NCBI GenBank assembly: GCA_030583805.1
Contig: CP129476.1
Location: 181,453-245,452 of the forward strand
Direction: 5' to 3'
Source: Patescibacteria group bacterium
GTDB taxonomy: Bacteria; Patescibacteriota; Patescibacteriia; SG8-24; DYFX01
DNA: 64,000 nucleotides
In this document: piece after piece, positions 1 through 64,000 of the stretch
How the letters are laid out: the number at the start of each line of letters is the position of its first letter
Numbering within the stretch: position 1 is the stretch's first letter
Position numbers and translations under genes: made by a program
Notes under the pieces: generated by a model
Told to the model about the DNA's origin: nothing
Databases searched by the model: none
Seen by the model: the letters and a program-made list of their open reading frames with translations, nothing else

Positions 1-311
1 CGCGGCACGACGGTAAAGCCGTCGTGGTGCACTTTCTCGATGAAGTAGCGGAGCATTTTCTCGGTGACTTCAAAGTCGGAGATGATGCCTTTGGAAAGCG
101 GGCGCGCCGTAATGATGTGGGAAGGCGTCTTGCCGACCATCTCCTTCGCCTCCTTGCCCACGGCCAAAATCTGGCTCGTTCGCGTGTTGATGGCGACGAC
201 CGACGGTTCGTTGATCACGATCCCCTTCTCCTTGACGTAGACGCGCGTCGAAGAAGTGCCAAGATCGATTCCGAGGTCCTTTGAAAATCTCCCGAAAAGG
301 TTGTTCAGCAT
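1..311 (-). CDS. mreB: Rod shape-determining protein MreB (N-terminal part; gene continues beyond window start)
   Basis: Hand translation of the minus strand from the ATG at 309-311 gives MLNNLFGRFSKDLGIDLGTSSTRVYVKEKGIVINEPSVVAINTRT..., the conserved actin-fold N-terminus of MreB. The ORF runs off the window edge. Confidence 0.8.
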   Translation of the reverse strand, partial: MLNNLFGRFSKDLGIDLGTSSTRVYVKEKGIVINEPSVVAINTRTSQILAVGKEAKEMVGKTPSHIITARPLSKGIISDFEVTEKMLRYFIEKVHHDGFTVVP

Positions 312-342
312 GGGGTGTGGATAAGGGTGTTACCCTACCATA

Positions 343-723
343 TTAGCGTCCCGAACGAAAGGAAATCAGGAAGAATTCGAGCACGGTCAGGGTGGCGGCA
401 AAGAGCAGCAGATTCCACCAGGTAAGAAGCGTTCTCGACTGGAGAATCAGCGCGCCGACCACGAGGAGCGTCAGGAGCAGGCTTTGGCGGAAAGAGACGG
501 CGACATGGCGTGAAACGGCCTCCTGGCGGCGCAGTCCGGCCCGAACGACCATGCCGAGCACGGAGAACGTTCCGATCAGGGCCAGGGAAAGCGCGGCATA
601 CAGGAGCAGGACGCCGAGGATCCCGCCTTCAAGAGGGTCAACGATGCTGATGATGGAAAAGACGCCGAGCCAGCAGAGCGCGGTCGAGAGTCCCATCCAA
701 AACAGGTATTGGCGGAAGGTCAT
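343..723 (-). CDS. hypothetical integral membrane protein (about 4 TM helices)
   Basis: 126-aa ORF with a hydrophobic helix pattern (LFWMGLSTALCWLGVFSIISIV..., LLLYAALSLALIGTFSVLGMVV...). No recognisable family. Confidence 0.45.
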   Translation of the reverse strand: MTFRQYLFWMGLSTALCWLGVFSIISIVDPLEGGILGVLLLYAALSLALIGTFSVLGMVVRAGLRRQEAVSRHVAVSFRQSLLLTLLVVGALILQSRTLLTWWNLLLFAATLTVLEFFLISFRSGR

Positions 724-735
724 GCGGCCATTGTA

Positions 736-1029
736 TCACCGCCATGGCGAGAGTAAGAACCGGATACGGTCGCCCCCGGCCTTTTTGACCGTTTCGAGCA
801 GAAGCGCCTCGTCTTTTCGCAAGACGGCAACGATGCTCGAAGACTTACAGGCCACGGTCAGGGTGCCGTCTGAAAAGCGCAGAACCTTGAAACCCGGCTC
901 AGTGTCGCGCGGCAAAAGCGAGAGCGCCGCCTCTTCGAACGACGTAAAGGCTTTGGCACGCGCCACTTTCGCGGCCATGCCGTTCTTTTTCACCGTCTCC
1001 GGCAGGATGTTTCCGATCGGCGTGAACAT
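736..1029 (-). CDS. hypothetical protein (98 aa), immediately downstream of the helicase-nuclease gene
   Basis: The ORF track gives 736..1110, but the upstream 74 nt overlap the helicase gene. The internal ATG at 1027-1029 (MFTPIGNILPETVKK...) abuts the helicase stop at 1037, so the shorter start is preferred. Confidence 0.4.
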   Translation of the reverse strand: MFTPIGNILPETVKKNGMAAKVARAKAFTSFEEAALSLLPRDTEPGFKVLRFSDGTLTVACKSSSIVAVLRKDEALLLETVKKAGGDRIRFLLSPWR

Positions 1030-1036
1030 GCGTCCT

Positions 1037-3907
1037 TTATAGCACTTTAAAGCGGCAGATGTCTTTAAAGTCGCAATACTTGCAGGTGTGGGCGCTCGGC
1101 GAGGGCGCAAAGTCGGAGGCTTCGAGCGCCGCGATCTTTTTCCCGATCGACGCGCGGATATCGTCCAGGTTTTCCTCAGGCTCGACCTCCTGCAGCACGT
1201 CGTCCTTCAGGAACCAGAAGGCCATGCGGCTTGTTTTCATCTGGTACACGTCGGCGAGGGCGAGCTGGTAGATCCTGAGCTGCTCCTTCATGCCGGCATC
1301 GAGCCGTTCTTTTGATTTTCCGGTCTTGTAGTCGATGATCATGGCGGAGCCGTCCGCGAGCTTGTCGATGCGATCGATCTTGCCCTTTAAGACGTAGCCT
1401 TCGACTTTGAGCGTGAAAGGCGCTTCGGTCATCCACGGCGTCGGCTGTTCCAGGACGGTGCGCGCGTGCGCGCGGCTGATCGCCTCGCGGCCGGCGCGAT
1501 GGAAATCCTCGCGCACGTCCGCATCTTCATACCACTCCCCCGTCCACTGGCTCTCGTAGAGCGCCAAGAGTTCCTCAAGCGGCATCCAGGTTCCAGGGTT
1601 CGCTTTGGAGGCTTCAATGAACGTTTCGAGAACGGAGTGGATCAGCTTGCCGAAGTGCAGCGGACCCTTGTCGAGCGTCGGAATTTTGAGGAGATGCGCG
1701 AACTTGTACTGCAGCGGGCAGTTGTCAAAGGCGGCCAGCTGGGAAAAGCTGAAGCTCGACGGCAATTCCAGAACGACGCCGCCTGTCGCGTCGCTGGCGG
1801 CGGCCTCCGGCTCGTGGAAGCCGGCGCTTTTTCCGGCCGCAATGACCTTGATCACGGCCTTGTTTTCTTCGTTGGAAAAAATTTCGTCCAAAAACCGGGA
1901 AGGTTTCTTTTTCCGCGCGCCGCCCGTGTCCTCCGTCGCGGTAAGATAGAGCCTGTCCTTCGCGCGCGTGCAGGCGACATAGAGCAGCCTGCGCTCTTCT
2001 TCGAGATGCGCATCCGCGCCTTCGTTCGGCGTTTCTTTGACGAGCGCGTCGGGGAACGGAATGGGCTCGCGGCGGTTATCGCCCGGGAAGCGGCGCGCCA
2101 CGAGCTGTACGACAAAGACGTTCTTGAATTCCAAGCCTTTCGACGTGTGCGCCGTCATGAGCTTGACGGTGTCCGGCCCTTCCGTGAGATCGGACGGGAT
2201 CCGGCCTTCCTCGCCGGATTCCAGCTCCCAGTCGAGCACGCGCATGAAGCCGCGCAGGCTCGGGCGCGGATCGTCGTTTTCGTACGTTTGGATGCGGCGC
2301 ACCAGCTGGTTCAAGTAGCCGATCGCTTCGATCGTCTGCGGCGTTTCTTCCTTCAAGAGATCTTCGTAATACCCCGTATCGACAAAGATTTCCTTGAGCA
2401 GCCGCGCAGGCGTCGTGCGGCGCGCCCGCTCGGCATGCTTCTCGATCAGCGCTTCGATGCGCCGGAACGTTTCGAGCGTCGTGCCGGAAAAACCGAGCGT
2501 GCCGGCTTCGCGCAGCGCTTCGTAGAGCGACCAGCTCTTGCGGTCGGCTTCGTGCGTCAGTTTCACGATATCGAGCGCCGGCACGTTGAAAATGTGCCAT
2601 GACAGCACGCGGTGCAGCGCCGGGCTTTCGTGGTAGTTATCGAGCAGCTTGAAGTAGCAAATCGCGTCTTGAATGACGGGTTTGGTGTAGAGGCCTTTGG
2701 ACGCGACGTACAGATGCGGAATGCCCCGGCGCGTGAAGGCTTCCAAAAACGGTTTGAGATGCGCGTTGGCGCGGGCCAGGATCGCGAAATCGCCCCATTC
2801 CAATTCAGGATCGCTCTCCTTGAGACGCAGGATCTCTTCGGCCACGTAGCGCGCTTCGTCGTCGATGCCCGCCAAGGTGGCATGCGTGATCGCGCCGCCG
2901 TTTCCGCGCTCGGCCACGAGCCGCTTCGACAAGCCGAGCTTGGCCTCGAGGCGGTTCGGATCGTTCTGCTTGATGAAGCGGTAGCTGACGTCGAGAATTT
3001 CCTGTTTGGAGCGGTAGTTGCGCGTCAGGAAGATCTGCGCCGCTTTCGGGAAGTCGTCCTTGAACGCCAAAATATTCGAGACGGAAGCGCCGCGGAATTT
3101 GTAAATGGATTGATCGTCATCGCCCACGACCGTCAGATTGCCGTCTTGTCCGGAAAGCAGCTTTACGAGCTCGTACTGCGCGACGTTCGTGTCTTGGAAT
3201 TCGTCGACCAGGACGTATTTGAAGCGCTTGCGAAACTCCGCGAGCACGCTCGGGCGTTCGCGGAAAAGGCGGATCGTTTCGGAGATGAGCGCGCCGAAGT
3301 CGAGCTGCTTCCGGTCGAGCAGAAGGTTTTCGTAGACCTCGAAGGCGCGCGCGACTTCGAGAACCCGCGCTTTTTCATCCGGCTCCGCCTCAAGCGCCTC
3401 GGCGTAGGCGCGGTACTGCGGCGGCGTGACGAGCTCGTCCTTGGCGTGGCTGAAGTGGCTGAGCAGTTCGTGGATGAAGCGCGAGGGGTCGCCGAGCGGA
3501 CGGTAATAGTCGAGACCGAAGTCTTTCAGCCGGTCGCGCACCGAAAGCCAGGCGCCGGTTTCATCGAGCAGTTTGGCATCGGCGGCCAGGCCGATATCGA
3601 TGCCGCGTTCCTTGAGCACGCGCTCGCCGAAGCCGTGGAACGTGAGCGCCCAGAGTTCGACGTAGCCGATCGGCAAAAGCGCGTCCAGGCGTTCCTCAAG
3701 CTCCGAAGCGGCTTTTTCCGTGAAGGTGAGCGCCAGGATCTCCCCCGGCGCGGCGCGGCCCGTGGCGATGAGCCAAGCGATGCGTTTGGCGATCACGCTG
3801 GTTTTGCCCGTTCCGGCGCCGGCCACGATTAAAAGCGGTCCTTCCGCATGGGTCACGGCGGCGGTTTGCTCGGGATTCAAGCCTTCCAACAGCGTTTGGG
3901 AATCCAT
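1037..3907 (-). CDS. UvrD/PcrA-family superfamily-1 helicase fused to a C-terminal RecB-family (Cas4/AddB-like) PD-(D/E)xK nuclease with a 4-Cys iron-sulfur cluster motif
   Basis: Walker A motif AGAGTGKT. UvrD helicase motifs (VDEFQDT, TRNYRS, VGDDDQSIY, helicase C-terminal motifs). C-terminus has the RecB nuclease motif IIDYKTGK and cysteines FDNCPLQY ... CKYCDFKDIC, spaced as in AddB/Cas4 Fe-S nucleases. The ATG at 3905-3907 (MDSQTLLEG) is preferred over the TTG at 3913 listed in the ORF track. Confidence 0.85.
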   Translation of the reverse strand: MDSQTLLEGLNPEQTAAVTHAEGPLLIVAGAGTGKTSVIAKRIAWLIATGRAAPGEILALTFTEKAASELEERLDALLPIGYVELWALTFHGFGERVLKERGIDIGLAADAKLLDETGAWLSVRDRLKDFGLDYYRPLGDPSRFIHELLSHFSHAKDELVTPPQYRAYAEALEAEPDEKARVLEVARAFEVYENLLLDRKQLDFGALISETIRLFRERPSVLAEFRKRFKYVLVDEFQDTNVAQYELVKLLSGQDGNLTVVGDDDQSIYKFRGASVSNILAFKDDFPKAAQIFLTRNYRSKQEILDVSYRFIKQNDPNRLEAKLGLSKRLVAERGNGGAITHATLAGIDDEARYVAEEILRLKESDPELEWGDFAILARANAHLKPFLEAFTRRGIPHLYVASKGLYTKPVIQDAICYFKLLDNYHESPALHRVLSWHIFNVPALDIVKLTHEADRKSWSLYEALREAGTLGFSGTTLETFRRIEALIEKHAERARRTTPARLLKEIFVDTGYYEDLLKEETPQTIEAIGYLNQLVRRIQTYENDDPRPSLRGFMRVLDWELESGEEGRIPSDLTEGPDTVKLMTAHTSKGLEFKNVFVVQLVARRFPGDNRREPIPFPDALVKETPNEGADAHLEEERRLLYVACTRAKDRLYLTATEDTGGARKKKPSRFLDEIFSNEENKAVIKVIAAGKSAGFHEPEAAASDATGGVVLELPSSFSFSQLAAFDNCPLQYKFAHLLKIPTLDKGPLHFGKLIHSVLETFIEASKANPGTWMPLEELLALYESQWTGEWYEDADVREDFHRAGREAISRAHARTVLEQPTPWMTEAPFTLKVEGYVLKGKIDRIDKLADGSAMIIDYKTGKSKERLDAGMKEQLRIYQLALADVYQMKTSRMAFWFLKDDVLQEVEPEENLDDIRASIGKKIAALEASDFAPSPSAHTCKYCDFKDICRFKVL

Positions 3908-3935
3908 TGACAATTCAGCTATTTTCAGCTATCCT
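3907..3935 (+). promoter_or_regulatory. sigma-70-like promoter: -35 TTGACA (3907-3912), 17-nt spacer, -10 TATCCT (3930-3935), driving the GTG-start gene at 3983
   Basis: Canonical TTGACA read directly. Exact 17-nt spacer. The -10 matches TATAAT at 4 of 6 positions. AAGGAG Shine-Dalgarno at 3971-3976, 6 nt before the GTG at 3983. Confidence 0.4.
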
Positions 3936-3982
3936 AGCACACATTCGGGACACAACCCTCTCGAAGACAAAAGGAGCCTGTA

Positions 3983-4351
3983 GTGACCAAGAGCATCCAC
4001 ATCGTCGGCAAGTTCGCGTCCGAGGACGCGGCGCTTCTCTCCCGCACGATCAAGTCCAAGTACCAAGGTGCGTTCGAGATCGTTCCGCACGCCGACCAGA
4101 ACGCGTTCACGAACGCGGTTCGACCCGATCAGATGCCGAGCGTCCTCGTGCTCGGCAACCGCCTCTCTGCCATGATGGCCGGCGACTTCGCCGCCAAGCT
4201 GCGCCGCGAGGGCTACAAGGGCAAGATCTTCGTCTACACCGGCGGCATCGAGGTCGCCAAGACGCAGGACGTCGACGCGGTCTTCTACAAGCCGGGTGAC
4301 GCCAACAAGATCGTGAACGTCCTCATCCTCGCGCTGCACGCCGCTCGCTAG
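3983..4351 (+). CDS. hypothetical protein (122 aa); possible degenerate CheY-like receiver fold
   Basis: GTG start preceded by AAGGAG. Alternating beta/alpha pattern (IHIVGK ... VLVLGN ... KIFVYTGG ... KPGD) resembles a receiver domain, but the acidic phospho-acceptor residues are absent. Divergent from the helicase gene. Confidence 0.5.
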   Translation: MTKSIHIVGKFASEDAALLSRTIKSKYQGAFEIVPHADQNAFTNAVRPDQMPSVLVLGNRLSAMMAGDFAAKLRREGYKGKIFVYTGGIEVAKTQDVDAVFYKPGDANKIVNVLILALHAAR

Positions 4352-4371
4352 AGCGAACCCGCAACGCGAAA

Positions 4372-4406
4372 CCCCGCCCTCTTCGGAGGAGCGGGGCTGT
4401 TTTTTA
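4372..4406. terminator. Rho-independent terminator hairpin (CCCCGCCCTCTTCGGAGGAGCGGGGC followed by TTTTTTAT), between convergent genes
   Basis: GC-rich inverted repeat followed by a T6 run, directly after the stop of the 3983..4351 gene. It overlaps the stop of the 4404..4845 minus-strand gene. Confidence 0.5.
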
Positions 4407-4845
4407 TGCCGTTTGGAAACTGATGGTCCCCGCGTCGTCGATGTGCGCGATCGTTTTGAGGACTTCGAGATCCGGATATTTCTCAAGAATCATATTCCTC
4501 GCGGCTTCAAGATCCTCGGCATGCTTGGCGCGCTCCTCTTCCATCGAGGCGAAGGCCTTGCGCCCGCCGTAGGCGCCGCAGTCGGTGTGATTCATGAGGA
4601 CGACGCGGCACACGTCGTGCAGCCGCTTGGAAATGTCGAGCTGCCGCAGGACGAACTCGACGTCCGTCGGCTGCGCGGGATTGACCAGGTTTTTGACCGC
4701 GCCCGCGATCGAGACGACATCGACGTCGCCCATCAGACCCTCCTTTTCCATGTAGGCCTTAATGTCGGCGGCGAAACGAAAGTCGATGCAGTGGAAAATA
4801 ATCGTAGAGCAGGTGTGTTTCATAGGAAAACGTTTGTTCGCCATA
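4404..4845 (-). CDS. beta-carbonic anhydrase-like protein, cab-type (single domain)
   Basis: Contains CIDFR (C-x-D-x-R) and HTDCGAYGG (H-x-x-C-G), the two zinc-ligand signatures of beta-class carbonic anhydrases. Start is ambiguous between the ATG at 4845 (MANKRFPMKH) and the ATG at 4823 (MKHTC). The Arg-rich N-terminal extension of the full ORF (to 5105) is rejected. Confidence 0.55.
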
Positions 4846-4909
4846 CGATAGCAAGCCGTTCTGAAAATGAAAAGCCCGCTTGGTCGGCGACCAGCGGGCA
4901 CGAGCGGCG

Positions 4910-5716
4910 TCAGGGATCGCGCCGTTCGATCGTCCCGATCCGACCGTCCGCGAGGCGAACGATGGCCGGGATGATGGCGACGCCGGAGAAGCGACGGCGC
5001 AAGACGCCCCGAGCGACGCGCAACCGGTAGTCGAACTGCGCGTCTTCGTGCGCCGTGTTCTCGAACATCTGACTGCCGCCGAAGGCGCCGCAGTCGGTGT
5101 GACACGTGATCACGATCGTCCGAAGATCGTGGCGCTCGCGGTAGTCGTTGATCTGAGCGAGCGTCAGACGGCTGCGGCGCATCGTGCCCTCGACGTCCTT
5201 GGCACCTCCCGCCATCGCCAGGATGTGCGGGGCCTCATCGAGACCGAGCTGCATCGCGAGCTTCGTCGCCAGATCGTTGTCGTGCTGGCGGAAGTCCATA
5301 CAGGTGATGGCGAGCGTCCGGCAGCGCGCGTCGGGCATCGGAACCGGGCCCATGTCGATGCTGTTGATCGGCACGTCCTCCGAGATCGGGTTCGGAAAGA
5401 CCTTCCGCGAAACGTGGAACTGCTCGCGTACGGCCGCGACAATCTGTTCGACGTTCGCCCCGCCGACCACCAGGATCTGCTCGCCCTTGTGGAGCGAAAG
5501 CGCCAACATGGCGTCTTCGACCGCCTGCGTGAGCACCTCCTTGTTGCCGGCGAGGTGCGGGAAGTCGAGCGCCGTCAGGAGATCGAAACGCCCGTCGCGT
5601 CCGGTCTTCTTGATCAGCGCGCCGATACTCGGTGCCCAGGCATGGGCCTGCCTGGCGCAGGTGATCACGGTCGTTTGGCATTCTGCCGCGAGACGGTCTT
5701 CTGCGGTGGGATGCAT
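4910..5716 (-). CDS. tandem-domain beta-carbonic anhydrase-like protein (degenerate N-terminal copy plus intact C-terminal copy)
   Basis: C-terminal half has CMDFR and HTDCGAFGG. The N-terminal half keeps the fold pattern (ITCARQAHAW) but has lost the Asp/Arg and the HxxC motif. Start taken at the ATG at 5714-5716 (MHPTAEDRL), preceded by AAAGGAA. It is a paralog of the adjacent 4404..4845 gene. Confidence 0.55.
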   Translation of the reverse strand: MHPTAEDRLAAECQTTVITCARQAHAWAPSIGALIKKTGRDGRFDLLTALDFPHLAGNKEVLTQAVEDAMLALSLHKGEQILVVGGANVEQIVAAVREQFHVSRKVFPNPISEDVPINSIDMGPVPMPDARCRTLAITCMDFRQHDNDLATKLAMQLGLDEAPHILAMAGGAKDVEGTMRRSRLTLAQINDYRERHDLRTIVITCHTDCGAFGGSQMFENTAHEDAQFDYRLRVARGVLRRRFSGVAIIPAIVRLADGRIGTIERRDP

Positions 5717-5793
5717 CCGATTCCTTTCTTTTACGGGTGGGACGCGGCGTATCGTATGCGCTCTAACCGTTTCTGTCAAGGTGGCGAGATTTT

Positions 5794-5819
5794 AAAAAAC
5801 CGCCCTGTTTTTGGGCGGT
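5794..5819 (-). terminator. Rho-independent terminator (minus strand) after the small membrane-protein gene
   Basis: Minus strand reads CCGCCCAAAAACAGGGCGG followed by TTTTTTAAAA. The hairpin lies immediately 3' of the 5819 stop. Confidence 0.45.
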
Positions 5820-6160
5820 TAACCGATGTCAGGCGGATGCTTTATCCGGTCCTGATTGAAGGGGTGATCCGGGTTGAGGATCGAGTTCTCCCAGGTCTTG
5901 CGATCGAGGTCGATCAGTCCTTGGGACGGCTGCTCGTTACGCCGCTCCCAGATGCCGTGGCGCAGCATGCGTCGGAACCAGAGCGCGATCGTGAGCGGCA
6001 GCAGCATGGCCGCGGCCAGTACCGCGGCTTCGCTCAGCTGTCCCTGCCGCACGTGGTCGAGGCTGAAGACGCCGAGCAGGAGCGTGATCAGGCCAAAGGT
6101 CCAGGTGAAGAGCACGAAGTCGGACTTTTTCCAGGCGTGCGCGGACGATCGATCGTTCAT
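5819..6160 (-). CDS. small membrane protein (113 aa)
   Basis: Start at the ATG at 6158-6160 (MNDRSSAHAW...), preceded by a strong AAGGAGG. Two hydrophobic helices (FVLFTWTFGLITLLLGVFSL, AAVLAAAMLLPLTIALWF). Confidence 0.5.
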   Translation of the reverse strand: MNDRSSAHAWKKSDFVLFTWTFGLITLLLGVFSLDHVRQGQLSEAAVLAAAMLLPLTIALWFRRMLRHGIWERRNEQPSQGLIDLDRKTWENSILNPDHPFNQDRIKHPPDIG

Positions 6161-6264
6161 GGAAGCCTCCTTGGATGCGCATAGGGTAGTCCAAAAAGCC
6201 TTGATTGTCAACCCGTCTTGACGGTCGAGGTATTTTCTGATGATCTGCGCGCGGGAGGAACCAC

Positions 6265-6843
6265 ATGGAAAAGACGGTCTTTGTCTTGCCTGACGATAGC
6301 GAAGCGCTGGCGCGAGTTATCGAAGCGGTCCCCCAGGAATGGTCTTGGGTGGACGGACGACTTGGGCCGCCCCAAGCCCTGGTCGAGAACGGGCAGGTTG
6401 CTCGTACGGCCGGCTATTTCATCGGCCGTTTTCATTCGATCCACCCGACGATCCAGGGTCCGTGGAACCATAAGGAAAGACGCAGCGATCGTCCTGATCT
6501 TTGCGAGATCCTGATCGAGCATAAGCTGCCCCTCTTTATCGCCTTTGATGAAGCGGGCTTTCAAGAACGCACGATGCATCTCGGCGCCGCGAAAAAAATC
6601 GCCGCGCATCATGTCCGGTTCGGCTATCGCGGATGGCTCTTCTGGTATGTCGGCTGGGACGACGATGACAAGTACAGGAACGAGGCTCGGTGCGAGATGC
6701 ACTTCTCGCGACAAGAGAACGAAGCCAAGAACTGGCTCGTCGAACTCGCCGTCCTGCCGCGCTTTGGAGGCAAGCCGGAAGCGCTGACGCCGCTCTTGGA
6801 AGCCTGCCGAGCGCTCGGACTGAAGGAGTTCTCGGAAAACTGA
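6265..6843 (+). CDS. hypothetical protein (192 aa)
   Basis: GGGAGG Shine-Dalgarno 7 nt upstream of the ATG. Followed by a clean terminator. No family recognised (Trp-rich segment GWLFWYVGWDDDDKY). Confidence 0.55.
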   Translation: MEKTVFVLPDDSEALARVIEAVPQEWSWVDGRLGPPQALVENGQVARTAGYFIGRFHSIHPTIQGPWNHKERRSDRPDLCEILIEHKLPLFIAFDEAGFQERTMHLGAAKKIAAHHVRFGYRGWLFWYVGWDDDDKYRNEARCEMHFSRQENEAKNWLVELAVLPRFGGKPEALTPLLEACRALGLKEFSEN

Positions 6844-6865
6844 CGATTCGCCGCCAAAAAACGCA

Positions 6866-6899
6866 GACGCCCCGTGCCAGCGGCACGAGGCGTTTTTTC
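6866..6899. terminator. bidirectional Rho-independent terminator between convergent genes (6265..6843 on plus and atpC on minus)
   Basis: GACGCCCCGTGCC-AGC-GGCACGAGGCGT hairpin followed by TTTTTTC on the plus strand. An A-run lies on the other side. Confidence 0.5.
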
Positions 6900-7343
6900 T
6901 TACTGTTGGATATGCGGCATGCCGGAGCGGCTGCGATGCTTGCGGACAACCTTGAGGCGCGCGAGCTCGCGCGCGAGTCCTGCCGCGGCGTCGGCGTAGC
7001 GCTCTTCGTCGTCGAACTTCTCTTTGAGGAGTTCTTCGGCGCGCGCTTTGGCTTCCTCAATCGCTTTGAGATCGAGTTCGTCGGCGCGCTCGGCGCTGTC
7101 GGCCAAAATAGCCAAGCGGTTGCCGGGATGCACCGTGACGAATCCTCCCGAGACGGCCAGGAGCATTTCTGAGCCGTCTTCGTTCACGACGCGAAGCTCG
7201 CCCGCCTGGATGGGGGCGACGAGCGGCAGGTGGTCGGGCAGGACGGTGATTTCGCCTTCCGTCGTCGGGATCGAAACCTGGCGAACCTTGGCCTGCACGG
7301 CCACGCGCTCGGGCGTCGTGAGTTCGAAGTCGAGCACTTTCAT
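6900..7343 (-). CDS. atpC: F0F1 ATP synthase subunit epsilon
   Basis: Epsilon-subunit beta-sandwich N-terminus (MKVLDFELTTPERVAVQAKVRQVSIPTTEGEITVLPDHLPLVAPI...) and a helical C-terminus. Last gene of the atp operon. Confidence 0.85.
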   Translation of the reverse strand: MKVLDFELTTPERVAVQAKVRQVSIPTTEGEITVLPDHLPLVAPIQAGELRVVNEDGSEMLLAVSGGFVTVHPGNRLAILADSAERADELDLKAIEEAKARAEELLKEKFDDEERYADAAAGLARELARLKVVRKHRSRSGMPHIQQ

Positions 7344-7344
7344 G

Positions 7345-9623
<2,279 letters not shown>

Positions 9624-9632
9624 AACGGTCGG

Positions 9633-11147
<1,515 letters not shown>

Positions 11148-11148
11148 A

Positions 11149-11544
11149 TCAGATGAGTTGCTGTTTCAGGCGGTCGAGGCGTCCTTTGAGAGAAGCGTCG
11201 AGGAGAATGTCGTCGAAGCGGATGACGGCGCCACCGATCAGATCGGGTTCCGTTTTCCAGCGCATTTCGACTTTTGCGCCGAGTGCTTTGGCGAATGTTT
11301 TTTCCAAGCGTTCCTTGTGGCTGTTGGAGAGTTCCTCGGCCGAGGCGACGGAGATCTCGCGGATCCCTTCCGCTTTACGCGCTTCTTGCTCGAAAGCGTT
11401 GATGACGCCCGGCGCGAGCTCGAGTTCGTGGCGAGCGGCGAGAAGTTCGACGAATCGCGCGACGGCGCGTTTGACCTCTTTTTCAGGGAGTCCGGCAGTC
11501 AGGCGGTAGAGCGACTGGCCGTAGGTGGTAGCGGTGGTGGCCAT
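11149..11544 (-). CDS. atpH: F0F1 ATP synthase subunit delta (OSCP)
   Basis: Position between atpF and atpA. OSCP-like sequence ([23 protein letters not shown]). Confidence 0.8.
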
Positions 11545-11545
11545 A

Positions 11546-12124
11546 TCAGCTCTTCAAATGTTCCGTCGCCTCCTCGAGCAAGGCTTTTTTCTGGGATTCC
11601 GTCAGCGTGGCGCCGAGCGCCTTCTTGGCCGCGTCGACGGCGAGTTCCGCAATCTCCGTGCGCGCGCTCTGCACCATTTTCTCCTTTTCGGCGGCGAGCG
11701 TGTCCTTGCCTTGCTGGATCAGCGCCGCGAGTTCCGCCTGCGTCTTCGCCTTCGCCTCGGAACGGTGCGCTTCGGCCTGCTTCTGCGACTCTTCGAGGAT
11801 GCGCTGGGCTTCGCGTCGGGCGGCGACGATCGCCTCTTCGGCGGCTTTTTCGGCGCCGGTTTTGGCGGCGAGAGCGGCTTCGGCGTCCTGGAGACCCTTG
11901 TCGATCTTGGCCGTGCGGGCGTCGATGATCTTGAGGAGCGGCGTGTAGACCCACTTCCACATCACGAACAAGACGACCGCGAAGTTGGCGAGCTGGGCGA
12001 TGAAGAGTTTCCAGTTGACGCCAAGCGCGCCGAGCACGGACTCTTCGGCCTGCGCGGTTTGCGCCACGGCGACGGCGGCCTCGGCGGCAGCGTTGACGAT
12101 TTCGGGAGAAACAGGGGTGGACAT
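11546..12124 (-). CDS. atpF: F0F1 ATP synthase subunit B
   Basis: Single N-terminal TM helix followed by a long charged coiled-coil, at the operon position expected for the b subunit. Confidence 0.8.
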   Translation of the reverse strand: MSTPVSPEIVNAAAEAAVAVAQTAQAEESVLGALGVNWKLFIAQLANFAVVLFVMWKWVYTPLLKIIDARTAKIDKGLQDAEAALAAKTGAEKAAEEAIVAARREAQRILEESQKQAEAHRSEAKAKTQAELAALIQQGKDTLAAEKEKMVQSARTEIAELAVDAAKKALGATLTESQKKALLEEATEHLKS

Positions 12125-12184
12125 AGGTGTTCAGAGTTCAGGTTTCAGGACTCAGACGGGCTGAGTCCTGTGATCTGCACTCTG

Positions 12185-12403
12185 TTAGAGAGTGAAGACG
12201 ACGACGAGCGAGTAAATGGCGATAGCTTCCGCGAAGGCGGCGCCGAGAAGCATCGGAACGAACAGCTTTCCGGCGGATTCCGGATTGCGGCCGATGGCTT
12301 CCATGGCTTTTCCGACGAGGCGTCCGATCGCGAGCGCGGGGCCGATGCCGCCGATCGCCATGGTCAAACCCTTGGCGAGGAGGCGCATGCTTTCTGCGTC
12401 CAT
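12185..12403 (-). CDS. atpE: F0F1 ATP synthase subunit C (72 aa core)
   Basis: Two-helix hairpin with AIGRNPE and a conserved carboxylate helix. The ORF track extends to a GTG at 12484, but the internal ATG at 12401-12403 gives a typical c-subunit length. Start is uncertain. Confidence 0.75.
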   Translation of the reverse strand: MDAESMRLLAKGLTMAIGGIGPALAIGRLVGKAMEAIGRNPESAGKLFVPMLLGAAFAEAIAIYSLVVVFTL

Positions 12404-12514
12404 AGTGGAATGTGTTGGATCTTCGGTCGACGGGGTGGGGTTTAACGTCGCGTCCGATCCGACTAAGAGTGAGAGTTCAGACACCGACCGTAGTCGGGAG
12501 CTGAAGGCCTCCTC

Positions 12515-13378
12515 TTAGGAAGCGCTTGCCGGCTGCGGCTTGAGGCCGTGCGCCTCGCCGAGCTCGTCTTCGTGATGCTCTTCCTCATGACCGTGCGGCT
12601 TTTCGGAAAGGATCGTCAGGTAGACGAGCGTCAGCATCGAGAAGACGGAAGCCTGCACGACGCCGACGATGAGTTCGAGCAGCATGAACGGCAGCGGCAC
12701 GACGTAGGAGACGAGCGAGTACATCACCGTGATCAGCACTTCGCCGGCAAAAATATTGCCGAAAAGACGCAGCGAGAGCGAGACGACCTTGGCGACTTCC
12801 GAGACGAGCTCGATCGCGCCGACCGCCGCTTCGACGATTGCGACCAGGATGTTGATGCCGCCCTTCCTGAACCCTTTGAAGATGGTGCCGAGGGCGATGA
12901 ATTTGTTCCAATGCGCGAAAAAGCCGACCGTGATCATGCCGACGAAATGCGAAACGATGACGGTCAGGAGCGCCATCGCGAGCGTCAGGTTCAAGTCGGC
13001 GTTGGCCGGGCGGAAAATGGGGGCGTTCTCGATGTGGCCGTGGAGATCGATCGTGCGCCAAACGGAACCCACGCCCGGAATCAGGCCCATCCAGTTTGAA
13101 ACCAAAATAAAGAGGAAGAGCGAAGCGACGAGCGGCAGGAATTTTTTGGACTTGGCGCGATCGCCCGTGACGCCATCGACGTACCCGAGCAGGAATTCAA
13201 GCAAACCCTCGACGGCGGACTGAAAACGGTTCGGCGTGCCGCTTGTCAGCTTGGCGCGCACGAACGCGGCGAACAGCACGAACAGCCCGACGGCAATCCA
13301 GGCGTTGATCAGCGAGTTGGTGATCGGAAACGATCCCAGGTGGAAAATCGGTTCAGCGGCGATCGGCGGGATGGTCAT
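12515..13378 (-). CDS. atpB: F0F1 ATP synthase subunit A
   Basis: a-subunit TM pattern with the conserved Arg-containing helix (LSLRLFGNIFAGEV). Confidence 0.9.
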   Translation of the reverse strand: MTIPPIAAEPIFHLGSFPITNSLINAWIAVGLFVLFAAFVRAKLTSGTPNRFQSAVEGLLEFLLGYVDGVTGDRAKSKKFLPLVASLFLFILVSNWMGLIPGVGSVWRTIDLHGHIENAPIFRPANADLNLTLAMALLTVIVSHFVGMITVGFFAHWNKFIALGTIFKGFRKGGINILVAIVEAAVGAIELVSEVAKVVSLSLRLFGNIFAGEVLITVMYSLVSYVVPLPFMLLELIVGVVQASVFSMLTLVYLTILSEKPHGHEEEHHEDELGEAHGLKPQPASAS

Positions 13379-13625
13379 AGCGGTTCACGAGGTTCTGGTA
13401 TTCGGTGCCGTAGGCGATGGCTTTTTTCCTGATGACGAACGCGGAGAGGCCGAAGGCGAGCGCGAGGCAGGCGAAGAGCGCATACGGCTTGGTGCCCCAA
13501 GACGCGTCGATCTTCGTGCCGAACCATGCGGCAAACACGGCGGGAACGGCCAGCGTCGCGCCGAAGTCCCCGATAATGCGGAGTCCGAACAAATAATAGG
13601 CGCGCGTACCGTCGTTTTTCTCCAT
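13353..13625 (-). CDS. AtpZ/AtpI-like small membrane protein preceding atpB
   Basis: Start taken at the ATG at 13623-13625 (MEKNDGTRAYYLFGLRIIGDFG...). Two TM helices. Operon position matches ATP synthase protein I/AtpZ. 26-nt overlap with atpB. Confidence 0.5.
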   Translation of the reverse strand: MEKNDGTRAYYLFGLRIIGDFGATLAVPAVFAAWFGTKIDASWGTKPYALFACLALAFGLSAFVIRKKAIAYGTEYQNLVNRYDHPADRR

Positions 13626-13642
13626 AGTTACAAGACGACGCC

Positions 13643-13671
13643 AGACTACAGGAGCGCTCAAGCAACGTCAA
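13643..13671 (-). promoter_or_regulatory. candidate promoter for the atp operon (-35 TTGACG, 17-nt spacer, -10 TAGTCT on the minus strand)
   Basis: Read on the minus strand in the AT-rich 154-nt gap between tatD and atpZ. The -10 is weak. The sequence gives about an 11-nt leader without an obvious SD. Confidence 0.25.
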
Positions 13672-13779
13672 CGGTGGGCAACTTTATTTTGCTAATATTA
13701 GCCATTTAAATTAAAAAAGGCTACGAAAGGCTCCTGGCCGTGCTCGTGTCGGACCTCTCAAAAATCAAAGTTCGCGGGC

Positions 13780-14658
13780 CTAACGAACGTGCTCCGTGTT
13801 CATTTTTCGGAAAAGCTTGCGGGCGTTGGCCGTGGTGGCGGACGCGGTTTCTTCAAGAGAGATGTCTCTCAGCTCGGCGATTTTTTGCGCGACGAATTTC
13901 ACGTTGAGCGGCGTGTTGCGTTCGCCACGATGCGGCACGGGCGTGAGATACGGCGCGTCTGTTTCGACGACGATGCGGTCGAGCGGCGCCCATTTCACGA
14001 CGTCGGTCAAAAGCTCCTTGCCCGCAGCGACGTCCGATTTGCGCGGCGGGTACGTGATCGTGCCGCCGAACGCCAACATGAAGCCGAGCGCAACGTAGCG
14101 TTCCGCATCGCGTTTCGTGCCGGTGAAGCAATGGATGACGCCGCGGATCGACTCGCCTTCTTTGTATGCCCCCCAAATCTTTTCGATCAGCGCGATCTGG
14201 TCTTCGTGGGCGTCGCGGCAATGGATGACGACGGGCAAATCGTTCGCGATCGCCAAGCGAGCGCCGGCTTCGAAGGCTGACGCTTCCTTCGCCTTCATTT
14301 CTTCAAGCGAAACGCCTTCGTACGCATAATGGTAATCAAGGCCCATCTCCCCCACCGCCACGACTTTTGGATGCTTCAAAAGGTTTCCGTAGTATTCCGG
14401 ATCGAACGTTTCGTTGCGGGGCTTGAATTGCACTTCGCCTTCGTCGTGATAGCCCGCGAAAATGTGGGAAGGATGCAGGCCGACGGTCGCCCAGACGCCG
14501 TCGTATTTTTCCGAGAGGGCGATGCCGTTCGCGCTGGTGTCTTTTTGCGTGCCGATCGTGACCATCTGCACGCCCTCGGAAAGGCAAGAACGGACGACAT
14601 CGTCCATGTCGTCCTTATAGGCGTTGAAGTGCACGTGGCAGTGGGTGTCGATCAGCAT
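13780..14658 (-). CDS. tatD: TatD-family metal-dependent DNase/hydrolase
   Basis: MLIDTHCHV N-terminus, plus the conserved His/Glu/Asp metal-ligand pattern of TatD (GEMGLDYHY, VIHCRDA, HCFTG, VETDAPY). The upstream GTG at 14679 is a possible alternative start. Confidence 0.85.
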   Translation of the reverse strand: MLIDTHCHVHFNAYKDDMDDVVRSCLSEGVQMVTIGTQKDTSANGIALSEKYDGVWATVGLHPSHIFAGYHDEGEVQFKPRNETFDPEYYGNLLKHPKVVAVGEMGLDYHYAYEGVSLEEMKAKEASAFEAGARLAIANDLPVVIHCRDAHEDQIALIEKIWGAYKEGESIRGVIHCFTGTKRDAERYVALGFMLAFGGTITYPPRKSDVAAGKELLTDVVKWAPLDRIVVETDAPYLTPVPHRGERNTPLNVKFVAQKIAELRDISLEETASATTANARKLFRKMNTEHVR

Positions 14659-14659
14659 G

Positions 14660-15226
14660 TTACGGTTTGTAATCGGCACGGTAATCGATATCGCCCCTCG
14701 ACTTCAAGCCCGTCAGCATGTTTCCGAGAATATGCTTGTTCGTGCCCTCGGGAAGCGCCTCGTGTGCAGCCTCCAATCCAACCGCGTCCTTTTGAAAATA
14801 CGCCAAGGTCGCGCGCGCATAGGCGATCCAGTCCGCATCCCCAGTACGCTCAGCCGCGGCCAAGCTTTTCTCGAAGGCCTGGGTAGGGTCGTCGGCGTTC
14901 ATTGCCTCGATCTGACCTTCATGGAAGGCCGAGAGCGACAGGAGATTGTCGTACCCGAACGGAAGCTTCTTTTCCACAAGAAGATCCTTTACGCGCTCAT
15001 CCTCCAGGACACGCGTGTTTTCAGCCGCCGCTTCGTGCGTGGGCACTGATTGATCAATATCCAAGAGCTGATCGAGGAAATCTTCCGGCTCCAGTTCGCC
15101 CCGCAAAAGGCGGTCGCGCAATTCATGCGCGGACGAGCAATGCTGTTCCTGCATTTTTTCGAATTCCATATTTCGTTCCCAAAGATGACGTGCTACACGG
15201 TTGGCTTTTGTTTGCTCGCCCGCCAT
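14660..15226 (-). CDS. hypothetical protein (188 aa, acidic)
   Basis: ORF with a 2-nt gap to the tatD start. No recognisable motifs. Alternative start at the ATG at 15169. Confidence 0.45.
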   Translation of the reverse strand: MAGEQTKANRVARHLWERNMEFEKMQEQHCSSAHELRDRLLRGELEPEDFLDQLLDIDQSVPTHEAAAENTRVLEDERVKDLLVEKKLPFGYDNLLSLSAFHEGQIEAMNADDPTQAFEKSLAAAERTGDADWIAYARATLAYFQKDAVGLEAAHEALPEGTNKHILGNMLTGLKSRGDIDYRADYKP

Positions 15227-15549
15227 TTCTTCAACCGCCGCTCCAGCGCATCAAGTCCAAGCGACGCAAGGTATCCATAGAACGCAGCAACGCATACAAG
15301 CAGAAGTTCGAGCCGGTTTCCGAAAAAGCGCGACGAAGATCCAAAGACGCCTGGAGCGAGTTTTGCTAGCCAAGAAAGGACGAAGTCAAACGGGAATGCG
15401 AGCACATATCCGATCATGTGCGACGTATGGAGCGGCAGGCCGACTGATCTTCTTATAAACCATGAAAAAACGAAAAGATCGGCCATTCCGCCGATAAGGA
15501 GGAGTTCAACATAGAGCCTCCATTTCTTTTTTGGAGCCAATTTGATCAT
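15193..15549 (-). CDS. hypothetical small membrane protein
   Basis: Hydrophobic helices (LYVELLLIGGMADLFVFSWFI, LLLVCVAAFYGYLASLGL). Overlaps the downstream ORF by 34 nt. Confidence 0.4.
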   Translation of the reverse strand: MIKLAPKKKWRLYVELLLIGGMADLFVFSWFIRRSVGLPLHTSHMIGYVLAFPFDFVLSWLAKLAPGVFGSSSRFFGNRLELLLVCVAAFYGYLASLGLDALERRLKKWRASKQKPTV

Positions 15550-15553
15550 CTGC

Positions 15554-16066
15554 TCAAATTACCGATTTCAACTGCCGAACGGCTTCCGGCAAAAGCGGTG
15601 CCAGGAGGCCGAAGGCTTGGAGGAGCCAGATGCCGACGTTCGAGGCGGAAAGCGCTTCGGCAAAATGCGTGGAGATGGGATAGCGGGCGGCAATATAGAG
15701 CGCGCCGCCGACCACCAGGACGCCTTCGACGAAACCGAGCAGGCCGCCAAGGATCGCATTAAACGTTTTTACGAACGGCACGATCGAGACGAGCTTGAAG
15801 ATCTTTCCGATCAGCCAAAAGACGGCGCCAATCAGGCGGTTCACCAGGATCATGAGCACGAGGAACATGACCATGCGCGCCAGGTTCTCGTTGCCGAAAA
15901 AGATTCCGGCGGCGGCTTCGCCCCAGGCGTCGTAGTAACGGCCGGCGACGAGCACTGAGAGTACCATGCCGATCACGGCGCCGAGCGCGTGCACGAACCC
16001 GAACCACAACCCCGTCAGCACGAAGGCGAAAACGGAAAGGATGAGGATCAGGTCGAGGATGGTCAT
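15554..16066 (-). CDS. cvpA: CvpA-family (colicin V production) membrane protein
   Basis: Four-TM small protein with a CvpA-like N-terminus (MTILDLILILSVFAFVLTGLWFGFVHALG). Confidence 0.7.
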   Translation of the reverse strand: MTILDLILILSVFAFVLTGLWFGFVHALGAVIGMVLSVLVAGRYYDAWGEAAAGIFFGNENLARMVMFLVLMILVNRLIGAVFWLIGKIFKLVSIVPFVKTFNAILGGLLGFVEGVLVVGGALYIAARYPISTHFAEALSASNVGIWLLQAFGLLAPLLPEAVRQLKSVI

Positions 16067-17940
16067 GGCTTCTTCTTGCCGTGCGCCGCTTTCTTGTAAG
16101 CGTCGTGGAGCGTTTTTATGTCCTCGGGCATCATGTCAGCCGGCAGCTTGAAGCCGACTTCAAGCAACGCGTCGCGGAATCCTCCGGGCGTGCCGAACTT
16201 GCCATCCTTCTTCTTTCCGGAAGTTTTCAGGGCTTCGACGATTGCGGGCATCGCCGCGGGTTGCAACGGATTTTCTTTCGCGTCCGCTGCTTGCATTTTC
16301 GCTGTTTCAACTTTCGCCTGCGGCGCGATGTTTTCCGCCTTGGCCGGCGCGGCTTCGAGCGCCTGCTTGAGAAGCGCGGCGCGCGCGGCTTCATCGACGA
16401 CGACTTTCGCCGTTTCCGCCTTGGCGGCCTGCATGTTCGCTTCCTGCAGCTTGTTCGCCAAGATTGGAATCTGCCGCGTTGGCGCTTTTGCGGGCGGCAC
16501 CGGGCGCGTGCGCTCGATCAGCAGAGGCAGGATGGGAGATTCGCGGTCGACGACAATGCCGCCGCGCGCCGCGATTTCATCCCAAGCCTTCGCGCGCTCC
16601 CGCTCCAGCTCTTCCGTCGACATGTTGGCGAGCGACTCTTTCGTTGCAAAACCGTTTTCTTCAAGCAGCTGCCGTACGGTTTCCGTATCGCCGGCCTCGC
16701 TCAACGTCTTGAGAAGCGCTTCCGCGTCTTTCGTGATCTTTTCCCAATTGGGCTCGGCGGAAACGACCTGGGCCTCGGTGACGCTCGGCGGTTTCAGCTT
16801 TTCGGCATCCGCGTTCAATTGCGCGCGTTCTTCCGGAGTGAAGACCTGCTCCTCCTTCTTTTTGAACCCGACATCCTTGGCCGCCGCGTCCATCAAGCGG
16901 TCTCGGCGCTTTGCTTGCTCGGCTTTTTCAGCCGCTTTCTCAGCCTCCGCTTCGGCGACGCCAAGATCGATCGCTTCTTGCAAGTTGCTTTCACCGGTCA
17001 TCTCGGCCGCGAGCGCCGCTTCCCAGGCGCGAATGCCTCCGTCGATTTCGTCCTTCAAAAGCAAACGCGTCTTTTCGAGATCAGTGTCCGAGCTGTGCGC
17101 CAGATCGTCCGGAGTTTGCTTAAGGCGCTGCAGGAGATGCTTGTTCGCCATGAGGTAGGCGCGGAACTGCGTCGAGGACTTGGCTGCGTCGATGGCTTCT
17201 ATGATTGCCTTCCGGTCCTCTTCGGTGACCAGAAACGGCACGTCCGGCGTCGGCGCTTTTTCTGGCTTGGCGCTTTCGGGAACAACTTTCAAATCCGGCG
17301 CCGCTTTCGGTTTCTTGGGCATGTAAGGGCTCTCGATCGTTTCGAGTTCTCCACCCTCGTGAACGCGCATGACGCGGCCGCTCGGAAATTTGCGGAGCGA
17401 GCTGCCGTCGGCGTAGTTGATGCGGAGCTGGCCGATGCGTTCGTCGAACTGCACGTCGCCGATCTGGCCGTATTCGTCGGAATCGCCGATCTTTTCCTTG
17501 TACGCGTACAGCTCCTTCACCATTTTCTGTGCGGAAGTGCCTTTAAGGCGCTCAAACAGCACGTCGGCTTCGTTCTGAAGCTCGAGCTTCTTTTCGGTGC
17601 TTGCGCCTCCCCGCGGGGCCTTTTCCGGGGCACCCGCCGATCCTGCGTTCTCTTGGTACGCTTTTTTGATCGCTTCAAGCTGCGCATCAAGCTTGCTGAT
17701 CTCTTTTTCATTTTGAACAATATTGGCCGCGCGCGAAAAAAAATCTTTCGTCCTGCTCCACCAGGAGGCCGTCGACTGCGAAAAATCGGCAGCCGCCTCT
17801 TCGACTTTGGCGTCCGTCGCTTCTTTGATCGGATTCAGCGCCTCCGGCTTGGAGCTGAGCTTTTCGCGACCTTTCGCGAACTGTTCGGCATCGGCTTCCG
17901 TCAACGACATCTTGTCCGATTTTTCGGCGGGATTGGCCAT
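16063..17940 (-). CDS. large highly charged, low-complexity/coiled-coil protein (625 aa), unknown function
   Basis: K/E/A-rich with long predicted helices. No enzymatic motifs. 4-nt overlap with cvpA. Translationally coupled to the upstream 58-aa ORF. Confidence 0.6.
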   Translation of the reverse strand: MANPAEKSDKMSLTEADAEQFAKGREKLSSKPEALNPIKEATDAKVEEAAADFSQSTASWWSRTKDFFSRAANIVQNEKEISKLDAQLEAIKKAYQENAGSAGAPEKAPRGGASTEKKLELQNEADVLFERLKGTSAQKMVKELYAYKEKIGDSDEYGQIGDVQFDERIGQLRINYADGSSLRKFPSGRVMRVHEGGELETIESPYMPKKPKAAPDLKVVPESAKPEKAPTPDVPFLVTEEDRKAIIEAIDAAKSSTQFRAYLMANKHLLQRLKQTPDDLAHSSDTDLEKTRLLLKDEIDGGIRAWEAALAAEMTGESNLQEAIDLGVAEAEAEKAAEKAEQAKRRDRLMDAAAKDVGFKKKEEQVFTPEERAQLNADAEKLKPPSVTEAQVVSAEPNWEKITKDAEALLKTLSEAGDTETVRQLLEENGFATKESLANMSTEELERERAKAWDEIAARGGIVVDRESPILPLLIERTRPVPPAKAPTRQIPILANKLQEANMQAAKAETAKVVVDEAARAALLKQALEAAPAKAENIAPQAKVETAKMQAADAKENPLQPAAMPAIVEALKTSGKKKDGKFGTPGGFRDALLEVGFKLPADMMPEDIKTLHDAYKKAAHGKKKP

Positions 17941-17942
17941 AG

Positions 17943-18120
17943 TCTATCCTTGAAGTTCTTTGAGCAGCCGCTCGATTTCTTCGCGTTCCAAGTCTCCGAT
18001 CACGCGCTTCATGATGTTGAGCCTGTCGGTTTCGAGGCCGCGCAGCTGCGTCATGAACGCCTCGTAGGCTTCTTGCAGCTTCTTTTCCTGTTCTTCGGAA
18101 GTGTGTTGCTGGTCCGTCAT
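17943..18120 (-). CDS. small protein (58 aa), translationally coupled to the 625-aa protein
   Basis: Hand-translated: MTDQQHTSEEQEKKLQEAYEAFMTQLRGLETDRLNIMKRVIGDLEREEIERLLKELQG. The TAG stop lies 2 nt before the ATG of the next gene. Not in the supplied ORF track (below its length cut-off). Confidence 0.35.
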
Positions 18121-18150
18121 ATAGGCACAGTATACAACAAACTGGCCCTT

Positions 18151-19650
18151 TTACGGGGCCAGTCTGGGGAAAAGAATATCGCCTTTTTTGACGCTCGTGC
18201 CTGGTTCGAGCCCGCCCCAGGCCTGCGCGGCCGGCAGCGTGACGGAAGCCGGGTCGATCGAGAGCTGTGACAGGACCTTTTCAGCGCCTGCCGGAATGAC
18301 CGGCAAAAGGGCCGTGGCGATGTGCCTGAGCGCTTCGGCAATCTGGTACATGAACGGCGAGACATCCTCGCCAAGCTTGGCCTTCTTGAAGGGCGCTTCG
18401 ACGTCGATCGCCTGGTTGACCGCGGTGACGTAGTGCTCGAGGACGCGCATCGCCTCGTCGAAGCGGTAGGCATCGAGGGCGGCTTCGTAGGCTTTCCAGA
18501 AGGCCGGGGTTTCGAAGCGGTCTTCGGTCACGGCGGGCGCTTTACCTTCGCAATACTTCTCGACCATCGTGGCAGTACGGGCGGCCAGGTTGCCGATGCC
18601 GTTTACGAGCTTGGCCGTGTACGTTTCTTCGAAGTGTTTTTTCGAGTAGTCGCCGTCTTCATAGGAAGGCAGGGCGCCGAGCAGGAAGTAGCGGAGCGGA
18701 TCGGTGCCGTATTGCGACACGAGATCGTACGGGTTTACGACGTTGCCGAGCGACTTCGACATCTTCTGGCCGTCGGCGGTGATGAAACCGTGGATGAAGA
18801 TCTGCTTCGAGAGCGGCACGCCGGCAGAAAGCAGCATGCCCTGCCACATGGCGGACTGCTGGCGGAGGTTGTCCTTGCCGGCCACCTGCACGTTCGGCCA
18901 GAACTCGGCGTATTTTTCGTCGGGCCAGCCGAGCGTTGAAATATAGTTCACGAGCGCGTCGAACCAGACGTACATGACGTGCGCTTCGTCGCCCGGCACG
19001 GCGATGCCCCATGGCATTTTTTCCTTGAGGCGCGAGATGCTGAAATCCTGCAGCCCGCCCTCGACGAACTTCGAAATTTCGTGAAGACGGCTCTCCGGCA
19101 TCACGAACTGCGGGTTCTCCTTATAGTGCTTGAGAAGCGCGTCCTGGTATTTCGACCAGCGGAAGAAATAGTTTTCCTCGTCGCGGTTCTCGATTTCCAG
19201 TTTCGGATGGATCGGGCATTTGCCGTCGACCAGCTCGGAATCGGTTTTTTCCAATTCGCAGCCGACGCAGTACTTCACTTGGTACTGCTTCTTGTAGATG
19301 TCGCCCGCGGCGTCGCAGCGCTTCCAAAATTCCTGCGCGGCCTTGATGTGGTGCTCGTCGGTCGTGCGGATGAAGTGCGTGTACGTCAGGTTGAGCGCCT
19401 CTTTGAGGCCGTGGAACTTCGCCGCGTACTGGTCGCAGTAGGCCTTCGGATCCATGCCTGCTTCCTGCGCGTTCTTCCAAATCTTCTGGCCGTGCTCGTC
19501 GGTGCCGGTGTTGAAGACGACCGACTTCCCCTTCAAGCGGTGCCAGCGCGCCAGCACGTCGGCTTGGATGATTTCCAAGGCGAAGCCGATGTGCGGATCG
19601 GCGTTAACATACGGAAGCGTGGTCGTGATGGAGTAGGTGGTTTTCGACAT
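18151..19650 (-). CDS. metG: methionyl-tRNA synthetase (short form)
   Basis: Class I aaRS with a HIGH-type motif (PYVNADPHIGFA), KMSKS, and zinc-knuckle cysteines (CVGC ... CPIH). Start at 19650 (MSKTTYSIT), preceded by AAGGAA. Confidence 0.9.
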   Translation of the reverse strand: MSKTTYSITTTLPYVNADPHIGFALEIIQADVLARWHRLKGKSVVFNTGTDEHGQKIWKNAQEAGMDPKAYCDQYAAKFHGLKEALNLTYTHFIRTTDEHHIKAAQEFWKRCDAAGDIYKKQYQVKYCVGCELEKTDSELVDGKCPIHPKLEIENRDEENYFFRWSKYQDALLKHYKENPQFVMPESRLHEISKFVEGGLQDFSISRLKEKMPWGIAVPGDEAHVMYVWFDALVNYISTLGWPDEKYAEFWPNVQVAGKDNLRQQSAMWQGMLLSAGVPLSKQIFIHGFITADGQKMSKSLGNVVNPYDLVSQYGTDPLRYFLLGALPSYEDGDYSKKHFEETYTAKLVNGIGNLAARTATMVEKYCEGKAPAVTEDRFETPAFWKAYEAALDAYRFDEAMRVLEHYVTAVNQAIDVEAPFKKAKLGEDVSPFMYQIAEALRHIATALLPVIPAGAEKVLSQLSIDPASVTLPAAQAWGGLEPGTSVKKGDILFPRLAP

Positions 19651-19651
19651 A

Positions 19652-20323
19652 TTATTTTCCTTCAACGGCGATAACGTACTCGCCTTTGATCGGTTCTGAT
19701 TTCAGGAGGGCGGAGGCGTCTTTCATCTTTCCGTAGCGGATGGATTCGAACATTTTGGTGAGTTCGCGGCCGATGACGATTTTGCGGTCGCCGTCCACGA
19801 GCGCGGAGAGTTCCGCCATCGCTTTTTCGACGCGGTGCGGGCTTTCATAGAAGACAGAGGTGCGTTCCTCTTCCGCAATTTGTTTCCAAAACGCCGTGCG
19901 GCCTTTTTTGTGCGGCGGGAAGCCTTGGAAGACGAAGCTGCCGGCCGCGAGCCCGGACACCGAGAGGAGCGTCGTGATGGCCGAGGGGCCAGGGATCGGA
20001 ACGATCTTCACCGCGCCGCCGGCTTCGCGCACGAGTTCGGTTACGAAATGTGCGCCGGGATCGGACACGCCGGGGGTGCCGGCGTCCGAAACGAGCGCCA
20101 TTGTCTCCCCCGCCGTGATGCGCGCCACGAGCGCGCGGAGCTTCGTCGGTCCGGTGTATTCGTGATAGCTGGTTGTCGGCGATTTGATTTCGAAATGCGT
20201 CAAAAGCTTCCGCGTGACGCGGGTGTCCTCGCAGAGCACGAGCTGTGCCTCGCTCAGCGCCGCGATGGCGCGGGGCGAGAGGTCGCTCAAATTTCCGATC
20301 GGCGTCGCGACGACGTAGAGCAT
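19652..20323 (-). CDS. rsmI: 16S rRNA (cytidine1402-2'-O)-methyltransferase
   Basis: MLYVVATPIGNLSDLSPRA...LCEDTR tetrapyrrole-methylase-fold signature of RsmI. Confidence 0.9.
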   Translation of the reverse strand: MLYVVATPIGNLSDLSPRAIAALSEAQLVLCEDTRVTRKLLTHFEIKSPTTSYHEYTGPTKLRALVARITAGETMALVSDAGTPGVSDPGAHFVTELVREAGGAVKIVPIPGPSAITTLLSVSGLAAGSFVFQGFPPHKKGRTAFWKQIAEEERTSVFYESPHRVEKAMAELSALVDGDRKIVIGRELTKMFESIRYGKMKDASALLKSEPIKGEYVIAVEGK

Positions 20324-20335
20324 ATGTGCCCAGCC

Positions 20336-20366
20336 TAAAGAAAAAACCCTCTTATGTCGAGGGTCT
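20336..20366 (-). terminator. Rho-independent terminator after add (minus strand)
   Basis: Minus strand reads GACCCTCGACATAAGAGGGT followed by TTTTTTCTTT. The stem overlaps the add stop codon. Confidence 0.5.
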
Positions 20367-21351
20367 ACGCAACCAATGCGTTGTAGAGCTCCGTCTTCAC
20401 GTCCGGTGGCGCGAATGAGGTGTGGATCGCGTTCCAGAGCAGCTGGCGCTCATCCTCTTCAACGAGGCACCAACGCTCTCTTACGATCTCAAACTCGCGC
20501 TGCATCGTGGTTCCGGCCAGCATCCGGTTGTCGGTGTTGAGTGACACGAGGACGCCTTCGCAGAGATACCGGAGCGCCGGATGCGATTCGTAGGACGCCG
20601 CGGTTCTCATCTGGATGTTCGAGGTCAGGCAGGCCTCGATGCCGATCGCGTGTCTCTTCACGAAATCCATGACACGCGGGTCGCGGATGGCTTTGACGCC
20701 ATGCCCGATCCGTTCCGCGCCGAAGCGTTCGACCGCCTCCATGACGCGTTCGGGCGGACCTTCCTCGGCCGCATGCATCGTGACGTGCAGGCCGTTCTCC
20801 CTGGCGCGCAGGAAGTGCGGAGCGTGTTCGAACGCGGGGAGATTGTCGTCGCCGGCCAAGTCGACCGCGACCACGCCGCAGCTCTTGTAGCGGATGGCGA
20901 GATCGATCATGCGGCGCGTCACCTCCGGATCGACGTGGCGCATGCTGCAGACGATGAGTCCCCAGCGGACGCCGTAGCGCCGGCCGCCTTCGCCGAGCCC
21001 GTCGAGCACGGCGCCCATCACGAAGTCTTCCGAGATGCCGCGCGCGGTGTGGAGCGACGGCATGAAACGCACTTCGGCATACTTCACGCCGTCGGCGGCG
21101 AGATCTTCCATCAGCTCCATCGCGATCCGCTTGAGGGCGGGCTGCGACTGCATGACGGCGGTCGTGTGCGCGAAGTGCTCCAGGTACTGGGGCAAGCTGT
21201 CGCGTACCTGGCCGCAGCGGAGCGCGTGATACAGGCCGCTCTTGTGCATCGCGGGGAGCGCGACCCCTTCCGCACGGGCGATGTCGAGCATCGTATCGAG
21301 GCGAAGCGAGCCGTCGAGATGCAGGTGAAGTTCGAACAACGGTTTCAACAA
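20365..21351 (-). CDS. add: adenosine deaminase
   Basis: HLHLDGS and SLNTDN metal-ligand motifs of the adenosine/AMP deaminase family. Confidence 0.85.
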   Translation of the reverse strand: MLKPLFELHLHLDGSLRLDTMLDIARAEGVALPAMHKSGLYHALRCGQVRDSLPQYLEHFAHTTAVMQSQPALKRIAMELMEDLAADGVKYAEVRFMPSLHTARGISEDFVMGAVLDGLGEGGRRYGVRWGLIVCSMRHVDPEVTRRMIDLAIRYKSCGVVAVDLAGDDNLPAFEHAPHFLRARENGLHVTMHAAEEGPPERVMEAVERFGAERIGHGVKAIRDPRVMDFVKRHAIGIEACLTSNIQMRTAASYESHPALRYLCEGVLVSLNTDNRMLAGTTMQREFEIVRERWCLVEEDERQLLWNAIHTSFAPPDVKTELYNALVA

Positions 21352-21354
21352 AAG

Positions 21355-21393
21355 AGCCTCCTTCGCATAACGCGATGCGAGGAGGCTACCAGG
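21355..21393 (-). terminator. long imperfect hairpin between thiI and add (possible intergenic terminator or attenuator)
   Basis: GCCTCCTTCGCAT-AACGCG-ATGCGAGGAGGC inverted repeat. On the minus strand it is followed by TCTTTTGTTG. The stem overlaps the thiI stop codon. Confidence 0.35.
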
Positions 21394-22570
21394 AAACGTC
21401 CTTCATGTCGAGACGCTCCTCTTCTTTCAGCACGGCCTCGATGAGCTTCTCAACGTCCAGCTTCTTTTCGTCTTCCGCCACAAGCGTCTCGAGCGATTTG
21501 GTGGCCGGGTTCGGCGGCATGAAGAGCGAGCAGCAGTCGGAGTGCGGCAAAATGGACAGCTCGTAGGTGCCGATTTGGCGGGCGCGCGCCATGATTTCTT
21601 CCTTGTCCATGCCGATCAAGGGCCGGAGCACGGGAATGACGGTCACGGCTTCGATCGTGCGCATGTTCTCGACGGTCTGCGAAGCGACTTGGCCGAGCGA
21701 TTCGCCCGTCACGAGCCCGCCCGCGTCTTCGCGCAGCGCGATGCGCTCGGCGATGCGGAACATCATGCGGCGGTACAGGATGACGCGGTACTGCGGATTG
21801 CAGACGGCGGCGATCTCTTCCTGGATCGGCGTGAGGTTGATGAGCGAAAGCGTCGCGCGGATGGCGGTGCGGTTCAAGACGCGCGCGAGATCCTTCACGA
21901 TGTCGATCGAAGCTCGGTCGGTGTACGGAAAATTGTGGAAGTGGACGTAGTGCAACGGGGCACCGCGGCGCGCCATCATCCACGAGGCGACGGGCGAATC
22001 GATGCCGCCCGAGAGGAGCGACACGAGCTTGCCGCCGGTGCCGAGGGGGAGCCCGCCTGCGGCCTTCACTTTTTCATCGGAAACGTAGGCGCCGTGGTCG
22101 GTGATTTCGATCCAACACACGTGGTTCGGGGTATTCAAATCAACGTGCAAATCGGGATTCGCATCCAAAATCGCCGCGCCGACTGCGGCAGCGAGATCCT
22201 GCGAGGTCGTGAGGAAGCGCTTGTTCGGGCGGCGCACTGTCACGCGGAACGAGCCTTTTTTGGAAACGAACAGCCTGACGGCTTCTTTGGTGATGAGATC
22301 GGCGTCCAACTCAAGCCGCGTCGCCGGCGAAATCGTGGCGGCGCCCGCGACCATCTTGAGACGCTTTAAAACTTCGATCGGATCGGCCTCGCCCGCTTCG
22401 ACGCGCACCATGCCGGTACTGCGCATGACCGCGCCCGCTTTCAAGCCTTTCAGCTGCGTCTTGATATTCGAAACCAGCTTCTCTTCGAAGAAGTCGCGGT
22501 TGTTGCCTTTGATGCCGAGTTCCGCGTAGTGGACGACGAAGGTCATGCGTTCCAATGGGTACGAAGCCAA
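21386..22570 (-). CDS. thiI: tRNA 4-thiouridine(8) synthase / tRNA sulfurtransferase
   Basis: THUMP-like N-terminus and the PP-loop SGGIDSPVA. Confidence 0.9.
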   Translation of the reverse strand: MASYPLERMTFVVHYAELGIKGNNRDFFEEKLVSNIKTQLKGLKAGAVMRSTGMVRVEAGEADPIEVLKRLKMVAGAATISPATRLELDADLITKEAVRLFVSKKGSFRVTVRRPNKRFLTTSQDLAAAVGAAILDANPDLHVDLNTPNHVCWIEITDHGAYVSDEKVKAAGGLPLGTGGKLVSLLSGGIDSPVASWMMARRGAPLHYVHFHNFPYTDRASIDIVKDLARVLNRTAIRATLSLINLTPIQEEIAAVCNPQYRVILYRRMMFRIAERIALREDAGGLVTGESLGQVASQTVENMRTIEAVTVIPVLRPLIGMDKEEIMARARQIGTYELSILPHSDCCSLFMPPNPATKSLETLVAEDEKKLDVEKLIEAVLKEEERLDMKDVSW

Positions 22571-23691
22571 TCCTCCGCTTGGGAGGGATCGCTGAGCTTA
22601 CCCTTGGCTTGCGCATCAATCAAGAGGTCGAGCGCGCGGCCGACATCCGGCCCCGCGGAAAGGTTGAGAATGCGCATGACGGTTTCGCCTTCCAGCCACG
22701 GCTTCAGCCCAAGCTCCTTGTACAGCGCGACGTCGCCGCCAAGGACGATTCTTTGAACCAACGCGTCGTCGACGCCGACGCCGGCAGAAGAAAGCCTGAG
22801 ACGGCGCGTCAATGCCGCCGCGTTGTCGGCACCGCGGTGCGCGACCGACAAGGCGAAGATAAGGCGTGTCGGAACAATGCCGTCGCCAACGATCCGCTGG
22901 ATGTCTTCTTGCGTGAGGCGCTCGAGCGCGGCACGGACGTGCTCCGGCCATTCGGTCAGCTCGGGCATCAGCACGGCGGTGACGCCGCTCTCCTGCCACA
23001 ACTCCGCCATGCGCACCGGATCGCTCGCGAAACCTTTCAGCACTTCCCGCGCCGCCAGTTCGAACGGCACGAGACGCTGTCCGTCGCGCTCGTCGTTCAA
23101 GCGCGGCACGGCCAGAAGCGCGGCCCGCCACGTTTCCCATTCGATTTCAAAATTCAATTGCGCGGCGAAACGCAGCATGCGCAGGATGCGCGTGTAATCT
23201 TCCGCGAAGCGCGTGTCGGGATTTCCGACTGCGCGCAGGACGCGCTTCTTAAGATCCGCCTCGCCGCCGTGCGGATCGATCACGCGGTCCGTCGCCGCTT
23301 CCCAGGCCATGGCGTTCACGGTGAAATCGCGCCGACCGAGATCTTCCTCGATCGGCAGCGACGGATCGGAATCCGTTTCGACGTCGCGATAGCCGCCCGT
23401 GCCGGCCGGGCGTTCCCGGCGCGGCAGGGCGATGTCGAGCGCTTGGCCGTCTTCGCCGGAAACGAATTTCAAAACGCCGAACGTGCGGCCGACGGCATCG
23501 ACCGAGCCGCGCGCTTCAAGAAACGCCATGACGTCGTCAAACGCGACGCCCGCCACGAGGACGTCGATGTCCTGAAGCAGGCGGCCGAGCTGCTCGTCGC
23601 GCACGGCGCCGCCGACGACGTACCAGCGGGAACCGGGCAACTCCGCGCCCCAGCGCTCCAAAAGCTCTTTGATGGGATGCGTTGCGAACAT
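22543..23691 (-). CDS. cca: CCA-adding enzyme / poly(A) polymerase-family tRNA nucleotidyltransferase
   Basis: Nucleotidyltransferase GG...DxD head (VVGGAVRDEQLGRLLQDIDVLV) and RRDFTVNA motif. Start taken at the ATG at 23689-23691 (MFATHPIKE). The 114-aa Arg-rich N-terminal extension in the ORF track is rejected. Confidence 0.75.
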   Translation of the reverse strand: MFATHPIKELLERWGAELPGSRWYVVGGAVRDEQLGRLLQDIDVLVAGVAFDDVMAFLEARGSVDAVGRTFGVLKFVSGEDGQALDIALPRRERPAGTGGYRDVETDSDPSLPIEEDLGRRDFTVNAMAWEAATDRVIDPHGGEADLKKRVLRAVGNPDTRFAEDYTRILRMLRFAAQLNFEIEWETWRAALLAVPRLNDERDGQRLVPFELAAREVLKGFASDPVRMAELWQESGVTAVLMPELTEWPEHVRAALERLTQEDIQRIVGDGIVPTRLIFALSVAHRGADNAAALTRRLRLSSAGVGVDDALVQRIVLGGDVALYKELGLKPWLEGETVMRILNLSAGPDVGRALDLLIDAQAKGKLSDPSQAEDWLRTHWNA

Positions 23692-23741
23692 ATGCGGCCA
23701 CTGTAGCACCGCCCTTCGAAAAGAAAAAAGCCCAGGCGTGA

Positions 23742-24623
23742 CTACGCTTGGGCGGAGAGCAGGGCTTCGCGCATCTCGCCTGCAGACTGGAAGCGGTCCT
23801 CGGGACGCTTTTCGAGCGCGCGGAAGATGACGCTTTCGAGGCTTTCGGAGACGCGCATGCCGGGCGCGGCGATATCGAACGGGATCGGCTCGGCATACTT
23901 TTGACGATCGATGATGCTTCGTATGCTGGACTTCTCCCTGCCGTACGCCCACGTTTCGGAGAGCAGGCGGTAGAGTACGTGACCCACGGCGTAGAGATCG
24001 GCGCGCCCATCGACGCGCTTTTGGCCGTTGCATTGTTCGGGTGACGCGTAAAGCGGCGTGCCGACCATATACCCCTCCGCCGCGCGAGGATCGTCGACGT
24101 GGATGGAGCAGGCCAGGGCGAAATCCACGATCTTGAGGCTGTCGCTGGTCATGATGAGGTTCGCCGGTTTGATGTCCCGATGAACGAAACCGGCCGCGTG
24201 GACCGCTTCGAGACCTTCGAGCAGCTGGCGTCCGAGATTGATCACGGTTCGCGCCTTCAGCCGATTGATCTTTCGGCGCCGGAGCAAGTGAAGCGGCAAG
24301 CCTTCGAGGAACTCGAGGACGACGTACCTGTTCCCCCAGCCGTCCGTACCGGCATCCTGAAGACGCACGATGTGCGGATGCGAGAGTCCGGAGAGAACGA
24401 GGGCTTCCCGCAGAATGTACTCGTTGAGCGCGCTGGTCTTGGTCCTTTCGGCAAGCTCGGGAATATCCAGCGTTTCCCAGGCGGGGTCATGGAACGTTCC
24501 GATCGCCCGCGGAGACTTTACGACGACATAGCGCCCGTTCCGCATATCCTGCGCGACGTACACGGTCGACATCACGCTTTCGTGAAGCCTGCGCAAGATC
24601 CTATAGCGCTCGTTCAGCATCAC
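23742..24623 (-). CDS. Hanks-type serine/threonine protein kinase (cytoplasmic; DFG replaced by DFA)
   Basis: VVKSP (VAIK-like Lys), HRDIKPANL catalytic loop, DFALA, SPE motif. No TM or PASTA domain. Confidence 0.8.
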   Translation of the reverse strand: MMLNERYRILRRLHESVMSTVYVAQDMRNGRYVVVKSPRAIGTFHDPAWETLDIPELAERTKTSALNEYILREALVLSGLSHPHIVRLQDAGTDGWGNRYVVLEFLEGLPLHLLRRRKINRLKARTVINLGRQLLEGLEAVHAAGFVHRDIKPANLIMTSDSLKIVDFALACSIHVDDPRAAEGYMVGTPLYASPEQCNGQKRVDGRADLYAVGHVLYRLLSETWAYGREKSSIRSIIDRQKYAEPIPFDIAAPGMRVSESLESVIFRALEKRPEDRFQSAGEMREALLSAQA

Positions 24624-24692
24624 GCACCTCGTTGTTGAGGACCGAACACGGCGACGCTACCTGAAAAAATACTTTTTTGTCAATAAGAAAAA

Positions 24693-24714
24693 CCTCGCGC
24701 CATGCATCGCGAGG
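24693..24714. terminator. hairpin terminator (CCTCGCG-CCATGCAT-CGCGAGG) with T-runs on both sides
   Basis: Perfect 7-bp GC stem. TTTCGTATTTTT follows on the plus strand and TTTTT on the minus strand. Separates the zinc-ribbon gene from the kinase gene. Confidence 0.45.
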
Positions 24715-24733
24715 TTTCGTATTTTTGTGTTGG

Positions 24734-24946
24734 CTAGTAGGCGGCGGCGTCGGCAACCGCGAGCTCTTCGGCTCCGCAGATCCCGCACTCGACCGCGAGG
24801 TCGTCTTTCCTGATCTCCCCGCACCCGTTGCAGAAGAACGCGTTGTCCATCTCATCGACGCGCGAGGAACTGCACAGTCCGCAGCGGAAGGCCAAGTCTC
24901 TGGCTCCCAATTCTCCGCAAAACGGACAGGCATACGACATGGCCAT
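24734..24946 (-). CDS. small zinc-ribbon protein with two CxxC-x11-CxxC units (70 aa)
   Basis: CPFC ... CGLC and CNGC ... CGIC, each pair separated by 11 residues. Acidic otherwise. Confidence 0.45.
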   Translation of the reverse strand: MAMSYACPFCGELGARDLAFRCGLCSSSRVDEMDNAFFCNGCGEIRKDDLAVECGICGAEELAVADAAAY

Positions 24947-25045
24947 ACGAAAGATCTGTCGCTAATTCTTAAAACTGGTTGGGAGTATAACACAGGCTTA
25001 TTTAAGGACAAGCAAAAAAGATATCCACACAAGGGGTCTTGCGCT

Positions 25046-25060
25046 GTTCGCCTTTTGTTC
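25046..25060 (+). promoter_or_regulatory. candidate LexA operator of the GTTC-N7-GTTC direct-repeat type
   Basis: GTTCgccttttGTTC lies 5 nt upstream of the first ATG of lexA. Additional GAAC/GTTC half-sites occur at 25077, 25088 and 25117-25124. Confidence 0.3.
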
Positions 25061-25064
25061 ATCT

Positions 25065-25718
25065 ATGATGGTGGCGAACGATACGCGAACGATTTACTCA
25101 TCTCATCCATCTTCTATGTTCGAACTCACCTCGAAGCAGAAGGAACTACTCGACGCGATTTCGGAACACGTCGGCGCGCGCGGCGTCATGCCGAGCTACC
25201 GCGAGCTCGCGAGCGCCATGGGCGCTTCCAGCCCGGCGACGATCCATAAGCACGTATCGCTTTTGGAGAAGAAAGGCTACGTGCTGCGCCACGACGGCGG
25301 ACGCTCGCTCGCGCTCACGCCGAAAGCCACGATGCGACGTCCGGCCATCGGCTTGCCGCTGCGCGGACTCATCACGGCGGGCCAACCGATCGAAGCTGTC
25401 GAAACGAACGACACGATCGACGTCCCGGCCGATCTCGTGGTCGATGAAGTGAACTCGTACGTCTTGAAGGTGCGCGGCACTTCGATGATCGACGACGGTA
25501 TTCTGGACGGCGACTACGTCGTCGTGGAACGGAATCCTTCTCCGCGCAACGGCGACATCGTCGTGGCGCTGCTCGAAAACACCTACGCCACCTTGAAGCG
25601 CTTCTACCGCGAAGCCACGCGCATCCGCCTCCAGCCCGCCAACGCCACGATGTCGCCCATCTTCGTCCACGATCCGCTCATCCAAGGCGTCGTCCGTGCG
25701 GTGCTTCGAAAGTATTAA
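25065..25718 (+). CDS. lexA: LexA repressor
   Basis: N-terminal winged HTH (MPSYRELASAMG). C-terminal S24 peptidase domain with the Ser (GTSM) and Lys (TLKRF) dyad. An Ala-Gly cleavage site is present. Start could be the ATG at 25116 (MFELTSKQ). Confidence 0.85.
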   Translation: MMVANDTRTIYSSHPSSMFELTSKQKELLDAISEHVGARGVMPSYRELASAMGASSPATIHKHVSLLEKKGYVLRHDGGRSLALTPKATMRRPAIGLPLRGLITAGQPIEAVETNDTIDVPADLVVDEVNSYVLKVRGTSMIDDGILDGDYVVVERNPSPRNGDIVVALLENTYATLKRFYREATRIRLQPANATMSPIFVHDPLIQGVVRAVLRKY

Positions 25719-25894
25719 TCCCCCACCCTATGAGCAGGAGGAAATTCAAGTCCATGTACCGTCAGTTGGTCGGCAAAGTCGTTGATTGGTTTGAAATCTC
25801 CGAGTATGAAGATCGCGTCGATTCTTTCGCATCGTAAATCGAGGCACGATATCGTGCTTGTGTTCAGGGTAAAGAGGACATGGTTCGGTCAGTC

Positions 25895-25927
25895 TTCGCT
25901 TTAAAAAAAAAGCCATCCTGCTATACT
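25895..25927 (+). promoter_or_regulatory. candidate sod promoter with extended -10 (TGcTATACT)
   Basis: TG-n-TATACT at 25919-25927, about 25 nt upstream of the sod ATG. Possible -35 TTCGCT at 25895-25900, but the spacer is 21 nt. An A9 run lies in between. Confidence 0.3.
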
Positions 25928-25952
25928 GAGGCCGTCATTCTTATTTTCCCGT

Positions 25953-26546
25953 ATGGCTGAATTGCAACCGAAACCCCTCAAATACAAGGAACTGCCCGGT
26001 CTTTCCGAAAAACAGCTCGCCGAACACCATGACGTTTTGTACGCCGGCTACGTCAAAAAGACGAACGAGCTCCGCACCAAGCTTGAAAGCGTCGATTTGG
26101 CGAACGTTAATGCGACCTACAGCGATCTCCGTGAACTGAAAGTCGAGGAAACGTTCGCTTTGAACGGCGTGAAGCTCCACGAACGCTATTTCGACAACCT
26201 GGGCGGCAAGGGCGGAGCGCCCGAAGGCAAGATTGCCGACATGCTCATGCGCGACTTCGGCTCCTACGAAAAGTGGGCGGCCGAGTTCGCGGCCTGTGGC
26301 ATGGCCGCGCGCGGCTGGGTTGTTCTGGCCTACGATTTGGAAGAAGGCCGGCTCATGAACGTCGTCTGCGACGTGCACAACCAGGGCGGCGTCTGGGGCC
26401 AGGTGCCGGTTCTTGTCCTTGACGTCTACGAGCACGCGTACTTTATTGATTACGCCACGGGCCGCAAGAAATATCTCGAAACGTTCATGCAGAACGTGGA
26501 CTGGAGCGTCGCCAACGCCCAGATCGAAAAATATAACCTGAAATAA
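25953..26546 (+). CDS. sodA: Fe/Mn superoxide dismutase
   Basis: DVYEHAYF(I)DY signature and the His/Asp metal ligands. Confidence 0.9.
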   Translation: MAELQPKPLKYKELPGLSEKQLAEHHDVLYAGYVKKTNELRTKLESVDLANVNATYSDLRELKVEETFALNGVKLHERYFDNLGGKGGAPEGKIADMLMRDFGSYEKWAAEFAACGMAARGWVVLAYDLEEGRLMNVVCDVHNQGGVWGQVPVLVLDVYEHAYFIDYATGRKKYLETFMQNVDWSVANAQIEKYNLK

Positions 26547-26547
26547 T

Positions 26548-27069
26548 ATGCAGACCTTGGTCGGAAAGCAGGCGCCGGATTTCAAGCTTGAAGGCGTCTC
26601 GCACGAAACGTTCGAACACCACGCGCTGTCGGATTACCGCGGCAAGTGGGTCGTCCTGTTCTTCTACCCGCTGGACTTCACCTTCATCTGCCCGACGGAA
26701 ATCACGGGTTTCTCCAAAGCGGATGACGAGTTCGAAAAGCTGAACGCCCGGGTCCTGGGCGTCTCGACCGACTCGGTCCATTCGCACAAGGCGTGGCTCA
26801 AGGAACTCGGCCCTCTCAAGTACCCGCTCCTCGCCGACAAGACCATGAAAGTCTCCGCCGACTACGGCGTCCTGATCGAAGAAGAAGGCATCGCGCTGCG
26901 CGGCACCTTCATCATCGACCCTGAAGGCAAAGTGCGCTACGCGCTCGTCCACGACAACGGCGTCGGCCGCTCGGTCAAAGAAACGCTCCGCGCTCTCCAG
27001 GCGCTCCAGACCGGCGAACTTTGCCCGGTGGAGTGGACTCCAGGAGAGAAGACGTTGGGAAAAGCCTAA
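26548..27069 (+). CDS. typical 2-Cys peroxiredoxin (AhpC/Prx1 family)
   Basis: FTFICPTE peroxidatic Cys motif and resolving Cys near the C-terminus (GELCPVEW). 1-nt gap after sod. Confidence 0.9.
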   Translation: MQTLVGKQAPDFKLEGVSHETFEHHALSDYRGKWVVLFFYPLDFTFICPTEITGFSKADDEFEKLNARVLGVSTDSVHSHKAWLKELGPLKYPLLADKTMKVSADYGVLIEEEGIALRGTFIIDPEGKVRYALVHDNGVGRSVKETLRALQALQTGELCPVEWTPGEKTLGKA

Positions 27070-27078
27070 AATAGAAAA

Positions 27079-27099
27079 ACGGCCGCAAGGCCGTTTTTT
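27079..27099. terminator. bidirectional terminator (CGGCC-GCAA-GGCCG followed by TTTTTT)
   Basis: Hairpin plus T6 immediately after the peroxiredoxin stop. Convergent with pepA. Confidence 0.55.
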
Positions 27100-27101
27100 C
27101 T

Positions 27102-28589
27102 TTACATCCTCTTCAGGAACTCTAGTAATAATCTCGCGCCATATCCGCTCGCGCCCCAAGAACGCTCGTCGTTGTAATCCTTTTCGTTGTAGGCCGGTCC
27201 GGCGATATCGAGATGCGCCCAGGGCGTCGTGCCGACGAATTCTTTCAGGAAAAGTCCGGCCGTGATGGCGCCGCCGCAGCGGCCGCCGCCGATGTTTTTC
27301 ACGTCGGCGTGGCGGCTTTTGATCAGCTCCGCGTATTCGGGAACGAGCGGCAGGCGCCAGAGCGGTTCGCCTGCGGCTTCGCTGGCGCCGTGGAGGCGCG
27401 TGGAGAGCTTTTCGTCGTCCGTCATGAGGCCGGAGAGATCTTGTCCGAGCGCGACCATGCAGGCGCCTGTGAGCGTCGCGAGGTCGATCATGACGTCCGG
27501 CTTCAGGGTGGCACCGTAATAAAGCGCGTCGGCCAAGGTCACGCGGCCCTCGGCGTCCGTGTTCAAAATTTCGATCGTCTTGCCCGACATCGTGTGCACG
27601 ATATCGCCGGGACGGATCGCCGTACCGGACGGCATGTTTTCGACCAGCGCGGCGATGCCGTGCACCTCGATCGGCAGTTTCAGGAGCGGCAGCGCTTTGA
27701 ACACGGCAAGCACGGCGGCTGCGCCGGCCATGTCGATCTTCATATCCATCATGGCGTCGGCCGGCTTGAGCGAAAGGCCGCCGGAATCGAACGTCACGCC
27801 CTTGCCCACCAGGACGACGCGTTTCTTGGCCTTGCCGACGGGACGGTACTTCAAATGCACGAGCAACGGCTCGTGTTCCGAGCCCTGCGCCACGGCCAAA
27901 ATGCCGCCGCAGCCCATTTTCTTGAGTTCGGCGCGTCCGTACGTCTTGAACGCGATGCGGTTTGGCGCCGCTTCCGCCAATTTCTCAGCTTCCTTCGCAA
28001 GGTGACGTGGTGTCATGTCGAGCGACGGCGTATTCACCAGATCGCGCGCGTACAGCGAGGCGGCGGCGAACTGCGCGCCGAGGTCGAGCGCGGCGTCGAA
28101 CGCTTTTACAGAAAGACGCGAAGAACCGAGCACGGCCACGTCTTCTAATTTCGTTTTTGCATCTTTCTTGTACGCCGTGAAACGGTAGGCCGCGAGCACG
28201 GCGCCTTCCGCCGCCGCTTTGGCAGCGTTCGCGCTTTCCGACGCGTCGAACGGAAGACAGAGCGCCAGCGAGACGGCTTTCTGCGCTTCGGCCGCCCGTA
28301 CGGCTCGCGCGGCGGCGGCGCGGAACTTCCTCGGCGTGAACGCCTTCTTTTCTCCAAGCCCGAGCAAAACGATTTTACGAGCCGGGACTTTTCCGTGCGC
28401 ATGCATTGAAAGTTGCGCGCCTTCTTTCGCCTTGAACTCTTCGGACACGACGTGCTCTTTCAAGTGCCCGCCGAGCAGCGCGTCGATTTTCGCGACGGGC
28501 GCGGCCAGCTCGGCGCCCTCAAAAACGCCGATGACAAGCAGGCCGGAGTCAATCTGATGAGGCTGAAGCGTGGAACGGAAAATGCGCAT
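27102..28589 (-). CDS. pepA: leucyl aminopeptidase (M17 family)
   Basis: NTDAEGRVTLADALYYG M17 signature and metal-ligand pattern. Confidence 0.9.
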   Translation of the reverse strand: MRIFRSTLQPHQIDSGLLVIGVFEGAELAAPVAKIDALLGGHLKEHVVSEEFKAKEGAQLSMHAHGKVPARKIVLLGLGEKKAFTPRKFRAAAARAVRAAEAQKAVSLALCLPFDASESANAAKAAAEGAVLAAYRFTAYKKDAKTKLEDVAVLGSSRLSVKAFDAALDLGAQFAAASLYARDLVNTPSLDMTPRHLAKEAEKLAEAAPNRIAFKTYGRAELKKMGCGGILAVAQGSEHEPLLVHLKYRPVGKAKKRVVLVGKGVTFDSGGLSLKPADAMMDMKIDMAGAAAVLAVFKALPLLKLPIEVHGIAALVENMPSGTAIRPGDIVHTMSGKTIEILNTDAEGRVTLADALYYGATLKPDVMIDLATLTGACMVALGQDLSGLMTDDEKLSTRLHGASEAAGEPLWRLPLVPEYAELIKSRHADVKNIGGGRCGGAITAGLFLKEFVGTTPWAHLDIAGPAYNEKDYNDERSWGASGYGARLLLEFLKRM

Positions 28590-28595
28590 ACGTTG

Positions 28596-28919
28596 TTACA
28601 AAGCCCCCTCGCGCTTAAGCAGCGCGCGTTTTTTAGCTGGACCGCCGAACGCGTAGTCCCCCACCCGGCCGTCGGCGCGCACGACACGATGGCAAGGCAC
28701 GCGCTTGGTGTCCCGGTTCTTGCTCATGATGGATCCGACCGCCCGCGCAGCGCCGGGACGCCCAGCGGCCGCAGCGACTTCGCCGTAGGTGCGCGTTTCT
28801 CCGCGCGGAATCCTTGCCACGACCGCATACACCTTTTGCGCGAACGGCGTGCTACTTCCGGAGAACAGCGAGGTCTTTGAGGACTTCTTCGGCGTGGTTC
28901 GCAGGTTTGACGTCTTCAT
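28596..28919 (-). CDS. ogt: methylated-DNA-protein-cysteine methyltransferase, small single-domain form
   Basis: DNA-binding HTH and active-site PCHRVV. Domain begins near TPFAQKVYAVV. The 5' 68 nt overlap bcp, so the real start may be the internal GTG at 28832. Confidence 0.6.
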   Translation of the reverse strand: MKTSNLRTTPKKSSKTSLFSGSSTPFAQKVYAVVARIPRGETRTYGEVAAAAGRPGAARAVGSIMSKNRDTKRVPCHRVVRADGRVGDYAFGGPAKKRALLKREGAL

Positions 28920-29328
28920 AGATTTTGGCGATGTTTCCTTCCGGATCGATCAGGAACGACCAGCGCTTCGTACCCATGTATTCACGACCCATGAATTTTT
29001 TCTTGCCCCAAACGCCGTAAGCTTCGACAACCTCTTTCTTTTCGTCGGCGAGGAGCGTGAACGGCAGGTCGTACTTCTCGGCAAACTTCGCGTGCTTCTT
29101 GACCGGATCGACGCTCACGCCGAACACGACGGTTTTCAGTTTTTTAAACTTCGGAAAATGATCGCGGATGGTACACGCTTCGACGGTGCAGCCCGGCGTG
29201 TCGTCCTTGGGATAGAAATACAGCAGGATCCAAGAACCGGCGTACTCTTTAAGCGCGTGCGTTTTACCGTTCTGGTCCGGCAAGGAAAAAGCAGGCGCGC
29301 GGCCTCCGACTTTCGGCAATTGCGGCAT
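28852..29328 (-). CDS. bcp: thioredoxin-dependent peroxiredoxin Bcp (PrxQ)
   Basis: DDTPGCT peroxidatic motif with a second Cys 5 residues later (CTVEAC). Confidence 0.9.
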   Translation of the reverse strand: MPQLPKVGGRAPAFSLPDQNGKTHALKEYAGSWILLYFYPKDDTPGCTVEACTIRDHFPKFKKLKTVVFGVSVDPVKKHAKFAEKYDLPFTLLADEKKEVVEAYGVWGKKKFMGREYMGTKRWSFLIDPEGNIAKIYEDVKPANHAEEVLKDLAVLRK

Positions 29329-29390
29329 AACGGGAGTTTTGAAGAATAGGGCGGAACGTCTATCATGGGCAGCGTAACCTATTTCATCCT

Positions 29391-29729
29391 ATGGAAACAG
29401 AGATGTTGGTCGGGCAAAAATGCGTCGCTTGCGAAGGCGGAACTCCGCCCCTCACGCGCGAGGAAGCCGAGGGCTACATGGCGCAGACCCCCGGTTGGAA
29501 CCTCTCCGAAGACGGCCTCCGCATTTCGCGAAAGTTCGTCTTCAAGGATTTCAAAGAATCCATGGCATTCATCAATAAGGTCGCCGAGCTGGCCGAAGCC
29601 GAAGGGCATCATCCGGACATCCACTGCTCTTGGAACAAGGTGACGCTTGAGCTCACGACGCATGCCATCAAAGGGCTCTCCAAGAATGACTTCATCTTGG
29701 CCGCCAAAACGAACGCGCTGCTCGCTTAA
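29391..29729 (+). CDS. phhB: pterin-4a-carbinolamine dehydratase (PCD/DCoH)
   Basis: EGHHPD motif and typical length. Confidence 0.8.
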   Translation: METEMLVGQKCVACEGGTPPLTREEAEGYMAQTPGWNLSEDGLRISRKFVFKDFKESMAFINKVAELAEAEGHHPDIHCSWNKVTLELTTHAIKGLSKNDFILAAKTNALLA

Positions 29730-30913
29730 GCGTTCATCCGCGTAACACGGAAGATCATCGTTTTCAGGTAGAGCGACTCCGGGAAGTAGACCGATTGCGG
29801 ATGATCCGGGCTTTGTCGGACAACCTCAAGCACATCGAGGCGGAGTCCGGCCTGGACGGAAGCGCGGCGAAGCGTGAAAGCCAGATCGTCTTCCGAAAGG
29901 AAGTGCGAGCAGCTCGACGTCGCGAAGATGCCGCCGTCTTCCACGAGGCGCATCGCCGCGCGGTTCAGGAAGTGGTACGCCTTGCGGCCTTCTTCGGCGT
30001 CTTTCATCGTCTTGATGAGCGCCGGCGGATCCATAACGACCATGTCGTAGGTTTTTTCCTGCCCCGCGCCCAGCCATTGGAAAATGTCGGTCTGTTCGGT
30101 CGTGAATTTCTTTTCGGAGAAGTCGTGGAGTTCGGCGTGCTTTTGGCAAAGCGCGAGCGCTTCCTCGGAGGCGTCGATGTTGTGTACCGATTTGGCGCCG
30201 GCAGCCATCATCGCCACGCCGGCGGCTCCGGAATACGAGAACAGGTTCAGGACGGTTTTCCCTTTCGCGATGCGTCCGAGGGCGTTTCGCGCGTCTTTTT
30301 GATCGAGGAAAAAGCCGGTCTTCTGTCCTTTAATCGGGTCGGCCAGAAAACGCACGCCATGCTCCTCGAACGGGACGAGGTCGTCGGCTGCGCCTTCGTG
30401 GATTTTTACGACGTCTTCCAAGCCTTCTTCGGCGCGGACCGGCATATCGCTGCGCTCAATCAAGCAGGCCGGCCGAAGCGTCGTCGTAAGAGCCTGAATC
30501 ACGTCTTCGCGCATGGCGTCCATGCCGGACGTTGAAATCTGGAAGACGATCGTTTCGCCGAACCGGTCGACGACAAGTCCCGGAATACCGTCCGCTTCGC
30601 CAAAGACGACGCGGTAGCCGGTCGTGCCGGTTTTGGGGCCGTAGCCCATAAGCGCGCGGCGCTCCTGCGCCTCAACGATCTTTTTTTCGAGCCAAGCGCG
30701 GTCGATCGTCGCTTCGCCGAATTCGAAACAGCGCACGGCGATCGACGATCGGGCGGAGAACGTTCCGGTCGCCAAAATCTTCCCGTTCTTGTCGGCCACG
30801 CGCACGATCGAGCCGTGCTCGGCTTCAAGATCCTCGAGCGCGCCGGAGAAGATCCATGGGTGGCGGAAGCCGACGTTCGCTTCCTTGCCGGTCTTGAGAG
30901 TAAGTGTGGTCAT
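29726..30913 (-). CDS. rlmI: class I SAM-dependent rRNA methyltransferase with PUA-like N-terminus (RlmI-like)
   Basis: PUA-like N-domain and a Rossmann MTase core (VLNLFSYSGAAG, DPPA). Start ambiguous between 30913 and 30928. Confidence 0.75.
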   Translation of the reverse strand: MTTLTLKTGKEANVGFRHPWIFSGALEDLEAEHGSIVRVADKNGKILATGTFSARSSIAVRCFEFGEATIDRAWLEKKIVEAQERRALMGYGPKTGTTGYRVVFGEADGIPGLVVDRFGETIVFQISTSGMDAMREDVIQALTTTLRPACLIERSDMPVRAEEGLEDVVKIHEGAADDLVPFEEHGVRFLADPIKGQKTGFFLDQKDARNALGRIAKGKTVLNLFSYSGAAGVAMMAAGAKSVHNIDASEEALALCQKHAELHDFSEKKFTTEQTDIFQWLGAGQEKTYDMVVMDPPALIKTMKDAEEGRKAYHFLNRAAMRLVEDGGIFATSSCSHFLSEDDLAFTLRRASVQAGLRLDVLEVVRQSPDHPQSVYFPESLYLKTMIFRVTRMNA

Positions 30914-30942
30914 ATCGGAGCGAAGCATAGCAGCGATCGGCG

Positions 30943-30973
30943 TAAAAGAAAAGGCTCGCCCTTGCGGGCGAAC
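30943..30973 (-). terminator. Rho-independent terminator after the DUF4349-like gene (minus strand)
   Basis: Minus strand reads GTTCGCCCGCAAGGGCGAGCC followed by TTTTCTTTTAC. Confidence 0.4.
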
Positions 30974-30982
30974 CTTCCCCTT

Positions 30983-31972
30983 CTACATCTGTCGGCGTTT
31001 CTTCCAAGCTCGGACGACGACCCATGCGATCAGGCCGACCGGGAGCAGGATGCCGCCCCAGACGATTACGACCCAGATAATGCCGGCAACCACGTCCTGC
31101 GCAACGACGACCAGCGTTTGGAACGCCTCTTTGACGATGGCGAACGGACGGAATTCCTTGGTCGGCGCGCGTACCGCGGGCTCTTCGGACAGCGAGACAG
31201 AGATCGTGGAGTACGACGTCGAGTTCGTCAGGTATTGGATACGGCCTTGGAGCGACTCGATCTGGGAACGGATCATGCCGAGGCGCTCTTGGACATTCAA
31301 GATATCCTCGACGCTCTTAGCCTGCTTGAGCACCTCCAGATACGTTTCTTCTTGCGCTCGGGCGTTGCGCAGCTGCGCTTCAAGGTCGGTGTATTGCTCG
31401 GTCACGTCTTGGCCGCTTGAAGACTCGTTGCGTACGAGCGTCGCCAGGCCGCGAAGTTCCGCCATGACCGACTCGAAGGTTTCGACAGGCACGCGGACGA
31501 CCACGTAGCCGTAATAGGCGCCGTTTCCACCCTCACTGACCGAAGACGACTGCACGAAACCTCCGCGCTCAACGGCGACGCCGCCGACTTTTGCCGCAGC
31601 ATCAGGCACGTTGTCGACGAGAAGATCGAGGTTTCCGGTCTTGATGATCTTCTGATCGGCGTCGGCCGCTGTGGGCCCGGCACTGTCGCCTCCATAATAC
31701 GGAGGCATCATGCGACCTTCGAGTACTATCGGTGCACCTGGCATCGTCGGCTGGATCTGCTTGCCGGAGCTGTTGCCCATCATGCCGTACCCGTCCGAGG
31801 ATTCCTGTTCGCCCATGCTCGTGACGGCGTACAGACCTCGCTGCCAGCTGACCGGCTCGTACGCGTCTTCGCGCGCGGTCCACAATACTGCGCCGCTGAT
31901 CGCGAAAGCGATCACGAGCAGCAGGGCCGCGGTCTTGGGTCGCTCTTTAAAGTGCGCGATGAGTTGTCGCAT
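30983..31972 (-). CDS. DUF4349-like membrane-anchored protein
   Basis: N-terminal TM, central coiled-coil (TEQYTDLEAQLRNARAQEETYLEVLK...SQIESLQGRIQYL) and two C-terminal TM helices. This architecture matches DUF4349, by memory. Confidence 0.45.
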   Translation of the reverse strand: MRQLIAHFKERPKTAALLLVIAFAISGAVLWTAREDAYEPVSWQRGLYAVTSMGEQESSDGYGMMGNSSGKQIQPTMPGAPIVLEGRMMPPYYGGDSAGPTAADADQKIIKTGNLDLLVDNVPDAAAKVGGVAVERGGFVQSSSVSEGGNGAYYGYVVVRVPVETFESVMAELRGLATLVRNESSSGQDVTEQYTDLEAQLRNARAQEETYLEVLKQAKSVEDILNVQERLGMIRSQIESLQGRIQYLTNSTSYSTISVSLSEEPAVRAPTKEFRPFAIVKEAFQTLVVVAQDVVAGIIWVVIVWGGILLPVGLIAWVVVRAWKKRRQM

Positions 31973-32043
31973 AGCGTGGTAATGAATTCTGAGACCATTC
32001 TATCATATGTACGGGATCCGCGCGTTGTGGTAACGTCTCATCC

Positions 32044-32337
32044 ATGGAACGCTTCGAAACACCGCAAAAACCTGAACACGCGCAGGTGAGCGATCTGGCA
32101 GCCGCCGCCAAGCGCCTGGAGGCGACGGTTGACCGCAAGCGCGCGCCCGACGGCCATATTTACGCCGCGTTGGACCAGGCCAACATCCGCGACCTTGCCG
32201 CGCGCAAGAACCTGATCGGCAAGATCAAAGCTGAACTTTCCCGCCAGCGTCCAGTTCCGCTCTCAAAGCGCCAAGACCTCATCGAAGACGCGCGCCGCGC
32301 CAGCGAACTGCATCCGAAGGAGGAAGACGAGAGCTAG
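32044..32337 (+). CDS. hypothetical protein (97 aa)
   Basis: ORF followed by a strong terminator. No family recognised. Confidence 0.45.
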   Translation: MERFETPQKPEHAQVSDLAAAAKRLEATVDRKRAPDGHIYAALDQANIRDLAARKNLIGKIKAELSRQRPVPLSKRQDLIEDARRASELHPKEEDES

Positions 32338-32363
32338 CCCCGCGTGCGCGGGGTTTTTCTTTT
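32337..32363 (+). terminator. Rho-independent terminator (CCCCGCG-TG-CGCGGGG followed by TTTTTCTTTT)
   Basis: Perfect 7-bp GC stem followed by a T-run directly after the stop. Confidence 0.5.
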
Positions 32364-32368
32364 GTGCG

Positions 32369-32968
32369 TCAGCGAAACGCCGGAAATGCCTGATGCAGCG
32401 CTTTGCGGAGCACCCGGTGGTTCGGCACCGTTTTCGCGACCTGCGCCCAAAAGCGCGGCGAGTGATTGAACTCGATCAAATGCGAAAGCTCGTGCGCCAC
32501 GATGTATTCGGCGAGCGGCTCGGGCATGAGCGCGATCCGGTAGTTGAACGAGAGCGTTCCGCGCCGAGAACAGCTGCCCCATCGGCTCTTTTGATCGCGA
32601 ATCGAAACGGCGCGAACCGTGACGCCGTAGACCGGAGCAAGCCGCGCAATCAGCATGTACGCCCGGCGCCGCGCGGCTTCCTTATGGAGCATGTACGCGC
32701 CCCGCGCTTCGGCCTTTGCTGGCGGAGGCGGCACGCGTGAAAGCGTCTCTCGCGTGCGTTCGATCCAGGCGCGATTGCGTTCCAAAAAACCGGCAATGAG
32801 GGCGTACGAGCAGCGCCGCGGCACCGTGACGGACACGCGTCCGCCCGGATGCACGCGAATGCGCAAACTTCTGGCGCGCGCATGCGGGCGCACGTCCGCT
32901 TCAAACGGCAGGGAAACCTGGCGCTTCATAGGAACTGCATCGTACCGTTTTTTCAGCGCACCCGCCAT
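32369..32968 (-). CDS. YgjP/DUF45-family predicted zinc metallohydrolase (HExxH)
   Basis: C-terminal HELSHLIEFNHSPRFW is the hallmark of the DUF45/SprT-like metallopeptidase fold. Confidence 0.6.
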   Translation of the reverse strand: MAGALKKRYDAVPMKRQVSLPFEADVRPHARARSLRIRVHPGGRVSVTVPRRCSYALIAGFLERNRAWIERTRETLSRVPPPPAKAEARGAYMLHKEAARRRAYMLIARLAPVYGVTVRAVSIRDQKSRWGSCSRRGTLSFNYRIALMPEPLAEYIVAHELSHLIEFNHSPRFWAQVAKTVPNHRVLRKALHQAFPAFR

Positions 32969-33010
32969 TCCGTGCTATACTTGGCCTATTGTAATTCCCT
33001 TACGCTCCTT

Positions 33011-33478
33011 ATGAAGAACGGTGAGATGCAAAAGTACGTCCCGTACGTCCTTCTGGGCGTGCTGATCGGCGTCGTTATTTACGGTTTGGCTGCGCGCAAC
33101 ATCGCCGCGCCTACGGCGGAGCAGCCGACCGAACCGGTCGAGACGTCGCCAATGGCCGATGTCGTGATCGGCGGAGAAACCGAAGCCGCCGCGCCGGCTG
33201 CCGGCAAGGCATATCCGAAGGCCGCGCTTCCGTATATCGAGAACGGCTACCGCTTCCAGTTCTCGAACTGCCGCGGCACCCCGGGCAGCCTGGTCGTGAA
33301 AGCGGGCAAGTACTTCCTGTTCGACAACCGCGACAACAAGTCCCACACGATCGCGGTCGCGGGCCAGTCCTACTCGGTCGGCGCCTACGGTGCGGCGGTC
33401 GCGGCGGTCTGGAAGCCCGGCACCTACAACATCACCTGCGACGGCGGCGGAGCCGCATCGCTCACGGTGCAGAAGTAA
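33011..33478 (+). CDS. hypothetical membrane-anchored/secreted small protein (cupredoxin-like beta-rich C-terminus?)
   Basis: Start at the ATG at 33011 (MKNGEMQKYVPYVLLGVLIGVVIYGLAA). TM/signal anchor followed by a beta-rich domain ending NITCDGGGAASLTVQK. The longer ORF-track N-terminus is rejected. Confidence 0.45.
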   Translation: MKNGEMQKYVPYVLLGVLIGVVIYGLAARNIAAPTAEQPTEPVETSPMADVVIGGETEAAAPAAGKAYPKAALPYIENGYRFQFSNCRGTPGSLVVKAGKYFLFDNRDNKSHTIAVAGQSYSVGAYGAAVAAVWKPGTYNITCDGGGAASLTVQK

Positions 33479-33488
33479 GAGAACAAAA

Positions 33489-33515
33489 GCGCCCCTCGCG
33501 GGGCGTTTTTCGTTT
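33489..33515. terminator. bidirectional terminator (CGCCCC-TCG-CGGGGCG with T-runs on both strands)
   Basis: Lies between the convergent 33011..33478 gene and nrdA. Confidence 0.5.
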
Positions 33516-35425
33516 TATTGGCAGACCGCGCATTCTTCGTTGGCGAAGTCGCGCGCCTGGACTTTCAACTGGGCGTTATCGATCGCGTCGGCTTCGATCG
33601 GTGCGGCCGAGCGGAGATAGTAGAGGCTCTTGGCGCCAGCCTTCCAGGCTAGGAAGTGCGCTTCATGGAGATACTTGCCGCTGATCGGCGTTGGGAAGAA
33701 CAGGTTGATCGACTGCGACTGGCAGAGATACGGCTGGCGGTCGGCGGCCTGCTGCACGATCTCGCGCATGTTCATCTCGTAACCGGTGCGGAACACGGCC
33801 TTTTCCTCGTCGGTTAATTCCTCCATGTGCTGGACTGAACCCTTGGCGGCGATGACCTTTTTCCACGTTTCAACGGTGTTGATCCCCTTCTTTTCGAAGA
33901 GCTTCTCAAGGTGGCGTCCTTTGACCAGGAAGCTGCCCGAAAGCGTCTTCTGGAGATAGGCGTTGCCCGTGATCGGCTCGACGCACGGCGTCGCTTCGCC
34001 GCAGATGAAGCTGATCGACGCGGTCGGCGCGATCGAAAGAATGTAGCTGTTGCGCTGGTCGCCTCCGTCGAGCGGGGCGCCGCGTTCCTCTTTCAGCTTC
34101 CGAGACGCCGCTTTGGCGTGCTTGTGGATCAGGCTGAAGATTTTCTTGTTGATGGCGCGTGCCGCCATGCTTTCGAACGGCAGGTTCTTGGACATCAGAT
34201 AGCCGTGGTAGCCCATGACGCCGAGACCGATCGAACGTTCATGCAGCACCGAATTGATCGACTTCGCGTAGTACTTCGGATCGGCCGCTTCGACGAAGTT
34301 ATCGAGAACGTTATCGAGCGCGCGGACGGCATCGTTGATGAGCGACTCGGCCTCCGGCTCCCACTCGTCGAAGCGCTCGAGGTTGAGCGACGACAAGCAG
34401 CAAACAGCCGTGCGGTCGTGGGTGGTCGGCAGCGTGATTTCCGAGCAGAGGTTGCTCTGCTGGATGAAGAGGCCTTTTTCGGCGTGATGCGCGGGAACGG
34501 CGCGATTCACCGTATCGATAAACAAGAGGTACGGTTCGCCCGTTTCGACGCGCGTCTTCAAAATTTTGCGCCAGACTTCCGTGGCGTCGAGTTCCTTGAC
34601 CGCGACGTTGCGCTTGGGATCGATCAGCTGGTACGTGCGCTTCTCCTCGACGGCTTTCATGAACTCGTCGGTGATGACGAGTCCGTGGTTCGTATTCAAA
34701 CAGCGGCGGTTCATGTCGCCGACCGGTTTGCGGATGTCGATGAATTCCTCGATGTCCGGATGATCGACGCGCAAATAAGCCGCGCCCGCGCCGCGTCGCA
34801 CGCCGCCCTGCGAAACCGCGATAATGGAAGAATCCATCACCTTGATGAACGGGATGACTCCCGACGAGGTGCCGCCCATGGAAAGCGGCGCATTCTGGCC
34901 GCGCAGCTCGGACCAGCTCGTACCGATGCCGCCGCCGTTCTTGGAAATGAACGCGTTCTCGGCGTAGCCGGCATAGATGCCTTCGATCGAGTCCTCGACC
35001 GTGTTCAAAAAGCACGAAATCGGCAAACCGCGGTTCGTGTAGGTGTTGGTCAAGACGGGCGTGGCCGGCATGAACCAGTTTTTCGACATCGCGTCGTAGA
35101 GGCGCTGCGCGTGCTCCGCATCTCCGCGCGCCATGCCGCAGGCCACGCGCGAGAAGAACATCTGCGGATCCTCGACAATCCGGCCAGTCGCGTCCTTCAA
35201 AAAATAACGATCGCGCAGGTTTTCGAGGCCGAAATAGGTCAAAAGCGCGTTGCGATCCTGGCGCGTAACGATTTTGCGCTGCACGTCCGCGTCGCCCCGA
35301 TATTGCGGCGAATCCCAGCTGCCGCGTCCCTGGGTCTTGGCCAGGACTTCTTCAAGAAGAATATCGCGGGCGTCAGCCAGGTCGTTGTTGGACAGGGCGT
35401 CGATCACGGAAGCGTGGCGCGGCAT
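33515..35425 (-). CDS. nrdA: class I ribonucleoside-diphosphate reductase alpha subunit, short form without N-terminal ATP-cone
   Basis: Active-site NLCSEI. C-terminal redox Cys pair (ECAVCQ). No VIKRDG-type ATP-cone at the N-terminus. Downstream of the R2 gene. Confidence 0.85.
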   Translation of the reverse strand: MPRHASVIDALSNNDLADARDILLEEVLAKTQGRGSWDSPQYRGDADVQRKIVTRQDRNALLTYFGLENLRDRYFLKDATGRIVEDPQMFFSRVACGMARGDAEHAQRLYDAMSKNWFMPATPVLTNTYTNRGLPISCFLNTVEDSIEGIYAGYAENAFISKNGGGIGTSWSELRGQNAPLSMGGTSSGVIPFIKVMDSSIIAVSQGGVRRGAGAAYLRVDHPDIEEFIDIRKPVGDMNRRCLNTNHGLVITDEFMKAVEEKRTYQLIDPKRNVAVKELDATEVWRKILKTRVETGEPYLLFIDTVNRAVPAHHAEKGLFIQQSNLCSEITLPTTHDRTAVCCLSSLNLERFDEWEPEAESLINDAVRALDNVLDNFVEAADPKYYAKSINSVLHERSIGLGVMGYHGYLMSKNLPFESMAARAINKKIFSLIHKHAKAASRKLKEERGAPLDGGDQRNSYILSIAPTASISFICGEATPCVEPITGNAYLQKTLSGSFLVKGRHLEKLFEKKGINTVETWKKVIAAKGSVQHMEELTDEEKAVFRTGYEMNMREIVQQAADRQPYLCQSQSINLFFPTPISGKYLHEAHFLAWKAGAKSLYYLRSAAPIEADAIDNAQLKVQARDFANEECAVCQ

Positions 35426-35476
35426 AGGCTTGCTTGTTTAATAGCATTGAATACGGCGCGAACCGACGCGACGGCT

Positions 35477-36478
35477 TCAGGTCCAATCCTCGAGGATGGC
35501 GCCCTTGCCGTACTCCGTCGCGCGGTTTTCGAAAAAGTTGGTGTGCTCCTTGGCGTTGACCATCGTGTCGAGCCAGAGCAGCGGGTTGGCGGTACGGTAC
35601 TTCGCTTCCAAGCCGATCTCCTGGAGCTTCTTGTCGGCGGTATAGCGGATATAGGCTTTGACTTGGTCGGCCGTGAGCCCCGGAACGTCGCCCATCGAGA
35701 AACAGGTGTCGATGAAGCGGTCTTCGAGCTGCACCATGTCGTCGCAGGCTTTGTAGAGCTTGGCTTGGAATGCCTCCGTCCAGATCTGCTTGTTCTCGGC
35801 GACCAGGTCGCGGAAGAGGTGGCAGACGCCGCGGCTGTGCAGGCTCTCGTCGCGGATGCTCCAGGTGACGATCTGCCCGACGCCCTTCAGCTTGCCCATG
35901 CGCGGGAAATTCATCAGGATCGCGAAGCTCGAAAAAAGACTGACGCCTTCCATGAACGCGCCGAAGACGGCGAGGTTCAGCGCGAGATCTTCAACCGTGT
36001 TCGTTTCAAAGTCCTGCAGGAACTGATACTTGTTGCGCATCGCTTCGTACTCGAGAAACGCGGAGTATTCGCGCTCCGGCAAGCCGAGCGAATCGTTGAG
36101 GTAGGAGTAGGCCCAGACGTGGATGCTTTCCATGGCCGCGAAGGCCGAAAGCATCATCTTGATTTCCGGTTTCGGAATCGCCGGAATCAGCCGCGTGTTG
36201 TAGTTGTTGTTGACCTCGATGTCGCCCTGCGTGAAGAAGCGGAGGATTTGGACGATGAGGTTTTTTTCTTCCTCGGAAAGTCGGAATTTGTAGTCGGCGA
36301 TATCGGCTTCCATCGGCACTTCCGTCGGCATCCAATGCGCTTGGTTTTGCTTTTGGAAATATTCAAAATAGTGCGGGTACTCGAACGGACGGTAGAATTT
36401 TCTCGGTGTAAGAATGCGCGAAGTGGACATAAGGCGAGAAAAAACATCAGAGACCGCATTCACAACATATTGTGTCAT
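35477..36478 (-). CDS. nrdB: class I ribonucleotide reductase beta (R2) subunit
   Basis: Ferritin-like di-iron ligands (E..H twice). Radical Tyr context ESIHVWAY. C-terminal ...EDW tail. Confidence 0.85.
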   Translation of the reverse strand: MTQYVVNAVSDVFSRLMSTSRILTPRKFYRPFEYPHYFEYFQKQNQAHWMPTEVPMEADIADYKFRLSEEEKNLIVQILRFFTQGDIEVNNNYNTRLIPAIPKPEIKMMLSAFAAMESIHVWAYSYLNDSLGLPEREYSAFLEYEAMRNKYQFLQDFETNTVEDLALNLAVFGAFMEGVSLFSSFAILMNFPRMGKLKGVGQIVTWSIRDESLHSRGVCHLFRDLVAENKQIWTEAFQAKLYKACDDMVQLEDRFIDTCFSMGDVPGLTADQVKAYIRYTADKKLQEIGLEAKYRTANPLLWLDTMVNAKEHTNFFENRATEYGKGAILEDWT

Positions 36479-36486
36479 GCGGTCTC

Positions 36487-36515
36487 AGTATACCACTACG
36501 TGTAGTGTTTATGAA
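36487..36515 (-). promoter_or_regulatory. candidate nrdB promoter (extended -10 TGGTATACT, -35 TTCATA) with an overlapping 14-bp palindrome CACTACGTGTAGTG (NrdR-box-like)
   Basis: On the minus strand: TTCATA, 17 nt, TATACT, then 8 nt to the ATG. The palindrome at 36494-36507 sits in the spacer. About 12 of 16 positions match the NrdR-box consensus acaCwAtATaTwGtgt (consensus recalled from memory). Confidence 0.3.
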
Positions 36516-36626
36516 TCCTGCAGGTGGGGATAAACGGAACGGCTCACGACAGAGCGCGTTCAGTCTAATTTTTTTGCGGTCGGCGCGCCAGAGGATATGC
36601 TGTGGACAGGAGACGCGTCGTACATT

Positions 36627-37106
36627 CTACACATGGCAGCTCCCCTGCCCGCGCTTCATGAGGTACTTTTGGTGGTAGTCTTCAGCCCTCCAAAACTCTT
36701 TCGCAGGCGTAATTTCCGTCACGATCGGCTTTGGCCATTTGCCGGAGGCTTCCAGCTCCGCTTTGGAACGCTCCGCCGCTTCCTTTTGCGACGCATCATG
36801 ATAGAAGATCGCGGAACGGTATTGCGTGCCCACGTCCGGTCCCTGGCGGTTCAGGGTCGTCGGATTATGATTCTCCCAAAAGATCTTGAGGAGCTTTTCA
36901 TACGACACGCGCTCGGGGTCATACGTGACTTGCACGACCTCGGCGTGCCCCGTGGCGTCGCTGCAGACATCCTCGTAGGTTGGGTGCGGTTTTGAACCGC
37001 CCATGTAGCCCACGGCGGTTTCCGTCACGCCTTCCAAGGTGCGATAGGTCTCCTCAACACCCCAAAAACAGCCGGCGCCGAAGGTTGCAGTTGCAAGTTG
37101 TGGCAT
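36627..37106 (-). CDS. msrA: peptide methionine sulfoxide reductase MsrA
   Basis: GAGCFWG active-site motif near the N-terminus. Start at the ATG at 37104-37106 ([18 protein letters not shown]). The upstream 108 codons of the ORF track are rejected. Confidence 0.85.
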
Positions 37107-37149
37107 ATGCGGCCATGATAGCAGACGGGACAGGATCAAGGAGGATCCC

Positions 37150-37818
37150 ATGCACATTTTGGACTTCACGCCGGAGGAGATCGCGGCGGCTCTGAAGAAC
37201 GAGGAAAAGGCCAAAAAGAGCCTCGACGACAAGCTGGCTCGGGTCGCCGAACAGATGAGCAAGCTTGCCAAAAAGCAAGCCGAGCTCAAGAAAGAAGTCG
37301 CCGCTTCCGAGTGGAGGCTCAACCATCTCGACGTTTCACAGGCACTGCACGTTCTGATTCCGGAGGAGCTCTGGAGCCTGCGTGCCGCGCTGGCCAAGAA
37401 ACGCATCGAGGCGCGCGAGACCGATTCCAAGCGAGAATCCGCATCGCTGCATGCGGAAGCCGCGCAGATGGAGAAGGAGCTTCTCGCGAAGTGTCCGCAT
37501 CCGCTCGTGGTTAACGCGGCAGGCTATCAAGCGACCAATCACAATGACGATGATGACCGCTCGGAGCCTGGAGAACGGTTCTGCGCCGTCTGCAATCATC
37601 ACGAGGTCGAGTACGCTCGATGGAGCGGCCAAGAAGCCGGCTTCAAGAAGCTCGTCGAGGCCGAGAACCGCGTCTGGGCCAGGGAGCACCGCGAAGCGAT
37701 CGAGGATCTGCGCAAGACATTCCTCAAGATCGACGACTACCGCGAGCTCCTCAATCACTTCACGCCACAGCGGGCACTCGAACTTCTCGAGAGCCTCCGC
37801 AAGACGCCGACGAAATGA
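37150..37818 (+). CDS. hypothetical protein with N-terminal coiled-coil and C-terminal Cys/His cluster (222 aa)
   Basis: GGAGGA Shine-Dalgarno 6 nt before the ATG. KCPHP ... CAVCNHHE is a possible zinc site. Conflicts with the antisense ORF 37336..38250. Confidence 0.5.
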
Positions 37819-37890
37819 TCGTCGGTTTTTCATTTCTGAAAGGATTGACCGCGGAGACTTCGGCGCGTATCCTCGCGGCAGGAGGCACGC

Positions 37891-38868
37891 ATGATCGACA
37901 TCGGCATCGACTGGGAAGCGCACTACGGCAGCGGCTGGATCAAGCGTTTCAGCGCAGCTCCCGCATTCGAAGCCGGAGCATCGCTCCTGCGCGGAGCGGG
38001 ACTTCTCTGGATCGGCAGATACGGGCAGGGTCGCGTCGTCGGAACATCGGCGAGTAACCTGGCGAGCCAGATGCGGGATCTCGGAGAGCACTGGAGGGCT
38101 GCCGGTTTGCGCTGGACCGCCACGCTTCTTTCGGAAAGAGGACTCGATGGCGATTCGGCATACCTTCTGCACAAGTTCCACGACCGGCGCCGTTATCAAT
38201 GTGAGGGCGCGCCGCACAAACATCCCAACGCCGCGAGGCGGCTGACGCAAGCCGCGCTGGTCATGGCTTCCGACCGACTCGAAATTATCCGAGCTTCAAG
38301 CAAGCGGCTCGGCGGCACCCACAACGACGCGGATCTTTGGGAAGACCGCTTCGAGACGATGGGCGAGACCGCGCTTGGCACGCCGCCACATCCGCCGTTC
38401 TCCGCTTCGGAACAGCAGGCGCTCGAACGGTACGCGATCTATCGAACCTGCGAAGGCCTGACGCATACCGCCGCCGGCATCATCGGTGCTCGAGGCGAAT
38501 TCCAAAGCGGCGGAAAAACGGAAAAGGCCTCCAAACCGTGGTACGAGATCACCGATCATTTCACGAAGAAGGCGAAATGCGCCTACGAGGCGTTCGCCCA
38601 TGACGCGTCGCACGATCCGTCCGAGCACGTGCCGCTTATGTCGGTGTTCGACACCTCAATCCCGTACAGCGAGTTCTACGAACGCCACTACTCGAGCGAC
38701 GCAGCCGTCTATGGAGCTGCAGCCGTCATCGCTCTGTATGTCGGCTTGCTCCTCGCAGCGGCCAACGACGAAGAAAATCCGCTGGATACGCGCAACACGT
38801 TCAAGAAGGCCGGGCTCGATCTCACGCCCGTCCGCCGCCAGCGCGCCCTCCCTGCCGCCGACCTTTGA
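37891..38868 (+). CDS. hypothetical protein (325 aa) with C-terminal hydrophobic helix
   Basis: AGGAGG Shine-Dalgarno 6 nt before the ATG. C-terminal AAVYGAAAVIALYVGLLLAAA is a likely TM segment. No family recognised. Confidence 0.5.
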   Translation: MIDIGIDWEAHYGSGWIKRFSAAPAFEAGASLLRGAGLLWIGRYGQGRVVGTSASNLASQMRDLGEHWRAAGLRWTATLLSERGLDGDSAYLLHKFHDRRRYQCEGAPHKHPNAARRLTQAALVMASDRLEIIRASSKRLGGTHNDADLWEDRFETMGETALGTPPHPPFSASEQQALERYAIYRTCEGLTHTAAGIIGARGEFQSGGKTEKASKPWYEITDHFTKKAKCAYEAFAHDASHDPSEHVPLMSVFDTSIPYSEFYERHYSSDAAVYGAAAVIALYVGLLLAAANDEENPLDTRNTFKKAGLDLTPVRRQRALPAADL

Positions 38869-38907
38869 TCGGCGGTTTTTATGTTATGCTGCTGCCGAAG
38901 AACGACG

Positions 38908-40677
38908 ATGCGCACGCTGCTTGAACTCGCTGGCCTTAAGAAGACCCACGGCCGCTCCGTCATCCTCGACGGGGTCGATTTGACCGTGGCGGAAGGCCAA
39001 AAGATCGCGCTGATCGGCCGCAACGGCGCCGGGAAGTCGACCTTGATCCGCATTCTGCTCGGCGAAGAGGAGGCTGACGCGGGGGAGGTGCGCGCCTTCC
39101 CGACGCTCCGTCTCGGAGCGGTTTCCCAGCACGAAACGATCCCCGAAGGCGTGACGGGCTTCGCGTATCTTGAAAAGAAAACGGGCCGCGAGCCGTGGGC
39201 CTGCGCGAAAATGGGGGCACAGTTCGGCTTGCACCGCGCCCACCTTGAAGCGCCTGCCTCGACGCTCTCCGGCGGCTACCAGATGCGCTTGAAGCTCACG
39301 GCCATGCTGCTCATGGATCCGAATCTGCTGGTCCTCGACGAGCCGGTCAACTATCTCGACTTGCCGACGCTTCTCCTGCTCGAACGCTTCCTCAAAACGT
39401 ATCGCGGCGCGTTTATCGTCACGTCGCACGACCGCGCCTTCCTGAATGCCGTGGCGGACCGTACGGCGGAAATCGAGCGCGGCAAACTGACGTCTTCGCC
39501 GGAAAAGGTCGATACCTACCTGCTCCGCAAAGCCGAGGCGCGCGCCTTCGTGTTGCGTACCAACAAGAAAATTCAAAAAGAGCGCGAGCACATCCAGGAG
39601 TTCGTCGATCGGTTCCGCTACAAGGCCAGCAAGGCGAAGCAGGTGCAATCGCGCATCAAGAAGCTCTCGAAAATGGCGAATGTTGACGTCGAGAGCCTCT
39701 TGCCGACCGCACGCATCGCGATCCCCTCCCCGCTCGTCACGCACGGGCCGGCGCTCCACGTGCAAGATCTTGAAATCGGTTACGGCCAGCGCGTGATCGC
39801 GTCCGATATCGCCTTTGACCTTCAGCGCGGCGAGCATGTCGCGCTTCTCGGCGGCAACGGCATGGGCAAGAGTACGCTGCTCAAGACGCTTTCCGGCGTC
39901 TTGCCTCCGATCAGCGGCACGGCCAAGTGGTGGCACAAGGCGGAGATCGGCTACTACGCGCAGCACACGGAGGCGGCGCTCAAGCCGGAGGACACCGTTA
40001 TGGAGCACCTCGCGCACTCCGCTCCGCCCTCAACGCGCCAAGAGGACCTCTTGAAGATGGCCGGCGATTTCCTGTTTCGCGAAGACGACCTTGAGAAACG
40101 CGTGCAGGTACTCTCCGGCGGCGAGCGCGCGCGCCTATGCCTGGCCGGTTTGCTGCTGTCTCCTCACAACGTCTTATTGCTCGACGAACCGACGAACCAC
40201 TTGGACGCGGAAACGTCTGAATCGCTGGCCAAAGCGCTCCAGGAGTACCCCGGCACGATCGTTTTCGTAAGCCACAGCCAATCCTTCATCAAAGCGCTCG
40301 CCACGCGCATTTTCGAGGCGCGCGAAGGCAAGGTCCGGCAGTATCCCGGCACCTATGACGAATATCTTGCCGATCTGGGCGCCGCCATGGAGGAAGACGT
40401 GCACGGCGCGGAAAACGAGTCTGAGCCGTCCACGGCGGCCGAGGCGGAGGCTCGCCGTCACGCGCAGACGATTTTAAAAGAAAAACGCCGCCGCCAGCAG
40501 AAAATCGAAGAGCGCATGAAGGTGCTTGATCGGGAAAAAAGCGAGATCCTCGCCTACTATTTTGAAAATCCCACGGAGTACGCGCCTGAAAAGTACGCGC
40601 GGCTCAAGGAACTGGACGAGGAGCTGGCGCGTCTCGAAAAAGAGTGGTACGCGCTGCTCGGCGATGCGGGGGCCTAG
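38908..40677 (+). CDS. ABC-F family ATPase (two ABC domains, no TMD)
   Basis: Two Walker A sites (GRNGAGKST, GGNGMGKST) and two LSGG signatures. Charged linker and C-terminal coiled-coil. Start at the ATG at 38908 (MRTLLELAGL). Confidence 0.85.
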   Translation: MRTLLELAGLKKTHGRSVILDGVDLTVAEGQKIALIGRNGAGKSTLIRILLGEEEADAGEVRAFPTLRLGAVSQHETIPEGVTGFAYLEKKTGREPWACAKMGAQFGLHRAHLEAPASTLSGGYQMRLKLTAMLLMDPNLLVLDEPVNYLDLPTLLLLERFLKTYRGAFIVTSHDRAFLNAVADRTAEIERGKLTSSPEKVDTYLLRKAEARAFVLRTNKKIQKEREHIQEFVDRFRYKASKAKQVQSRIKKLSKMANVDVESLLPTARIAIPSPLVTHGPALHVQDLEIGYGQRVIASDIAFDLQRGEHVALLGGNGMGKSTLLKTLSGVLPPISGTAKWWHKAEIGYYAQHTEAALKPEDTVMEHLAHSAPPSTRQEDLLKMAGDFLFREDDLEKRVQVLSGGERARLCLAGLLLSPHNVLLLDEPTNHLDAETSESLAKALQEYPGTIVFVSHSQSFIKALATRIFEAREGKVRQYPGTYDEYLADLGAAMEEDVHGAENESEPSTAAEAEARRHAQTILKEKRRRQQKIEERMKVLDREKSEILAYYFENPTEYAPEKYARLKELDEELARLEKEWYALLGDAGA

Positions 40678-41891
40678 CGAAGCGCTTCGCTCCACTTTTG
40701 AACGACGACTTCGTACGCTTCTTTTTCTTCCGGCTTGATCGGATCGGTGCCAGGGAATGTTTCCTTCATCGGATTGATCTTCGTTCCGTTTTTGACCATT
40801 TCATAGTGGAGATGCGGACCTGTCGAAAATCCGGTCGAACCGACGTAGCCGATGACCTGGCCTTGCGACACTCTTTGCCCGCGCTTCACCGCGAGTTTCG
40901 ATTGGTGCGCATAGTTCGTGGTGTACGTACCGTTATGGCGAATGGAGACCTTGTTGCCGTACGGACCGTCCCAGCCGGCAAATGACACGACGCCGTCGGC
41001 CGTGGCGCGAATCGGCGTGCCTTGCGCGGCCGCGTAATCGATGGCCCGGTGGCCGGTCGAGGTATTGAACGCCGCAACGTAGCGCAAGCCCGTGGTAAAG
41101 CCGGACGTGATGTATTTAAACGCAACCGGCGCCTTCAAGAACATCTTGCGCTGCGAGTTGCCCTTTTCGTCGTAGTAGCCGCCTTCGCCAGCGGCGTTTT
41201 CAAACCAGTAGGCGTTGTGCGTGGTGCCGTCGTTTACGTACCGCGCCGCCAGAACGAGTCCCGGCATCGCGTACGCGCCGTCGCGATACCGCTCTTCGTA
41301 CACGACGACGAAACTGTCGCCGACGCGCACATCCTGCGCAAAGTCGATCGACCACTGGAAGGCGTCGCCCATTTCGATCACGGCGCGCTCATCCATCCCC
41401 TGCTCCAACCCAGCCGCGTAGAGCGAGGAGGTGACTGTGCCCCTGACCGTTTTGAGCTTGATCTCGTACGAGATCGCTTCTTTCGCCGCTTTCCAAACGC
41501 CGTCCTCTTTGCGCACGCGCAGCTCCTCTTCCGTGCTGATCGGATACATCAAGCTTTTAAAATCGCCTGTCGCCGCGTCAAAGGCCAGTTCCAAGCGCTT
41601 GCCGGCGCGGATCGTCGCCAAATCGTAAAAATCCTTGGCAGCTTCATAAACGGCCGTCGCGTCCGTCGAGCCGACGCCTTGTTCCTCCATCAGAACGCCG
41701 TACGTCGCTTTTGGCGGAATCTCGATACTCTCGACGCGGTCCTTCGGCGCTTCGGGAATCTCCTGCGACGTTTCCGCGACTGCGGAGTCCTGCTCTCCGC
41801 CCTCGGCCGTGCGCGAAAACGGGAACAGGAGGTAGACGCCTCCCGCCACCATCGCGACCCCGGCCATGAGCGTAAGCGCTTTGCCTTTCAT
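40674..41891 (-). CDS. M23-family (LytM-like) metallopeptidase with N-terminal membrane anchor
   Basis: HRAIDYAA ... GSTGFSTGPHLHYE zinc-ligand motifs (HxxxD ... HxH). Confidence 0.8.
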   Translation of the reverse strand: MKGKALTLMAGVAMVAGGVYLLFPFSRTAEGGEQDSAVAETSQEIPEAPKDRVESIEIPPKATYGVLMEEQGVGSTDATAVYEAAKDFYDLATIRAGKRLELAFDAATGDFKSLMYPISTEEELRVRKEDGVWKAAKEAISYEIKLKTVRGTVTSSLYAAGLEQGMDERAVIEMGDAFQWSIDFAQDVRVGDSFVVVYEERYRDGAYAMPGLVLAARYVNDGTTHNAYWFENAAGEGGYYDEKGNSQRKMFLKAPVAFKYITSGFTTGLRYVAAFNTSTGHRAIDYAAAQGTPIRATADGVVSFAGWDGPYGNKVSIRHNGTYTTNYAHQSKLAVKRGQRVSQGQVIGYVGSTGFSTGPHLHYEMVKNGTKINPMKETFPGTDPIKPEEKEAYEVVVQKWSEALR

Positions 41892-41907
41892 AGGGAGGAG
41901 TGTAGCC

Positions 41908-41936
41908 CAGAAAATAGCCCCTTGGAAGGGCTATTG
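41908..41936 (-). terminator. Rho-independent terminator after the yceI-like gene (minus strand)
   Basis: ATAGCCCC-TTCCAA-GGGGCTAT hairpin followed by TTTTCTGGG on the minus strand. Confidence 0.45.
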
Positions 41937-41951
41937 TAAATCGACCATTTC

Positions 41952-42653
41952 TTATCCAGCAACGTGGTTGGCGACGAATTCGATCTCCAACCGCACTTCC
42001 TGATCCACATTTGCCACAAACGGCACGCTCGGAATGATGAGGTTATAGTCGGCGCGCTGGACGGTCGTTTGCGCCGCGCCCTTCAGTTGTCCGGAAGCTT
42101 CAAGCGTGGCCGTGCCGTCAAACTCGACTTCTTTCGTGATGCCCGCGATCGTCAGATCGCCTTTGACGCTGAACGTAAACGCCGCATCAACGTCGATTTT
42201 CTCCGGCAATCCTTCGAGCGCTTTCGCCTCAAAGACGATGAACTCGTTGGCGGGATCTTCCGACTTCAAAATGAAGCGTCCGATCGCGCCGTCGCGGCGC
42301 GTGCTGTCGGTCTTGAGGCTGCGAGCATTCACCCGAACCGTGCCGAGACTTGAAGCCGCGGGACGCTCGGTATCGAGGACGAAATCGGCCGTCACCTGAT
42401 TCGTGACGCCGACGACTTCCGTCGGTTGGCCGCTCAAGACTTCATTCAGCGTAAAAGTGACGCGCGAAGAGCCGCTATCCACGCGATAAGCCTTCTGACC
42501 CTCTTTCGTTTCCGGCGCATCCGCAGCCGGTTCGCGCACGTCGCTTGGCGCGGCAAGAGGCCTCGTAACATAGAGAAATCCTGCGGCCCCGAACATCGCG
42601 ACGATGGCGGCAGCGAGCGTCAGTTTCTTGAACGTAACAGTCATGCGAGGCAA
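41952..42653 (-). CDS. YceI-like periplasmic (polyisoprenoid-binding) domain protein
   Basis: Signal anchor followed by a YceI-fold sequence (RVDSGSSRVTFTLNEVL ... FTFSVKGDLTIAGITKEVEF). Confidence 0.7.
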   Translation of the reverse strand: MPRMTVTFKKLTLAAAIVAMFGAAGFLYVTRPLAAPSDVREPAADAPETKEGQKAYRVDSGSSRVTFTLNEVLSGQPTEVVGVTNQVTADFVLDTERPAASSLGTVRVNARSLKTDSTRRDGAIGRFILKSEDPANEFIVFEAKALEGLPEKIDVDAAFTFSVKGDLTIAGITKEVEFDGTATLEASGQLKGAAQTTVQRADYNLIIPSVPFVANVDQEVRLEIEFVANHVAG

Positions 42654-42700
42654 TTTATGGAATGAGCGTTCATTAATAGGACGCGAACGCGTCTTGGATC

Positions 42701-44167
42701 TTACAAGGCGGCCAAATCGATCCGATCGCTGATACGAATTTGCGAGACGAATTCAGGGATGTGGCTGACCATGATCATGGCGCCTTCATAGGAGTCGAGC
42801 GCTTTGGCGATCACGGGGAGGTGGCGGAAGTTGATGTGGTTGGTCGGCTCGTCGAGAATCAGCAGGCCCGGGCGCATGAGCATGAGGCGGGTGAACGCCA
42901 AAAGGCCTTTCTGCCCCTCGGACAACTGGCCGATCTTCGTGGCGAGCGCCTTGCCGTCGAGCAGGAAGCCTGCCGCAGCCGAACGCAAATCGTGCTCGCT
43001 CTTTTCGACCATGGCGTCGTAGAGGCTGTCGTACCCCGTCTGATTGAAATCAAGCGTCGAGAAATCCTGGCGGTAATAGCCGACCACGACTTCGGGAGCG
43101 ATCTTCACGCCTTCGGCGGTGCCGGAAGCGATCTTTTCGAGCAGGGTCGTCTTGCCGATGCCGTTCGGGCCGGACAAAAGCACGTGCGCACCGCGGCGCA
43201 GGTCGAGATCGAGCTTCTTCATGACCGGCTCGCCGTTCTTGACGATACCGACCTGCGTGATCTCAACGATCTTGCCGCTGAATTCGCGCTCGAACTTTTG
43301 GCACGGAATTTCAAAGTCGCGGATCGTGCGGTCTTCCTGGCGCACTTCGACCATGCTTTCTTCGGCTTCTTCGGCAGCTTCGCGCATGCGCTTGGCGACC
43401 GAGCGCAACTTGCCGCCCTTGTGCGCGAAGACCTCGGCCTGTTCGCGCTTCTTGCGGATTTCGGCTTCGGCGCGCGCGTTTTGCTGGCGCTCGCGCTCGA
43501 CACGCTGCGCGATTTCCTCGACGACGTTGTAGTAGTTGCCCTCGTACTGCTCGATTTTGTGCGTATGGACGTCGAGATACAAAACGCCGTCCGTAAAGGC
43601 GTTCAGGAATTCGGCGTCGTGCGAAATGACGATGACCGTTTTGTCGTAGGTCATGAGGAAGCCGGTCAGGTGGTCGATGCCGTCTTGGTCGAGGTTATTG
43701 GTCGGCTCGTCGAGCAAGAGAATGTCCGGATTCTGGATGAGCGCGTAGGCCAAAAGCAAGCGCGCTTGCTGGCCGCCCGAGTGGGCGCGAACCTTCTTCG
43801 TGATGTCCGTCGTAAAATTCACGGCTTCGAACACGTCCGCGATCCGCTTGTCGAGATTGTACGGAACCTCGGCGAACGTCGAGGCGAACAGGTCGCGCAC
43901 CGTGAGTTCGAGCTGTTCCTGCGTGAAGACCTGCTTGCCGATGCCGACTGTCGCCTCTTTCGGCGTCAGGAAAATTCCGCCCGAGCGCGGCTTGTTCTCG
44001 CCGAGGATCAGCTTGAAGAGCGACGTCTTGCCCGCGCCGTTCTGGCCCATGAGCGCGATCTTCGAACCGTTACGAACCGAAAAAGAAGCCTCATCGAGGA
44101 TGAGCTTGTGGTCACCGTATTCGAAGGTGACATCGCTGAAGCGGAGGACGACGCTGTCGTTGGCCAT
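42701..44167 (-). CDS. ABC-F family ATPase (second paralog)
   Basis: GQNGAGKTSL and GPNGIGKTTL Walker A sites and two LSGG/LSEG signatures. Start at the ATG at 44165-44167 (MANDSVVLRF). Confidence 0.85.
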   Translation of the reverse strand: MANDSVVLRFSDVTFEYGDHKLILDEASFSVRNGSKIALMGQNGAGKTSLFKLILGENKPRSGGIFLTPKEATVGIGKQVFTQEQLELTVRDLFASTFAEVPYNLDKRIADVFEAVNFTTDITKKVRAHSGGQQARLLLAYALIQNPDILLLDEPTNNLDQDGIDHLTGFLMTYDKTVIVISHDAEFLNAFTDGVLYLDVHTHKIEQYEGNYYNVVEEIAQRVERERQQNARAEAEIRKKREQAEVFAHKGGKLRSVAKRMREAAEEAEESMVEVRQEDRTIRDFEIPCQKFEREFSGKIVEITQVGIVKNGEPVMKKLDLDLRRGAHVLLSGPNGIGKTTLLEKIASGTAEGVKIAPEVVVGYYRQDFSTLDFNQTGYDSLYDAMVEKSEHDLRSAAAGFLLDGKALATKIGQLSEGQKGLLAFTRLMLMRPGLLILDEPTNHINFRHLPVIAKALDSYEGAMIMVSHIPEFVSQIRISDRIDLAAL

Positions 44168-44228
44168 ATCGGCAGGTACAATACTCCGTTTTGCGAGTTT
44201 CGGCAAGTCCGGCTACCATGGCGGATAT

Positions 44229-44732
44229 ATGCAAGTTCCAAAGCGCAAACCCGGCAAATACGCCCCCGGACCCGCCGACTACCACTTGACGCCGGAGGCC
44301 ATTCAGGCGCTGAAAGACGAGATGGAGCGGATCGAGACAAAAATCAGGCCGAAAGCCGTTGAGGAACTCCGACGCACGCGCGAGATGGGTGATCTGTCCG
44401 AGAACTTCGCGTACTCCGCAGCCAAGGCGAAAGTAAGCGGCTTGGAGATGCGCGTGCTGGAAATCAAGGAGCGTTTGAAGAATGCGATTCCGATCAGGCG
44501 CGGCGCCGCTTCGGACGGCAGCGTGCGCATCGGCGCCTCGGTCGAGGTCGAGGTAAACGGAAAAACGAAAGTCTACGACGTCGTCGGTTCGCAGGAAACC
44601 AGCCCAAGCAGCGGCGCCATTTCCTACCTCTCCCCGCTCGGCGCGGCGCTCATGGGACGCAAAACGGGCGAGACCGTCGTCATCGTCGCGAACGGAAAAG
44701 ACGTCATCTATAAAATCCTCGGCGTGCGCTGA
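44229..44732 (+). CDS. greA: transcription elongation factor GreA
   Basis: N-terminal coiled-coil with the conserved acidic tip region (GDLSENFAYSAAK) and an FKBP-like C-domain. Start at the ATG at 44229. Confidence 0.85.
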   Translation: MQVPKRKPGKYAPGPADYHLTPEAIQALKDEMERIETKIRPKAVEELRRTREMGDLSENFAYSAAKAKVSGLEMRVLEIKERLKNAIPIRRGAASDGSVRIGASVEVEVNGKTKVYDVVGSQETSPSSGAISYLSPLGAALMGRKTGETVVIVANGKDVIYKILGVR

Positions 44733-44738
44733 GGATTT

Positions 44739-45899
44739 TTAGTGCGCGTGACCGTGGCCGCTGTGATCGGCCTTTTCATCGGGGCCGGTTTTGCTGAAAA
44801 CGGCGGCGGCCAAGGCGGTCGTGATCGGCACGGCGAGAATCAAACAGACGCTGCCGACCAAGGTGCGCACGATTTCTTCCGAAATGACCTCGTTATTCAG
44901 GAGAAACCAAACCGGCTGGTCCTTATAGACCGAGAAGAGCAGGAAAAGCGGCAACGAGGCGCCGGCGTAAGCAAGAAACAGCGTGTTGACGAGCGAGGCG
45001 ATGTGCTCGCGTCCGACGGAGAGGCCGCGGGCATACAGCTCCTTGACGGAAAGACTCGGATTGGCGCGCTTCAGCTCGTCTACCACGGCGGATTGCGCCG
45101 TCGTAATGTCATCAAGCACGCCGAGCACACCCAGCATGATGCCGCCGAGCAGAAGCCCGCGCAGGTCGATCGCGCCGAAGTCCCCGTTTTGAAGATAGAG
45201 CGCGTGCTCGTCTCCCATGCCGTTCATCCTGGCCAGCGCGACGGCTGCGGCGGCAAAGGCCGCTGAAAGCGCCAGCGTGATAATCGTGCCGACAAACGCG
45301 ACCGACGTGCGCTTATTGAATCCGTGCGCAAGATACAAGGAAACCGCCGCGATCGCGAACGTGCCGGACAGCGTCGCGAGAAACGGGCTGCTGCCGCCGA
45401 GAATACGCGGCACGATCCAGCCAAGAATAATGAAGACGCTGGCGCCGAGACCGAGCATCGACGTAAAACCGCGCAGTCCTCCGAAGAGCACGGCGAGCGC
45501 GAAGAAACCGAGCGCCATCCAGAACAGCGTCGGCAGACGATACGCATCGGCCAAATACCAGCGCACGCTGCCATCGAGCTGGATGCTTTTCACGACGACG
45601 ACGCGGTCTCCCACCGCGATGGGCCTCTGGCCGTTCCGCGGGTTGAATACGCTTGAGGCAATCAAGATCTCCTGGCCTTTTTCAGGACCGCTCGTGAGCC
45701 GGACGCGGTAATCGGCCGTCCCCTCGATCTCGCCGAGCACATCGGTTTGCACGCCCTTTTCTTCGACGGAGAGCACTCGGCCGCGCGCGTATTCGTCAGG
45801 AGGAAGCGCGACTGTTTCTCCTTGAGCAAAAACAGGGGCCATGGGCAGCGCCAAAGCGAGGAAGATACTGAAGAGCGCAGTGAAAACGCGAAGAGGCAT
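44739..45899 (-). CDS. YibE/F-family membrane protein
   Basis: Signal peptide (MPLRVFTALFSIFLALALPMAPVFAQG), an extracellular beta domain, then multiple TM helices and a His-rich C-tail. The upstream extension in the ORF track is rejected. Confidence 0.6.
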   Translation of the reverse strand: MPLRVFTALFSIFLALALPMAPVFAQGETVALPPDEYARGRVLSVEEKGVQTDVLGEIEGTADYRVRLTSGPEKGQEILIASSVFNPRNGQRPIAVGDRVVVVKSIQLDGSVRWYLADAYRLPTLFWMALGFFALAVLFGGLRGFTSMLGLGASVFIILGWIVPRILGGSSPFLATLSGTFAIAAVSLYLAHGFNKRTSVAFVGTIITLALSAAFAAAAVALARMNGMGDEHALYLQNGDFGAIDLRGLLLGGIMLGVLGVLDDITTAQSAVVDELKRANPSLSVKELYARGLSVGREHIASLVNTLFLAYAGASLPLFLLFSVYKDQPVWFLLNNEVISEEIVRTLVGSVCLILAVPITTALAAAVFSKTGPDEKADHSGHGHAH

Positions 45900-45930
45900 A
45901 TGGGTCAGTATACAGAACACGGCCGCAAAG

Positions 45931-47169
45931 CTACATGCCCTCGGAAGCGCTTTCCCCCGCCGCGCGGCCGGCCGCCCACGAGGCTTGAAGATTGAACCCT
46001 CCGGTAAAGCCGTCGATATCGAGAATCTCACCAGCAAAATAAAGCCCGGGGGAAATTTTTGATTCCATGGTACGCGGGTCGACATCAGCGAGATCAACGC
46101 CGCCAGCTGTCACGAACTCGTCGCCCGCGCCTCGTCCGACGACGCTGAGCGGGATGGACTTCAACCATGCCGCCAGGCGGCGCATCTCCTTCTTCGACAC
46201 CTCGGCCGCGCGCGTATGCGCGTCTAACTGCAGCTCCCGGCACACGACATCCGCCAGTGATTTCGACATCAAAAAATCCAAAATCGTGCCTAGCAGCTTC
46301 TTCCCGTGCGCTTGAAGCAGCGTCTCGATTTTTTTTATCAATGCTTCCTCGGAGAGATCTGGGAAAATATCGATGAGCAGCCGCATCGGCCGCGCCGCAT
46401 CGTAGGTTTCAAAGGCGACGAGACTCGAGAGCGCAAAAACGGCGGGGCCGCTCACGCCGCGATGGGTAAAAAGAAACGGACCGGTGAACTCATAGGCTTT
46501 TTCGAATCGCGTCCGAAGACGCGCTTTTTCAAACGAGAGGCCGGAAACGTCCTTCGGCCACGATTCTTTGGTAAAAAACGAGTTCAAGCTTGGCGCGAGC
46601 GCCGTCACGCTGTGCCCGAGCGACTCGGCAAAAGCGTACCCGTCGCCCGTCGAACCGGTATGGCGAAAGGCTTGCCCGCCGGTCGTGAGGATAACGCGTT
46701 CGACATCCAGCGTTTCGCCGTCTTTGAAAGAAACGCGGTAGCCGCTCCCCTGCTTCTCGATCTTGACGACGTGGCGATTCAGCCATACGCGCACGTTCGA
46801 GCCGTCGAACAAACGTTCAAACGCCCCGACGATATCATGACCATCGTTCGACAGCGGAAAGGCCCTGAGATCATCTTCAATCTTGAGCGGCACGCCGTGC
46901 GCTTCAAACCAGTCATAGACCGCTTCGGGAGGAAAACGGCGCATGACCGAATTCAAAAACTTGCCGCCACGCGGATATTTCGAAAGTACCTCCCGAATGT
47001 CGCGCAAACCGGTCGTGACGTTGCATCGGCCGCCGCCCGAGATAATGACTTTCTTTCCCAAGCCGTTGTTTTTCTCGATGAGGAACACTTCGGCCTTCGG
47101 GTTGTGTTCATGGATCGTGGCGGCCGCCATGAGCCCGGCCGCGCCCGCTCCGACAATGGCAATCTTCAT
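45931..47169 (-). CDS. HI0933/BaiN-family NAD(P)/FAD-dependent flavoprotein
   Basis: GAGAAG dinucleotide fold at the N-terminus and an HI0933-like C-terminal GG motif (VTAGGVDL ... GFTGGFNLQ). Confidence 0.8.
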   Translation of the reverse strand: MKIAIVGAGAAGLMAAATIHEHNPKAEVFLIEKNNGLGKKVIISGGGRCNVTTGLRDIREVLSKYPRGGKFLNSVMRRFPPEAVYDWFEAHGVPLKIEDDLRAFPLSNDGHDIVGAFERLFDGSNVRVWLNRHVVKIEKQGSGYRVSFKDGETLDVERVILTTGGQAFRHTGSTGDGYAFAESLGHSVTALAPSLNSFFTKESWPKDVSGLSFEKARLRTRFEKAYEFTGPFLFTHRGVSGPAVFALSSLVAFETYDAARPMRLLIDIFPDLSEEALIKKIETLLQAHGKKLLGTILDFLMSKSLADVVCRELQLDAHTRAAEVSKKEMRRLAAWLKSIPLSVVGRGAGDEFVTAGGVDLADVDPRTMESKISPGLYFAGEILDIDGFTGGFNLQASWAAGRAAGESASEGM

Positions 47170-47191
47170 GGCTTCAGCCTAGCACATCCCG

Positions 47192-48649
47192 TCATCCCGC
47201 ATAGCTCCGAATCGCATCCATGAATGTCTCGCCGAACATCTCGAGCTTTTTCTGGCCGACGCCGCTGATCTCCGCGAACTCCTGCCGATTCTTCGGACGC
47301 ATGGCAGCCATCTGTTTCAAGCTCACGTCGCCGAAAATCATGTAGGGCGGCACGTGTTGGGCATAGGCCAGCCGCTTGCGCAGCGCCCGCAGATGTTCGA
47401 ACAGAGCGGTATCGGGGGAGCTTTTGACAACCGTCTTCGTCGGCGGCTGATCGGCACGAGCAACGGTACCGAGACACACGTCGCATCCCTCGCAGGACAT
47501 GTTTGCGCGCGTCTCGCCGAAGTAGCTGAGCAAGAAGCTCCGTCGGCATTGGCGAAGCTCGCCATAACGCATGACCGCCTCCAGCTTTTGACGCGCCTGA
47601 TCGCGCTGCGGCCCGGCTTCCATGACGTTGATGAAGTACATTTGCTTGCGCTTGTCGGCATACGAAAAAAACAGCACGCATTCCGACGGCAGCCCGTCGC
47701 GCCCCGCGCGGCCGGTTTCCTGATAGTAGCCTTCGACGGATTTCGGCAGATCGCAATGCGCCACCAGCCGCACGTCGGGCTTGTCGATACCCATACCGAA
47801 AGCGATCGTCGCCACCACGATATCGAGATCGTCGGAAATGAAGCGTTCCTGCGTGCGCGAACGCACGTCTTGCGCCAGGCCGGCGTGATAGGCCGCCGCC
47901 TTGAAGCCGCGCTTGCGAAGCTCCGCCGCCAAAGCCTCCGTATCTTTTCGAGAGAAGCAATACAGAATCGCGCTTTCGCCTCGATATTTTTCAAGCAGCG
48001 CGAAGAGCGCCGCCGACCCTTTTTTCTTCGGCACGACGGAATACGTCAGGTTCGGGCGATTGAAGCTTGAAACGAACACGCGCGGCGAACGCAGGTGCAG
48101 CTGGCGGACGATGTCGGCGCGGACGTTTTCTGTCGCGGTTGCCGTAAGCGCGATCGTCGGCACGTTCGGAAATTCCGTGCGCAGGATCTTCAGGTTCGCA
48201 TAGTCGGGGCGGAAATCGTGACCCCACTCCGAAATACAATGCGCTTCGTCGATCGCGAGCAAGCGCACGTCGAGTGTCGAAAGGAACCGGCGAAAGTCCG
48301 GCATCGCGAGGCGCTCCGGAGCCAGATACAAGAGCCGAAGCTTTCCGGCTTGGGCGGCGCGCATGACGTCCTCGATTTCATAGGCGGAAATCGAGCTGTT
48401 GAGATACGCCGCGGGAATGCCGTTGGTCGTAAGCTGATCGACCTGATCCTTCATGAGCGCGATGAGCGGCGAAACCACGATCGTGAGGCCGCCCGCAAGC
48501 AACGCCGGCATTTGGAAACAAAGCGACTTGCCTCCGCCCGTCGGCATGAGGGCGACGCAATCCTTGCCTTCCATGACATGCCGGATAATCTCCTCTTGAA
48601 GCGGACGGAAACGGTCGTAGCCAAAGTGTTGTTTGAGCGTGTCCAGCAT
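47192..48649 (-). CDS. recQ: ATP-dependent DNA helicase RecQ (core, no HRDC)
   Basis: MPTGGGKSLCFQ Walker A, DEAH box (DEAHCISEWGHDFR), zinc-binding cysteines (CRR ... CEGCDVC). Confidence 0.9.
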   Translation of the reverse strand: MLDTLKQHFGYDRFRPLQEEIIRHVMEGKDCVALMPTGGGKSLCFQMPALLAGGLTIVVSPLIALMKDQVDQLTTNGIPAAYLNSSISAYEIEDVMRAAQAGKLRLLYLAPERLAMPDFRRFLSTLDVRLLAIDEAHCISEWGHDFRPDYANLKILRTEFPNVPTIALTATATENVRADIVRQLHLRSPRVFVSSFNRPNLTYSVVPKKKGSAALFALLEKYRGESAILYCFSRKDTEALAAELRKRGFKAAAYHAGLAQDVRSRTQERFISDDLDIVVATIAFGMGIDKPDVRLVAHCDLPKSVEGYYQETGRAGRDGLPSECVLFFSYADKRKQMYFINVMEAGPQRDQARQKLEAVMRYGELRQCRRSFLLSYFGETRANMSCEGCDVCLGTVARADQPPTKTVVKSSPDTALFEHLRALRKRLAYAQHVPPYMIFGDVSLKQMAAMRPKNRQEFAEISGVGQKKLEMFGETFMDAIRSYAG

Positions 48650-48726
48650 GGGGTTGGGTTATGAGCGATGCCGTCGATCTACAAGAAGCCGTCCATGCGG
48701 CGCAAGTCCCGCCATCATACGCGCTC

Positions 48727-48756
48727 AAGAGCGTAACGCAAAACCCTGCACCACCT
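48727..48756 (-). terminator. Rho-independent terminator after the giant secreted-protein gene (minus strand)
   Basis: CCCTGCACC-AGGT-GGTGCAGGG perfect 9-bp stem followed by TTTTGCGTT on the minus strand. Confidence 0.5.
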
Positions 48757-48806
48757 GGTGCAGGGTTGCGATCGGATCTTCGCGAACCACTGACAGTGAC
48801 CGGCTC

Positions 48807-51800
48807 TTACGTGCGGGTCAACGTCTGCGTGTCGGTCGGAAGAATCTTGATAAGTGCCCCGTTCAACCAATCATCCGAGATGTTCGCGTTGTTGACGGAT
48901 ACGTTCGTATCAAGCGTCCACGTGTGCGGAATCAGGCTGTTGTCGGACCAGATCAGGTTGGCGCTGGTGCCGGAGCTGCCGATGACCGGGTCCAGCGGGC
49001 CGGATCCGAGGTTCAGTTCGCCCGACGTGGTCGAAGCGTCGCCAAGCAGCTTCGTGCTGATGGACTCACCGGAAGTATCGGCGCCGCTCACGTTCAACCG
49101 CAACTCGAATCGCTTCGAAGTGCCGGCAGCGATCGTTACTTCGTCGGCGAAGACCACACGGACCGTACAGACGACACTCGTGGCCGTCGAACACGTTGTG
49201 AAGTCGATCTGGCCGGCGTAGTTCGTGCCCTGGCCGTATTCGCGGACGTTGCTGTCGGACAGCGACGTGCCGGTGGCCGAAAGGTCCGTGCCGCCGACGT
49301 TGTTCATGCTGATCTCAAAGGTCAGCTTCTTCAGCGAAACCTGCTCGGCCGCGTCGGCCGCAACCATGAAGTGCGAGACGACCTGCGTACCGCTCGACAA
49401 CGTCGAGGTCGACAGGTTGACCGGAGTGATCGTCATCTTGGTTTTCACGTACGTCTTCTGGCGGCTGGCAAGGTCGTTCGTGGAGCCGGAGGTCGAGATC
49501 GTGCTCGAACCTGCGGACGTGCCGCGCACTTCGAACGTGCTCGTATCGGCAGTGCCGCAACCGCTGCTGTTCTCATTGACGCCGTCGCCATCGCACAGGT
49601 AGACGGTCAGCGGGTAACCCGTTTCGCCGTCGGATTGAATGTCCGAAGCCGGAACAAGCTCGACTTTGACCGTGAGGTTCTTGGAGCTGTCCTTCGGAAC
49701 GACGAACGAGAAGTTCGAGAAGTCGGCGTGTCCGGACGTGTTCGCCGTAATCGGTCCGGCCAGAAGGTTCGAGCCGTCGTAGAGCGATACACCGCGTACC
49801 AAACCGTAGTTCGGGACGCTGATGCGCACCTTCGTAAGCTTGAGATCTTCAGTCTGGGCGGTGAAGCGGTATTTCGCGACGACGGAGGTCGTTCCAGCAA
49901 GAACGAAACCGGCTTCCGATTCCGTGTCATCCGGAGCGAGCGCGTAGGTCATGGTGCCGCTCGTCGAGATGATCATGCTGGCGGATTGTGCCGAACCCGA
50001 CTTCGAGACGGAGTTGCCGTCCATGTCCTGCGCCGTCACGTTCGCGTTGGCGACGGAGAAGGCTACGGTGTCGTTCAGGTTCGCGATCGAACCGGAAAGG
50101 TTACCGACGAGGGCGAGGGTGACCGTCTGACCGGCCGGAATCGTCAAGTTCATGTTGGTGAACTGGAGGAGACCGCCATCAACCGAGGCGCACGACGCCG
50201 TGGACGAGGTCGGACTCTTGGTGTCACCCACCTGCGTGGTGCCATTCATGAGCTTGGCCGTGAGCAAGATGTCGGTGGCGAACTTGTCGGACGAGCCCGT
50301 GTCGGCGTTGTTTTCACAACCCGTACCGAAGTTCGTGTCGTTGTTCGCATCGACGAGCGTTTGGACGGTCATCGAGGTCACCTTGACGTCGGAGCCCTGG
50401 CCAGCCTTGAGGCTGATACCGGCGAGCTCGACGTTCTGGGAGCCCTGGATGAAGGTCTGCGCAACCGGCGTCGAAGCGGCCGAAACCGTGAGCGATGCCG
50501 CACGGACGGTCATCTGGTTTCCGGTAATCGCGGATGAAGGAACGATGTCCGACGTCGAGACGAAGGTCGAGTTGTCGAGGTTGCGGATGTCGGACGACTG
50601 GAACGCAGCGAGGCTGACACGGCTCAGGTTGCCTTCGAGTGCCGCGGCGCTGGCGACGTCCAGGGTCACCTTGAAGGTGCGGGCCTGGCCGGCGTTCAGG
50701 GTGAAGACGTCCGTATAGACGAGGGACTGGGACGTGTCGTTGGCGTCACCGCCCGACGACGAGCTGCTCAAATCCTTCGGACCAGCGATAACAGAGCCCG
50801 ACGAAACGTCGAGAACTTTGATGTCAGTGTAGTTGGCGGTATTCGCGCTGTGGTTCCAAAGACCGCCCGTGTAGTAGTCCGGGCCATCAGAAGAAACCGT
50901 GAGACGCAGGTTGCGGACTTCGACGTTGGACTGCGAGGCGAGGGTGAAGTTCAAGACTTCCTTGTCCTTGCCGTTGGTCGCAATGTCGGTCGCGGCCGGG
51001 CCGTTGAAGGTGATCGTGATCTGACCGCCCTCAAGCGAGAGGTACGAGCAGTCGCCCGAAGTCGAGGTGCAGGAGTCGCCGTCATACGCGGTGCGCGTGA
51101 CGGAGGCACCGAAGCCGAACGTGCGGCCCGTGGCCCAGACATCGGCGTCTTCCTCGACGTAGAGCTTGATGGTGTCAGCAGAGCGGGTACCGCCGCCGAC
51201 ATCGCCCCAAACTTCATACGTGCGGGTGTTGCCCTTTTCGAGGAGGGTGTTGCCCGTGAGGACGAAGGTCACGCGGTCGCGGTCGTCGAGACCGGCGGCC
51301 GAAGCGACTTCCGTACCAGCCGCCTTCAGCTTGAGGTTGGTCAAAGCCGAGCGGGAGATGTTGCCGCTCTGGAAGAGCGTAACGCGCTTGATGTCGAGGT
51401 CCTCGGCGGCGCCAGCGGAGAGCTGGAACTCGGCGAGCTTGACATTCATCTGACCGACCTTCGGGTTCGTGAGCGAACCGGACTTCGCGATCGTGACAGA
51501 ACCGACAGTCGCCGAAGCGAGCGTCATGTTGTTGCCCGTGACCGGGAGACCGGAAGCCGACGAGGAACCGCTCGAAACGGCGGTGACCTGGAAGGCGTTC
51601 ACGTTACCAGCGCCAGCCGTGCTCGACATCGTCGCGGCGACCCACAGGGTGCGAGTCTGACCGGCGGAGAGGGCGAGGTTCAGGCTGTTGAAGGTGACGT
51701 CGTTCGACGAGCTGTTGACGGAACGGCCCGTGGTCAGACGGGAGTTGCCCTCATACAGGTAGACGTTCGAGAAGTCGGTCGAAGCACCGGCGCCCACGCG

Positions 51801-52514
51801 ATGGAGGACGACGGAGTCGACGACGACCGCAGAACCGGTGCCGTTCGAGACGTTGAACTTGACGAAGTTCACGCCCGTCGCGGACTTCGGCACGGTGGCC
51901 GAGGCCGGAGAGTCGGAAGCGAGCGAGACCGAGACGCCAGAGAGGGAGCCAGGGCCGGAGCTCAGGTTCTTGTCCTGGTTCACGGTCTGGGAGCCGCTCA
52001 TTTCGGCGGTCTTGTCGTAGTCGCCGGCCGAGTTCACCGCGTTGCCAACCGTGTAGTTGGTGAAGAACGCGTCGGAGATGTCGTCGATCTGCGTGTTCCA
52101 GTTGGAACCATACAGAGCGGAGGCGACAGCTTCAGAACCGATCGGGCGGAGGACGCCGCCATGCGAGATGGCGTAGACCTTCGGGTCGGACTGAATCTTG
52201 ATCATCTTCACACCCGGGCGATAGGTGACGTTGCCACCGATCTGGATGGAAGCGAGGTCAGCGTCGGAAATCGTCATGACACCCGAGAAGTTCGAGTACC
52301 ACGTGAAGTACGCTTTGTCGTTCGTGAAGACGTAGCGCTTCATGTCGGCGCCGCAGTAGTACACCGCGGAGAGAGAACCTTTGATGAGACTACCGCTCGT
52401 GCAGCCGGCGGCAGAGGCCTTCAAAGGAGCGACGAGGACGGTCGCCATCACGGACCAGAGAATGGTCGAGAGGACGACGCCCAGCGTCGCGGCCTTTTTT
52501 AATGCGTAAGGCAT
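48807..52514 (-). CDS. giant secreted/cell-surface repeat protein (1235 aa): signal peptide, conserved N-terminal domain, then about 9-10 degenerate beta-rich modules of roughly 100 aa
   Basis: Signal peptide MPYALKKAATLGVVLSTILWSVMATVLVAPLKASA. S/T/G/N-rich. Recurring module ending ...xxGQxRTxxVxxDV. The N-domain is homologous to that of the 58993..60333 protein. Confidence 0.7.
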   Translation of the reverse strand: MPYALKKAATLGVVLSTILWSVMATVLVAPLKASAAGCTSGSLIKGSLSAVYYCGADMKRYVFTNDKAYFTWYSNFSGVMTISDADLASIQIGGNVTYRPGVKMIKIQSDPKVYAISHGGVLRPIGSEAVASALYGSNWNTQIDDISDAFFTNYTVGNAVNSAGDYDKTAEMSGSQTVNQDKNLSSGPGSLSGVSVSLASDSPASATVPKSATGVNFVKFNVSNGTGSAVVVDSVVLHRVGAGASTDFSNVYLYEGNSRLTTGRSVNSSSNDVTFNSLNLALSAGQTRTLWVAATMSSTAGAGNVNAFQVTAVSSGSSSASGLPVTGNNMTLASATVGSVTIAKSGSLTNPKVGQMNVKLAEFQLSAGAAEDLDIKRVTLFQSGNISRSALTNLKLKAAGTEVASAAGLDDRDRVTFVLTGNTLLEKGNTRTYEVWGDVGGGTRSADTIKLYVEEDADVWATGRTFGFGASVTRTAYDGDSCTSTSGDCSYLSLEGGQITITFNGPAATDIATNGKDKEVLNFTLASQSNVEVRNLRLTVSSDGPDYYTGGLWNHSANTANYTDIKVLDVSSGSVIAGPKDLSSSSSGGDANDTSQSLVYTDVFTLNAGQARTFKVTLDVASAAALEGNLSRVSLAAFQSSDIRNLDNSTFVSTSDIVPSSAITGNQMTVRAASLTVSAASTPVAQTFIQGSQNVELAGISLKAGQGSDVKVTSMTVQTLVDANNDTNFGTGCENNADTGSSDKFATDILLTAKLMNGTTQVGDTKSPTSSTASCASVDGGLLQFTNMNLTIPAGQTVTLALVGNLSGSIANLNDTVAFSVANANVTAQDMDGNSVSKSGSAQSASMIISTSGTMTYALAPDDTESEAGFVLAGTTSVVAKYRFTAQTEDLKLTKVRISVPNYGLVRGVSLYDGSNLLAGPITANTSGHADFSNFSFVVPKDSSKNLTVKVELVPASDIQSDGETGYPLTVYLCDGDGVNENSSGCGTADTSTFEVRGTSAGSSTISTSGSTNDLASRQKTYVKTKMTITPVNLSTSTLSSGTQVVSHFMVAADAAEQVSLKKLTFEISMNNVGGTDLSATGTSLSDSNVREYGQGTNYAGQIDFTTCSTATSVVCTVRVVFADEVTIAAGTSKRFELRLNVSGADTSGESISTKLLGDASTTSGELNLGSGPLDPVIGSSGTSANLIWSDNSLIPHTWTLDTNVSVNNANISDDWLNGALIKILPTDTQTLTRT

Positions 52515-52580
52515 GAAATTGGTTAAATAAAAAATTATGCGTAAGAACGTGCTACCCCTAGAATATAAGGTAAATACCCC

Positions 52581-52616
52581 AAAAAAGCAAGACGGCCGCC
52601 GATGGGCGACCGTCTC
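52581..52616 (-). terminator. Rho-independent terminator after the CxxC-x17-CxxC gene (minus strand)
   Basis: GAGACGGTCGCC-CATC-GGCGGCCGTCT followed by TGCTTTTTTGG on the minus strand. Confidence 0.5.
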
Positions 52617-52622
52617 ACTTCA

Positions 52623-53249
52623 TTACTTCTTCTTTTTTGCGACAGCCTTCTTTTTGGGAGAAGCTGTTTTGACCGCGCTCGGCTTCGGCGCTTCCTTCTT
52701 GACTGCAACCTCTTCCTTCTCCGCCTTAGCGGCGACGGCAGGCTTCAGCATGTTCAGAATCGCGTCGAGCTTGGAGTTCAGCGCCTTAAACTGCTCGGCA
52801 TAGTTTTCGCCTTGCGGGCGCGGCGCGGGCATGGACGCGTTTTTGCGGTCCGGAGCGCCGCCCTTGTCGAAGCAGCCGCGGCAATACACGGGGCGCTCCC
52901 CCGTCGGGCGGAACGGCACCTCGCAGCTGTCGCCGCACTTGTCGCACTCGGTCTGGAACATGCGCTTTTCCGGAGCGCCGAATCCACGGCTCTCGGAACG
53001 CTGTTCAAAACGCATATCTCCGCCGCCCTTGTCTTCCTTCTTGAAGCAATTGCTGCAGTAGATCGGTTTGCGCCCGTTCGGTTTGAACGGAACTTGGCAC
53101 GCGTTGCCGCACTCAGCGCACGTCGCGTTGTGCATCTCCGGTTTCGCGAAACCACGGCTGTCGGAACCCCTGTTCCAAGACTGCCCGCCTCCGAACTTCT
53201 TTCCGCCGCCGTAACCTCCTGATTTGTTGTCGCGATGAGAGTTGTACAT
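52623..53249 (-). CDS. small basic protein with two CxxC-x17-CxxC zinc-ribbon units, Gly/Arg-rich N-terminus and Lys-rich C-terminal tail
   Basis: CAEC-17 aa (...VPFKPNGRKPIY)-CSNC and CDKC-17 aa (...VPFRPTGERPVY)-CRGC. N-terminus GGYGGGKKFGGGQSWNRGSDSRGF. Tail AVKTASPKKKAVAKKKK. Confidence 0.6.
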   Translation of the reverse strand: MYNSHRDNKSGGYGGGKKFGGGQSWNRGSDSRGFAKPEMHNATCAECGNACQVPFKPNGRKPIYCSNCFKKEDKGGGDMRFEQRSESRGFGAPEKRMFQTECDKCGDSCEVPFRPTGERPVYCRGCFDKGGAPDRKNASMPAPRPQGENYAEQFKALNSKLDAILNMLKPAVAAKAEKEEVAVKKEAPKPSAVKTASPKKKAVAKKKK

Positions 53250-53329
53250 AGGAACCCGGAGTATACGCTAAAACTCCGAAAAAGTCAAGGGTTTCGGCGA
53301 AAGGGCGTTCCTCGGCCTTAAAGCGGCAA

Positions 53330-53755
53330 TCAAGCCGTCGGTTTGACGTCTTTGGCCGGACGGAGCGAAATCGCAAAAATGATGACGTAAAACACGAGCC
53401 CGTAGGCGCAGGTCGGAAGACCGAGCTGATACGAAGGGGCGTTTCCCGCGAGCCACGACGCGATTTCCTTTTGCGTGAAGTACCCGGCGAAGGCGATGCC
53501 GAGAAGCGACACCGTCACGTTGAATCGCGCCGTCATTTTGGTCGTGAAGGGTCCGTACAAGCCGATCAGCGACACGACGCACATCAAGCCGAACAGCACG
53601 AGTCCGAACCAGCACGCCGGATACCCGAGAAACGTCGGGCACGGCTCGTTAAAGGCGCAGCTTTTCGCGAACAGCTTATAGAAGCTCAAGTACCCGGCGA
53701 ACAGCGTGCCGCCGAGAGAAAGGGCGAATGCCCATTTGAGATATGCGGGTTTCAT
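53330..53755 (-). CDS. hypothetical 4-TM membrane protein with conserved loop cysteines
   Basis: Start at the ATG at 53753-55 (MKPAYLKWAF). Cys pairs KSCAFNEPCP, but no CxxC, so not assigned to VKOR/DsbB. Confidence 0.45.
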   Translation of the reverse strand: MKPAYLKWAFALSLGGTLFAGYLSFYKLFAKSCAFNEPCPTFLGYPACWFGLVLFGLMCVVSLIGLYGPFTTKMTARFNVTVSLLGIAFAGYFTQKEIASWLAGNAPSYQLGLPTCAYGLVFYVIIFAISLRPAKDVKPTA

Positions 53756-53762
53756 AGGAACA

Positions 53763-55688
53763 TTAGAGCGCAAGCGCCGCGAGCGCGCCTTCAGCAACCG
53801 CGTCCGTCACGCGCCGTGCAGACACGGCATCACCGACGACAGCGACTTCTTTAATGAACGATTTGAATTCGGAAGTGACCCCGTCGGTCGGAAACGAACC
53901 GAGACAGAGCACGACCGTATCAGCCGGCAGCATCTTCGAACCGGCGGGGCTCTCAACCGTCACTGATTTCGGCCCGATGCTCATGAGCGCCGTCTCGGTA
54001 TGAATTTTGACGTTCAAACGATTCAGGCGGCCGAGCAAAAGGAAGCGGTCATCGACCGGCGCATCGCTCGCAATAGCGCCAGCCGCTTCAATAATCTTCA
54101 CTTTATGCCCTTTCTCGGCGAGATATTCCGCCGTCTGGGCACCGGCACAACCACCGCCAATCACGACAACGTCACCCGTGGCCTTTACCTTTCCCTCCAA
54201 GAGATCTCGCGAAATAACGACATTCGTGCGCCCGATGCCCGGAATTTTCGGCTTCGTTGCCGTCGAACCCATCGCCAAAATGACGGCGTCAGGCTTCTCG
54301 CTCCTGGCGTGCTCGGGAGCGTACTCGACGCCCAAGCGGATATCGACGCCGAGGCGCCGCACATCGCGCACAAGCGACATGCGCAATTCCTTCCAGCCTT
54401 GGCGATGCGGCGCGGCCTCAGCGGCGAAGAGCTGGCCGCCCAGCTTGGACTTCTTTTCATAAAGCGTGACGCGGTGCCCGCGCGCAGCCGCCGTCTTCGC
54501 AGCCGAAAGCCCCGCCGGGCCTCCGCCGACCACAACGACGGTTTTTTTCCTCTTTGCCGGTTGCGCGAACGCTCCCTCGCGACCCGTTTCAGGATTGACC
54601 GTGCACCAAACATCTTGCTGCGCGAACAACCGGCTGATGCAACCTTGATTGCAAGCGATACACGGATTGATTTCCTCAACGTTCCCGTTCTTCACCTTGT
54701 TCGGCCACTCCGGATCGGCCAGAAGCGTGCGGCCAACCGCGATAAAATCCGCTTCCCCCTTTTTCAAAATTCGCTCCGCGAGTTTTGGATCGCGAATTTT
54801 AGCAACCGCGATGACGGGAATTTTCAACGCACCTTTCACCGCTCGCGCCAAATAGGCCAGCGTTGCGTCCGGCATCGCCATCGGCGGAATCATGTACCCG
54901 CGCGCGTATGAGGCATAGTTGCCGGCGGTGACGTGTACGGCGTCGATACCCGCCTCCTCGAGGCGCTTAGCGATCGCGATCGTATCGAGCAGCGTCAGGC
55001 CGCCTTCGACCATTTCCTCGCCGGAAAGACGGATCGTGACTGGAAAATTCGAACCAACCGCCTTGCGCACGGCTGCGTAGACATCCATCGCGAAGCGCAT
55101 GCGCTTCTGTGCCGTGCCGCCATAAGCGTCGGTACGGCGATTGCTGAATGGAGACAAGAACTGCGTGATCAGATATCCGTGCGCGCCGTGTATTTCCACA
55201 AAATCCAGGCCGGCAGCTTTCGCGCGCGCGGCAGCGCGTCCGTACGCATCGATGACTGAGGAAATTTCCGCGCTCGTCAGTTCGCGCGGCAGCTCGTTGA
55301 CGGTCGGATCAGGCAGGGGCGACGGCGCGACTGGCTGCGTGCCGGTCGTCTTCGAGGACGTCTGTCGACCCGCATGATACAGCTGGATGCCGATCATCGT
55401 GCCGTGCGCATGCGCGGCCGCAACCAATTTCTTCAAACCCGGCACGCATGCGTCGTCGTGCACACCCAGTTCATTCACGAATCCTTTGCCGTCTTGGCGG
55501 ATATAACTCGCTTCCAGGATGATCGTGCCGACGCCTCCACGAGCCACGCGCTCGATATGGTCAACGTACCGTTTCGTAACAAGGCCGTTCTTGTCGGCGT
55601 AGTTTAGCACCATCGGCGGCATCACCAGACGGTTTTTCACTTTTAGTTGGCCGATTCTCCCAGGTGAAAATAGGGCCGTATAGGCCAT
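53763..55688 (-). CDS. 2,4-dienoyl-CoA reductase-like NADH:flavin oxidoreductase (OYE TIM-barrel, 4Fe-4S linker and FAD/NAD(P)-binding domain)
   Basis: OYE-type N-domain (HGAHGYLITQFLSP), CIACNQGC iron-sulfur motif, and a C-terminal VVVVGGGPAGLSAA Rossmann domain. Confidence 0.85.
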   Translation of the reverse strand: MAYTALFSPGRIGQLKVKNRLVMPPMVLNYADKNGLVTKRYVDHIERVARGGVGTIILEASYIRQDGKGFVNELGVHDDACVPGLKKLVAAAHAHGTMIGIQLYHAGRQTSSKTTGTQPVAPSPLPDPTVNELPRELTSAEISSVIDAYGRAAARAKAAGLDFVEIHGAHGYLITQFLSPFSNRRTDAYGGTAQKRMRFAMDVYAAVRKAVGSNFPVTIRLSGEEMVEGGLTLLDTIAIAKRLEEAGIDAVHVTAGNYASYARGYMIPPMAMPDATLAYLARAVKGALKIPVIAVAKIRDPKLAERILKKGEADFIAVGRTLLADPEWPNKVKNGNVEEINPCIACNQGCISRLFAQQDVWCTVNPETGREGAFAQPAKRKKTVVVVGGGPAGLSAAKTAAARGHRVTLYEKKSKLGGQLFAAEAAPHRQGWKELRMSLVRDVRRLGVDIRLGVEYAPEHARSEKPDAVILAMGSTATKPKIPGIGRTNVVISRDLLEGKVKATGDVVVIGGGCAGAQTAEYLAEKGHKVKIIEAAGAIASDAPVDDRFLLLGRLNRLNVKIHTETALMSIGPKSVTVESPAGSKMLPADTVVLCLGSFPTDGVTSEFKSFIKEVAVVGDAVSARRVTDAVAEGALAALAL

Positions 55689-55784
55689 AGATTGAGGGTT
55701 ACGCCCAATAGTATAGCACTTTTCTAACGCAAGACGACCGCCCTGAGCGGTCGATTTCCTTGATTGAACTCTCTCGACACAGCC

Positions 55785-55934
55785 TCATTTCTTTAAATCG
55801 GCGCGCAGCGACAAGAGGCCGAGCGCGGCGAAGAGCGCCGCTTTCAGCCAATTCCCCTGTTGCAGCGCTTCGATCAGCGCGATGCCGAAAAACAGCGCGA
55901 AGATGGCGAGGTTCGTGTAGGCGACGGATTTCAT
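55785..55934 (-). CDS. tiny membrane protein (49 aa)
   Basis: Hand-translated MKSVAYTNLAIFALFFGIALIEALQQGNWLKAALFAALGLLSLRADLKK. Below the ORF-track length cut-off. Speculative. Confidence 0.25.
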   Translation of the reverse strand: MKSVAYTNLAIFALFFGIALIEALQQGNWLKAALFAALGLLSLRADLKK

Positions 55935-55945
55935 ACGAATCGCGT

Positions 55946-56272
55946 TCAACCGCGCATCGAAGCGAGAATGACGAAGAGGAGTACCGTGAAAGCCGCGAGC
56001 TGGCCGATCGTGTAGACCACCATCATGAGGCCCTCGCGTTTTTTTCCGTCGATATAGAGCATGAGCGGCTTGCCGAAAATGAGCATCCCCATCGTCGCCG
56101 CGGACGTCACGAGCAGCAAGAGGAAGCCGATCGGGGCGAGCACGCTGTCGGGCTTGCCGGCGCTGTCAAAAATCCTCTCCGCGTTCTGCATGATCGTCGC
56201 AACGGTGGCGACGTAGGCCACGGCGCCGACGGAGTACGGCAAGCTTTGTTTACAAATCTTCATGTCAAACAT
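55946..56272 (-). CDS. hypothetical small membrane protein (108 aa)
   Basis: Three hydrophobic helices. Competes with a plus-strand ORF (55760..56548) that has non-protein-like, Arg-rich composition. Confidence 0.4.
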   Translation of the reverse strand: MFDMKICKQSLPYSVGAVAYVATVATIMQNAERIFDSAGKPDSVLAPIGFLLLLVTSAATMGMLIFGKPLMLYIDGKKREGLMMVVYTIGQLAAFTVLLFVILASMRG

Positions 56273-56317
56273 AGGTTTCGCTTATGGAGAGTAATAACTA
56301 TATGCCGATACCGGCAT

Positions 56318-57865
56318 TTATATCCTACTCTTAGCACCCCCAATCATGCCAAGGATGGCCAGGACGAGCCCGAGCATCTGCCCTCCCGGACTGTCGTCGA
56401 GCCCGCCGTAGACGACAAGGAACATGCCGAGTGCTATCGCGAGAACGGAGACGAACATCTGCGCTTTCTTCACAGGAGGCTTCCGTCCGGCTTGCTTGCG
56501 CGGATCAAAAAGCGAAGGCTCAAGCCTCTCGCCGTTCAAGAATCGTGAAATGCGCTTGCCTCCGAAAACGGAAGGCAAAATACCGACGCCGTTGCACCCG
56601 AGGTTGTAGAGCAAGACGGGATTCAACGGCTCCGGACCGATAAGGCGCACGCCTTCCGGCGTATAGCCCATGAGGCCGTGCCAGCAAAACGCGTACTCCG
56701 CTTCCTGTCCCGGATGCTTCGCGTAATTGGTACTCAAGAAATCGTCGATGGCGATTTTTGTATCTTCGGCGCATGCTTGGGCGCGGGAATATTCAGCTCC
56801 GTTCGGCAGGACGGCCTCGGGCCCGCCGGTGCACACCAACGTGTGCGCCCTTCCGCTTTCATGCTCGTGCGGGCGGCGCGTCAGATAAAAGTAACTCTCG
56901 CCGATCGGATCACGCGCATCGACTTTCGCTTTCGAAAAATAGCTGATCGCCATCGGCGCCTCGCCGGGCGGCGCGTAATATCCGGCCATGTAGCCGATGC
57001 GCCCGACCACCGAATGATGGAACGAGGTATCGATGTCATTCCCGGCACGGTTGATGATCGAGAAATTTTCAAACCCGTTGGTGCACAGGACGACGTTCTC
57101 CGCGCGCACGATTTTGCCGTTTACCACCAGCTCCGCGGAATCTTTCGACACGTACACCGTTTTGACGGGGCTGCCTTCATAGAGGGCGAAACGGTCCTGA
57201 TAGGCGGCCAGGAGATAGCCGACGACCTCTTCGGAAAACAGCGCGCTGTTCATGCAGCCCTTCTGATACGAAAGCGAGGCGATGTACTGAGGATTGCTCG
57301 TCTCAAGCCGCGCGAGAATGTCGGCTTGCGGAACCACCTCGTACAGACCGTCAAACTCGGCGGAAATGCCCGCGCGCTCATTCCACTCTTCCGCCACGAG
57401 CACGTGTTCGGTGGCAAGGCCGCCGCGTTTTCGGCATTGGTTGTTTTTCAGGTGCTCGACGAGCTGATCCAGGCTCGAAAGACCGGCGTGGCCGACGAAG
57501 CGGTGCAGCGGCGTGCGCAGCTTTCCGTGCGCGACCATCTGATCGATCAACGCCCAGGCCGATTCGATGTCGCGTTGCGCATTCACCGCCGCTTCCAAGC
57601 CGAACTGGTCCGCAAGCTCATGGAGCGGGCGCTCAAAATAACTCGTCACCTGCCCGGCATTGTGCCCCGTCGCTCCGTGCGCGACCTTATCCGCATCGAG
57701 AAGAACGACGTTTTTTTGCGTTTCCAAAAGCGTGAAAAAGGCCGTCGTCACGCCTGCAATGCCGCCACCGACGATCACAACGTCCGTGCGGAGATTCTGA
57801 TCAAGCGGTTTCACAGGCCGCGTCCGTTTCAATTGCTGTATCCAAGGCGAACGGTTGGGAATCAT
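56318..57865 (-). CDS. FAD-dependent oxidoreductase (DAO/glycine-oxidase-like) with C-terminal membrane anchor
   Basis: VVIVGGGIAGVTTA dinucleotide fold. C-terminal MFVSVLAIALGMFLVVYGG ... LGLVLAILGMIGG TM helices. Confidence 0.75.
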   Translation of the reverse strand: MIPNRSPWIQQLKRTRPVKPLDQNLRTDVVIVGGGIAGVTTAFFTLLETQKNVVLLDADKVAHGATGHNAGQVTSYFERPLHELADQFGLEAAVNAQRDIESAWALIDQMVAHGKLRTPLHRFVGHAGLSSLDQLVEHLKNNQCRKRGGLATEHVLVAEEWNERAGISAEFDGLYEVVPQADILARLETSNPQYIASLSYQKGCMNSALFSEEVVGYLLAAYQDRFALYEGSPVKTVYVSKDSAELVVNGKIVRAENVVLCTNGFENFSIINRAGNDIDTSFHHSVVGRIGYMAGYYAPPGEAPMAISYFSKAKVDARDPIGESYFYLTRRPHEHESGRAHTLVCTGGPEAVLPNGAEYSRAQACAEDTKIAIDDFLSTNYAKHPGQEAEYAFCWHGLMGYTPEGVRLIGPEPLNPVLLYNLGCNGVGILPSVFGGKRISRFLNGERLEPSLFDPRKQAGRKPPVKKAQMFVSVLAIALGMFLVVYGGLDDSPGGQMLGLVLAILGMIGGAKSRI

Positions 57866-57904
57866 GTGTTTGCGATGCGTTACGTCTCGTCGGGCTGCCG
57901 GCGG

Positions 57905-58861
57905 TTAACCGCGCAGAATGATCGCGCCCGTGTAGGCGCTGTAGAGCAAAATCATGGCGCCGCCTTGCCAGCGTTCCAGGAGATGGCGTTTTCCGAGAAA
58001 CATCCAGATGAACAGGAGCGCGCTGCTCACGACCACCATCCAGAGATCCAAGTTCAACTCGGGCTTGAACGGCAGCGGTCGAATGATCGAACTGATGCCG
58101 AGAATCCAAAAAATATTGAAAATGTTCGAACCGATGACGTTTCCGACGGCGATATCCGCGTTTTTTTTGATAGCCGCCACGATGGAGGTGCTGAGCTCCG
58201 GAAGCGACGTGCCGATCGCGACGATCGTGAGACCGATCAACGCATCGCTCATTCCGAAACGGCTTGCGATGACGGACGCGCTGCTTACGATCCACTGCCC
58301 GCCGACGGCGAGTCCCGCGAAGCCGCCAACGATGCGGGCTACGGAACCAAGCCCGGAATAGACGCGCGGAGCGGGCTGCTCGTCCGTTCCAACCTGTTTC
58401 GCGATGCCGAACGTGTAGTACAGGAAGATGATGAAAAACGCGATCAGCGCCACGCCGTCGCTCCGCGTGAGCGCATTGTGCGCGACACGATCGACAATTG
58501 CGTCGTTCGCCATGACGAGCAGCAGGACGGCAGCGAGAAGCGCCATGGGGATCTCTTTCCAAACGGTCCCCTTCCCCACCTTGATCGGCATGATCATCGC
58601 CACGATGCCGAGAATCAGGAGCGTGTTGACGATATTGCTCCCCACGATGTTACCGATGGCGATATCCGCGTTGCCGTTGAACGACGCGAAGAGGTTCACG
58701 AACAATTCAGGCGCGCTCGTGCCGAACGCGACGATCGTAAGGCCGATCGCCAGATTCGAAACGCGCATTTTTTTCGCCACCGAAGAAGCGCCGTCTACCA
58801 GAAACTCCGCGCCCTTAATCAGCACGATAAAACCGAGTAAGAGCAAGAGATACGTCATCAT
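57905..58861 (-). CDS. Ca2+/Na+ antiporter (CaCA family, YrbG-like)
   Basis: Two alpha-repeat signatures, GTSAPEL and GTSLPEL. Confidence 0.85.
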   Translation of the reverse strand: MMTYLLLLLGFIVLIKGAEFLVDGASSVAKKMRVSNLAIGLTIVAFGTSAPELFVNLFASFNGNADIAIGNIVGSNIVNTLLILGIVAMIMPIKVGKGTVWKEIPMALLAAVLLLVMANDAIVDRVAHNALTRSDGVALIAFFIIFLYYTFGIAKQVGTDEQPAPRVYSGLGSVARIVGGFAGLAVGGQWIVSSASVIASRFGMSDALIGLTIVAIGTSLPELSTSIVAAIKKNADIAVGNVIGSNIFNIFWILGISSIIRPLPFKPELNLDLWMVVVSSALLFIWMFLGKRHLLERWQGGAMILLYSAYTGAIILRG

Positions 58862-58992
58862 AAGGGTGTGGCGAAATAGGCGGTGGAGCCCCTTCGTGCC
58901 GGGCTACCCCTATTCTACCCCAGAATAACACCTTGGCAATCAAAAACCCGCCACGTGTGTGGCGGGCTTGAGCCAAAGGCTTCGGAAAGGCG

Positions 58993-60333
58993 CTAGTTGT
59001 TCGCCGGCGTCGTGAACGTGAGTTCGGACGAAGCCGTCGTGTTTCCCGCCGCGTCAGAGGCGATGATAATCGCGTGATAGGTCGTCTCGGGCGAGAGACC
59101 GGTCAATGCGACGTCATGCGCGCTGGCGGCGACGGTCACGGCGACCGTCGACGTTCCGCTCGTGTCGACGGGCGTGCTGGTGCTCGAATAGACGGCCGCA
59201 GTCACGTTTTCATTGGTCGTGAAGAGCAGGTGCGCGGACGTCGCCACGATGCTGCCAACCGACGACGTAAGGAAGGTCGGTGCCGTCGTGTCCGGCTGGG
59301 CCAGCGTCGTGAACATCACTTCAGACGAGGTCGTCGAGTTTCCAGATCCATCCGTGACCACGACGCGGACGTAATACGTCGTCGAAGCGGCGAGTCCCGT
59401 CAGATTGATGCTGTGGGTGACGGACGACGAAGCGCTCGCGACAAAACTGGCGGACGAGCCGGTGTCGACCGGCGTCGAAGTCGAAGAATAGACCTTCGCG
59501 CTCACGGACTCATTGGCGGTAAGAAGAACGCGTGCGGAAGACGTTGTGACGCTGTCGGTCGAGAGTCCGGTGATCGTAGGGGTGGTCGTGTCGTTGTTGT
59601 CATCATCGTCCTCATCATCGTCATCGTGGGGGCAGCGACCTTCCGTGTCGCCATGGCCGATGTGCGCCGGGAGCGACGGACGAGCGATCGCGATCGTGTG
59701 AGCCTTATCCCCGCCCGCCTTGTGGCAAACGAGCACCTTGTTTTTGCCGAAGCCGTCGTTCTCGAACGCGTCGTCGGACGCGCCGCGCGCGCGGAGTTTC
59801 GAAAGGCGCTTTTCGCGGAGCGTCTTGATGAGATCGGAGGATTTGCGCTCGCGCTCAGGCTTGAAGTCCCTTTCGTGCTCGACATCCGCGCCGAACGTAT
59901 AGTCGACGAAGAAGGCGTCCGACAAGTCGTCGACCATCTGGTTCCAGCGCTCGCCAAAGAGCGCGCGGGCCACGGCTTCGGACTTCAGCCAGCGGAGCAC
60001 GCCGCCTTCATCCACCGCGTACACCTTGGGGTCGGTCTGGAGTTTGACGAGGCGCTTCGCCGGCTTGTACGGCACATTGCCGGTCAGCGGATGCTCGCTC
60101 AGCGTCGCGTCGTCCACTTCGACGACGCCGTCGAAATTCGCGTACCAGCTGGCAAAAATGCGGGCGTTCGGGAACACCTGTCGCCCGAGATCCTCGTCGA
60201 GGTAGTACACCGCCGAGGAAGAGACGGACTTCACCAGCTGGCCGGGAGCCAGCAAGGGGCCCTGCGCGCCGACCGCAGCCGGCATGGCGCCAAGCAACAG
60301 CGCCAAGGAGAGCATGAATGAAACCTTCTTCAT
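58993..60333 (-). CDS. secreted protein (446 aa): signal peptide, N-domain shared with the giant repeat protein, acidic linker, two fibronectin-III-like repeats
   Basis: Signal peptide MKKVSFMLSLALLLGAMPAAVGAQG. N-domain AVYYLDEDLGRQVFPN ... DPKVYAVDEGGVLRWLKSEAVARALFG aligns with AVYYCGADMKRYVFTN ... DPKVYAISHGGVLRPIGSEAVASALYG. DDDDEDDDD linker. Two repeats ending LTGLxxxTTYxxxxxxxDxxGNxTxSSExxFTT. Confidence 0.7.
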   Translation of the reverse strand: MKKVSFMLSLALLLGAMPAAVGAQGPLLAPGQLVKSVSSSAVYYLDEDLGRQVFPNARIFASWYANFDGVVEVDDATLSEHPLTGNVPYKPAKRLVKLQTDPKVYAVDEGGVLRWLKSEAVARALFGERWNQMVDDLSDAFFVDYTFGADVEHERDFKPERERKSSDLIKTLREKRLSKLRARGASDDAFENDGFGKNKVLVCHKAGGDKAHTIAIARPSLPAHIGHGDTEGRCPHDDDDEDDDDNNDTTTPTITGLSTDSVTTSSARVLLTANESVSAKVYSSTSTPVDTGSSASFVASASSSVTHSINLTGLAASTTYYVRVVVTDGSGNSTTSSEVMFTTLAQPDTTAPTFLTSSVGSIVATSAHLLFTTNENVTAAVYSSTSTPVDTSGTSTVAVTVAASAHDVALTGLSPETTYHAIIIASDAAGNTTASSELTFTTPANN

Positions 60334-60526
60334 AACCGTAAAAGATGAGTGAATAAGGATCACGTACCAAAATCCGCCTTATACGCGAAAATGGCTTGTC
60401 GCTATGCTATGACGCGCGAGAACGGGCTTTCTTACGCATATTGGGCCGCGCGTACAGTGGCCCCGGCCAGTCTACCACAGGGGAAAGCGCCCCAAGAGAA
60501 TGAACAATGCGCCTCCTTTTAGAAAA

Positions 60527-60970
60527 CTACTTTTCTACAAGTTTCCGCAACGTATCGATGACGGCACGCTTCCAAGACCGCATCGCGAACCACTTTATCA
60601 AGGGGGTTCCAATAATCCTGAGCAGCGGCCGGTGGATTTCAAGGTCGTACGTATACGTGATCTTGGTGCCTCCTTCAATGTCCTCCATGAAAAACTCTTC
60701 GTAACCCGAAGTTCCGAAAGAAGATTCGTTATTGGACCTAAAGCCGACATTCGGCACAAGTTCGGTTCGCATTTTCACGTCAAAAACCCTGCCAAACGAT
60801 TTCACTTTCGCGACCATCTTCTGGTGGTTTCCTTCTTTTTCGGTTATGCGTACGGATTCGGCAACGGCTGGAAAATACGTAGGCATCTTTTCAAAATCGG
60901 AAATGATCCTATAGATTTCCTCTTTTGGAGCCTTCAGCACCCAGGAGCCTTGCAGATGGAGACGCTTCAT
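60527..60970 (-). CDS. SRPBCC (Bet v1/polyketide-cyclase-like) family protein
   Basis: Start at the ATG at 60968-60970 (MKRLHLQGSWVLKAPKEEIYRIISDFEKMPTYFP). Length and pattern are typical of Polyketide_cyc2. Low GC. Confidence 0.55.
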   Translation of the reverse strand: MKRLHLQGSWVLKAPKEEIYRIISDFEKMPTYFPAVAESVRITEKEGNHQKMVAKVKSFGRVFDVKMRTELVPNVGFRSNNESSFGTSGYEEFFMEDIEGGTKITYTYDLEIHRPLLRIIGTPLIKWFAMRSWKRAVIDTLRKLVEK

Positions 60971-61235
60971 AAACGAAGTATAGTAAAGCGCAGCAACGAA
61001 CGTCCACCCGACAAGCAAAAACCCACCACGTTCGTGATGGGTCTTTGCTGGCTCCGCAGGTGGGTGGGGTACCCACAGGACTGTATGTGTTAGGGCTTTT
61101 TTGAGAGGCGACGTGGACGATTTTGACGCACGTGGGTCTCAAGGGGTTTGTGGTGAAATCGTACAAATCGAACACGATGCATAAGATCCATAGCAGAATT
61201 CGAATGGGAAAATCTGTACATGGGTAAGGTCGTGA

Positions 61236-62042
61236 TCAGAGCGTGATTCCCGGGTTCATCTCCTTCAGCTTCACCACCATCTCCTCCATGCCAAGCAAGT
61301 GGAATAGGTGATTCGCTGAGGCAGTGACTACCGTGTCTACGAGTCCTGTGACCTTCTCATTATTACGCTGTGCCATGGCAATCCAGTGCGCCTTGGCCTC
61401 AGCGCTTGCATTCCGTTCCTCCTCCTCTTGTTCTCTATGAAATTCCGCAACTCGATCAGGATTCGCATTCGGGAATATACTTCCAAAGATTTCCCTGCCC
61501 TTGCGAGCGTTCTCTGCTCTGAGAGCGGCGCCATCCATGAACCTTGGACCGTGGTGGACGTGCGGGTTTCTGTGCTCTGAAGTTCCCTCAAATGATGAGC
61601 CGATTTCTTGTTTCAACGCACGGTAGTATGCGCTCACATCATCACTGTTCGTTGCGACTGCACTCACGTCCTTCCTTGCATGGTCGACGTACGTTTCAAG
61701 CTTGTTCTTCAGCGTGTCCATGTCCTGTAAATACGCGTGGACGTGATGGTTGAACGATTCATCAAAGGCAATGCCCGACGAAATATCCGGATAGAAGGAC
61801 TCGAAGAATACTGGGTATCGAAGCACTTTATCCCTTGCGTAGCCAATGCTGCTGAGCATCTCCTGGTACTTCCTAAGCAGCACATCGTCTATGGCGTTTT
61901 GGTCGTACTCGGGCTGGAAGGCTTCGAGAAGCATTTCCGGTTCCTTGCATACAAAAAGTAGCGCGCGGATCTGCCCGAGCTTGTCTACAGGAGCATCAGC
62001 ACCCCCTTTAGTGTCTTTGTCCTCAATGTTTATATTAGACAT
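61236..62042 (-). CDS. hypothetical His-rich protein (268 aa), last gene of the island operon
   Basis: Start at the ATG at 62040-62042 (MSNINIEDKDTKGG). His clusters NHHVHAY and RNPHVHHGP. No family recognised. Confidence 0.45.
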   Translation of the reverse strand: MSNINIEDKDTKGGADAPVDKLGQIRALLFVCKEPEMLLEAFQPEYDQNAIDDVLLRKYQEMLSSIGYARDKVLRYPVFFESFYPDISSGIAFDESFNHHVHAYLQDMDTLKNKLETYVDHARKDVSAVATNSDDVSAYYRALKQEIGSSFEGTSEHRNPHVHHGPRFMDGAALRAENARKGREIFGSIFPNANPDRVAEFHREQEEEERNASAEAKAHWIAMAQRNNEKVTGLVDTVVTASANHLFHLLGMEEMVVKLKEMNPGITL

Positions 62043-62043
62043 A

Positions 62044-62053
62044 CGGTAGTGAG
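62044..62053. repeat. C10 homopolymer (G10 on the coding strand), 1 nt upstream of the 61236..62042 start codon
   Basis: Read directly: gagCCCCCCCCCCactctg. On the minus strand the context is TGA CCAAAGGCAGAGT GGGGGGGGGG C ATG. Confidence 0.9.
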
Positions 62054-62076
62054 CCCCCCCCCCACTCTGCCTTTGG

Positions 62077-62817
62077 TCATTTCCTAAGCATTTGTTCCGT
62101 TTCCTGCCTCTTGTACGGCTCGAACCGGCGAAGGTGGTCGATGACGGTACGAACATCCCCTTTCGCCTCGGCTTCCACGTGTGAGTACGTCCATGTTTCG
62201 CTATTCAGTCTTCCAGTGATGGCGTTAAGTACCCGAGCCAAAACATCGAGAAGGTCCCTGATTTCGTCTACGGTCAACTCCGGCGGCTGCGGCTTCTCGA
62301 CATCATCATGTGCCAGCCACTTGTCGCGATAGGTTTCCAGTCGCGCCAAAGTATCCGCATGCCTGTCGAGCATCTTCTTTATATCAACAAGCTCGCCGTA
62401 GTTCATGGCCTTGTATTTGACGACTAGCTCATCCAAGAATTCGCGTGAGCGATTCTGGTTGTATTCCTCAAACGCCTCGACCGTAAGGTTCTTCATGTTT
62501 CCCTCGGTAAAGCCGAGGACTTTGTTGATCGACAAAGCCTGCTTCGACGTGTCGAACATCTTGGCAAGTTCAAGCAGACAGTTCGTACGGAAAGCCTTCT
62601 CGGCCAAAATGAAAAAATGCCTGTATCCGCTCATCGTCTTTACGTTTGCTTCGGCCTCCTCCTGACCGAGGACATTCGGCGCCCTAGCTTCGCGCAGAGC
62701 GTCGAACAAATAGAAGAAAGAGAGGGCGTGATAGTAGCGCCGGTGCATGGTCTTGGCAAAATCCATCAACGTTTCAAATTCTCGCTTTTGCGGTTTTAGT
62801 CCTGAGGTATCCGCCAT
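62077..62817 (-). CDS. hypothetical alpha-helical protein with R-x5-H motif (possible HEPN-type domain)
   Basis: 246 aa. YRDKWLAHDD fits the Rx4-6H HEPN signature. Start ATG lies 1 nt after the stop of the upstream membrane-protein gene. Confidence 0.45.
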   Translation of the reverse strand: MADTSGLKPQKREFETLMDFAKTMHRRYYHALSFFYLFDALREARAPNVLGQEEAEANVKTMSGYRHFFILAEKAFRTNCLLELAKMFDTSKQALSINKVLGFTEGNMKNLTVEAFEEYNQNRSREFLDELVVKYKAMNYGELVDIKKMLDRHADTLARLETYRDKWLAHDDVEKPQPPELTVDEIRDLLDVLARVLNAITGRLNSETWTYSHVEAEAKGDVRTVIDHLRRFEPYKRQETEQMLRK

Positions 62818-62818
62818 A

Positions 62819-63523
62819 TTATTCTCCGATATACGACATCGCTATTAATACCGCACCGAATGCGAAAGATGCGGTGGTCAAGATCGGCATCGCGTAACCG
62901 AGAATAGCGGAGCCGATCTTATCGCGCAGTGTCTCTTTTCCAATGTTCTCTTCTGAAAGGATGGACATTTTTTCCTTCAGGTAGGCATCAAAAGAGCGAC
63001 CTTGGTCGTGTGTTTCCTTCAGTTGCTTCAGGATTCTTGTTTGCGCGTCCTTTTGCCATCTCACCACAGCTCCAAATCGTCGATTGTCGCGAAGATGAAT
63101 GAACAAGATGTCGAGAACACCCAGAACAACAGAGGTGACGAGCAGGAGCAAGCCGATCGTCGGTGACTTGTCCGCATCCGGATGTTGACCGAGCCCCGAT
63201 GCGGTGAAGCCGATGATGGTAAGGGAGAATCCGACGAGAGTCGTGAGGAAGGATCGAAACGAACTGACACCTTGTAGAAGAAGGGACTTGTTGTCCGACA
63301 AGACTTTTTCGAACACCTCCTTCACGTGTTTCTCTTCCTTGGAGAATCTCCACGTTTCCTTGGATATTTCCTCCGTCATTTTCTCTAGGTACAGGTCGGA
63401 CTTGCTTTCCAGGATGGATAACAGCTTCAGGATGGGCGGCGATGACAAAAACGCGATGAGCTCGTCCTTCCATGAGGGCTCCTGCATGTCCATTTGCTGC
63501 TCGTTTTCTGTCGGGTCCGTCAT
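62819..63523 (-). CDS. hypothetical membrane protein (N-terminal about 90-aa soluble domain plus 3 TM helices)
   Basis: Start at the ATG at 63521-63523 (MTDPTENEQQ), 4 nt after the stop of the HTH gene. TM helices FLTTLVGFSLTIIGFTASGL, IGLLLLVTSVVLGVLDILFI, IGSAILGYAMPILTTASFAFGAVLIAMSYI. Confidence 0.45.
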   Translation of the reverse strand: MTDPTENEQQMDMQEPSWKDELIAFLSSPPILKLLSILESKSDLYLEKMTEEISKETWRFSKEEKHVKEVFEKVLSDNKSLLLQGVSSFRSFLTTLVGFSLTIIGFTASGLGQHPDADKSPTIGLLLLVTSVVLGVLDILFIHLRDNRRFGAVVRWQKDAQTRILKQLKETHDQGRSFDAYLKEKMSILSEENIGKETLRDKIGSAILGYAMPILTTASFAFGAVLIAMSYIGE

Positions 63524-63527
63524 AACA

Positions 63528-63752
63528 CTATGTTCTTGGGTGCGCCTTATGTGAGGCAACGTAAAACCGATCCTCGATTGGCATGACGCGCTGACGTTCA
63601 AGATAGTCCAGTATTTCTGCCTCGTCGAAACGGAGGTGGCGGCCGATGCGATAAAACGGGAGGATCCGGCTCTGGACCATCCTATAGATCGTCGGATTCG
63701 AGACGATGAACATCTCGGCCACATCATCGATTGTCAGTAGTTTCTTTGACAT
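63528..63752 (-). CDS. excisionase-family (MerR-like) helix-turn-helix DNA-binding protein
   Basis: Start at the ATG at 63750-63752. MSKKLLTIDDVAEMFIVSNPTIYRMVQSRILPFYRIGRHLRFDEAEILDYL matches the Xis/AlpA-type HTH pattern (LLTxxEvAexLxVSxxTIYRxxxxGxLPxxRIGRxxRF). Confidence 0.6.
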   Translation of the reverse strand: MSKKLLTIDDVAEMFIVSNPTIYRMVQSRILPFYRIGRHLRFDEAEILDYLERQRVMPIEDRFYVASHKAHPRT

Positions 63753-63907
63753 GGAATCGGTTGTCCCTACGGCCCTCGGCCGCTGCCCCAACAATGTTGA
63801 GTTAGTGGATAGAGTTCGTTTGCCCACGAGACCGTAGGGGGTGGAATCTTATACCGACCCTCGACAAAAAGAAAACAGCCGCCATCGCGGGCATTTTCCA
63901 TCGGACT

Positions 63908-64000
63908 TACTTCTTTTCCGCAGCCTTCTGCTTATCCGCCATGTAGCAATCAAGGGCGAGGTGCGCGAGCTCGGTAAGGTCGTTCACGACTTCCGCCGCC
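63908..64000 (-). CDS. C-terminal end of an unidentified native-GC gene (partial, continues beyond window end)
   Basis: Minus-strand frame reads ...AAEVVNDLTELAHLALDCYMADKQKAAEKK then stop. A weak hairpin with a T-run follows. Too short to name. Confidence 0.3.

Follow-up and report, generated by a model that had tools for sequence, protein, structure and literature searches.

Two secreted proteins encoded in a 64-kb window (the whole stretch of Patescibacteria DNA that was analysed) share an N-terminal domain, here called the head. Judged by its sequence matches, the head is a previously uncatalogued domain that occurs throughout the Patescibacteria and is confined to that phylum among reliably named sources. 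We consider it probable that the head is a new, phylum-wide, non-covalent cell-wall anchor, present on the putative S-layer subunit represented by the larger protein (protein A) and on an Fn3-bearing surface protein (protein B). Much of bacterial diversity belongs to the Patescibacteria. Almost none of them have been cultured, and since they live on other cells, to which they are attached, the envelope is the site of their biology. Their surface proteins are mostly annotated as "hypothetical".

Both open reading frames were found on the minus strand at the coordinates of the preliminary description (Table 1), and in each protein the head directly follows a canonical Sec signal peptide, as claimed there. 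The signal peptide of protein A combines KK in the n-region with a hydrophobic core and the cleavage motif A-S-A, and the protein is identical to P0144 (WKZ29346.1, QY323_01290) in the protein collection. The proposed similarity of the two heads survived formal alignment statistics, with 46% identity over 148 aa (BLASTP, E 1e-42). All three conserved blocks quoted in the preliminary description were located, although the second begins with S in protein A but with T in protein B. A tblastn search of the window found only two copies of the head.

Table 1. Features of proteins A and B (signal peptides and the middle region of B as read from the sequence; / marks the cleavage site)
Feature	Coordinates	Strand	Remarks
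Protein A ORF	48807..52514	-	1235 aa; larger secreted protein
A, signal peptide	52410..52514	-	aa 1-35, MPYALKK...LKASA/AG
A, head	51972..52409	-	aa 36-181; two tandem ~60-aa repeats and two short C-terminal helices
A, linker from head to body	51939..51971	-	aa 182-192; flexible
A, Ig-like module 1	51534..51938	-	aa 193-327; module-1 HMM; cross-match of module-2 HMM, E 1.9e-10; all-beta in AF2
A, Ig-like module 2	51120..51533	-	aa 328-465; profile search and AF2
A, Ig-like module 3	50589..51119	-	aa ~466-642, approximate; module-2 HMM E 4.8e-6, module-1 HMM E 2.9e-5; AF2
A, Ig-like module 4	50007..50588	-	aa ~643-836, approximate; module-1 HMM E 2.2e-6 and 4.4e-7; AF2
A, Ig-like module 5	49605..50006	-	aa ~837-970, approximate; module-1 HMM E 2.5e-5; AF2
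A, Ig-like module 6	49047..49604	-	aa ~971-1156, approximate; module-2 HMM E 1e-5; AF2
A, C-terminal segment and stop codon	48807..49046	-	aa 1157-1235, 79 aa; contains the family-invariant W-S-D motif
Protein B ORF	58993..60333	-	446 aa counted from ATG; GTG at 60363 also open
B, signal peptide	60265..60333	-	aa 1-23, MKKVSF...AAVGA/QG
B, head	59854..60264	-	aa 24-160; same family as the head of A, without the Cys pair
B, middle region	59626..59853	-	aa 161-236; basic stretch, then Cys/His motif VLVCHKAGGDKAHTIAIARPSLPAHIGHGDTEGRCP
B, acidic linker	59584..59625	-	aa 237-250, DDDDEDDDDNNDTT
B, two Fn3-type domains	58996..59583	-	aa 251-347 and 348-446; Pfam fn3 and Pur_ac_phosph_N

The head comprises about 145 residues and matched no Pfam or NCBIfam model at E<=1, in agreement with the earlier view that it belongs to no characterised Pfam family. 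The SLH profile (PF00395) had no match in protein A or B at E<=1, nor did the PG_binding_1 profile (PF01471) match either protein; in Pfam, the head matched neither CWB2 nor the EccB profile (PF05108). A PDB sequence search with the head returned nothing besides antibody heavy chains, which were rejected as spurious because they reflect a coincidental "AVYYC" motif. The head matched 5,596 clusters at 50% identity, and every source with a reliable name was a member of the Patescibacteria. Among viral sequences, one contig carries the head, on an Ig-like protein and not on a lysin, and a PHROGs search gave weak matches only, to families of unknown function. No gene neighbourhood was conserved beyond close relatives.

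The two halves of the head align with each other (hhalign, E 1e-3), consistent with an internal repeat. Cys38 and Cys57 in the head of protein A form a strongly covarying pair, both being present in 76 instances of the head, neither in 264 and only one in 8. Two genes upstream there is a VKOR-like gene, which together with the cysteine pair was counted as an extracytoplasmic signature. The sequence "AAGC" in protein A was considered as a lipoprotein signal, but this was rejected since its cysteine covaries with a second cysteine inside the head and is present as well where the head is C-terminal.

The preliminary description had proposed structure prediction as a way to recognise a carbohydrate-binding or S-layer-anchoring fold. 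The AlphaFold (AF2) model of the protein A head was confident (pLDDT 95.8) and consists of two beta-beta-beta-alpha-beta-alpha-beta repeats. The best PDB matches in Foldseek were the repeat domains of EccB1, at a borderline level (E 6e-3, prob 0.93, TM ~0.3). Among viral structures, a Rhodococcus phage protein of 115 aa matched best (E 1e-5, TM 0.76), and the lysin-like matches in BFVD fell short of significance.

The body of protein A had been described as 9-10 modules of about 100 aa, and this count needs to be revised. Whole-protein BLASTP of A against itself gave the identity match alone and windowed BLAST gave weak repeat signals only, so the modules had to be resolved with profile searches. 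Profile HMMs built from modules 1 and 2, combined with a 1200-aa AF2 model (pLDDT 89.8), delineated six beta-sandwich modules that are related to one another and ~135-195 aa long. The GQxRT..V..DV-like strand reported near the module ends was recovered once in each of the six. The segment following module 6 had no Pfam match, and an alignment of 81 sequences shows no variation at W1154, S1155 and D1156 (mature numbering). Mature protein A has a mass of 124 kDa, a pI of 4.65 and a composition rich in S, T, A, G and V.

Evidence on the function of the head comes from homologues of this body. The body represents a conserved Patescibacteria family of ~1120-1350 aa, from which we analysed 115 homologues with 35-100% identity to A and ~99% coverage in nearly all full-length matches. 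The head is present in 72 of these, whereas about 19 carry PG_binding_1 in the position of the head, at aa ~70-140, and four carry three N-terminal SLH domains. PG_binding_1 and SLH are classic wall anchors of surface-layer proteins. Of the PG_binding_1 assignments, 14 were flagged in Pfam annotation, one more was obtained by Pfam scan and four by reading the N-terminal motif. The scan also directly confirmed five of the 14, and its hits include P0348, P0350, P0376, P0381 and P0336. Three of the SLH assignments were made by Pfam scan (P0356, P0360, P0366) and the precomputed Pfam column supplied the fourth. Paceibacteria proteins that equal A in size and have PG_binding_1 heads are homologous to the body of A over ~99% of its length. 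Another six homologues have a divergent two-repeat version of the head (hhalign E 3.3e-10, prob 96.7) and 11 have a three-repeat version (hhalign E 3.2e-5). The preliminary description had left the choice between an anchoring and a recognition head; because PG_binding_1 or three SLH domains are located exactly at the site of the head in homologues that share the body, anchoring is the better supported of the two.

Sequence conservation along the protein points in the same direction. Among 70 orthologues of A, identity was 65% in the head, 57, 53, 50, 50, 47 and 40% in modules 1 to 6, and 39% at the C-terminus. The head is thus the most conserved part and the distal end the least, as expected if the head faces the wall, with a conserved ligand there, and the tip points outwards.

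The head is also found on many other proteins, and its range of partners was counted in favour of an anchor. Of 355 instances, 312 were N-terminal, 39 C-terminal and four internal, and the head sometimes occurs twice in one protein. It is located C-terminal to Peptidase_M23 in P0014 and P0033, and its other partners include GH10, GH5, GH114, Peptidase_C25 and trypsin-like proteases as well as beta-helix, ice-binding-like, cupredoxin, Big_7 and Fn3 proteins. The suggestion of a lineage-specific surface-protein family with a common head is therefore borne out, since a domain confined, among reliably named sources, to Patescibacteria is joined to many different extracellular bodies. The accompanying idea of variable stalks applies to this diversity of bodies but not to the body of A itself, which is a widely conserved family and probably an S-layer subunit. 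Fusion to glycoside hydrolases and proteases is also typical of carbohydrate-binding modules, and among the invariant residues of the head are aromatic and charged ones (R, F, K, Y, W), both of which would suit a lectin or carbohydrate-binding domain for attachment to host walls or targeting of secreted hydrolases. A study that noted proteins with PG-binding domains in Patescibacteria likewise speculated on a role in host attachment (PMC10936435). Nevertheless, we regard such a recognition function as unlikely: in the body family the head takes the place of the self-wall anchors SLH and PG_binding_1, the conservation gradient is the opposite of that expected for a host-facing tip, and in the published lattice model the C-terminus and not the N-terminus is outermost (10.1101/2024.05.28.596244).

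The body of protein A is probably not new, as the same preprint already predicts what is probably the same family as an S-layer protein. It describes a predicted Patescibacteria S-layer protein of 1131-1274 aa with six Ig-like domains and a predicted hexagonal (p6) lattice in which the C-terminus is at the outer tip. Its homologues are reported from many classes, and some of them rank among the five secreted proteins with the highest expression in PMC10936435. Protein A, with its 1235 aa, is in the same size class, and shares with that family the phylum, a Sec signal peptide, an N-terminal anchoring region (here, putatively, the head) and six beta-sandwich modules in succession. Unlike the family as there described, it has the uncatalogued head in place of PG_binding_1, and the available text of the preprint does not describe the head. 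A cluster look-up of length-matched body homologues retrieved none of the published accessions (A0A1G2EN61, A0A1F5NRV7, A0A0G1WWP5, A0A1F4NSF7, GMX59286.1). Judging from length, an architecture of six domains, PG-binding heads and taxonomy, the body family is probably the S-layer protein family of the preprint, and protein A is probably an S-layer subunit.

Protein A could instead be a large adhesin or fibre-like surface protein that forms no lattice, with the head still serving as its anchor. Foldseek searches with the 1200-aa model gave no functional lead, only generic Ig or macroglobulin arrays that include the adhesin PrgB, and some genomes encode two or three paralogues of the body, both of which would be compatible with an adhesin. 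This alternative has, in our judgement, a low probability, since the size, architecture and sequence of the body are strongly conserved across many Patescibacteria classes, and protein A resembles S-layer proteins in its six-domain architecture, acidic pI and composition. Apparent homologues are also the subject of the published lattice prediction and of the high expression (10.1101/2024.05.28.596244, PMC10936435). That the head serves oligomerisation or lattice nucleation, joining subunits at a symmetry axis or docking accessory proteins with no wall contact, is more improbable still: EccB repeat domains do pack together within a multimeric secretion complex (PMC4769845) and a head common to the layer subunit and to accessory proteins might reflect their co-assembly, but the head occurs at either terminus of unrelated enzymes, sometimes in duplicate, is replaced in orthologues by monomeric glycan-binding anchors, and is followed by a disordered linker (mature residues 150-156, the sole segment with pLDDT <50 in the 1200-aa model of A).

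The part of protein B beyond the head agrees with the preliminary description, which reported an acidic D/E linker and two Fn3-like repeats. The acidic run is DDDDEDDDDNND (aa 237-248), and the C-terminal half contains two stretches each for fn3 (28.6 bits, cut-off 25) and Pur_ac_phosph_N (34.6 bits, cut-off 30). The middle region had no Pfam match at E<=0.1, and its Cys/His motif was absent from 499 related proteins.

Taken with the wall-anchor function that we favour for the head, these observations suggest the following scheme. Proteins A and B would be exported by Sec and their signal peptides removed; the head of A would be stapled by a disulfide. The head would then bind the cell's own wall non-covalently, through a ligand that we infer to be peptidoglycan or a wall-linked polymer. 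In A it would tether the chain of six Ig-like modules, A being the probable local member of a six-Ig-domain family predicted to form a hexagonal S-layer with the C-terminus outward. In B it would hold the two Fn3 domains off the wall via the acidic linker. With this anchor, B would be one of the surface proteins associated with the S-layer, for which the SLH proteins of Bacillus and the CWB2 proteins of Clostridioides offer analogues.

A profile of the head would mark thousands of secreted proteins as wall-anchored and would set the anchor of the S-layer subunit apart from its lattice body. A recombinant head could serve as a handle for finding the bound wall polymer and for labelling or capturing cells. 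The series of homologues with the head, PG_binding_1 or SLH on one body represents a natural experiment in S-layer anchor exchange outside the Bacillota. Possibly, although we place this somewhat below even chance, the head founds an undescribed superfamily of ~55-60-aa envelope-binding repeats that is the principal wall anchor of Patescibacteria and shares ancestry with the EccB repeats. Such a superfamily would cover the two-repeat, divergent two-repeat and three-repeat forms, on the S-layer subunit, wall hydrolases, glycosidases and proteases. If so, a single profile would suffice to list the surface proteome for thousands of ultra-small bacteria that are uncultured, and it would provide a pointer to a lineage-specific wall ligand.

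Among solved structures, the best match of the head is to repeats R1-R4 of EccB1, from the periplasmic core of mycobacterial type VII secretion (PDB 3X3N, 4KK7, 5CYU). Both are located in the cell envelope and are built from tandem units of ~55 aa, with a four-stranded sheet and two helices. The resemblance is at the level of the fold and is not matched in sequence; moreover, EccB1 has a transmembrane helix, a central beta-sheet domain and four repeats, whereas the head has neither of the former and two repeats. The function of the EccB repeats is unproven, and wall binding by EccB1 is a hypothesis only, which makes the structural connection of the head with wall binding an indirect one. Its crystallographers likened the repeat domains to the wall-binding phage protein PlyCB (PMC4769845), which was absent among the Foldseek matches of the head.

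In domain order, P0014 and P0033 resemble the lysostaphin-type M23 peptidases, in which the peptidase is followed by a C-terminal wall-targeting domain. In the latter this is SH3b, in contrast to the head here, and proteins A and B have no catalytic domain. A parallel in organisation is offered by the SLH proteins of Bacillota, which include S-layer and S-layer-associated proteins (Sap, EA1 and the BSLs of Bacillus anthracis; SpaA of Paenibacillus alvei), and by the CWB2 family of Clostridioides difficile. The predicted fold of two beta/alpha repeats differs from the three-pronged helical spindle of SLH and the toprim-like trimer of CWB2. However, the logic would be the same, in that one wall-anchor module is common to the S-layer subunit, other surface proteins and enzymes. 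In those systems, as here, the anchor is exchanged between lineages on a conserved lattice body, and some body homologues of protein A themselves carry the three SLH domains.

Two secreted proteins encoded in the window, the larger protein A and the smaller protein B, open with canonical Sec signal peptides (...LKASA/AG and ...AAVGA/QG, respectively), each directly followed by a common domain, here called the head. The two heads align over 148 residues with 46% identity (BLASTP, E 1e-42), so that the similarity claimed in the preliminary description survives formal alignment statistics, and the three conserved blocks quoted there are present. No match at E<=1 was found in Pfam-A or NCBIfam, in agreement with the earlier failure to name the domain. 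The sole PDB sequence matches were antibody heavy chains, which share a coincidental 'AVYYC' motif. Based on these comparisons we conclude that, at the sequence level, the head is a real, highly significant and uncatalogued domain. The 64-kb window holds two copies only, those of proteins A and B (tblastn, either domain as query).

Location of the genes and protein segments discussed in the text
Feature	Coordinates	Strand	Description
Protein A ORF	48807..52514	-	1235 aa
Protein A, C-terminal segment	48810..49046	-	aa 1157-1235
Gene immediately upstream of A	52623..53249	-	two treble-clef zinc fingers (PF23477, E 1e-31); lysine-rich tail
VKOR-like membrane protein	53330..53797	-	155 aa; two genes upstream of A; Pfam E 2e-5, just below gathering score
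Protein B ORF	58993..60333	-	446 aa counted from ATG
Protein B, middle region	59626..59853	-	aa 161-236; between head and acidic linker

The AlphaFold2 model of the head (100-sequence alignment, pLDDT 95.8, pTM 0.87) displays two consecutive beta-beta-beta-alpha-beta-alpha-beta units (mature residues ~8-61 and ~69-125), C-terminal to which lie two short helices. The halves match each other weakly in a profile-to-profile comparison (56 columns, hhalign E 1e-3), supporting a putative internal duplication. Residues C38 and C57 (protein A numbering) covary almost perfectly, with both present in 76 instances, neither in 264 and a single one in 8, which indicates a predicted disulfide and an extracytoplasmic location; the head of protein B has neither cysteine. 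A short motif, (S/T)-(I/P)-(D/N)-I-N-x-D-K-G-L, was observed after N-terminal heads and before C-terminal heads (collected homologues P0004-P0035). Its counterpart in protein A, VNQDKNL (aa ~175-185), is modelled as two well-packed helices (pLDDT >95); from either side, the motif may pack against one and the same surface.

In the AlphaFold2 model of the 1200 mature residues of protein A (81-sequence alignment, pLDDT 89.8), the head is followed by a short disordered linker and an all-beta chain. The HMMs of modules 1 and 2 match each other (E 1.9e-10) as well as four further regions of the protein (E 1e-5 to 4e-7). Judged from these profiles and the model, the body is composed of six related, predicted Ig-like modules of ~135-195 aa and a 79-aa C-terminal segment. 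The 9-10 modules of ~100 aa proposed earlier were therefore wrong, whereas the GQxRT..V..DV-like strand described for each module is indeed present, once per module. The mature protein (124 kDa, pI 4.65) is rich in S, T, A, G and V, and a Foldseek search with the whole model returned generic Ig or macroglobulin arrays only.

A search with the body alone (aa 186-1235) identified 283 proteins at E<=1e-3. Among the best 120 of these, full-length homologues usually measure 1120-1350 aa and, with few exceptions, align over ~99% of the query, with identities of 35-100%. The NCBI protein WKZ29346.1 (QY323_01290; from a 1.167-Mb contig of 'Patescibacteria group bacterium') is identical to protein A. 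Heads were typed in 115 homologues. The same head as in protein A was found in 72, a PG_binding_1 head in ~19 (aa ~70-140, in many cases preceded by a coiled-coil-like stretch; 14 from precomputed Pfam annotations, 1 more from a Pfam scan and 4 from reading of the N-terminal motif alone) and three SLH domains in 4 (Pfam scan for 3 of them, E 1e-23 to 1e-28; precomputed Pfam annotation for the fourth). Another 6 carry a divergent two-repeat relative of the head (hhalign E 3.3e-10, prob 96.7), 11 a three-repeat relative (E 3.2e-5, prob 72.7), and 3 are truncated. PG_binding_1 and SLH are textbook wall anchors of surface-layer proteins, and the strongest argument for a wall-anchoring role of the head is that they replace it on a homologous body that is otherwise collinear. 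The presence of these domains in the same place also argues against the main rival explanation, a lectin binding to a host or substrate, which we disfavour.

Mean identity to protein A, calculated per region across 70 orthologues with the same head, falls steadily from 65% in the head to 57%, 53%, 50%, 50%, 47% and 40% in modules 1 to 6 and 39% in the C-terminal segment. With the head most and the distal end least conserved, this gradient likewise speaks against a lectin. It fits an N-terminus that is presumably close to the wall and constrained by a ligand, and a distal end that is exposed and evolves fast, in agreement with the lattice orientation published for a Patescibacteria S-layer protein (10.1101/2024.05.28.596244). 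The C-terminal segment, on average the least conserved region of protein A, has no Pfam match; it contains W-S-D, the only invariant tri-residue motif family-wide, and near-invariant H, D-W, G and P, and is possibly a contact at the predicted lattice apex.

According to the consulted text of that preprint, the S-layer protein was found by a scan of a Nealsonbacteria genome, examples span 1131-1274 aa, and in two species of Kuroda et al. (PMC10936435) homologues rank in the top five secreted proteins by expression. Kuroda et al. pointed out that these highly expressed proteins have peptidoglycan-binding domains and are similar in structure. The protein A family has the same size, six-module architecture, peptidoglycan-binding heads and taxonomy, from which we infer that the two families are one; the present head is not described in that text. 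Starting from a PG_binding_1-headed member, 761 further relatives were found (E<=1e-20), mostly in Paceibacteria-type lineages (such as Jorgensen-, Lipton- and Parcu-bacteria). Several Patescibacteria genomes have two S-layer-type paralogues on one contig, in some cases separated by just a few kb. These pairs, among our collected loci (L) and proteins (P), include L010 and L044 (OY970181.1, ~583-599 kb), P0291 and P0208 (AAB554_01030 and _01020), P0275 and P0276, and P0301 and P0343, which suggests alternative or two-component surface layers.

Further copies of the head are abundant in public data. A word-indexed profile search returned 192 proteins, for which all taxon names given by the source were Patescibacteria (Uhrbacteria, Veblenbacteria, Parcubacteria, 'Patescibacteria group'), and when 1.84 billion cluster representatives were scanned exhaustively with HMMER, 5,596 proteins matched at E<=1e-3 (2,915 at E<=1e-30). 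GTDB species representatives contain at least 595 loci with the head; the matches listed include Uhr-, Falkow-, Buchanan-, Parcu-bacteria and similar, and single genomes with several copies, such as three in the 1.19-Mb chromosome OY970181.1. The head is N-terminal, after the signal peptide, in 312 of 355 instances, C-terminal in 39 and internal in 4; 14 proteins carry two copies each. Many TPA-assembled MAG records with this Patescibacteria-type gene are titled 'uncultured Gammaproteobacteria bacterium' (loci L003, L005, L006, L019 and others). Since L019 also encodes a homologue of the body of protein A, and its contig has the length recorded for the contig of the body-family proteins P0301 and P0343, these titles are treated as unreliable; judged by gene content, the records seem to carry a wrong taxonomic label. 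The sole IMG/VR contig with the head (IMGVR_UViG_3300033066_000406, locus L081) encodes, near the end of its 38 kb, a 501-aa protein (584..2089, +) with signal peptide, N-terminal head and beta-rich body. It is a surface protein carried by a phage or else belongs to cellular DNA at the margin of a prophage call.

Other partners were surveyed by Pfam scans of ~110 non-S-layer members and precomputed Pfam annotations from the word-indexed search. The head is joined to glycoside hydrolases (GH10, GH5, GH114), proteases (Peptidase_C25, trypsin-like), right-handed beta-helix, ice-binding-like and cupredoxin domains, and He_PIG, Big_7, Big_1, Big_5 and Fn3 domains. A C-terminal head is joined to Peptidase_M23, an arrangement like that of lysostaphin-type enzymes, with the targeting domain C-terminal to Peptidase_M23. 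Among the best 80 of the at least 595 GTDB loci, the head precedes an S-layer-type body in 23 and something else in 57. By this pattern, the head would be a general surface-display module; the earlier proposal of a common anchoring head on differing surface proteins is supported, and sharpened, by the head swaps and fusion partners.

In protein B, the acidic linker and two Fn3-like repeats described earlier were recovered, as the acidic run DDDDEDDDDNND and two Fn3-type domains. Its middle region, without Pfam match, comprises a basic stretch followed by a Cys/His-rich motif, VLVCHKAGGDKAHTIAIARPSLPAHIGHGDTEGRCP, which was found in 0 of 499 related proteins (regex) and resembles a small element held together by metal or disulfides. 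The gene upstream of protein A ends in a GC-rich hairpin and T-run ~60 nt before the ATG of A (read by eye; absent from the terminator-scan list), and protein A is, on this reading, its own putative transcription unit. No Shine-Dalgarno-like sequence is visible before this ATG (intergenic stretch from the end of the upstream gene down to 52515). The VKOR-like gene would fit with disulfides being formed in exported proteins, its product being a possible partner for Cys-paired secreted proteins nearby. No neighbour is conserved with head or body beyond close relatives in the best 80 of the at least 595 GTDB loci.

Taken together, the head, with its two EccB-like beta/alpha repeats, most likely represents a new family of cell-wall anchors, which would bind a presumed wall ligand non-covalently. 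Protein A is most likely the S-layer subunit of this organism, a presumably lattice-forming member of the family already predicted in the preprint, and the same putative anchor serves to display protein B. For a very large uncultured phylum, the head profile is of practical use in the annotation of surface proteins. The head family would be a new case of a known principle, in which S-layer proteins and their associates are fixed to the wall by a modular anchor: SLH in Bacillus and CWB2 in Clostridioides show the same pattern, with one module on many surface proteins.

Follow-up and report, generated by a model that had tools for sequence, protein, structure and literature searches.

A HEPN_AbiU2-containing four-gene operon as a plausible anti-phage module in a compositionally foreign island of a Patescibacteria genome

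Four consecutive minus-strand genes, designated A, B, C and D in the order of transcription, lie in a low-GC island at the end of the window, which is the whole stretch of 64,000 nucleotides that was analysed (contig CP129476.1, positions 181,453 to 245,452). The operon is a plausible anti-phage module, a function predicted from domains and neighbourhoods. We rate at slightly better than even the reading of A-B-C-D as a mosaic cassette for abortive infection or exclusion, carried as cargo by a horizontally acquired, decayed phage or satellite-like element. The coordinates of the four genes are the same as those of a preliminary description of this DNA, and the features are as follows:

60370..64000, no strand assigned: low-GC island, the part within the window, recognised by GC and tetranucleotide deviation and continuing beyond the window end
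60527..60970, minus strand: gene E, SRPBCC / polyketide-cyclase fold (Polyketide_cyc2, 4e-9)
61236..62042, minus strand: gene D, 268 aa, unnamed all-helical family recognised by conserved motifs
62054..62063, minus strand: G10 homopolymer in the spacer between C and D, 11 nt upstream of the D start codon, read from the sequence
62077..62817, minus strand: gene C, 246 aa, HEPN_AbiU2 (PF18734), a predicted RNase effector
62819..63523, minus strand: gene B, 234 aa, three TM helices behind a soluble head of about 90 aa, from hydropathy
63528..63752, minus strand: gene A, 74 aa, HTH_17 / excisionase-family DNA-binding protein (Pfam HTH_17, 3e-16)

The composition of the island is foreign. Between about 60,400 and the end of the window, GC is 0.51, compared with 0.60 elsewhere, which bears out the fall to roughly 50% from about 60370 that had been judged by eye. 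The profile is uniform in neither measure: against a background of 95 segments of 3.6 kb, the segment 60,001-63,600 deviates in GC (z = -5.8) and in tetranucleotide distance (z = +5.9). In 400-nt segments, GC is 0.47-0.54 across 60,400-64,000 and 0.55-0.64 in the 8 kb before; in 2-kb segments, the final three have 0.51-0.53 and all others 0.565-0.633. GC3 is 0.59-0.65 in five island genes versus 0.68-0.80 in four flanking genes, and the boundary on the window side falls at about 60,370-60,530. The drop had been thought to end near 63900, but GC does not recover there. A metagenome contig (L001) that matches the window without a difference along 11,542 nt extends 6,632 nt beyond its end, and along this extension GC stays at 0.52, with a minimum of 0.41. 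Thus, the island spans at least 10 kb without its far end being reached, and the suspicion that the element might extend past the window was right by at least 6.6 kb.

Beyond the window, L001 encodes a small-terminase-like (TerS-like) protein (phrog_4044, 5e-7), a ParB_N-methyltransferase (phrog_498, 2e-93) and a second methyltransferase, and this TerS-like gene and the phage-type methyltransferases are the only phage-type genes found in the available 10 kb of the island. An IMG/VR viral contig carries these three genes in the same order (identities 59%, 49% and 40%) and additionally encodes a serine integrase (1e-68) and a large terminase (TerL, 3e-78), and at another locus AbiU2, a serine recombinase, TerS, TerL and a ParB-methyltransferase are all found within 8 kb. 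A mobile origin is likely because the island runs on into phage-type genes, and horizontal acquisition as a decayed phage or satellite-like integrative element is the most likely account. The proposal of mobility in the preliminary description is thus strengthened by the foreign composition and the phage-type genes beyond the window, but not by any integrase, att site or large terminase in the available 10 kb: no large-terminase ORF follows the TerS-like gene, and no tRNA, integrase or att-like repeat was found in L001 or in the window, in which the preliminary description had likewise seen no integrase or att repeats. This absence of an integrase and att site from the available sequence is all that favours the alternative of native housekeeping genes with atypical composition, which is effectively refuted, since the composition is a strong outlier with phage-type genes adjacent, none of the four genes has a housekeeping annotation in Pfam or NCBIfam, and among 5.8 billion sequences B has one homolog and D two close homologs.

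The product of gene C matches PF18734 with 70.2 bits (cutoff 26.8; 2e-19) over profile positions 10-192 of 193, and within its motif YRDKWLAHDD the residues R164-x5-H170 are invariant in 33 aligned relatives (41-61% identity). By sequence, C is a bona fide member of the HEPN_AbiU2 family, and what had been called a HEPN-like protein with an R-x5-H motif can be assigned accordingly. The deposited start (229 aa) omits 17 N-terminal residues, some of them conserved among relatives, and no solved structure was matched by sequence. There are 92 relatives, all those with an organism name being Patescibacteria. The AbiU2 subfamily of C was recovered from Patescibacteria metagenomes and had no match in IMG/VR in a scan by two peptide patterns; C and D had no match in phage or plasmid collections. 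Anantharaman et al. 2013 assigned the AbiU2 family to HEPN and linked it to restriction-modification (R-M) operons (PMC3710099). In agreement with that link, the commonest neighbour is a DNA methyltransferase: of the 65 loci in which an AbiU2 ORF was called, 29 have one no more than four genes away, often directly abutting AbiU2. Type IIG enzymes and serine recombinases are further recurrent neighbours. The AbiU2 family is not known to have anti-phage or toxin activity.

The spacers of 4 nt between A and B and 1 nt between B and C suggest that A-B-C are translationally coupled, whereas C and D, which had been included in the same 1-4 nt spacing, are separated by 34 nt. The G10 homopolymer in this spacer occupies the position where the ribosome-binding site of D would sit, and a close relative has AAGGGGA in its place. 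Gene E (147 aa from ATG, or 163 aa from TTG at 61018) is the last low-GC gene (GC 0.476, GC3 0.585), lies about 265 nt from D and is probably separate cargo; its Polyketide_cyc2 match agrees with the SRPBCC assignment made previously.

Gene A also matches TIGR01764 'excise' (5e-14), as befits the excisionase-family HTH that it had been taken for, and no cognate integrase was found near it. The order HTH_17-(0 or 1 gene)-AbiU2 occurs in seven further loci (L007, L008, L013, L017, L018, L031 and L033), and this recurrence of HTH_17 before AbiU2 genes argues for a regulator rather than an excisionase (Xis); A is accordingly predicted from sequence to regulate the operon. The hydropathy peaks of B (residues 93-111, 123-142 and 214-232) are compatible with the three TM helices and 90-aa head already described, but the label of membrane effector was conjecture. 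B has no match in Pfam, NCBIfam, PADLOC or PHROG and no detected similarity to any described family, and is a near-orphan whose one homolog is 48% identical. On the single 1.4-kb contig that encodes this homolog (L074), the adjacent, divergently oriented HTH gene is 47% identical to A, and the gene that comes after the B homolog is a truncated SLFN_AlbA_2 (8e-11).

At the level of sequence, A-B-C-D is not a conserved four-gene system, although sub-modules recur. With profile HMMs, none of 70 AbiU2 loci yielded a relative of B or D, and none of nine D-family loci yielded AbiU2, the sole exception being a 961-nt contig of a close relative, on which C is adjacent to D. The genes may therefore be merely stacked as unrelated cargo, with A of Xis or repressor type, B acting in superinfection exclusion, C and D as single-gene modules and the operon as a transcriptional convenience. 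Every gene family indeed has other partners elsewhere, D has its own G-rich RBS-like site in the 34-nt spacer, and single-protein HEPN defences exist, such as HepS on Gifsy-1 (PMC13043305). The apparent coupling of A-B-C, the recurring HTH_17-(X)-AbiU2 order and the fact that the HTH+B and C-D pairings have each been observed a second time nevertheless make simple stacking quite unlikely. As for the components of the cassette, Pfam identified A (HTH_17) and C (HEPN_AbiU2), and neither Pfam nor PADLOC returned a match for B and D. The statement that no named system has this combination holds, the only PADLOC match being a sub-threshold MAD1-type HTH, and the suggested association with defence is borne out by relatives of B, C and D, each of which occurs in defence-type neighbourhoods.

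Gene D, noted previously as His-rich, encodes 12 His (4.5%) and has no match in Pfam, NCBIfam, PADLOC or PHROG. It belongs to a family of 94 representative clusters (E <= 1e-3) with the motifs E-x-L-x-H-H-I-H-A-Y-L-x-D and R-N-P-H-x-H-x-G, in which Y76 and H100 are invariant and R158, H161 and H163 are at least 90% conserved. The AF2 model is all helical (pLDDT 93), and fold searches with it returned generic helical bundles only. Single family members weakly match HEPN-containing models (CARF_HEPN, 5e-4; Csx1, 1e-3; HEPN_Cthe2314, 6.5e-3), and members of AbiU2, a genuine HEPN family, give comparably weak cross-matches to other HEPN models; D itself may be HEPN-like. The neighbourhoods of its relatives include hsdM-221aa-D-hsdS-hsdR with 4-nt overlaps, c3-148aa-D-hsdS-SduA_C, and a locus in which D follows a PLD-SNF2 helicase and an Eco57I-type methyltransferase; other relatives adjoin TIR_2 or a serine recombinase, or are near SocA_Panacea and integrases. 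The c3 family is found beside AbiU2 in ten loci and in one D-family locus at 57% identity. In the prr locus, prrC sits between hsdM and hsdS. Because relatives of D are similarly placed, the D family, whose structure is predicted with confidence and for which Pfam, NCBIfam and PADLOC have no model, can be put forward as a specific candidate for a novel abortive-infection effector linked to R-M.

The same position of D relatives, together with the presence of two methyltransferases within the island, would also fit a second line of defence of the PrrC type, in which these methyltransferases, or a restriction enzyme that escaped recognition, restrain C and release it when a phage inhibits restriction. 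The methyltransferases near AbiU2 in 29 of 65 loci and the published link (PMC3710099) point the same way. The island methyltransferases, however, are 4-5 kb distant on the opposite strand, unlike in the classical R-M-coupled arrangement, and they are part of the phage-typical ParB-methyltransferase/methyltransferase/TerS block (phrog_498); with no restriction endonuclease found in the available 10 kb, this explanation is distinctly improbable. A PrrC-like module embedded in R-M genes was rejected for this locus on the same distance and the same lack of a restriction enzyme.

A toxin-antitoxin or addiction locus, in which C (possibly D) is a HEPN toxin neutralised by B or D and stabilises the island with no anti-phage role, is unlikely. 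HEPN domains are common toxins of such loci (PMC3710099), the genes are tightly coupled by spacers of 4 and 1 nt, an autoregulatory-type HTH at the head of the operon is typical of toxin-antitoxin loci, and one D-family member is near a SocA_Panacea antitoxin-domain gene. Yet no MNT or other recognised antitoxin domain was found with Pfam, NCBIfam or PADLOC, the neighbours of AbiU2 are varied, or a methyltransferase alone, with no fixed small partner, and neither B nor D is a conserved partner of AbiU2.

In the favoured reading of a mosaic cassette, the operon would be accessory cargo rather than a fixed four-protein machine. A would bind the operon promoter and set expression, as its domain and the recurrence of HTH_17 before AbiU2 suggest. 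C, a putative HEPN RNase with an intact Rx5H dyad at the sequence level, would be inactive until infection and then cut tRNA, rRNA or mRNA, stopping phage and host translation, on the HEPN paradigm of PrrC, RnlA and HepS. B, predicted to be membrane-anchored and apparently coupled to C in translation, could serve as a sensor, as a tether or as an inhibitor controlling the nuclease encoded after it, a role modelled on the one contig where HTH_17 and the B homolog have Schlafen/AlbA_2 in the place of AbiU2. D, whose family is found inside type I R-M operons and defence islands, would be an additional module that shuffles independently and either modulates C or acts as another nuclease-like effector. 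A bolder version, rather unlikely in our estimate, makes A and B a Patescibacteria-specific regulator/membrane-sensor chassis for swappable nucleases (AbiU2; Schlafen/AlbA_2) and D a new HEPN-like abortive-infection family; this would be an undescribed multi-effector defence system, with a D family normally wired into type I R-M operons.

Patescibacteria are tiny and host-dependent, their antiviral repertoire is poorly charted, and to our knowledge the lineage is largely without CRISPR. As the present locus and its relatives show, the R-M and defence islands of these bacteria, like their phage-like integrative elements, commonly contain an AbiU2-type HEPN gene that shuffles among them.

The founding member of AbiU2, AbiUii, is reportedly from the Lactococcus lactis AbiU locus said to have been described by Dai and colleagues in 2001. 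AbiUi is the component sufficient for resistance in Lactococcus, and AbiUii is not protective and lowered the resistance conferred by AbiUi (PMC13064643). The present locus differs in that no AbiUi (AbiU1) homolog was found among A, B and D with PADLOC, Pfam and PHROG. C resembles the HEPN_AbiU2 family in scoring far above threshold, keeping the Rx4-6H dyad and having R-M-linked relatives, but the partners B and D are undescribed for it. A HEPN-MNT toxin-antitoxin was rejected, as no nucleotidyltransferase domain was found in A, B, D or E (Pfam, NCBIfam). Like MAD1 of the MADS system, A is an HTH_17-type protein heading a defence operon, and it has partial matches to the MAD1 models NCBIfam NF047737 and PADLOC mad1 (3e-9 and 7e-12); its identification as MAD1 was rejected (45.5 bits, below the equivalog cutoff of 80; no mad matches for B, C or D), and in contrast to MADS no other MADS gene adjoins it. 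One distal island methyltransferase gave a weak mad2 match among 62 methyltransferase models.

Cas13b pairs with the membrane protein Csx28. A 'HEPN-TM' immune gene has been mentioned for PICIs (PMC12948488); in both cases the likeness lies in a HEPN RNase, as predicted for C, with a membrane-embedded component, whereas in A-B-C-D, unlike HEPN-TM, HEPN and TM are on separate proteins (C and B). The same island holds a second HEPN/TM-like pair, in which a gene for a 193-aa protein with an RNWLSH motif overlaps that of a 149-aa TM protein. HepS, a single-protein HEPN abortive-infection system of the Gifsy-1 prophage that senses tail-tip proteins (PMC13043305), is likewise a HEPN protein carried as cargo of a phage-derived element, with RNA cleavage proposed to arrest infection, but it acts alone, while C is one of four proteins of an operon, a membrane protein among them, and is likened to HepS by description rather than sequence. 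With PrrC/EcoprrI and RloC (PMC3710099), the locus shares a predicted HEPN RNase in a defence context, D relatives between hsdM and hsdS and AbiU2 relatives that abut methyltransferases, although here C and D abut no R-M gene and have no ABC-ATPase domain. The understanding of defence is left unchanged by these findings, which contribute further members of a known theme and a single new arrangement of it.

The fall in GC content from about 60,370, noted by eye in the preliminary description, proved to be real and strong: the segment 60,001-63,600 is 5.8 standard deviations low in GC and 5.9 standard deviations high in tetranucleotide distance relative to a background of 95 windows, each 3.6 kb long. 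From 60,400 to the window end, GC measured over 400 nt at a time is 0.47-0.54, versus 0.55-0.64 across the preceding 8 kb; in 2-kb windows, it is 0.51-0.53 in the last three and 0.565-0.633 in all others. Third-position GC is also lower in the five genes of this island (0.59-0.65) than in flanking genes (0.68-0.80), and the composition of the following genes is foreign to the host:

63528..63752, minus strand: A, an HTH_17 protein
62819..63523, minus strand: B, a protein with three TM segments
62077..62817, minus strand: C, a HEPN_AbiU2 protein
61236..62042, minus strand: D, a member of an unnamed all-helical family
60527..60970, minus strand: E, an SRPBCC protein

The open reading frames of the operon A-B-C-D match those first described, and their spacing is tight; the 1-4 nt spacers reported for the operon hold except between C and D, which are 34 nt apart. 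An addiction or toxin-antitoxin module is a rival explanation of these closely spaced genes. An RNA component such as a type III antitoxin or retron was rejected: 59,500-64,000 contains no Rfam match or relevant tandem repeat. A scan for promoters and terminators gave counts near those of shuffled sequence and is therefore uninformative. The first gene at native GC, which borders the island (58993-60363, minus strand), encodes a secreted-looking protein of 456 aa that contains two Fn3 / purple-acid-phosphatase-N-like domains, repeats rich in Ser/Thr and an acidic run of D/E residues.

The upper bound of 63,900 originally assigned to the island was wrong. Low GC runs on past the window end in the Logan metagenome contig L001, of which 11,542 nt are identical to the window and a further 6,632 nt lie beyond it; because GC is low throughout this extension (mean 0.52, minimum 0.41), the island is at least 10 kb long. 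The genes of the extension, in order away from the window, are as follows:

first: 259-aa CxxC protein (phrog_19960, 2.5e-19)
second: 149-aa protein bearing a single TM helix at its N-terminus, overlapping the 193-aa gene by 4 nt
193-aa protein with an RNWLSH (Rx4H) motif (phrog_12893, 5.5e-11; no Pfam family)
after this pair: two genes without matches
opposite strand: ParB_N-methyltransferase (phrog_498, 1.7e-93)
opposite strand, after the ParB_N-methyltransferase: second methyltransferase
opposite strand: small-terminase-like HTH protein (phrog_4044, 4.7e-7)

The 149-aa and 193-aa genes (L001:4745-5772, window-equivalent 64861-65888; motif ALEIRNWLSHRYF, Rx4H) make up a second pair of HEPN-like and membrane proteins in the island. 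The block of two methyltransferases and the TerS-like protein (L001:269-2835) is found in the same order in an IMG/VR viral contig (L084:6096-10013; 59%, 49% and 40% identity), where a large terminase gene (3e-78) comes next and a serine integrase (1e-68) is also encoded. Past the large terminase, the viral contig has 1090-aa helicase-like and 1020-aa methyltransferase-like genes, not portal or capsid genes. In L001, by contrast with that viral contig, the TerS-like gene is not followed by a terminase ORF; no integrase was found in L001, and no convincing direct or inverted repeats (att sites) were found in L001 1-11,000. The window lacks tRNA genes, and the sole match of the TerS-like protein among genome contigs is from an unrelated Lachnospiraceae. 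The island is probably a decayed phage-like or satellite-like integrative element.

Conservation of the four-gene combination was examined by tblastn and by profile HMMs on six-frame ORFs, with the same answer from both, in 70 AbiU2 loci (66 metagenome loci with AbiU2 relatives and four more for an Uhrbacteria relative) and ten D-family loci. No relative of B or D was found in the 70 AbiU2 loci, and no AbiU2 in the nine D-family loci other than L083; B was present only at the window locus and in L074. Thus, the combination of four genes is not conserved, and a conserved quartet was ruled out by both methods. That the genes are unrelated stacked cargo is a rival explanation. In L083, a 961-nt contig from another sample, the final 40 residues of an AbiU2 homolog approximately 88% identical to C are encoded just before a D homolog (84% identity); at least one close relative therefore also has C and D as a pair.

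An HTH_17-type gene precedes AbiU2 in the same direction in seven other loci, either abutting it (L017, L018, L031, L033) or with one intervening gene of approximately 260 aa (L007, L008, L013), and the operon of the window is a variant of this HTH_17-X-AbiU2 arrangement with B as the intervening gene. The intervening 263-aa gene of L008 (2840-3631), found also in L007, has no Pfam match and contains an LNRNSAGHP (Rx4H) motif; it may encode another HEPN-like protein. In L074 (1-1377), the B homolog lies beside a divergently oriented HTH_17 gene whose product is 47% identical to A, and 12 nt after the B homolog, in the place of AbiU2, is a gene that starts with a Schlafen/AlbA_2 domain (8e-11), which suggests that nuclease-type effectors have been exchanged downstream of a shared membrane protein.

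The regulator-like protein A (74 aa) belongs to the HTH_17 / 'excise' domain proteins, and its matches to the MADS MAD1 models are under the equivalog cutoff. B (234 aa) consists of a soluble head of approximately 90 aa followed by three hydrophobic segments; it has no match in Pfam, NCBIfam or PDB and weak matches in PADLOC and PHROG (the best being PD-Lambda-2_A, 1.4e-3). Only one homolog of B (P0097, 48% identity) was found among 5.8 billion sequences, and its alignment (A3) has no match in IMG/VR. Sequence searches of solved structures returned nothing for A, B, C, D or the 193-aa HEPN-like protein.

Protein C (246 aa) is a clear member of HEPN_AbiU2 (70.2 bits versus a cutoff of 26.8) with an intact HEPN dyad: R164 and H170 of its motif YRDKWLAHDD are invariant among 33 aligned relatives. 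There are 92 relatives at 40-61% identity, and all that bear an organism name are from Patescibacteria (Daviesbacteria, Uhrbacteria, Yanofskybacteria, Parcubacteria). C has no match in phage or plasmid collections, and the AbiU2-family alignment (A1), scanned with two peptide patterns, has none in IMG/VR. Relative to the ATG at 62817, the deposited version of C (P0001, 229 aa, locus tag QY323_01345, on a 1.17-Mb contig of a 'Patescibacteria group bacterium' MAG) begins 17 codons later. Within the stretch that it lacks (62767-62817), R-E-F-E-T-L aligns with conserved N-terminal residues of the relatives; the 246-aa start is therefore preferable, and the deposited annotation is probably truncated.

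Protein D (268 aa) has no family match in Pfam, NCBIfam, PADLOC or PHROG and none in phage or plasmid collections. It has two close homologs; a full HMMER scan across 1.84 billion representatives recovered 94 remote relatives, of which 69 are at E <= 1e-10. In an alignment of 51 sequences, conservation is complete at Y76 and H100 and strong at R158, H161 and H163 (R-N-P-H-x-H-x-G) as well as across the block E-x-L-x-H-H-I-H-A-Y-L-x-D. A first model built from 3 sequences was useless (pLDDT 44); the AlphaFold2 model built from the 51-sequence alignment is confident and all-helical (pLDDT 93.2, pTM 0.88). With this predicted structure, Foldseek found nothing with TM above 0.3 in PDB or BFVD, and fold searches are not diagnostic for the model. 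Kinship with AbiU2 was rejected (hhalign negative), as was kinship with the 209-aa gene located after AbiU2 in Uhrbacteria (E = 0.014 across 39 residues). Individual D-family members match CARF_HEPN (5e-4), Csx1 (1e-3) and HEPN_Cthe2314 (6.5e-3), and members of AbiU2, a genuine HEPN family, have comparably weak cross-matches to other HEPN models. D may be a HEPN domain that has diverged or, alternatively, a bundle that binds metal. A G10 homopolymer (62054-62063, minus strand) lies 11 nt upstream of the D start codon; in L083, the close relative, this position reads AAGGGGA. The homopolymer may be prone to slippage at the ribosome-binding site, or it may be an artefact of assembly.

The commonest neighbour of AbiU2 is a DNA methyltransferase, present within four genes in 29 of the 65 loci in which an AbiU2 ORF was called; it frequently overlaps or abuts AbiU2. 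Other neighbours include type IIG enzymes and large serine recombinases. In L047, AbiU2 adjoins a serine recombinase, with TerL, TerS-like and ParB-MTase genes and a relative of the 222-aa protein of the island all within 8 kb. These neighbourhoods reproduce the finding of Anantharaman et al. (2013), who reported AbiU2 'in operon with ... R-M operons' and a separate HEPN family, Bxe_C0808, 'in operon with AbiU2' (PMC3710099). A PrrC-like module coupled to R-M is a rival explanation of the locus.

The D family is likewise found with R-M genes: in complete type I R-M operons (L079:722-8340, L080, L081), its genes come after hsdM and a 221-aa gene and before hsdS-hsdR, and the overlaps are 4 nt long. 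The N-terminus of the 221-aa partner appears winged-helix-like by eye. A 209-aa family with no Pfam match (c3) lies 2 nt downstream of AbiU2 in ten loci (e.g., L020:8723-9352), and a homolog 57% identical to it (L077:3-668) is encoded two genes upstream of a D-family gene, in the order c3-148aa-D-hsdS-SduA_C (L077:3-4294), the last being a Shedu nuclease-domain gene; c3 is therefore a shared partner that links the two families. D-family genes also come after a PLD-SNF2 helicase and an Eco57I/MmeI-type methyltransferase, behind a membrane protein of 168 aa; elsewhere they lie next to TIR_2, Imm_superinfect and TerB_N genes, next to a serine recombinase and, in an Absconditabacteria genome, near SocA_Panacea, integrase and resolvase genes. 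In the Absconditabacteria locus (L082:6001-7802), in-frame TGA codons under table 11 split the D homolog in two, and a TPR-like gene has eight in-frame stops; these TGA codons are consistent with genetic code 25 in that lineage. The D and AbiU2 families are thus both part of the shuffling pool of genes carried by the defence islands and mobile elements of these lineages.

The GC content of the AbiU2 loci has a median of 0.37 (range 0.28-0.51), and the host, at approximately 60%, is far above these Patescibacteria contigs (L002-L072). The contigs with the closest relatives of B and D, at a GC of 0.50-0.52, resemble the island and differ from the host (0.60), consistent with transfer on an element of approximately 50% GC.

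A housekeeping origin of the operon is effectively excluded. The preliminary interpretation as a defence module survives in part: judged from its sequence, the locus is most likely a defence-type cassette on the remnant of a mobile element, and it is a mosaic, not one defined system of four genes. In such a cassette, A would regulate the operon, C would act as an RNase and halt translation when infection occurs, in line with the HEPN paradigm (PMC3710099), of which prophage-borne HepS is a recent example (PMC13043305), B would gate or localise the downstream nuclease, and D would be a second module. The founding AbiUii of Lactococcus was non-protective and lowered the resistance given by AbiUi (PMC13064643), and 'AbiU2' is thus the label of a fold, not of a demonstrated function. 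A useful by-product of this analysis is the D family, which is unnamed and lies within type I R-M operons; HTH-AbiU2 cassettes in defence or R-M contexts are already known, and the locus described here is a variant of them.

Follow-up and report, generated by a model that had tools for sequence, protein, structure and literature searches.

Does an uninterrupted run of ten guanines, placed between a predicted abortive-infection gene and the gene that follows it, act as a phase-variation switch in a member of the Patescibacteria? The question arises near the end of the stretch of DNA analysed here (64,000 nt, hereafter the window), for which the original prediction held that a run of 10 C, equivalent to G10 on the coding strand, separates a HEPN-like gene from the gene at 61236..62042, and that slippage within this run could switch translation of the second gene on or off. 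The uninterrupted run is plainly present in the sequence between these two genes, but its placement needs correction. Specifically, the tract lies at 62054..62063 rather than at 62044..62053 (the earlier figures were 10 nt too low), the G run stops 11 nt before the ATG and not 1 nt before it, and the distance from the stop codon of the HEPN-like gene is 13 nt instead of 23 nt. Read on the minus strand, the junction thus proceeds from the TGA that ends gene B (62079..62077) through CCAAAGGCAGAGT, the G10 itself (GGGGGGGGGG) and CTCACTACCGT to the ATG of gene A (62042). We class the tract as a homopolymeric G-rich tract of the ribosome-binding site (RBS) region rather than as a demonstrated phase-variation switch. 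The last four minus-strand genes of the window form a tight operon, D-C-B-A, in which gene A is last (Table 1).

Table 1. Features of the D-C-B-A operon and of the junction that holds the G tract, in window coordinates.
Feature	Coordinates	Strand	Remarks
Gene D, 74 aa, HTH_17 / excisionase-family DNA-binding protein	63528..63752	(-)	first gene of the operon; 4 nt to gene C
Gene C, 234 aa, predicted membrane protein	62819..63523	(-)	hydrophobic C-terminal half; 1 nt before the gene B ATG
Gene B, 246 aa, HEPN_AbiU2, predicted abortive-infection RNase	62077..62817	(-)	34 nt to gene A, containing the G10
13-nt stretch CCAAAGGCAGAGT, from the TGA of the HEPN_AbiU2 gene to the G run	62064..62076	(-)	
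G10 homopolymer (C10 on the + strand)	62054..62063	(-)	within the 34-nt spacer between genes B and A; read from the sequence
11-nt spacer CTCACTACCGT, from the G run to the gene A ATG	62043..62053	(-)	near the coordinates of the tract in the original prediction
Gene A, 268 aa, WKZ29356.1, QY323_01340, uncharacterised all-helical protein	61236..62042	(-)	directly downstream of the tract
Conserved non-coding block, 105 nt	61049..61153	(-)	follows gene A; shares 80% identity with L001 10840..10944

The tract stands alone in the sequence surrounding it. Apart from the C10, the longest C run listed in the window is 6 nt and the longest G run 5 nt, and no second G or C run of at least 7 nt is found in the 64-kb window or in a further 6.6 kb of the same genome; likewise, none occurs in about 150 kb of other loci that we examined. 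The length of the run is reproduced in a second, independent assembly of this strain, the k-mer-based Logan assembly of run SRR24881069 (locus L003): for 11,542 nt it matches the window at 100% identity, and it has G10 at its positions 8570..8579, in a contig that is unbroken through the tract. Because this separate assembly likewise has G10, an assembler artefact is unlikely. A G10 run is intrinsically prone to slippage; in Campylobacter jejuni, the mutation rates of G/C tracts range from 1e-4 to 1.6e-3 per division (PMC8355987). At ten uninterrupted Gs, the run is within the length, about 8 or more G or C, at which the homopolymers of contingency loci are hypermutable.

The closest relative is represented by a 961-nt sequence (L002; JGI 3300045502) of which 959 nt can be aligned with the window; DNA identity is 85.4%, with 137 mismatches and a single gap. 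That sole gap, of 4 nt, falls at the G tract: where the window reads GAGT GGGGGGGGGGC TCACTACCGTATG, L002 reads GAGT AAGGGGA TCACTACCGTATG. The comparison with related genomes that the original prediction had proposed therefore reveals G4 within AAGGGGA at this site, as opposed to G10 here. Ten of the 11 spacer nucleotides (TCACTACCGT) are unchanged in L002, in which AAGGGGA lies equally far from the ATG, and upstream of it the TGA of gene B is replaced by CGA, such that the HEPN open reading frame extends to a TAA abutting the GGGG. The site has thus altered in length in one lineage over evolutionary time, as would be expected where slippage is frequent; a single comparator of 85% identity speaks to evolutionary lability, which is distinct from phase variation on ecological time-scales. 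A G-rich element at this position is common to the window and L002, and its retention by L002 as AAGGGGA at the same place suggests that it is maintained. At a more distant locus (L001), neither a G run nor a Shine–Dalgarno (SD) sequence precedes the homologue of gene A, and the upstream gene is a different one. When three public contig collections (metagenome, genome and viral) were scanned with the flank pattern GGCAGAGT-N1-30-CACTACCGTATG, they yielded only chance matches or none, and no further copy of the junction.

How might the length of the run matter to gene A? The original prediction regarded the tract as the sole SD-like element ahead of this gene, and it is indeed the only strongly anti-SD-complementary element there. 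The further idea that slippage would alter the spacing between SD and start does not hold, as the ATG-proximal Gs stay 11 nt from the ATG and only the distal end of the run changes. Duplexes were modelled against a canonical anti-SD tail (assumed, the 16S 3′ end of this genome lying outside the window), and the predicted pairing energies are -12.6 kcal/mol for G8, -13.0 for G9, -14.3 for G10 and -14.9 for G11, compared with -12.5 kcal/mol for the reference UAAGGAGGU paired with the same assumed tail. The predicted accessibility of the RBS, taken as the mean unpaired probability over -20..+13 in partition-function folding of the junction, is 0.45, 0.43 and 0.41 for G9, G10 and G11, and slides from 0.49 to 0.37 between G4 and G14. 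Hence an on/off response is predicted by neither the duplex model nor the folding model. What survives of the proposed switch is a slippage-prone and evolutionarily labile tract; the mechanism attached to it does not survive.

It is informative to view these predictions in light of how genes in this region appear to start. Essentially no anti-SD complementarity is found for 18 of the 20 called genes around the locus, among which gene A, at -10.7 kcal/mol, is an extreme outlier, and the A-family genes of six other loci (L001, L023 to L028) have AT-rich leaders that lack an SD. Because the neighbours and the A-family genes elsewhere do without one, initiation here probably does not require an SD. 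Clear SDs are few in the window and lie 5 to 7 nt from their start codons, compared with 11 nt at gene A; this spacing, which is equally long in L002, also exceeds the usual SD range of about 5 to 9 nt. The start codon assignment itself is consistent across relatives, as the ATG at 62042 is common to all three close homologues, including those at 84% and 69% identity.

Several other roles for the run were considered and set aside. A 306-aa open reading frame (61236..62156) passes through the tract and would make it a frame-shifter, but the added part runs into the 3′ end of gene B, its frame is not kept in L002, and the homologues all start at the ATG at 62042. Slippage that fuses genes B and A is likewise rejected, as the gene B stop codon sits 13 nt upstream of the run. 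The tract is not a promoter spacer: no -35/-10 consensus occurs on its flanks, and the spacer between genes B and A holds no sigma-70-like promoter. Nor is it part of a structured RNA or a terminator, given that RNA structure at the junction is not significant (fold z = 0.09), that the spacer has no terminator-like site and that no Rfam family is matched anywhere in the window. A search for repeats or att-like sequences around the tract returned nothing relevant. The run therefore lies in none of the positions typical of a contingency locus, that is, within an open reading frame, between -35 and -10 elements, or between an SD and its start codon.

The explanation that we consider best, and to which we give moderate confidence, is that G10 represents a lineage-specific expansion of a G-rich SD-like element that is prone to slippage and that at most tunes expression. 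Gene A would be co-transcribed with D, C and B, and ribosomes that end at the gene B stop codon, or that load afresh, could anneal to the G run, in whichever register, through their anti-SD; translation of gene A would then begin at the ATG 11 nt past the last G. The tract may thus serve, or may once have served, as a ribosome landing site for gene A. Because the ATG-proximal edge of the homopolymer stays put, changes of 1 to 2 nt would leave initiation essentially intact, and length changes would at most tune the level of gene A through SD strength or local folding. We infer SD function, co-transcription and length-insensitive expression of gene A, the last of these from thermodynamic models of initiation. 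The close packing of D, C and B, with gaps of 4 nt and 1 nt, is in keeping with this proposal, and it is plausible that a single unusual homopolymer has an ordinary role as a G-rich ribosome-binding element. Several points weigh against it: the 11 nt to the ATG exceed the spacing of the few clear SDs, the run may play no part in initiation, given its SD-poor neighbours, the anti-SD used in the modelling is an assumed one, and ten uninterrupted Gs go well beyond what an SD requires, an excess for which this explanation does not account.

A neutral explanation is that slippage and drift lengthened a G-rich spacer to G10 in this lineage and that the run has no translational or regulatory role, with gene A initiating independently of an SD as most genes of the genome do. 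We consider this somewhat unlikely, although the lack of anti-SD complementarity in 18 of 20 neighbouring genes, the SD-free leaders of the A family and a spacing that is poor for an SD are all as it would predict. Chance also leaves some room for it: dinucleotide-preserving shuffles yield a mean of 0.07 matches per 64-kb window, with at least one match in 4 of 100 shuffles, and across 1.17 Mb of genome a single run of this kind could arise by chance, which under the dinucleotide model is not very improbable. Against this stand the strong avoidance of such runs in the region, in which all others are no longer than 6 nt, and a higher-order Markov expectation of only 0.001 to 0.007 per strand base. 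The recognisable AAGGGGA that L002 retains at the site, with the maintenance that it suggests, also argues against drift.

Any proposal that the tract is a regulatory switch must be considered in light of the operon and island in which it is found. By its sequence, gene B is a clear member of the HEPN_AbiU2 family: it matches Pfam PF18734 with E = 2.1e-19 and 70.2 bits (cut-off 26.8), and R164 and H170 of its RDKWLAH segment, which conform to the R-x4-6-H motif of HEPN proteins, are invariant across 23 homologues. NCBI and Logan call this gene as 229 aa from an ATG at 62766; a start at 62817, a single base past the gene C stop codon, which gives 246 aa, is more likely because F14, also invariant in 23 homologues, lies upstream of 62766. 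Gene D matches Pfam HTH_17 (E = 3.3e-16), TIGR01764 (E = 4.9e-14) and PHROG excisionase families, and has a MAD1-like match that is under the cut-off; gene C has no family match in profile searches that included PHROG. The operon occupies the edge of a prophage-like island of low G+C, on a 1,167,441-bp contig from a MAG that bears the annotation 'Patescibacteria group bacterium'. Specifically, G+C falls from about 0.59 to 0.50-0.52 in the last 3.5 kb of the window and remains at 0.42-0.55 over the 6.6 kb beyond its end at 64000 (L003 1..6633), where a ParB_N-N6_N4 methyltransferase, a second methyltransferase, a small-terminase-subunit-like gene and two PHROG families without known function are encoded. 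It is because this low-GC stretch carries methyltransferases, a terminase-like gene and PHROG families that we describe the island as prophage-like, and L003 1..6633 is probably a prophage or a prophage remnant. Elsewhere in the window, two large minus-strand open reading frames (48807..52514, 1235 aa; 16063..17940, 625 aa) have gene-like GC3 and no Pfam match at E <= 1e-5.

Such settings are typical of phase variation, and intergenic-type contingency tracts are known from other bacteria, among them the poly-G in the uspA1 5′-UTR of Moraxella catarrhalis and the poly-G tracts of the Treponema pallidum tpr genes. Phage defence can be phase-variable as well, as in the Pgl system of Streptomyces coelicolor, in which a G tract lies in pglX, and in type I and type III restriction-modification genes that contain simple sequence repeats. 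These systems resemble the present one in having a slippage-prone run at an anti-phage locus; their tracts are intragenic and switch the reading frame, in contrast to the intergenic G10. Were the tract a true contingency locus, frequent slippage among G9, G10 and G11 would shift the amount of protein A relative to the HEPN_AbiU2 protein. The shift could come about through a stronger or weaker SD, through ribosomes trapped on an SD that binds too tightly, or through effects on mRNA folding or on transcription across the G run; the outcome would be heritable, reversible subpopulations that differ in defence state. We judge this unlikely.

Nonetheless, this contingency explanation has features of the locus to recommend it. 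The run is of hypermutable length, no other long G/C run occurs across about 71 kb of this genome, the site holds the only indel between orthologous loci of 85% identity, and a defence operon on a mobile island is a typical setting for phase variation. Intergenic tracts of Campylobacter, Neisseria and Moraxella are likewise G/C runs of 8-13 nt upstream of genes involved in host-parasite conflict (PMC8355987), and G10 falls within the range of lengths for which they undergo 1e-4 to 1e-3 indels per division (PMC8355987). Another close parallel is espR of Mycobacterium tuberculosis, which also has a poly-G in an untranslated leader, where recurrent indels are documented in thousands of isolates and where a +1 G has been proposed to alter both access to the RBS and translation (PMC11898584), illustrating that a homopolymer indel in a 5′-UTR can alter translation through folding. 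In addition, MutS and MutL are missing from some CPR lineages (PMC8406219). The case is made mainly by analogy with the Campylobacter tracts, the espR 5′-UTR tract and CPR lineages that lack MutS and MutL.

These analogies are imperfect in ways that matter. Known contingency tracts are mostly found in open reading frames or between -35 and -10 elements, where one unit shifts the frame or the spacing; G10 lies in neither, and is instead itself the SD-like element, such that the critical distance from the proximal Gs to the ATG is unaffected by slippage. The espR tract lies 144 nt upstream and acts via a hairpin (PMC11898584), whereas the G10 junction has no significant predicted structure and its modelled accessibility hardly moves. 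Likewise, the modelled SD pairing is almost flat around G10, and most genes here initiate without an SD. Genomes that use such a strategy usually have many tracts, but here a single tract is seen in ~71 kb of an uncultured Patescibacteria bacterium. Two assemblies of the strain both have G10, with the Logan contig unbroken at that point.

If length variation were shown, homopolymer phase variation would extend to the CPR bacteria, which are ultra-small and uncultured, and to an Abi module carried by a prophage, and a contingency switch could allow a clonal, host-dependent population to hedge between armed and disarmed abortive-infection states. In the literature that we searched, no link is drawn between Patescibacteria and phase variation, the two being co-mentioned in a single paper and only incidentally, and for this reason a demonstrated switch would be new for the group. 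We hesitate to go so far: that the tract is the first simple-sequence contingency switch in the Patescibacteria (CPR), stochastically resetting the ratio of A to HEPN at the junction between a swappable effector cassette (membrane protein plus HEPN_AbiU2) and gene A, strikes us as quite improbable.

Long-read platforms err mainly at homopolymers, and a MAG contig of 1.17 Mb that is closed, as in this case, suggests that long reads were used. Even so, a length error, whether a sequencing or assembly mistake that conceals a shorter or longer tract or an artefact of poly-G chemistry, is very improbable indeed: the k-mer assembly of SRR24881069 also has G10 inside 11.5 kb of complete identity, the run is internal with both flanks homologous to L002, and no reading frame hinges on the length of the tract, the genes looking intact.

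The protein whose start lies beyond the tract belongs to a family that we can now delimit. Only two close homologues of gene A were recovered from collections of 5.8e9 and 1.8e9 proteins (P0002 at 84% and P0003 at 69% identity), and an exhaustive HMMER search defines a family of 84 cluster representatives that are mostly 235 to 265 aa long; E is 1e-10 or better for 66. In an alignment of 52 members, Y76 and H100 are invariant and R158-x-P-H161-x-H163 is nearly so. Gene A has no match in Pfam, NCBIfam, PADLOC or PHROG; its AF2 model is all-helical (pLDDT 92), and Foldseek searches with this model gave nothing significant in PDB or BFVD. The RxPHxH motif is compatible with the R-x4-6-H of HEPN proteins, and HEPN hits to the family are sub-threshold, scattered and confined to single members. 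The profiles of the gene A and AbiU2 families show no similarity to each other. A HEPN family named 'Bxe_C0808' is reported from operons with AbiU2 (PMC3710099).

Across loci, the partners of both families change. Gene B resembles the AbiU/HEPN_AbiU2 modules described previously (PMC3710099), with an R-x5-H motif and a location among restriction-modification and mobile-element genes. In other CPR genomes (L014-L022), HEPN_AbiU2 proteins of ~60% identity are always followed, after a 2-nt gap, by a 209-aa protein without a family, in contrast to the arrangement here, in which a family-A protein follows the G10-containing spacer; the 209-aa protein was compared with A and C as a possible relative and is unrelated to either. 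Those HEPN_AbiU2 loci adjoin LexA_DNA_bind-Peptidase_S24-N6_N4_Mtase fusions together with BglII-like or MutH-like nucleases, with a second methyltransferase (MethyltransfD12) in place of the nuclease at L018. Family-A proteins elsewhere come after a TIR protein or a membrane protein: the gene is downstream of a TIR_2 protein at L023 and, within a restriction-modification and SNF2 island, of a 168-aa membrane protein at L001, whereas at L025 the protein encoded upstream has a zinc ribbon and matches a helicase family (AAA_12) only faintly, and a serine recombinase lies downstream. A useful by-product of the analysis is a defined, uncharacterised family that recurs downstream of HEPN_AbiU2, TIR and membrane protein genes. 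The wider set of neighbours of this family includes HEPN_AbiU2, TIR_2, TerB_N, Imm_superinfect and recombinase genes.

The L001 locus shares part of this operon. At L001 9217..9441, an uncalled 74-aa open reading frame closely resembles gene D, with DNA that is 76% identical over the covering block, and downstream of the A homologue the 105-nt non-coding block recurs (Table 1) with near-identical minus-strand stretches CAAACCCCTTGAGACCCACGTGCGTCA, AAAAAGCCCTAACACATAC and CTGCGGAGCCA; this block may be a terminator, a small RNA or the boundary of an element. Between D and A, the window has gene C and the HEPN_AbiU2 gene, and L001 has the unrelated 168-aa membrane protein. Because L001 shares D, A and the 3′ block and differs between them, we describe a conserved D...A frame with an exchangeable middle cassette, and this operon frame, whose cassette swaps between relatives, is a second useful by-product. 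The G10 sits exactly at the junction of the cassette with gene A.

As a minor observation on translation in this genome, most genes of the window have no SD, and in several genes that come first in their operons a TATACT- or TAGAAT-like box precedes the ATG by only ~8 to 25 nt, for example upstream of the minus-strand starts at 53249, 55688, 31972 and 36478. The placement of these boxes so near the ATG suggests very short leaders or leaderless mRNAs.
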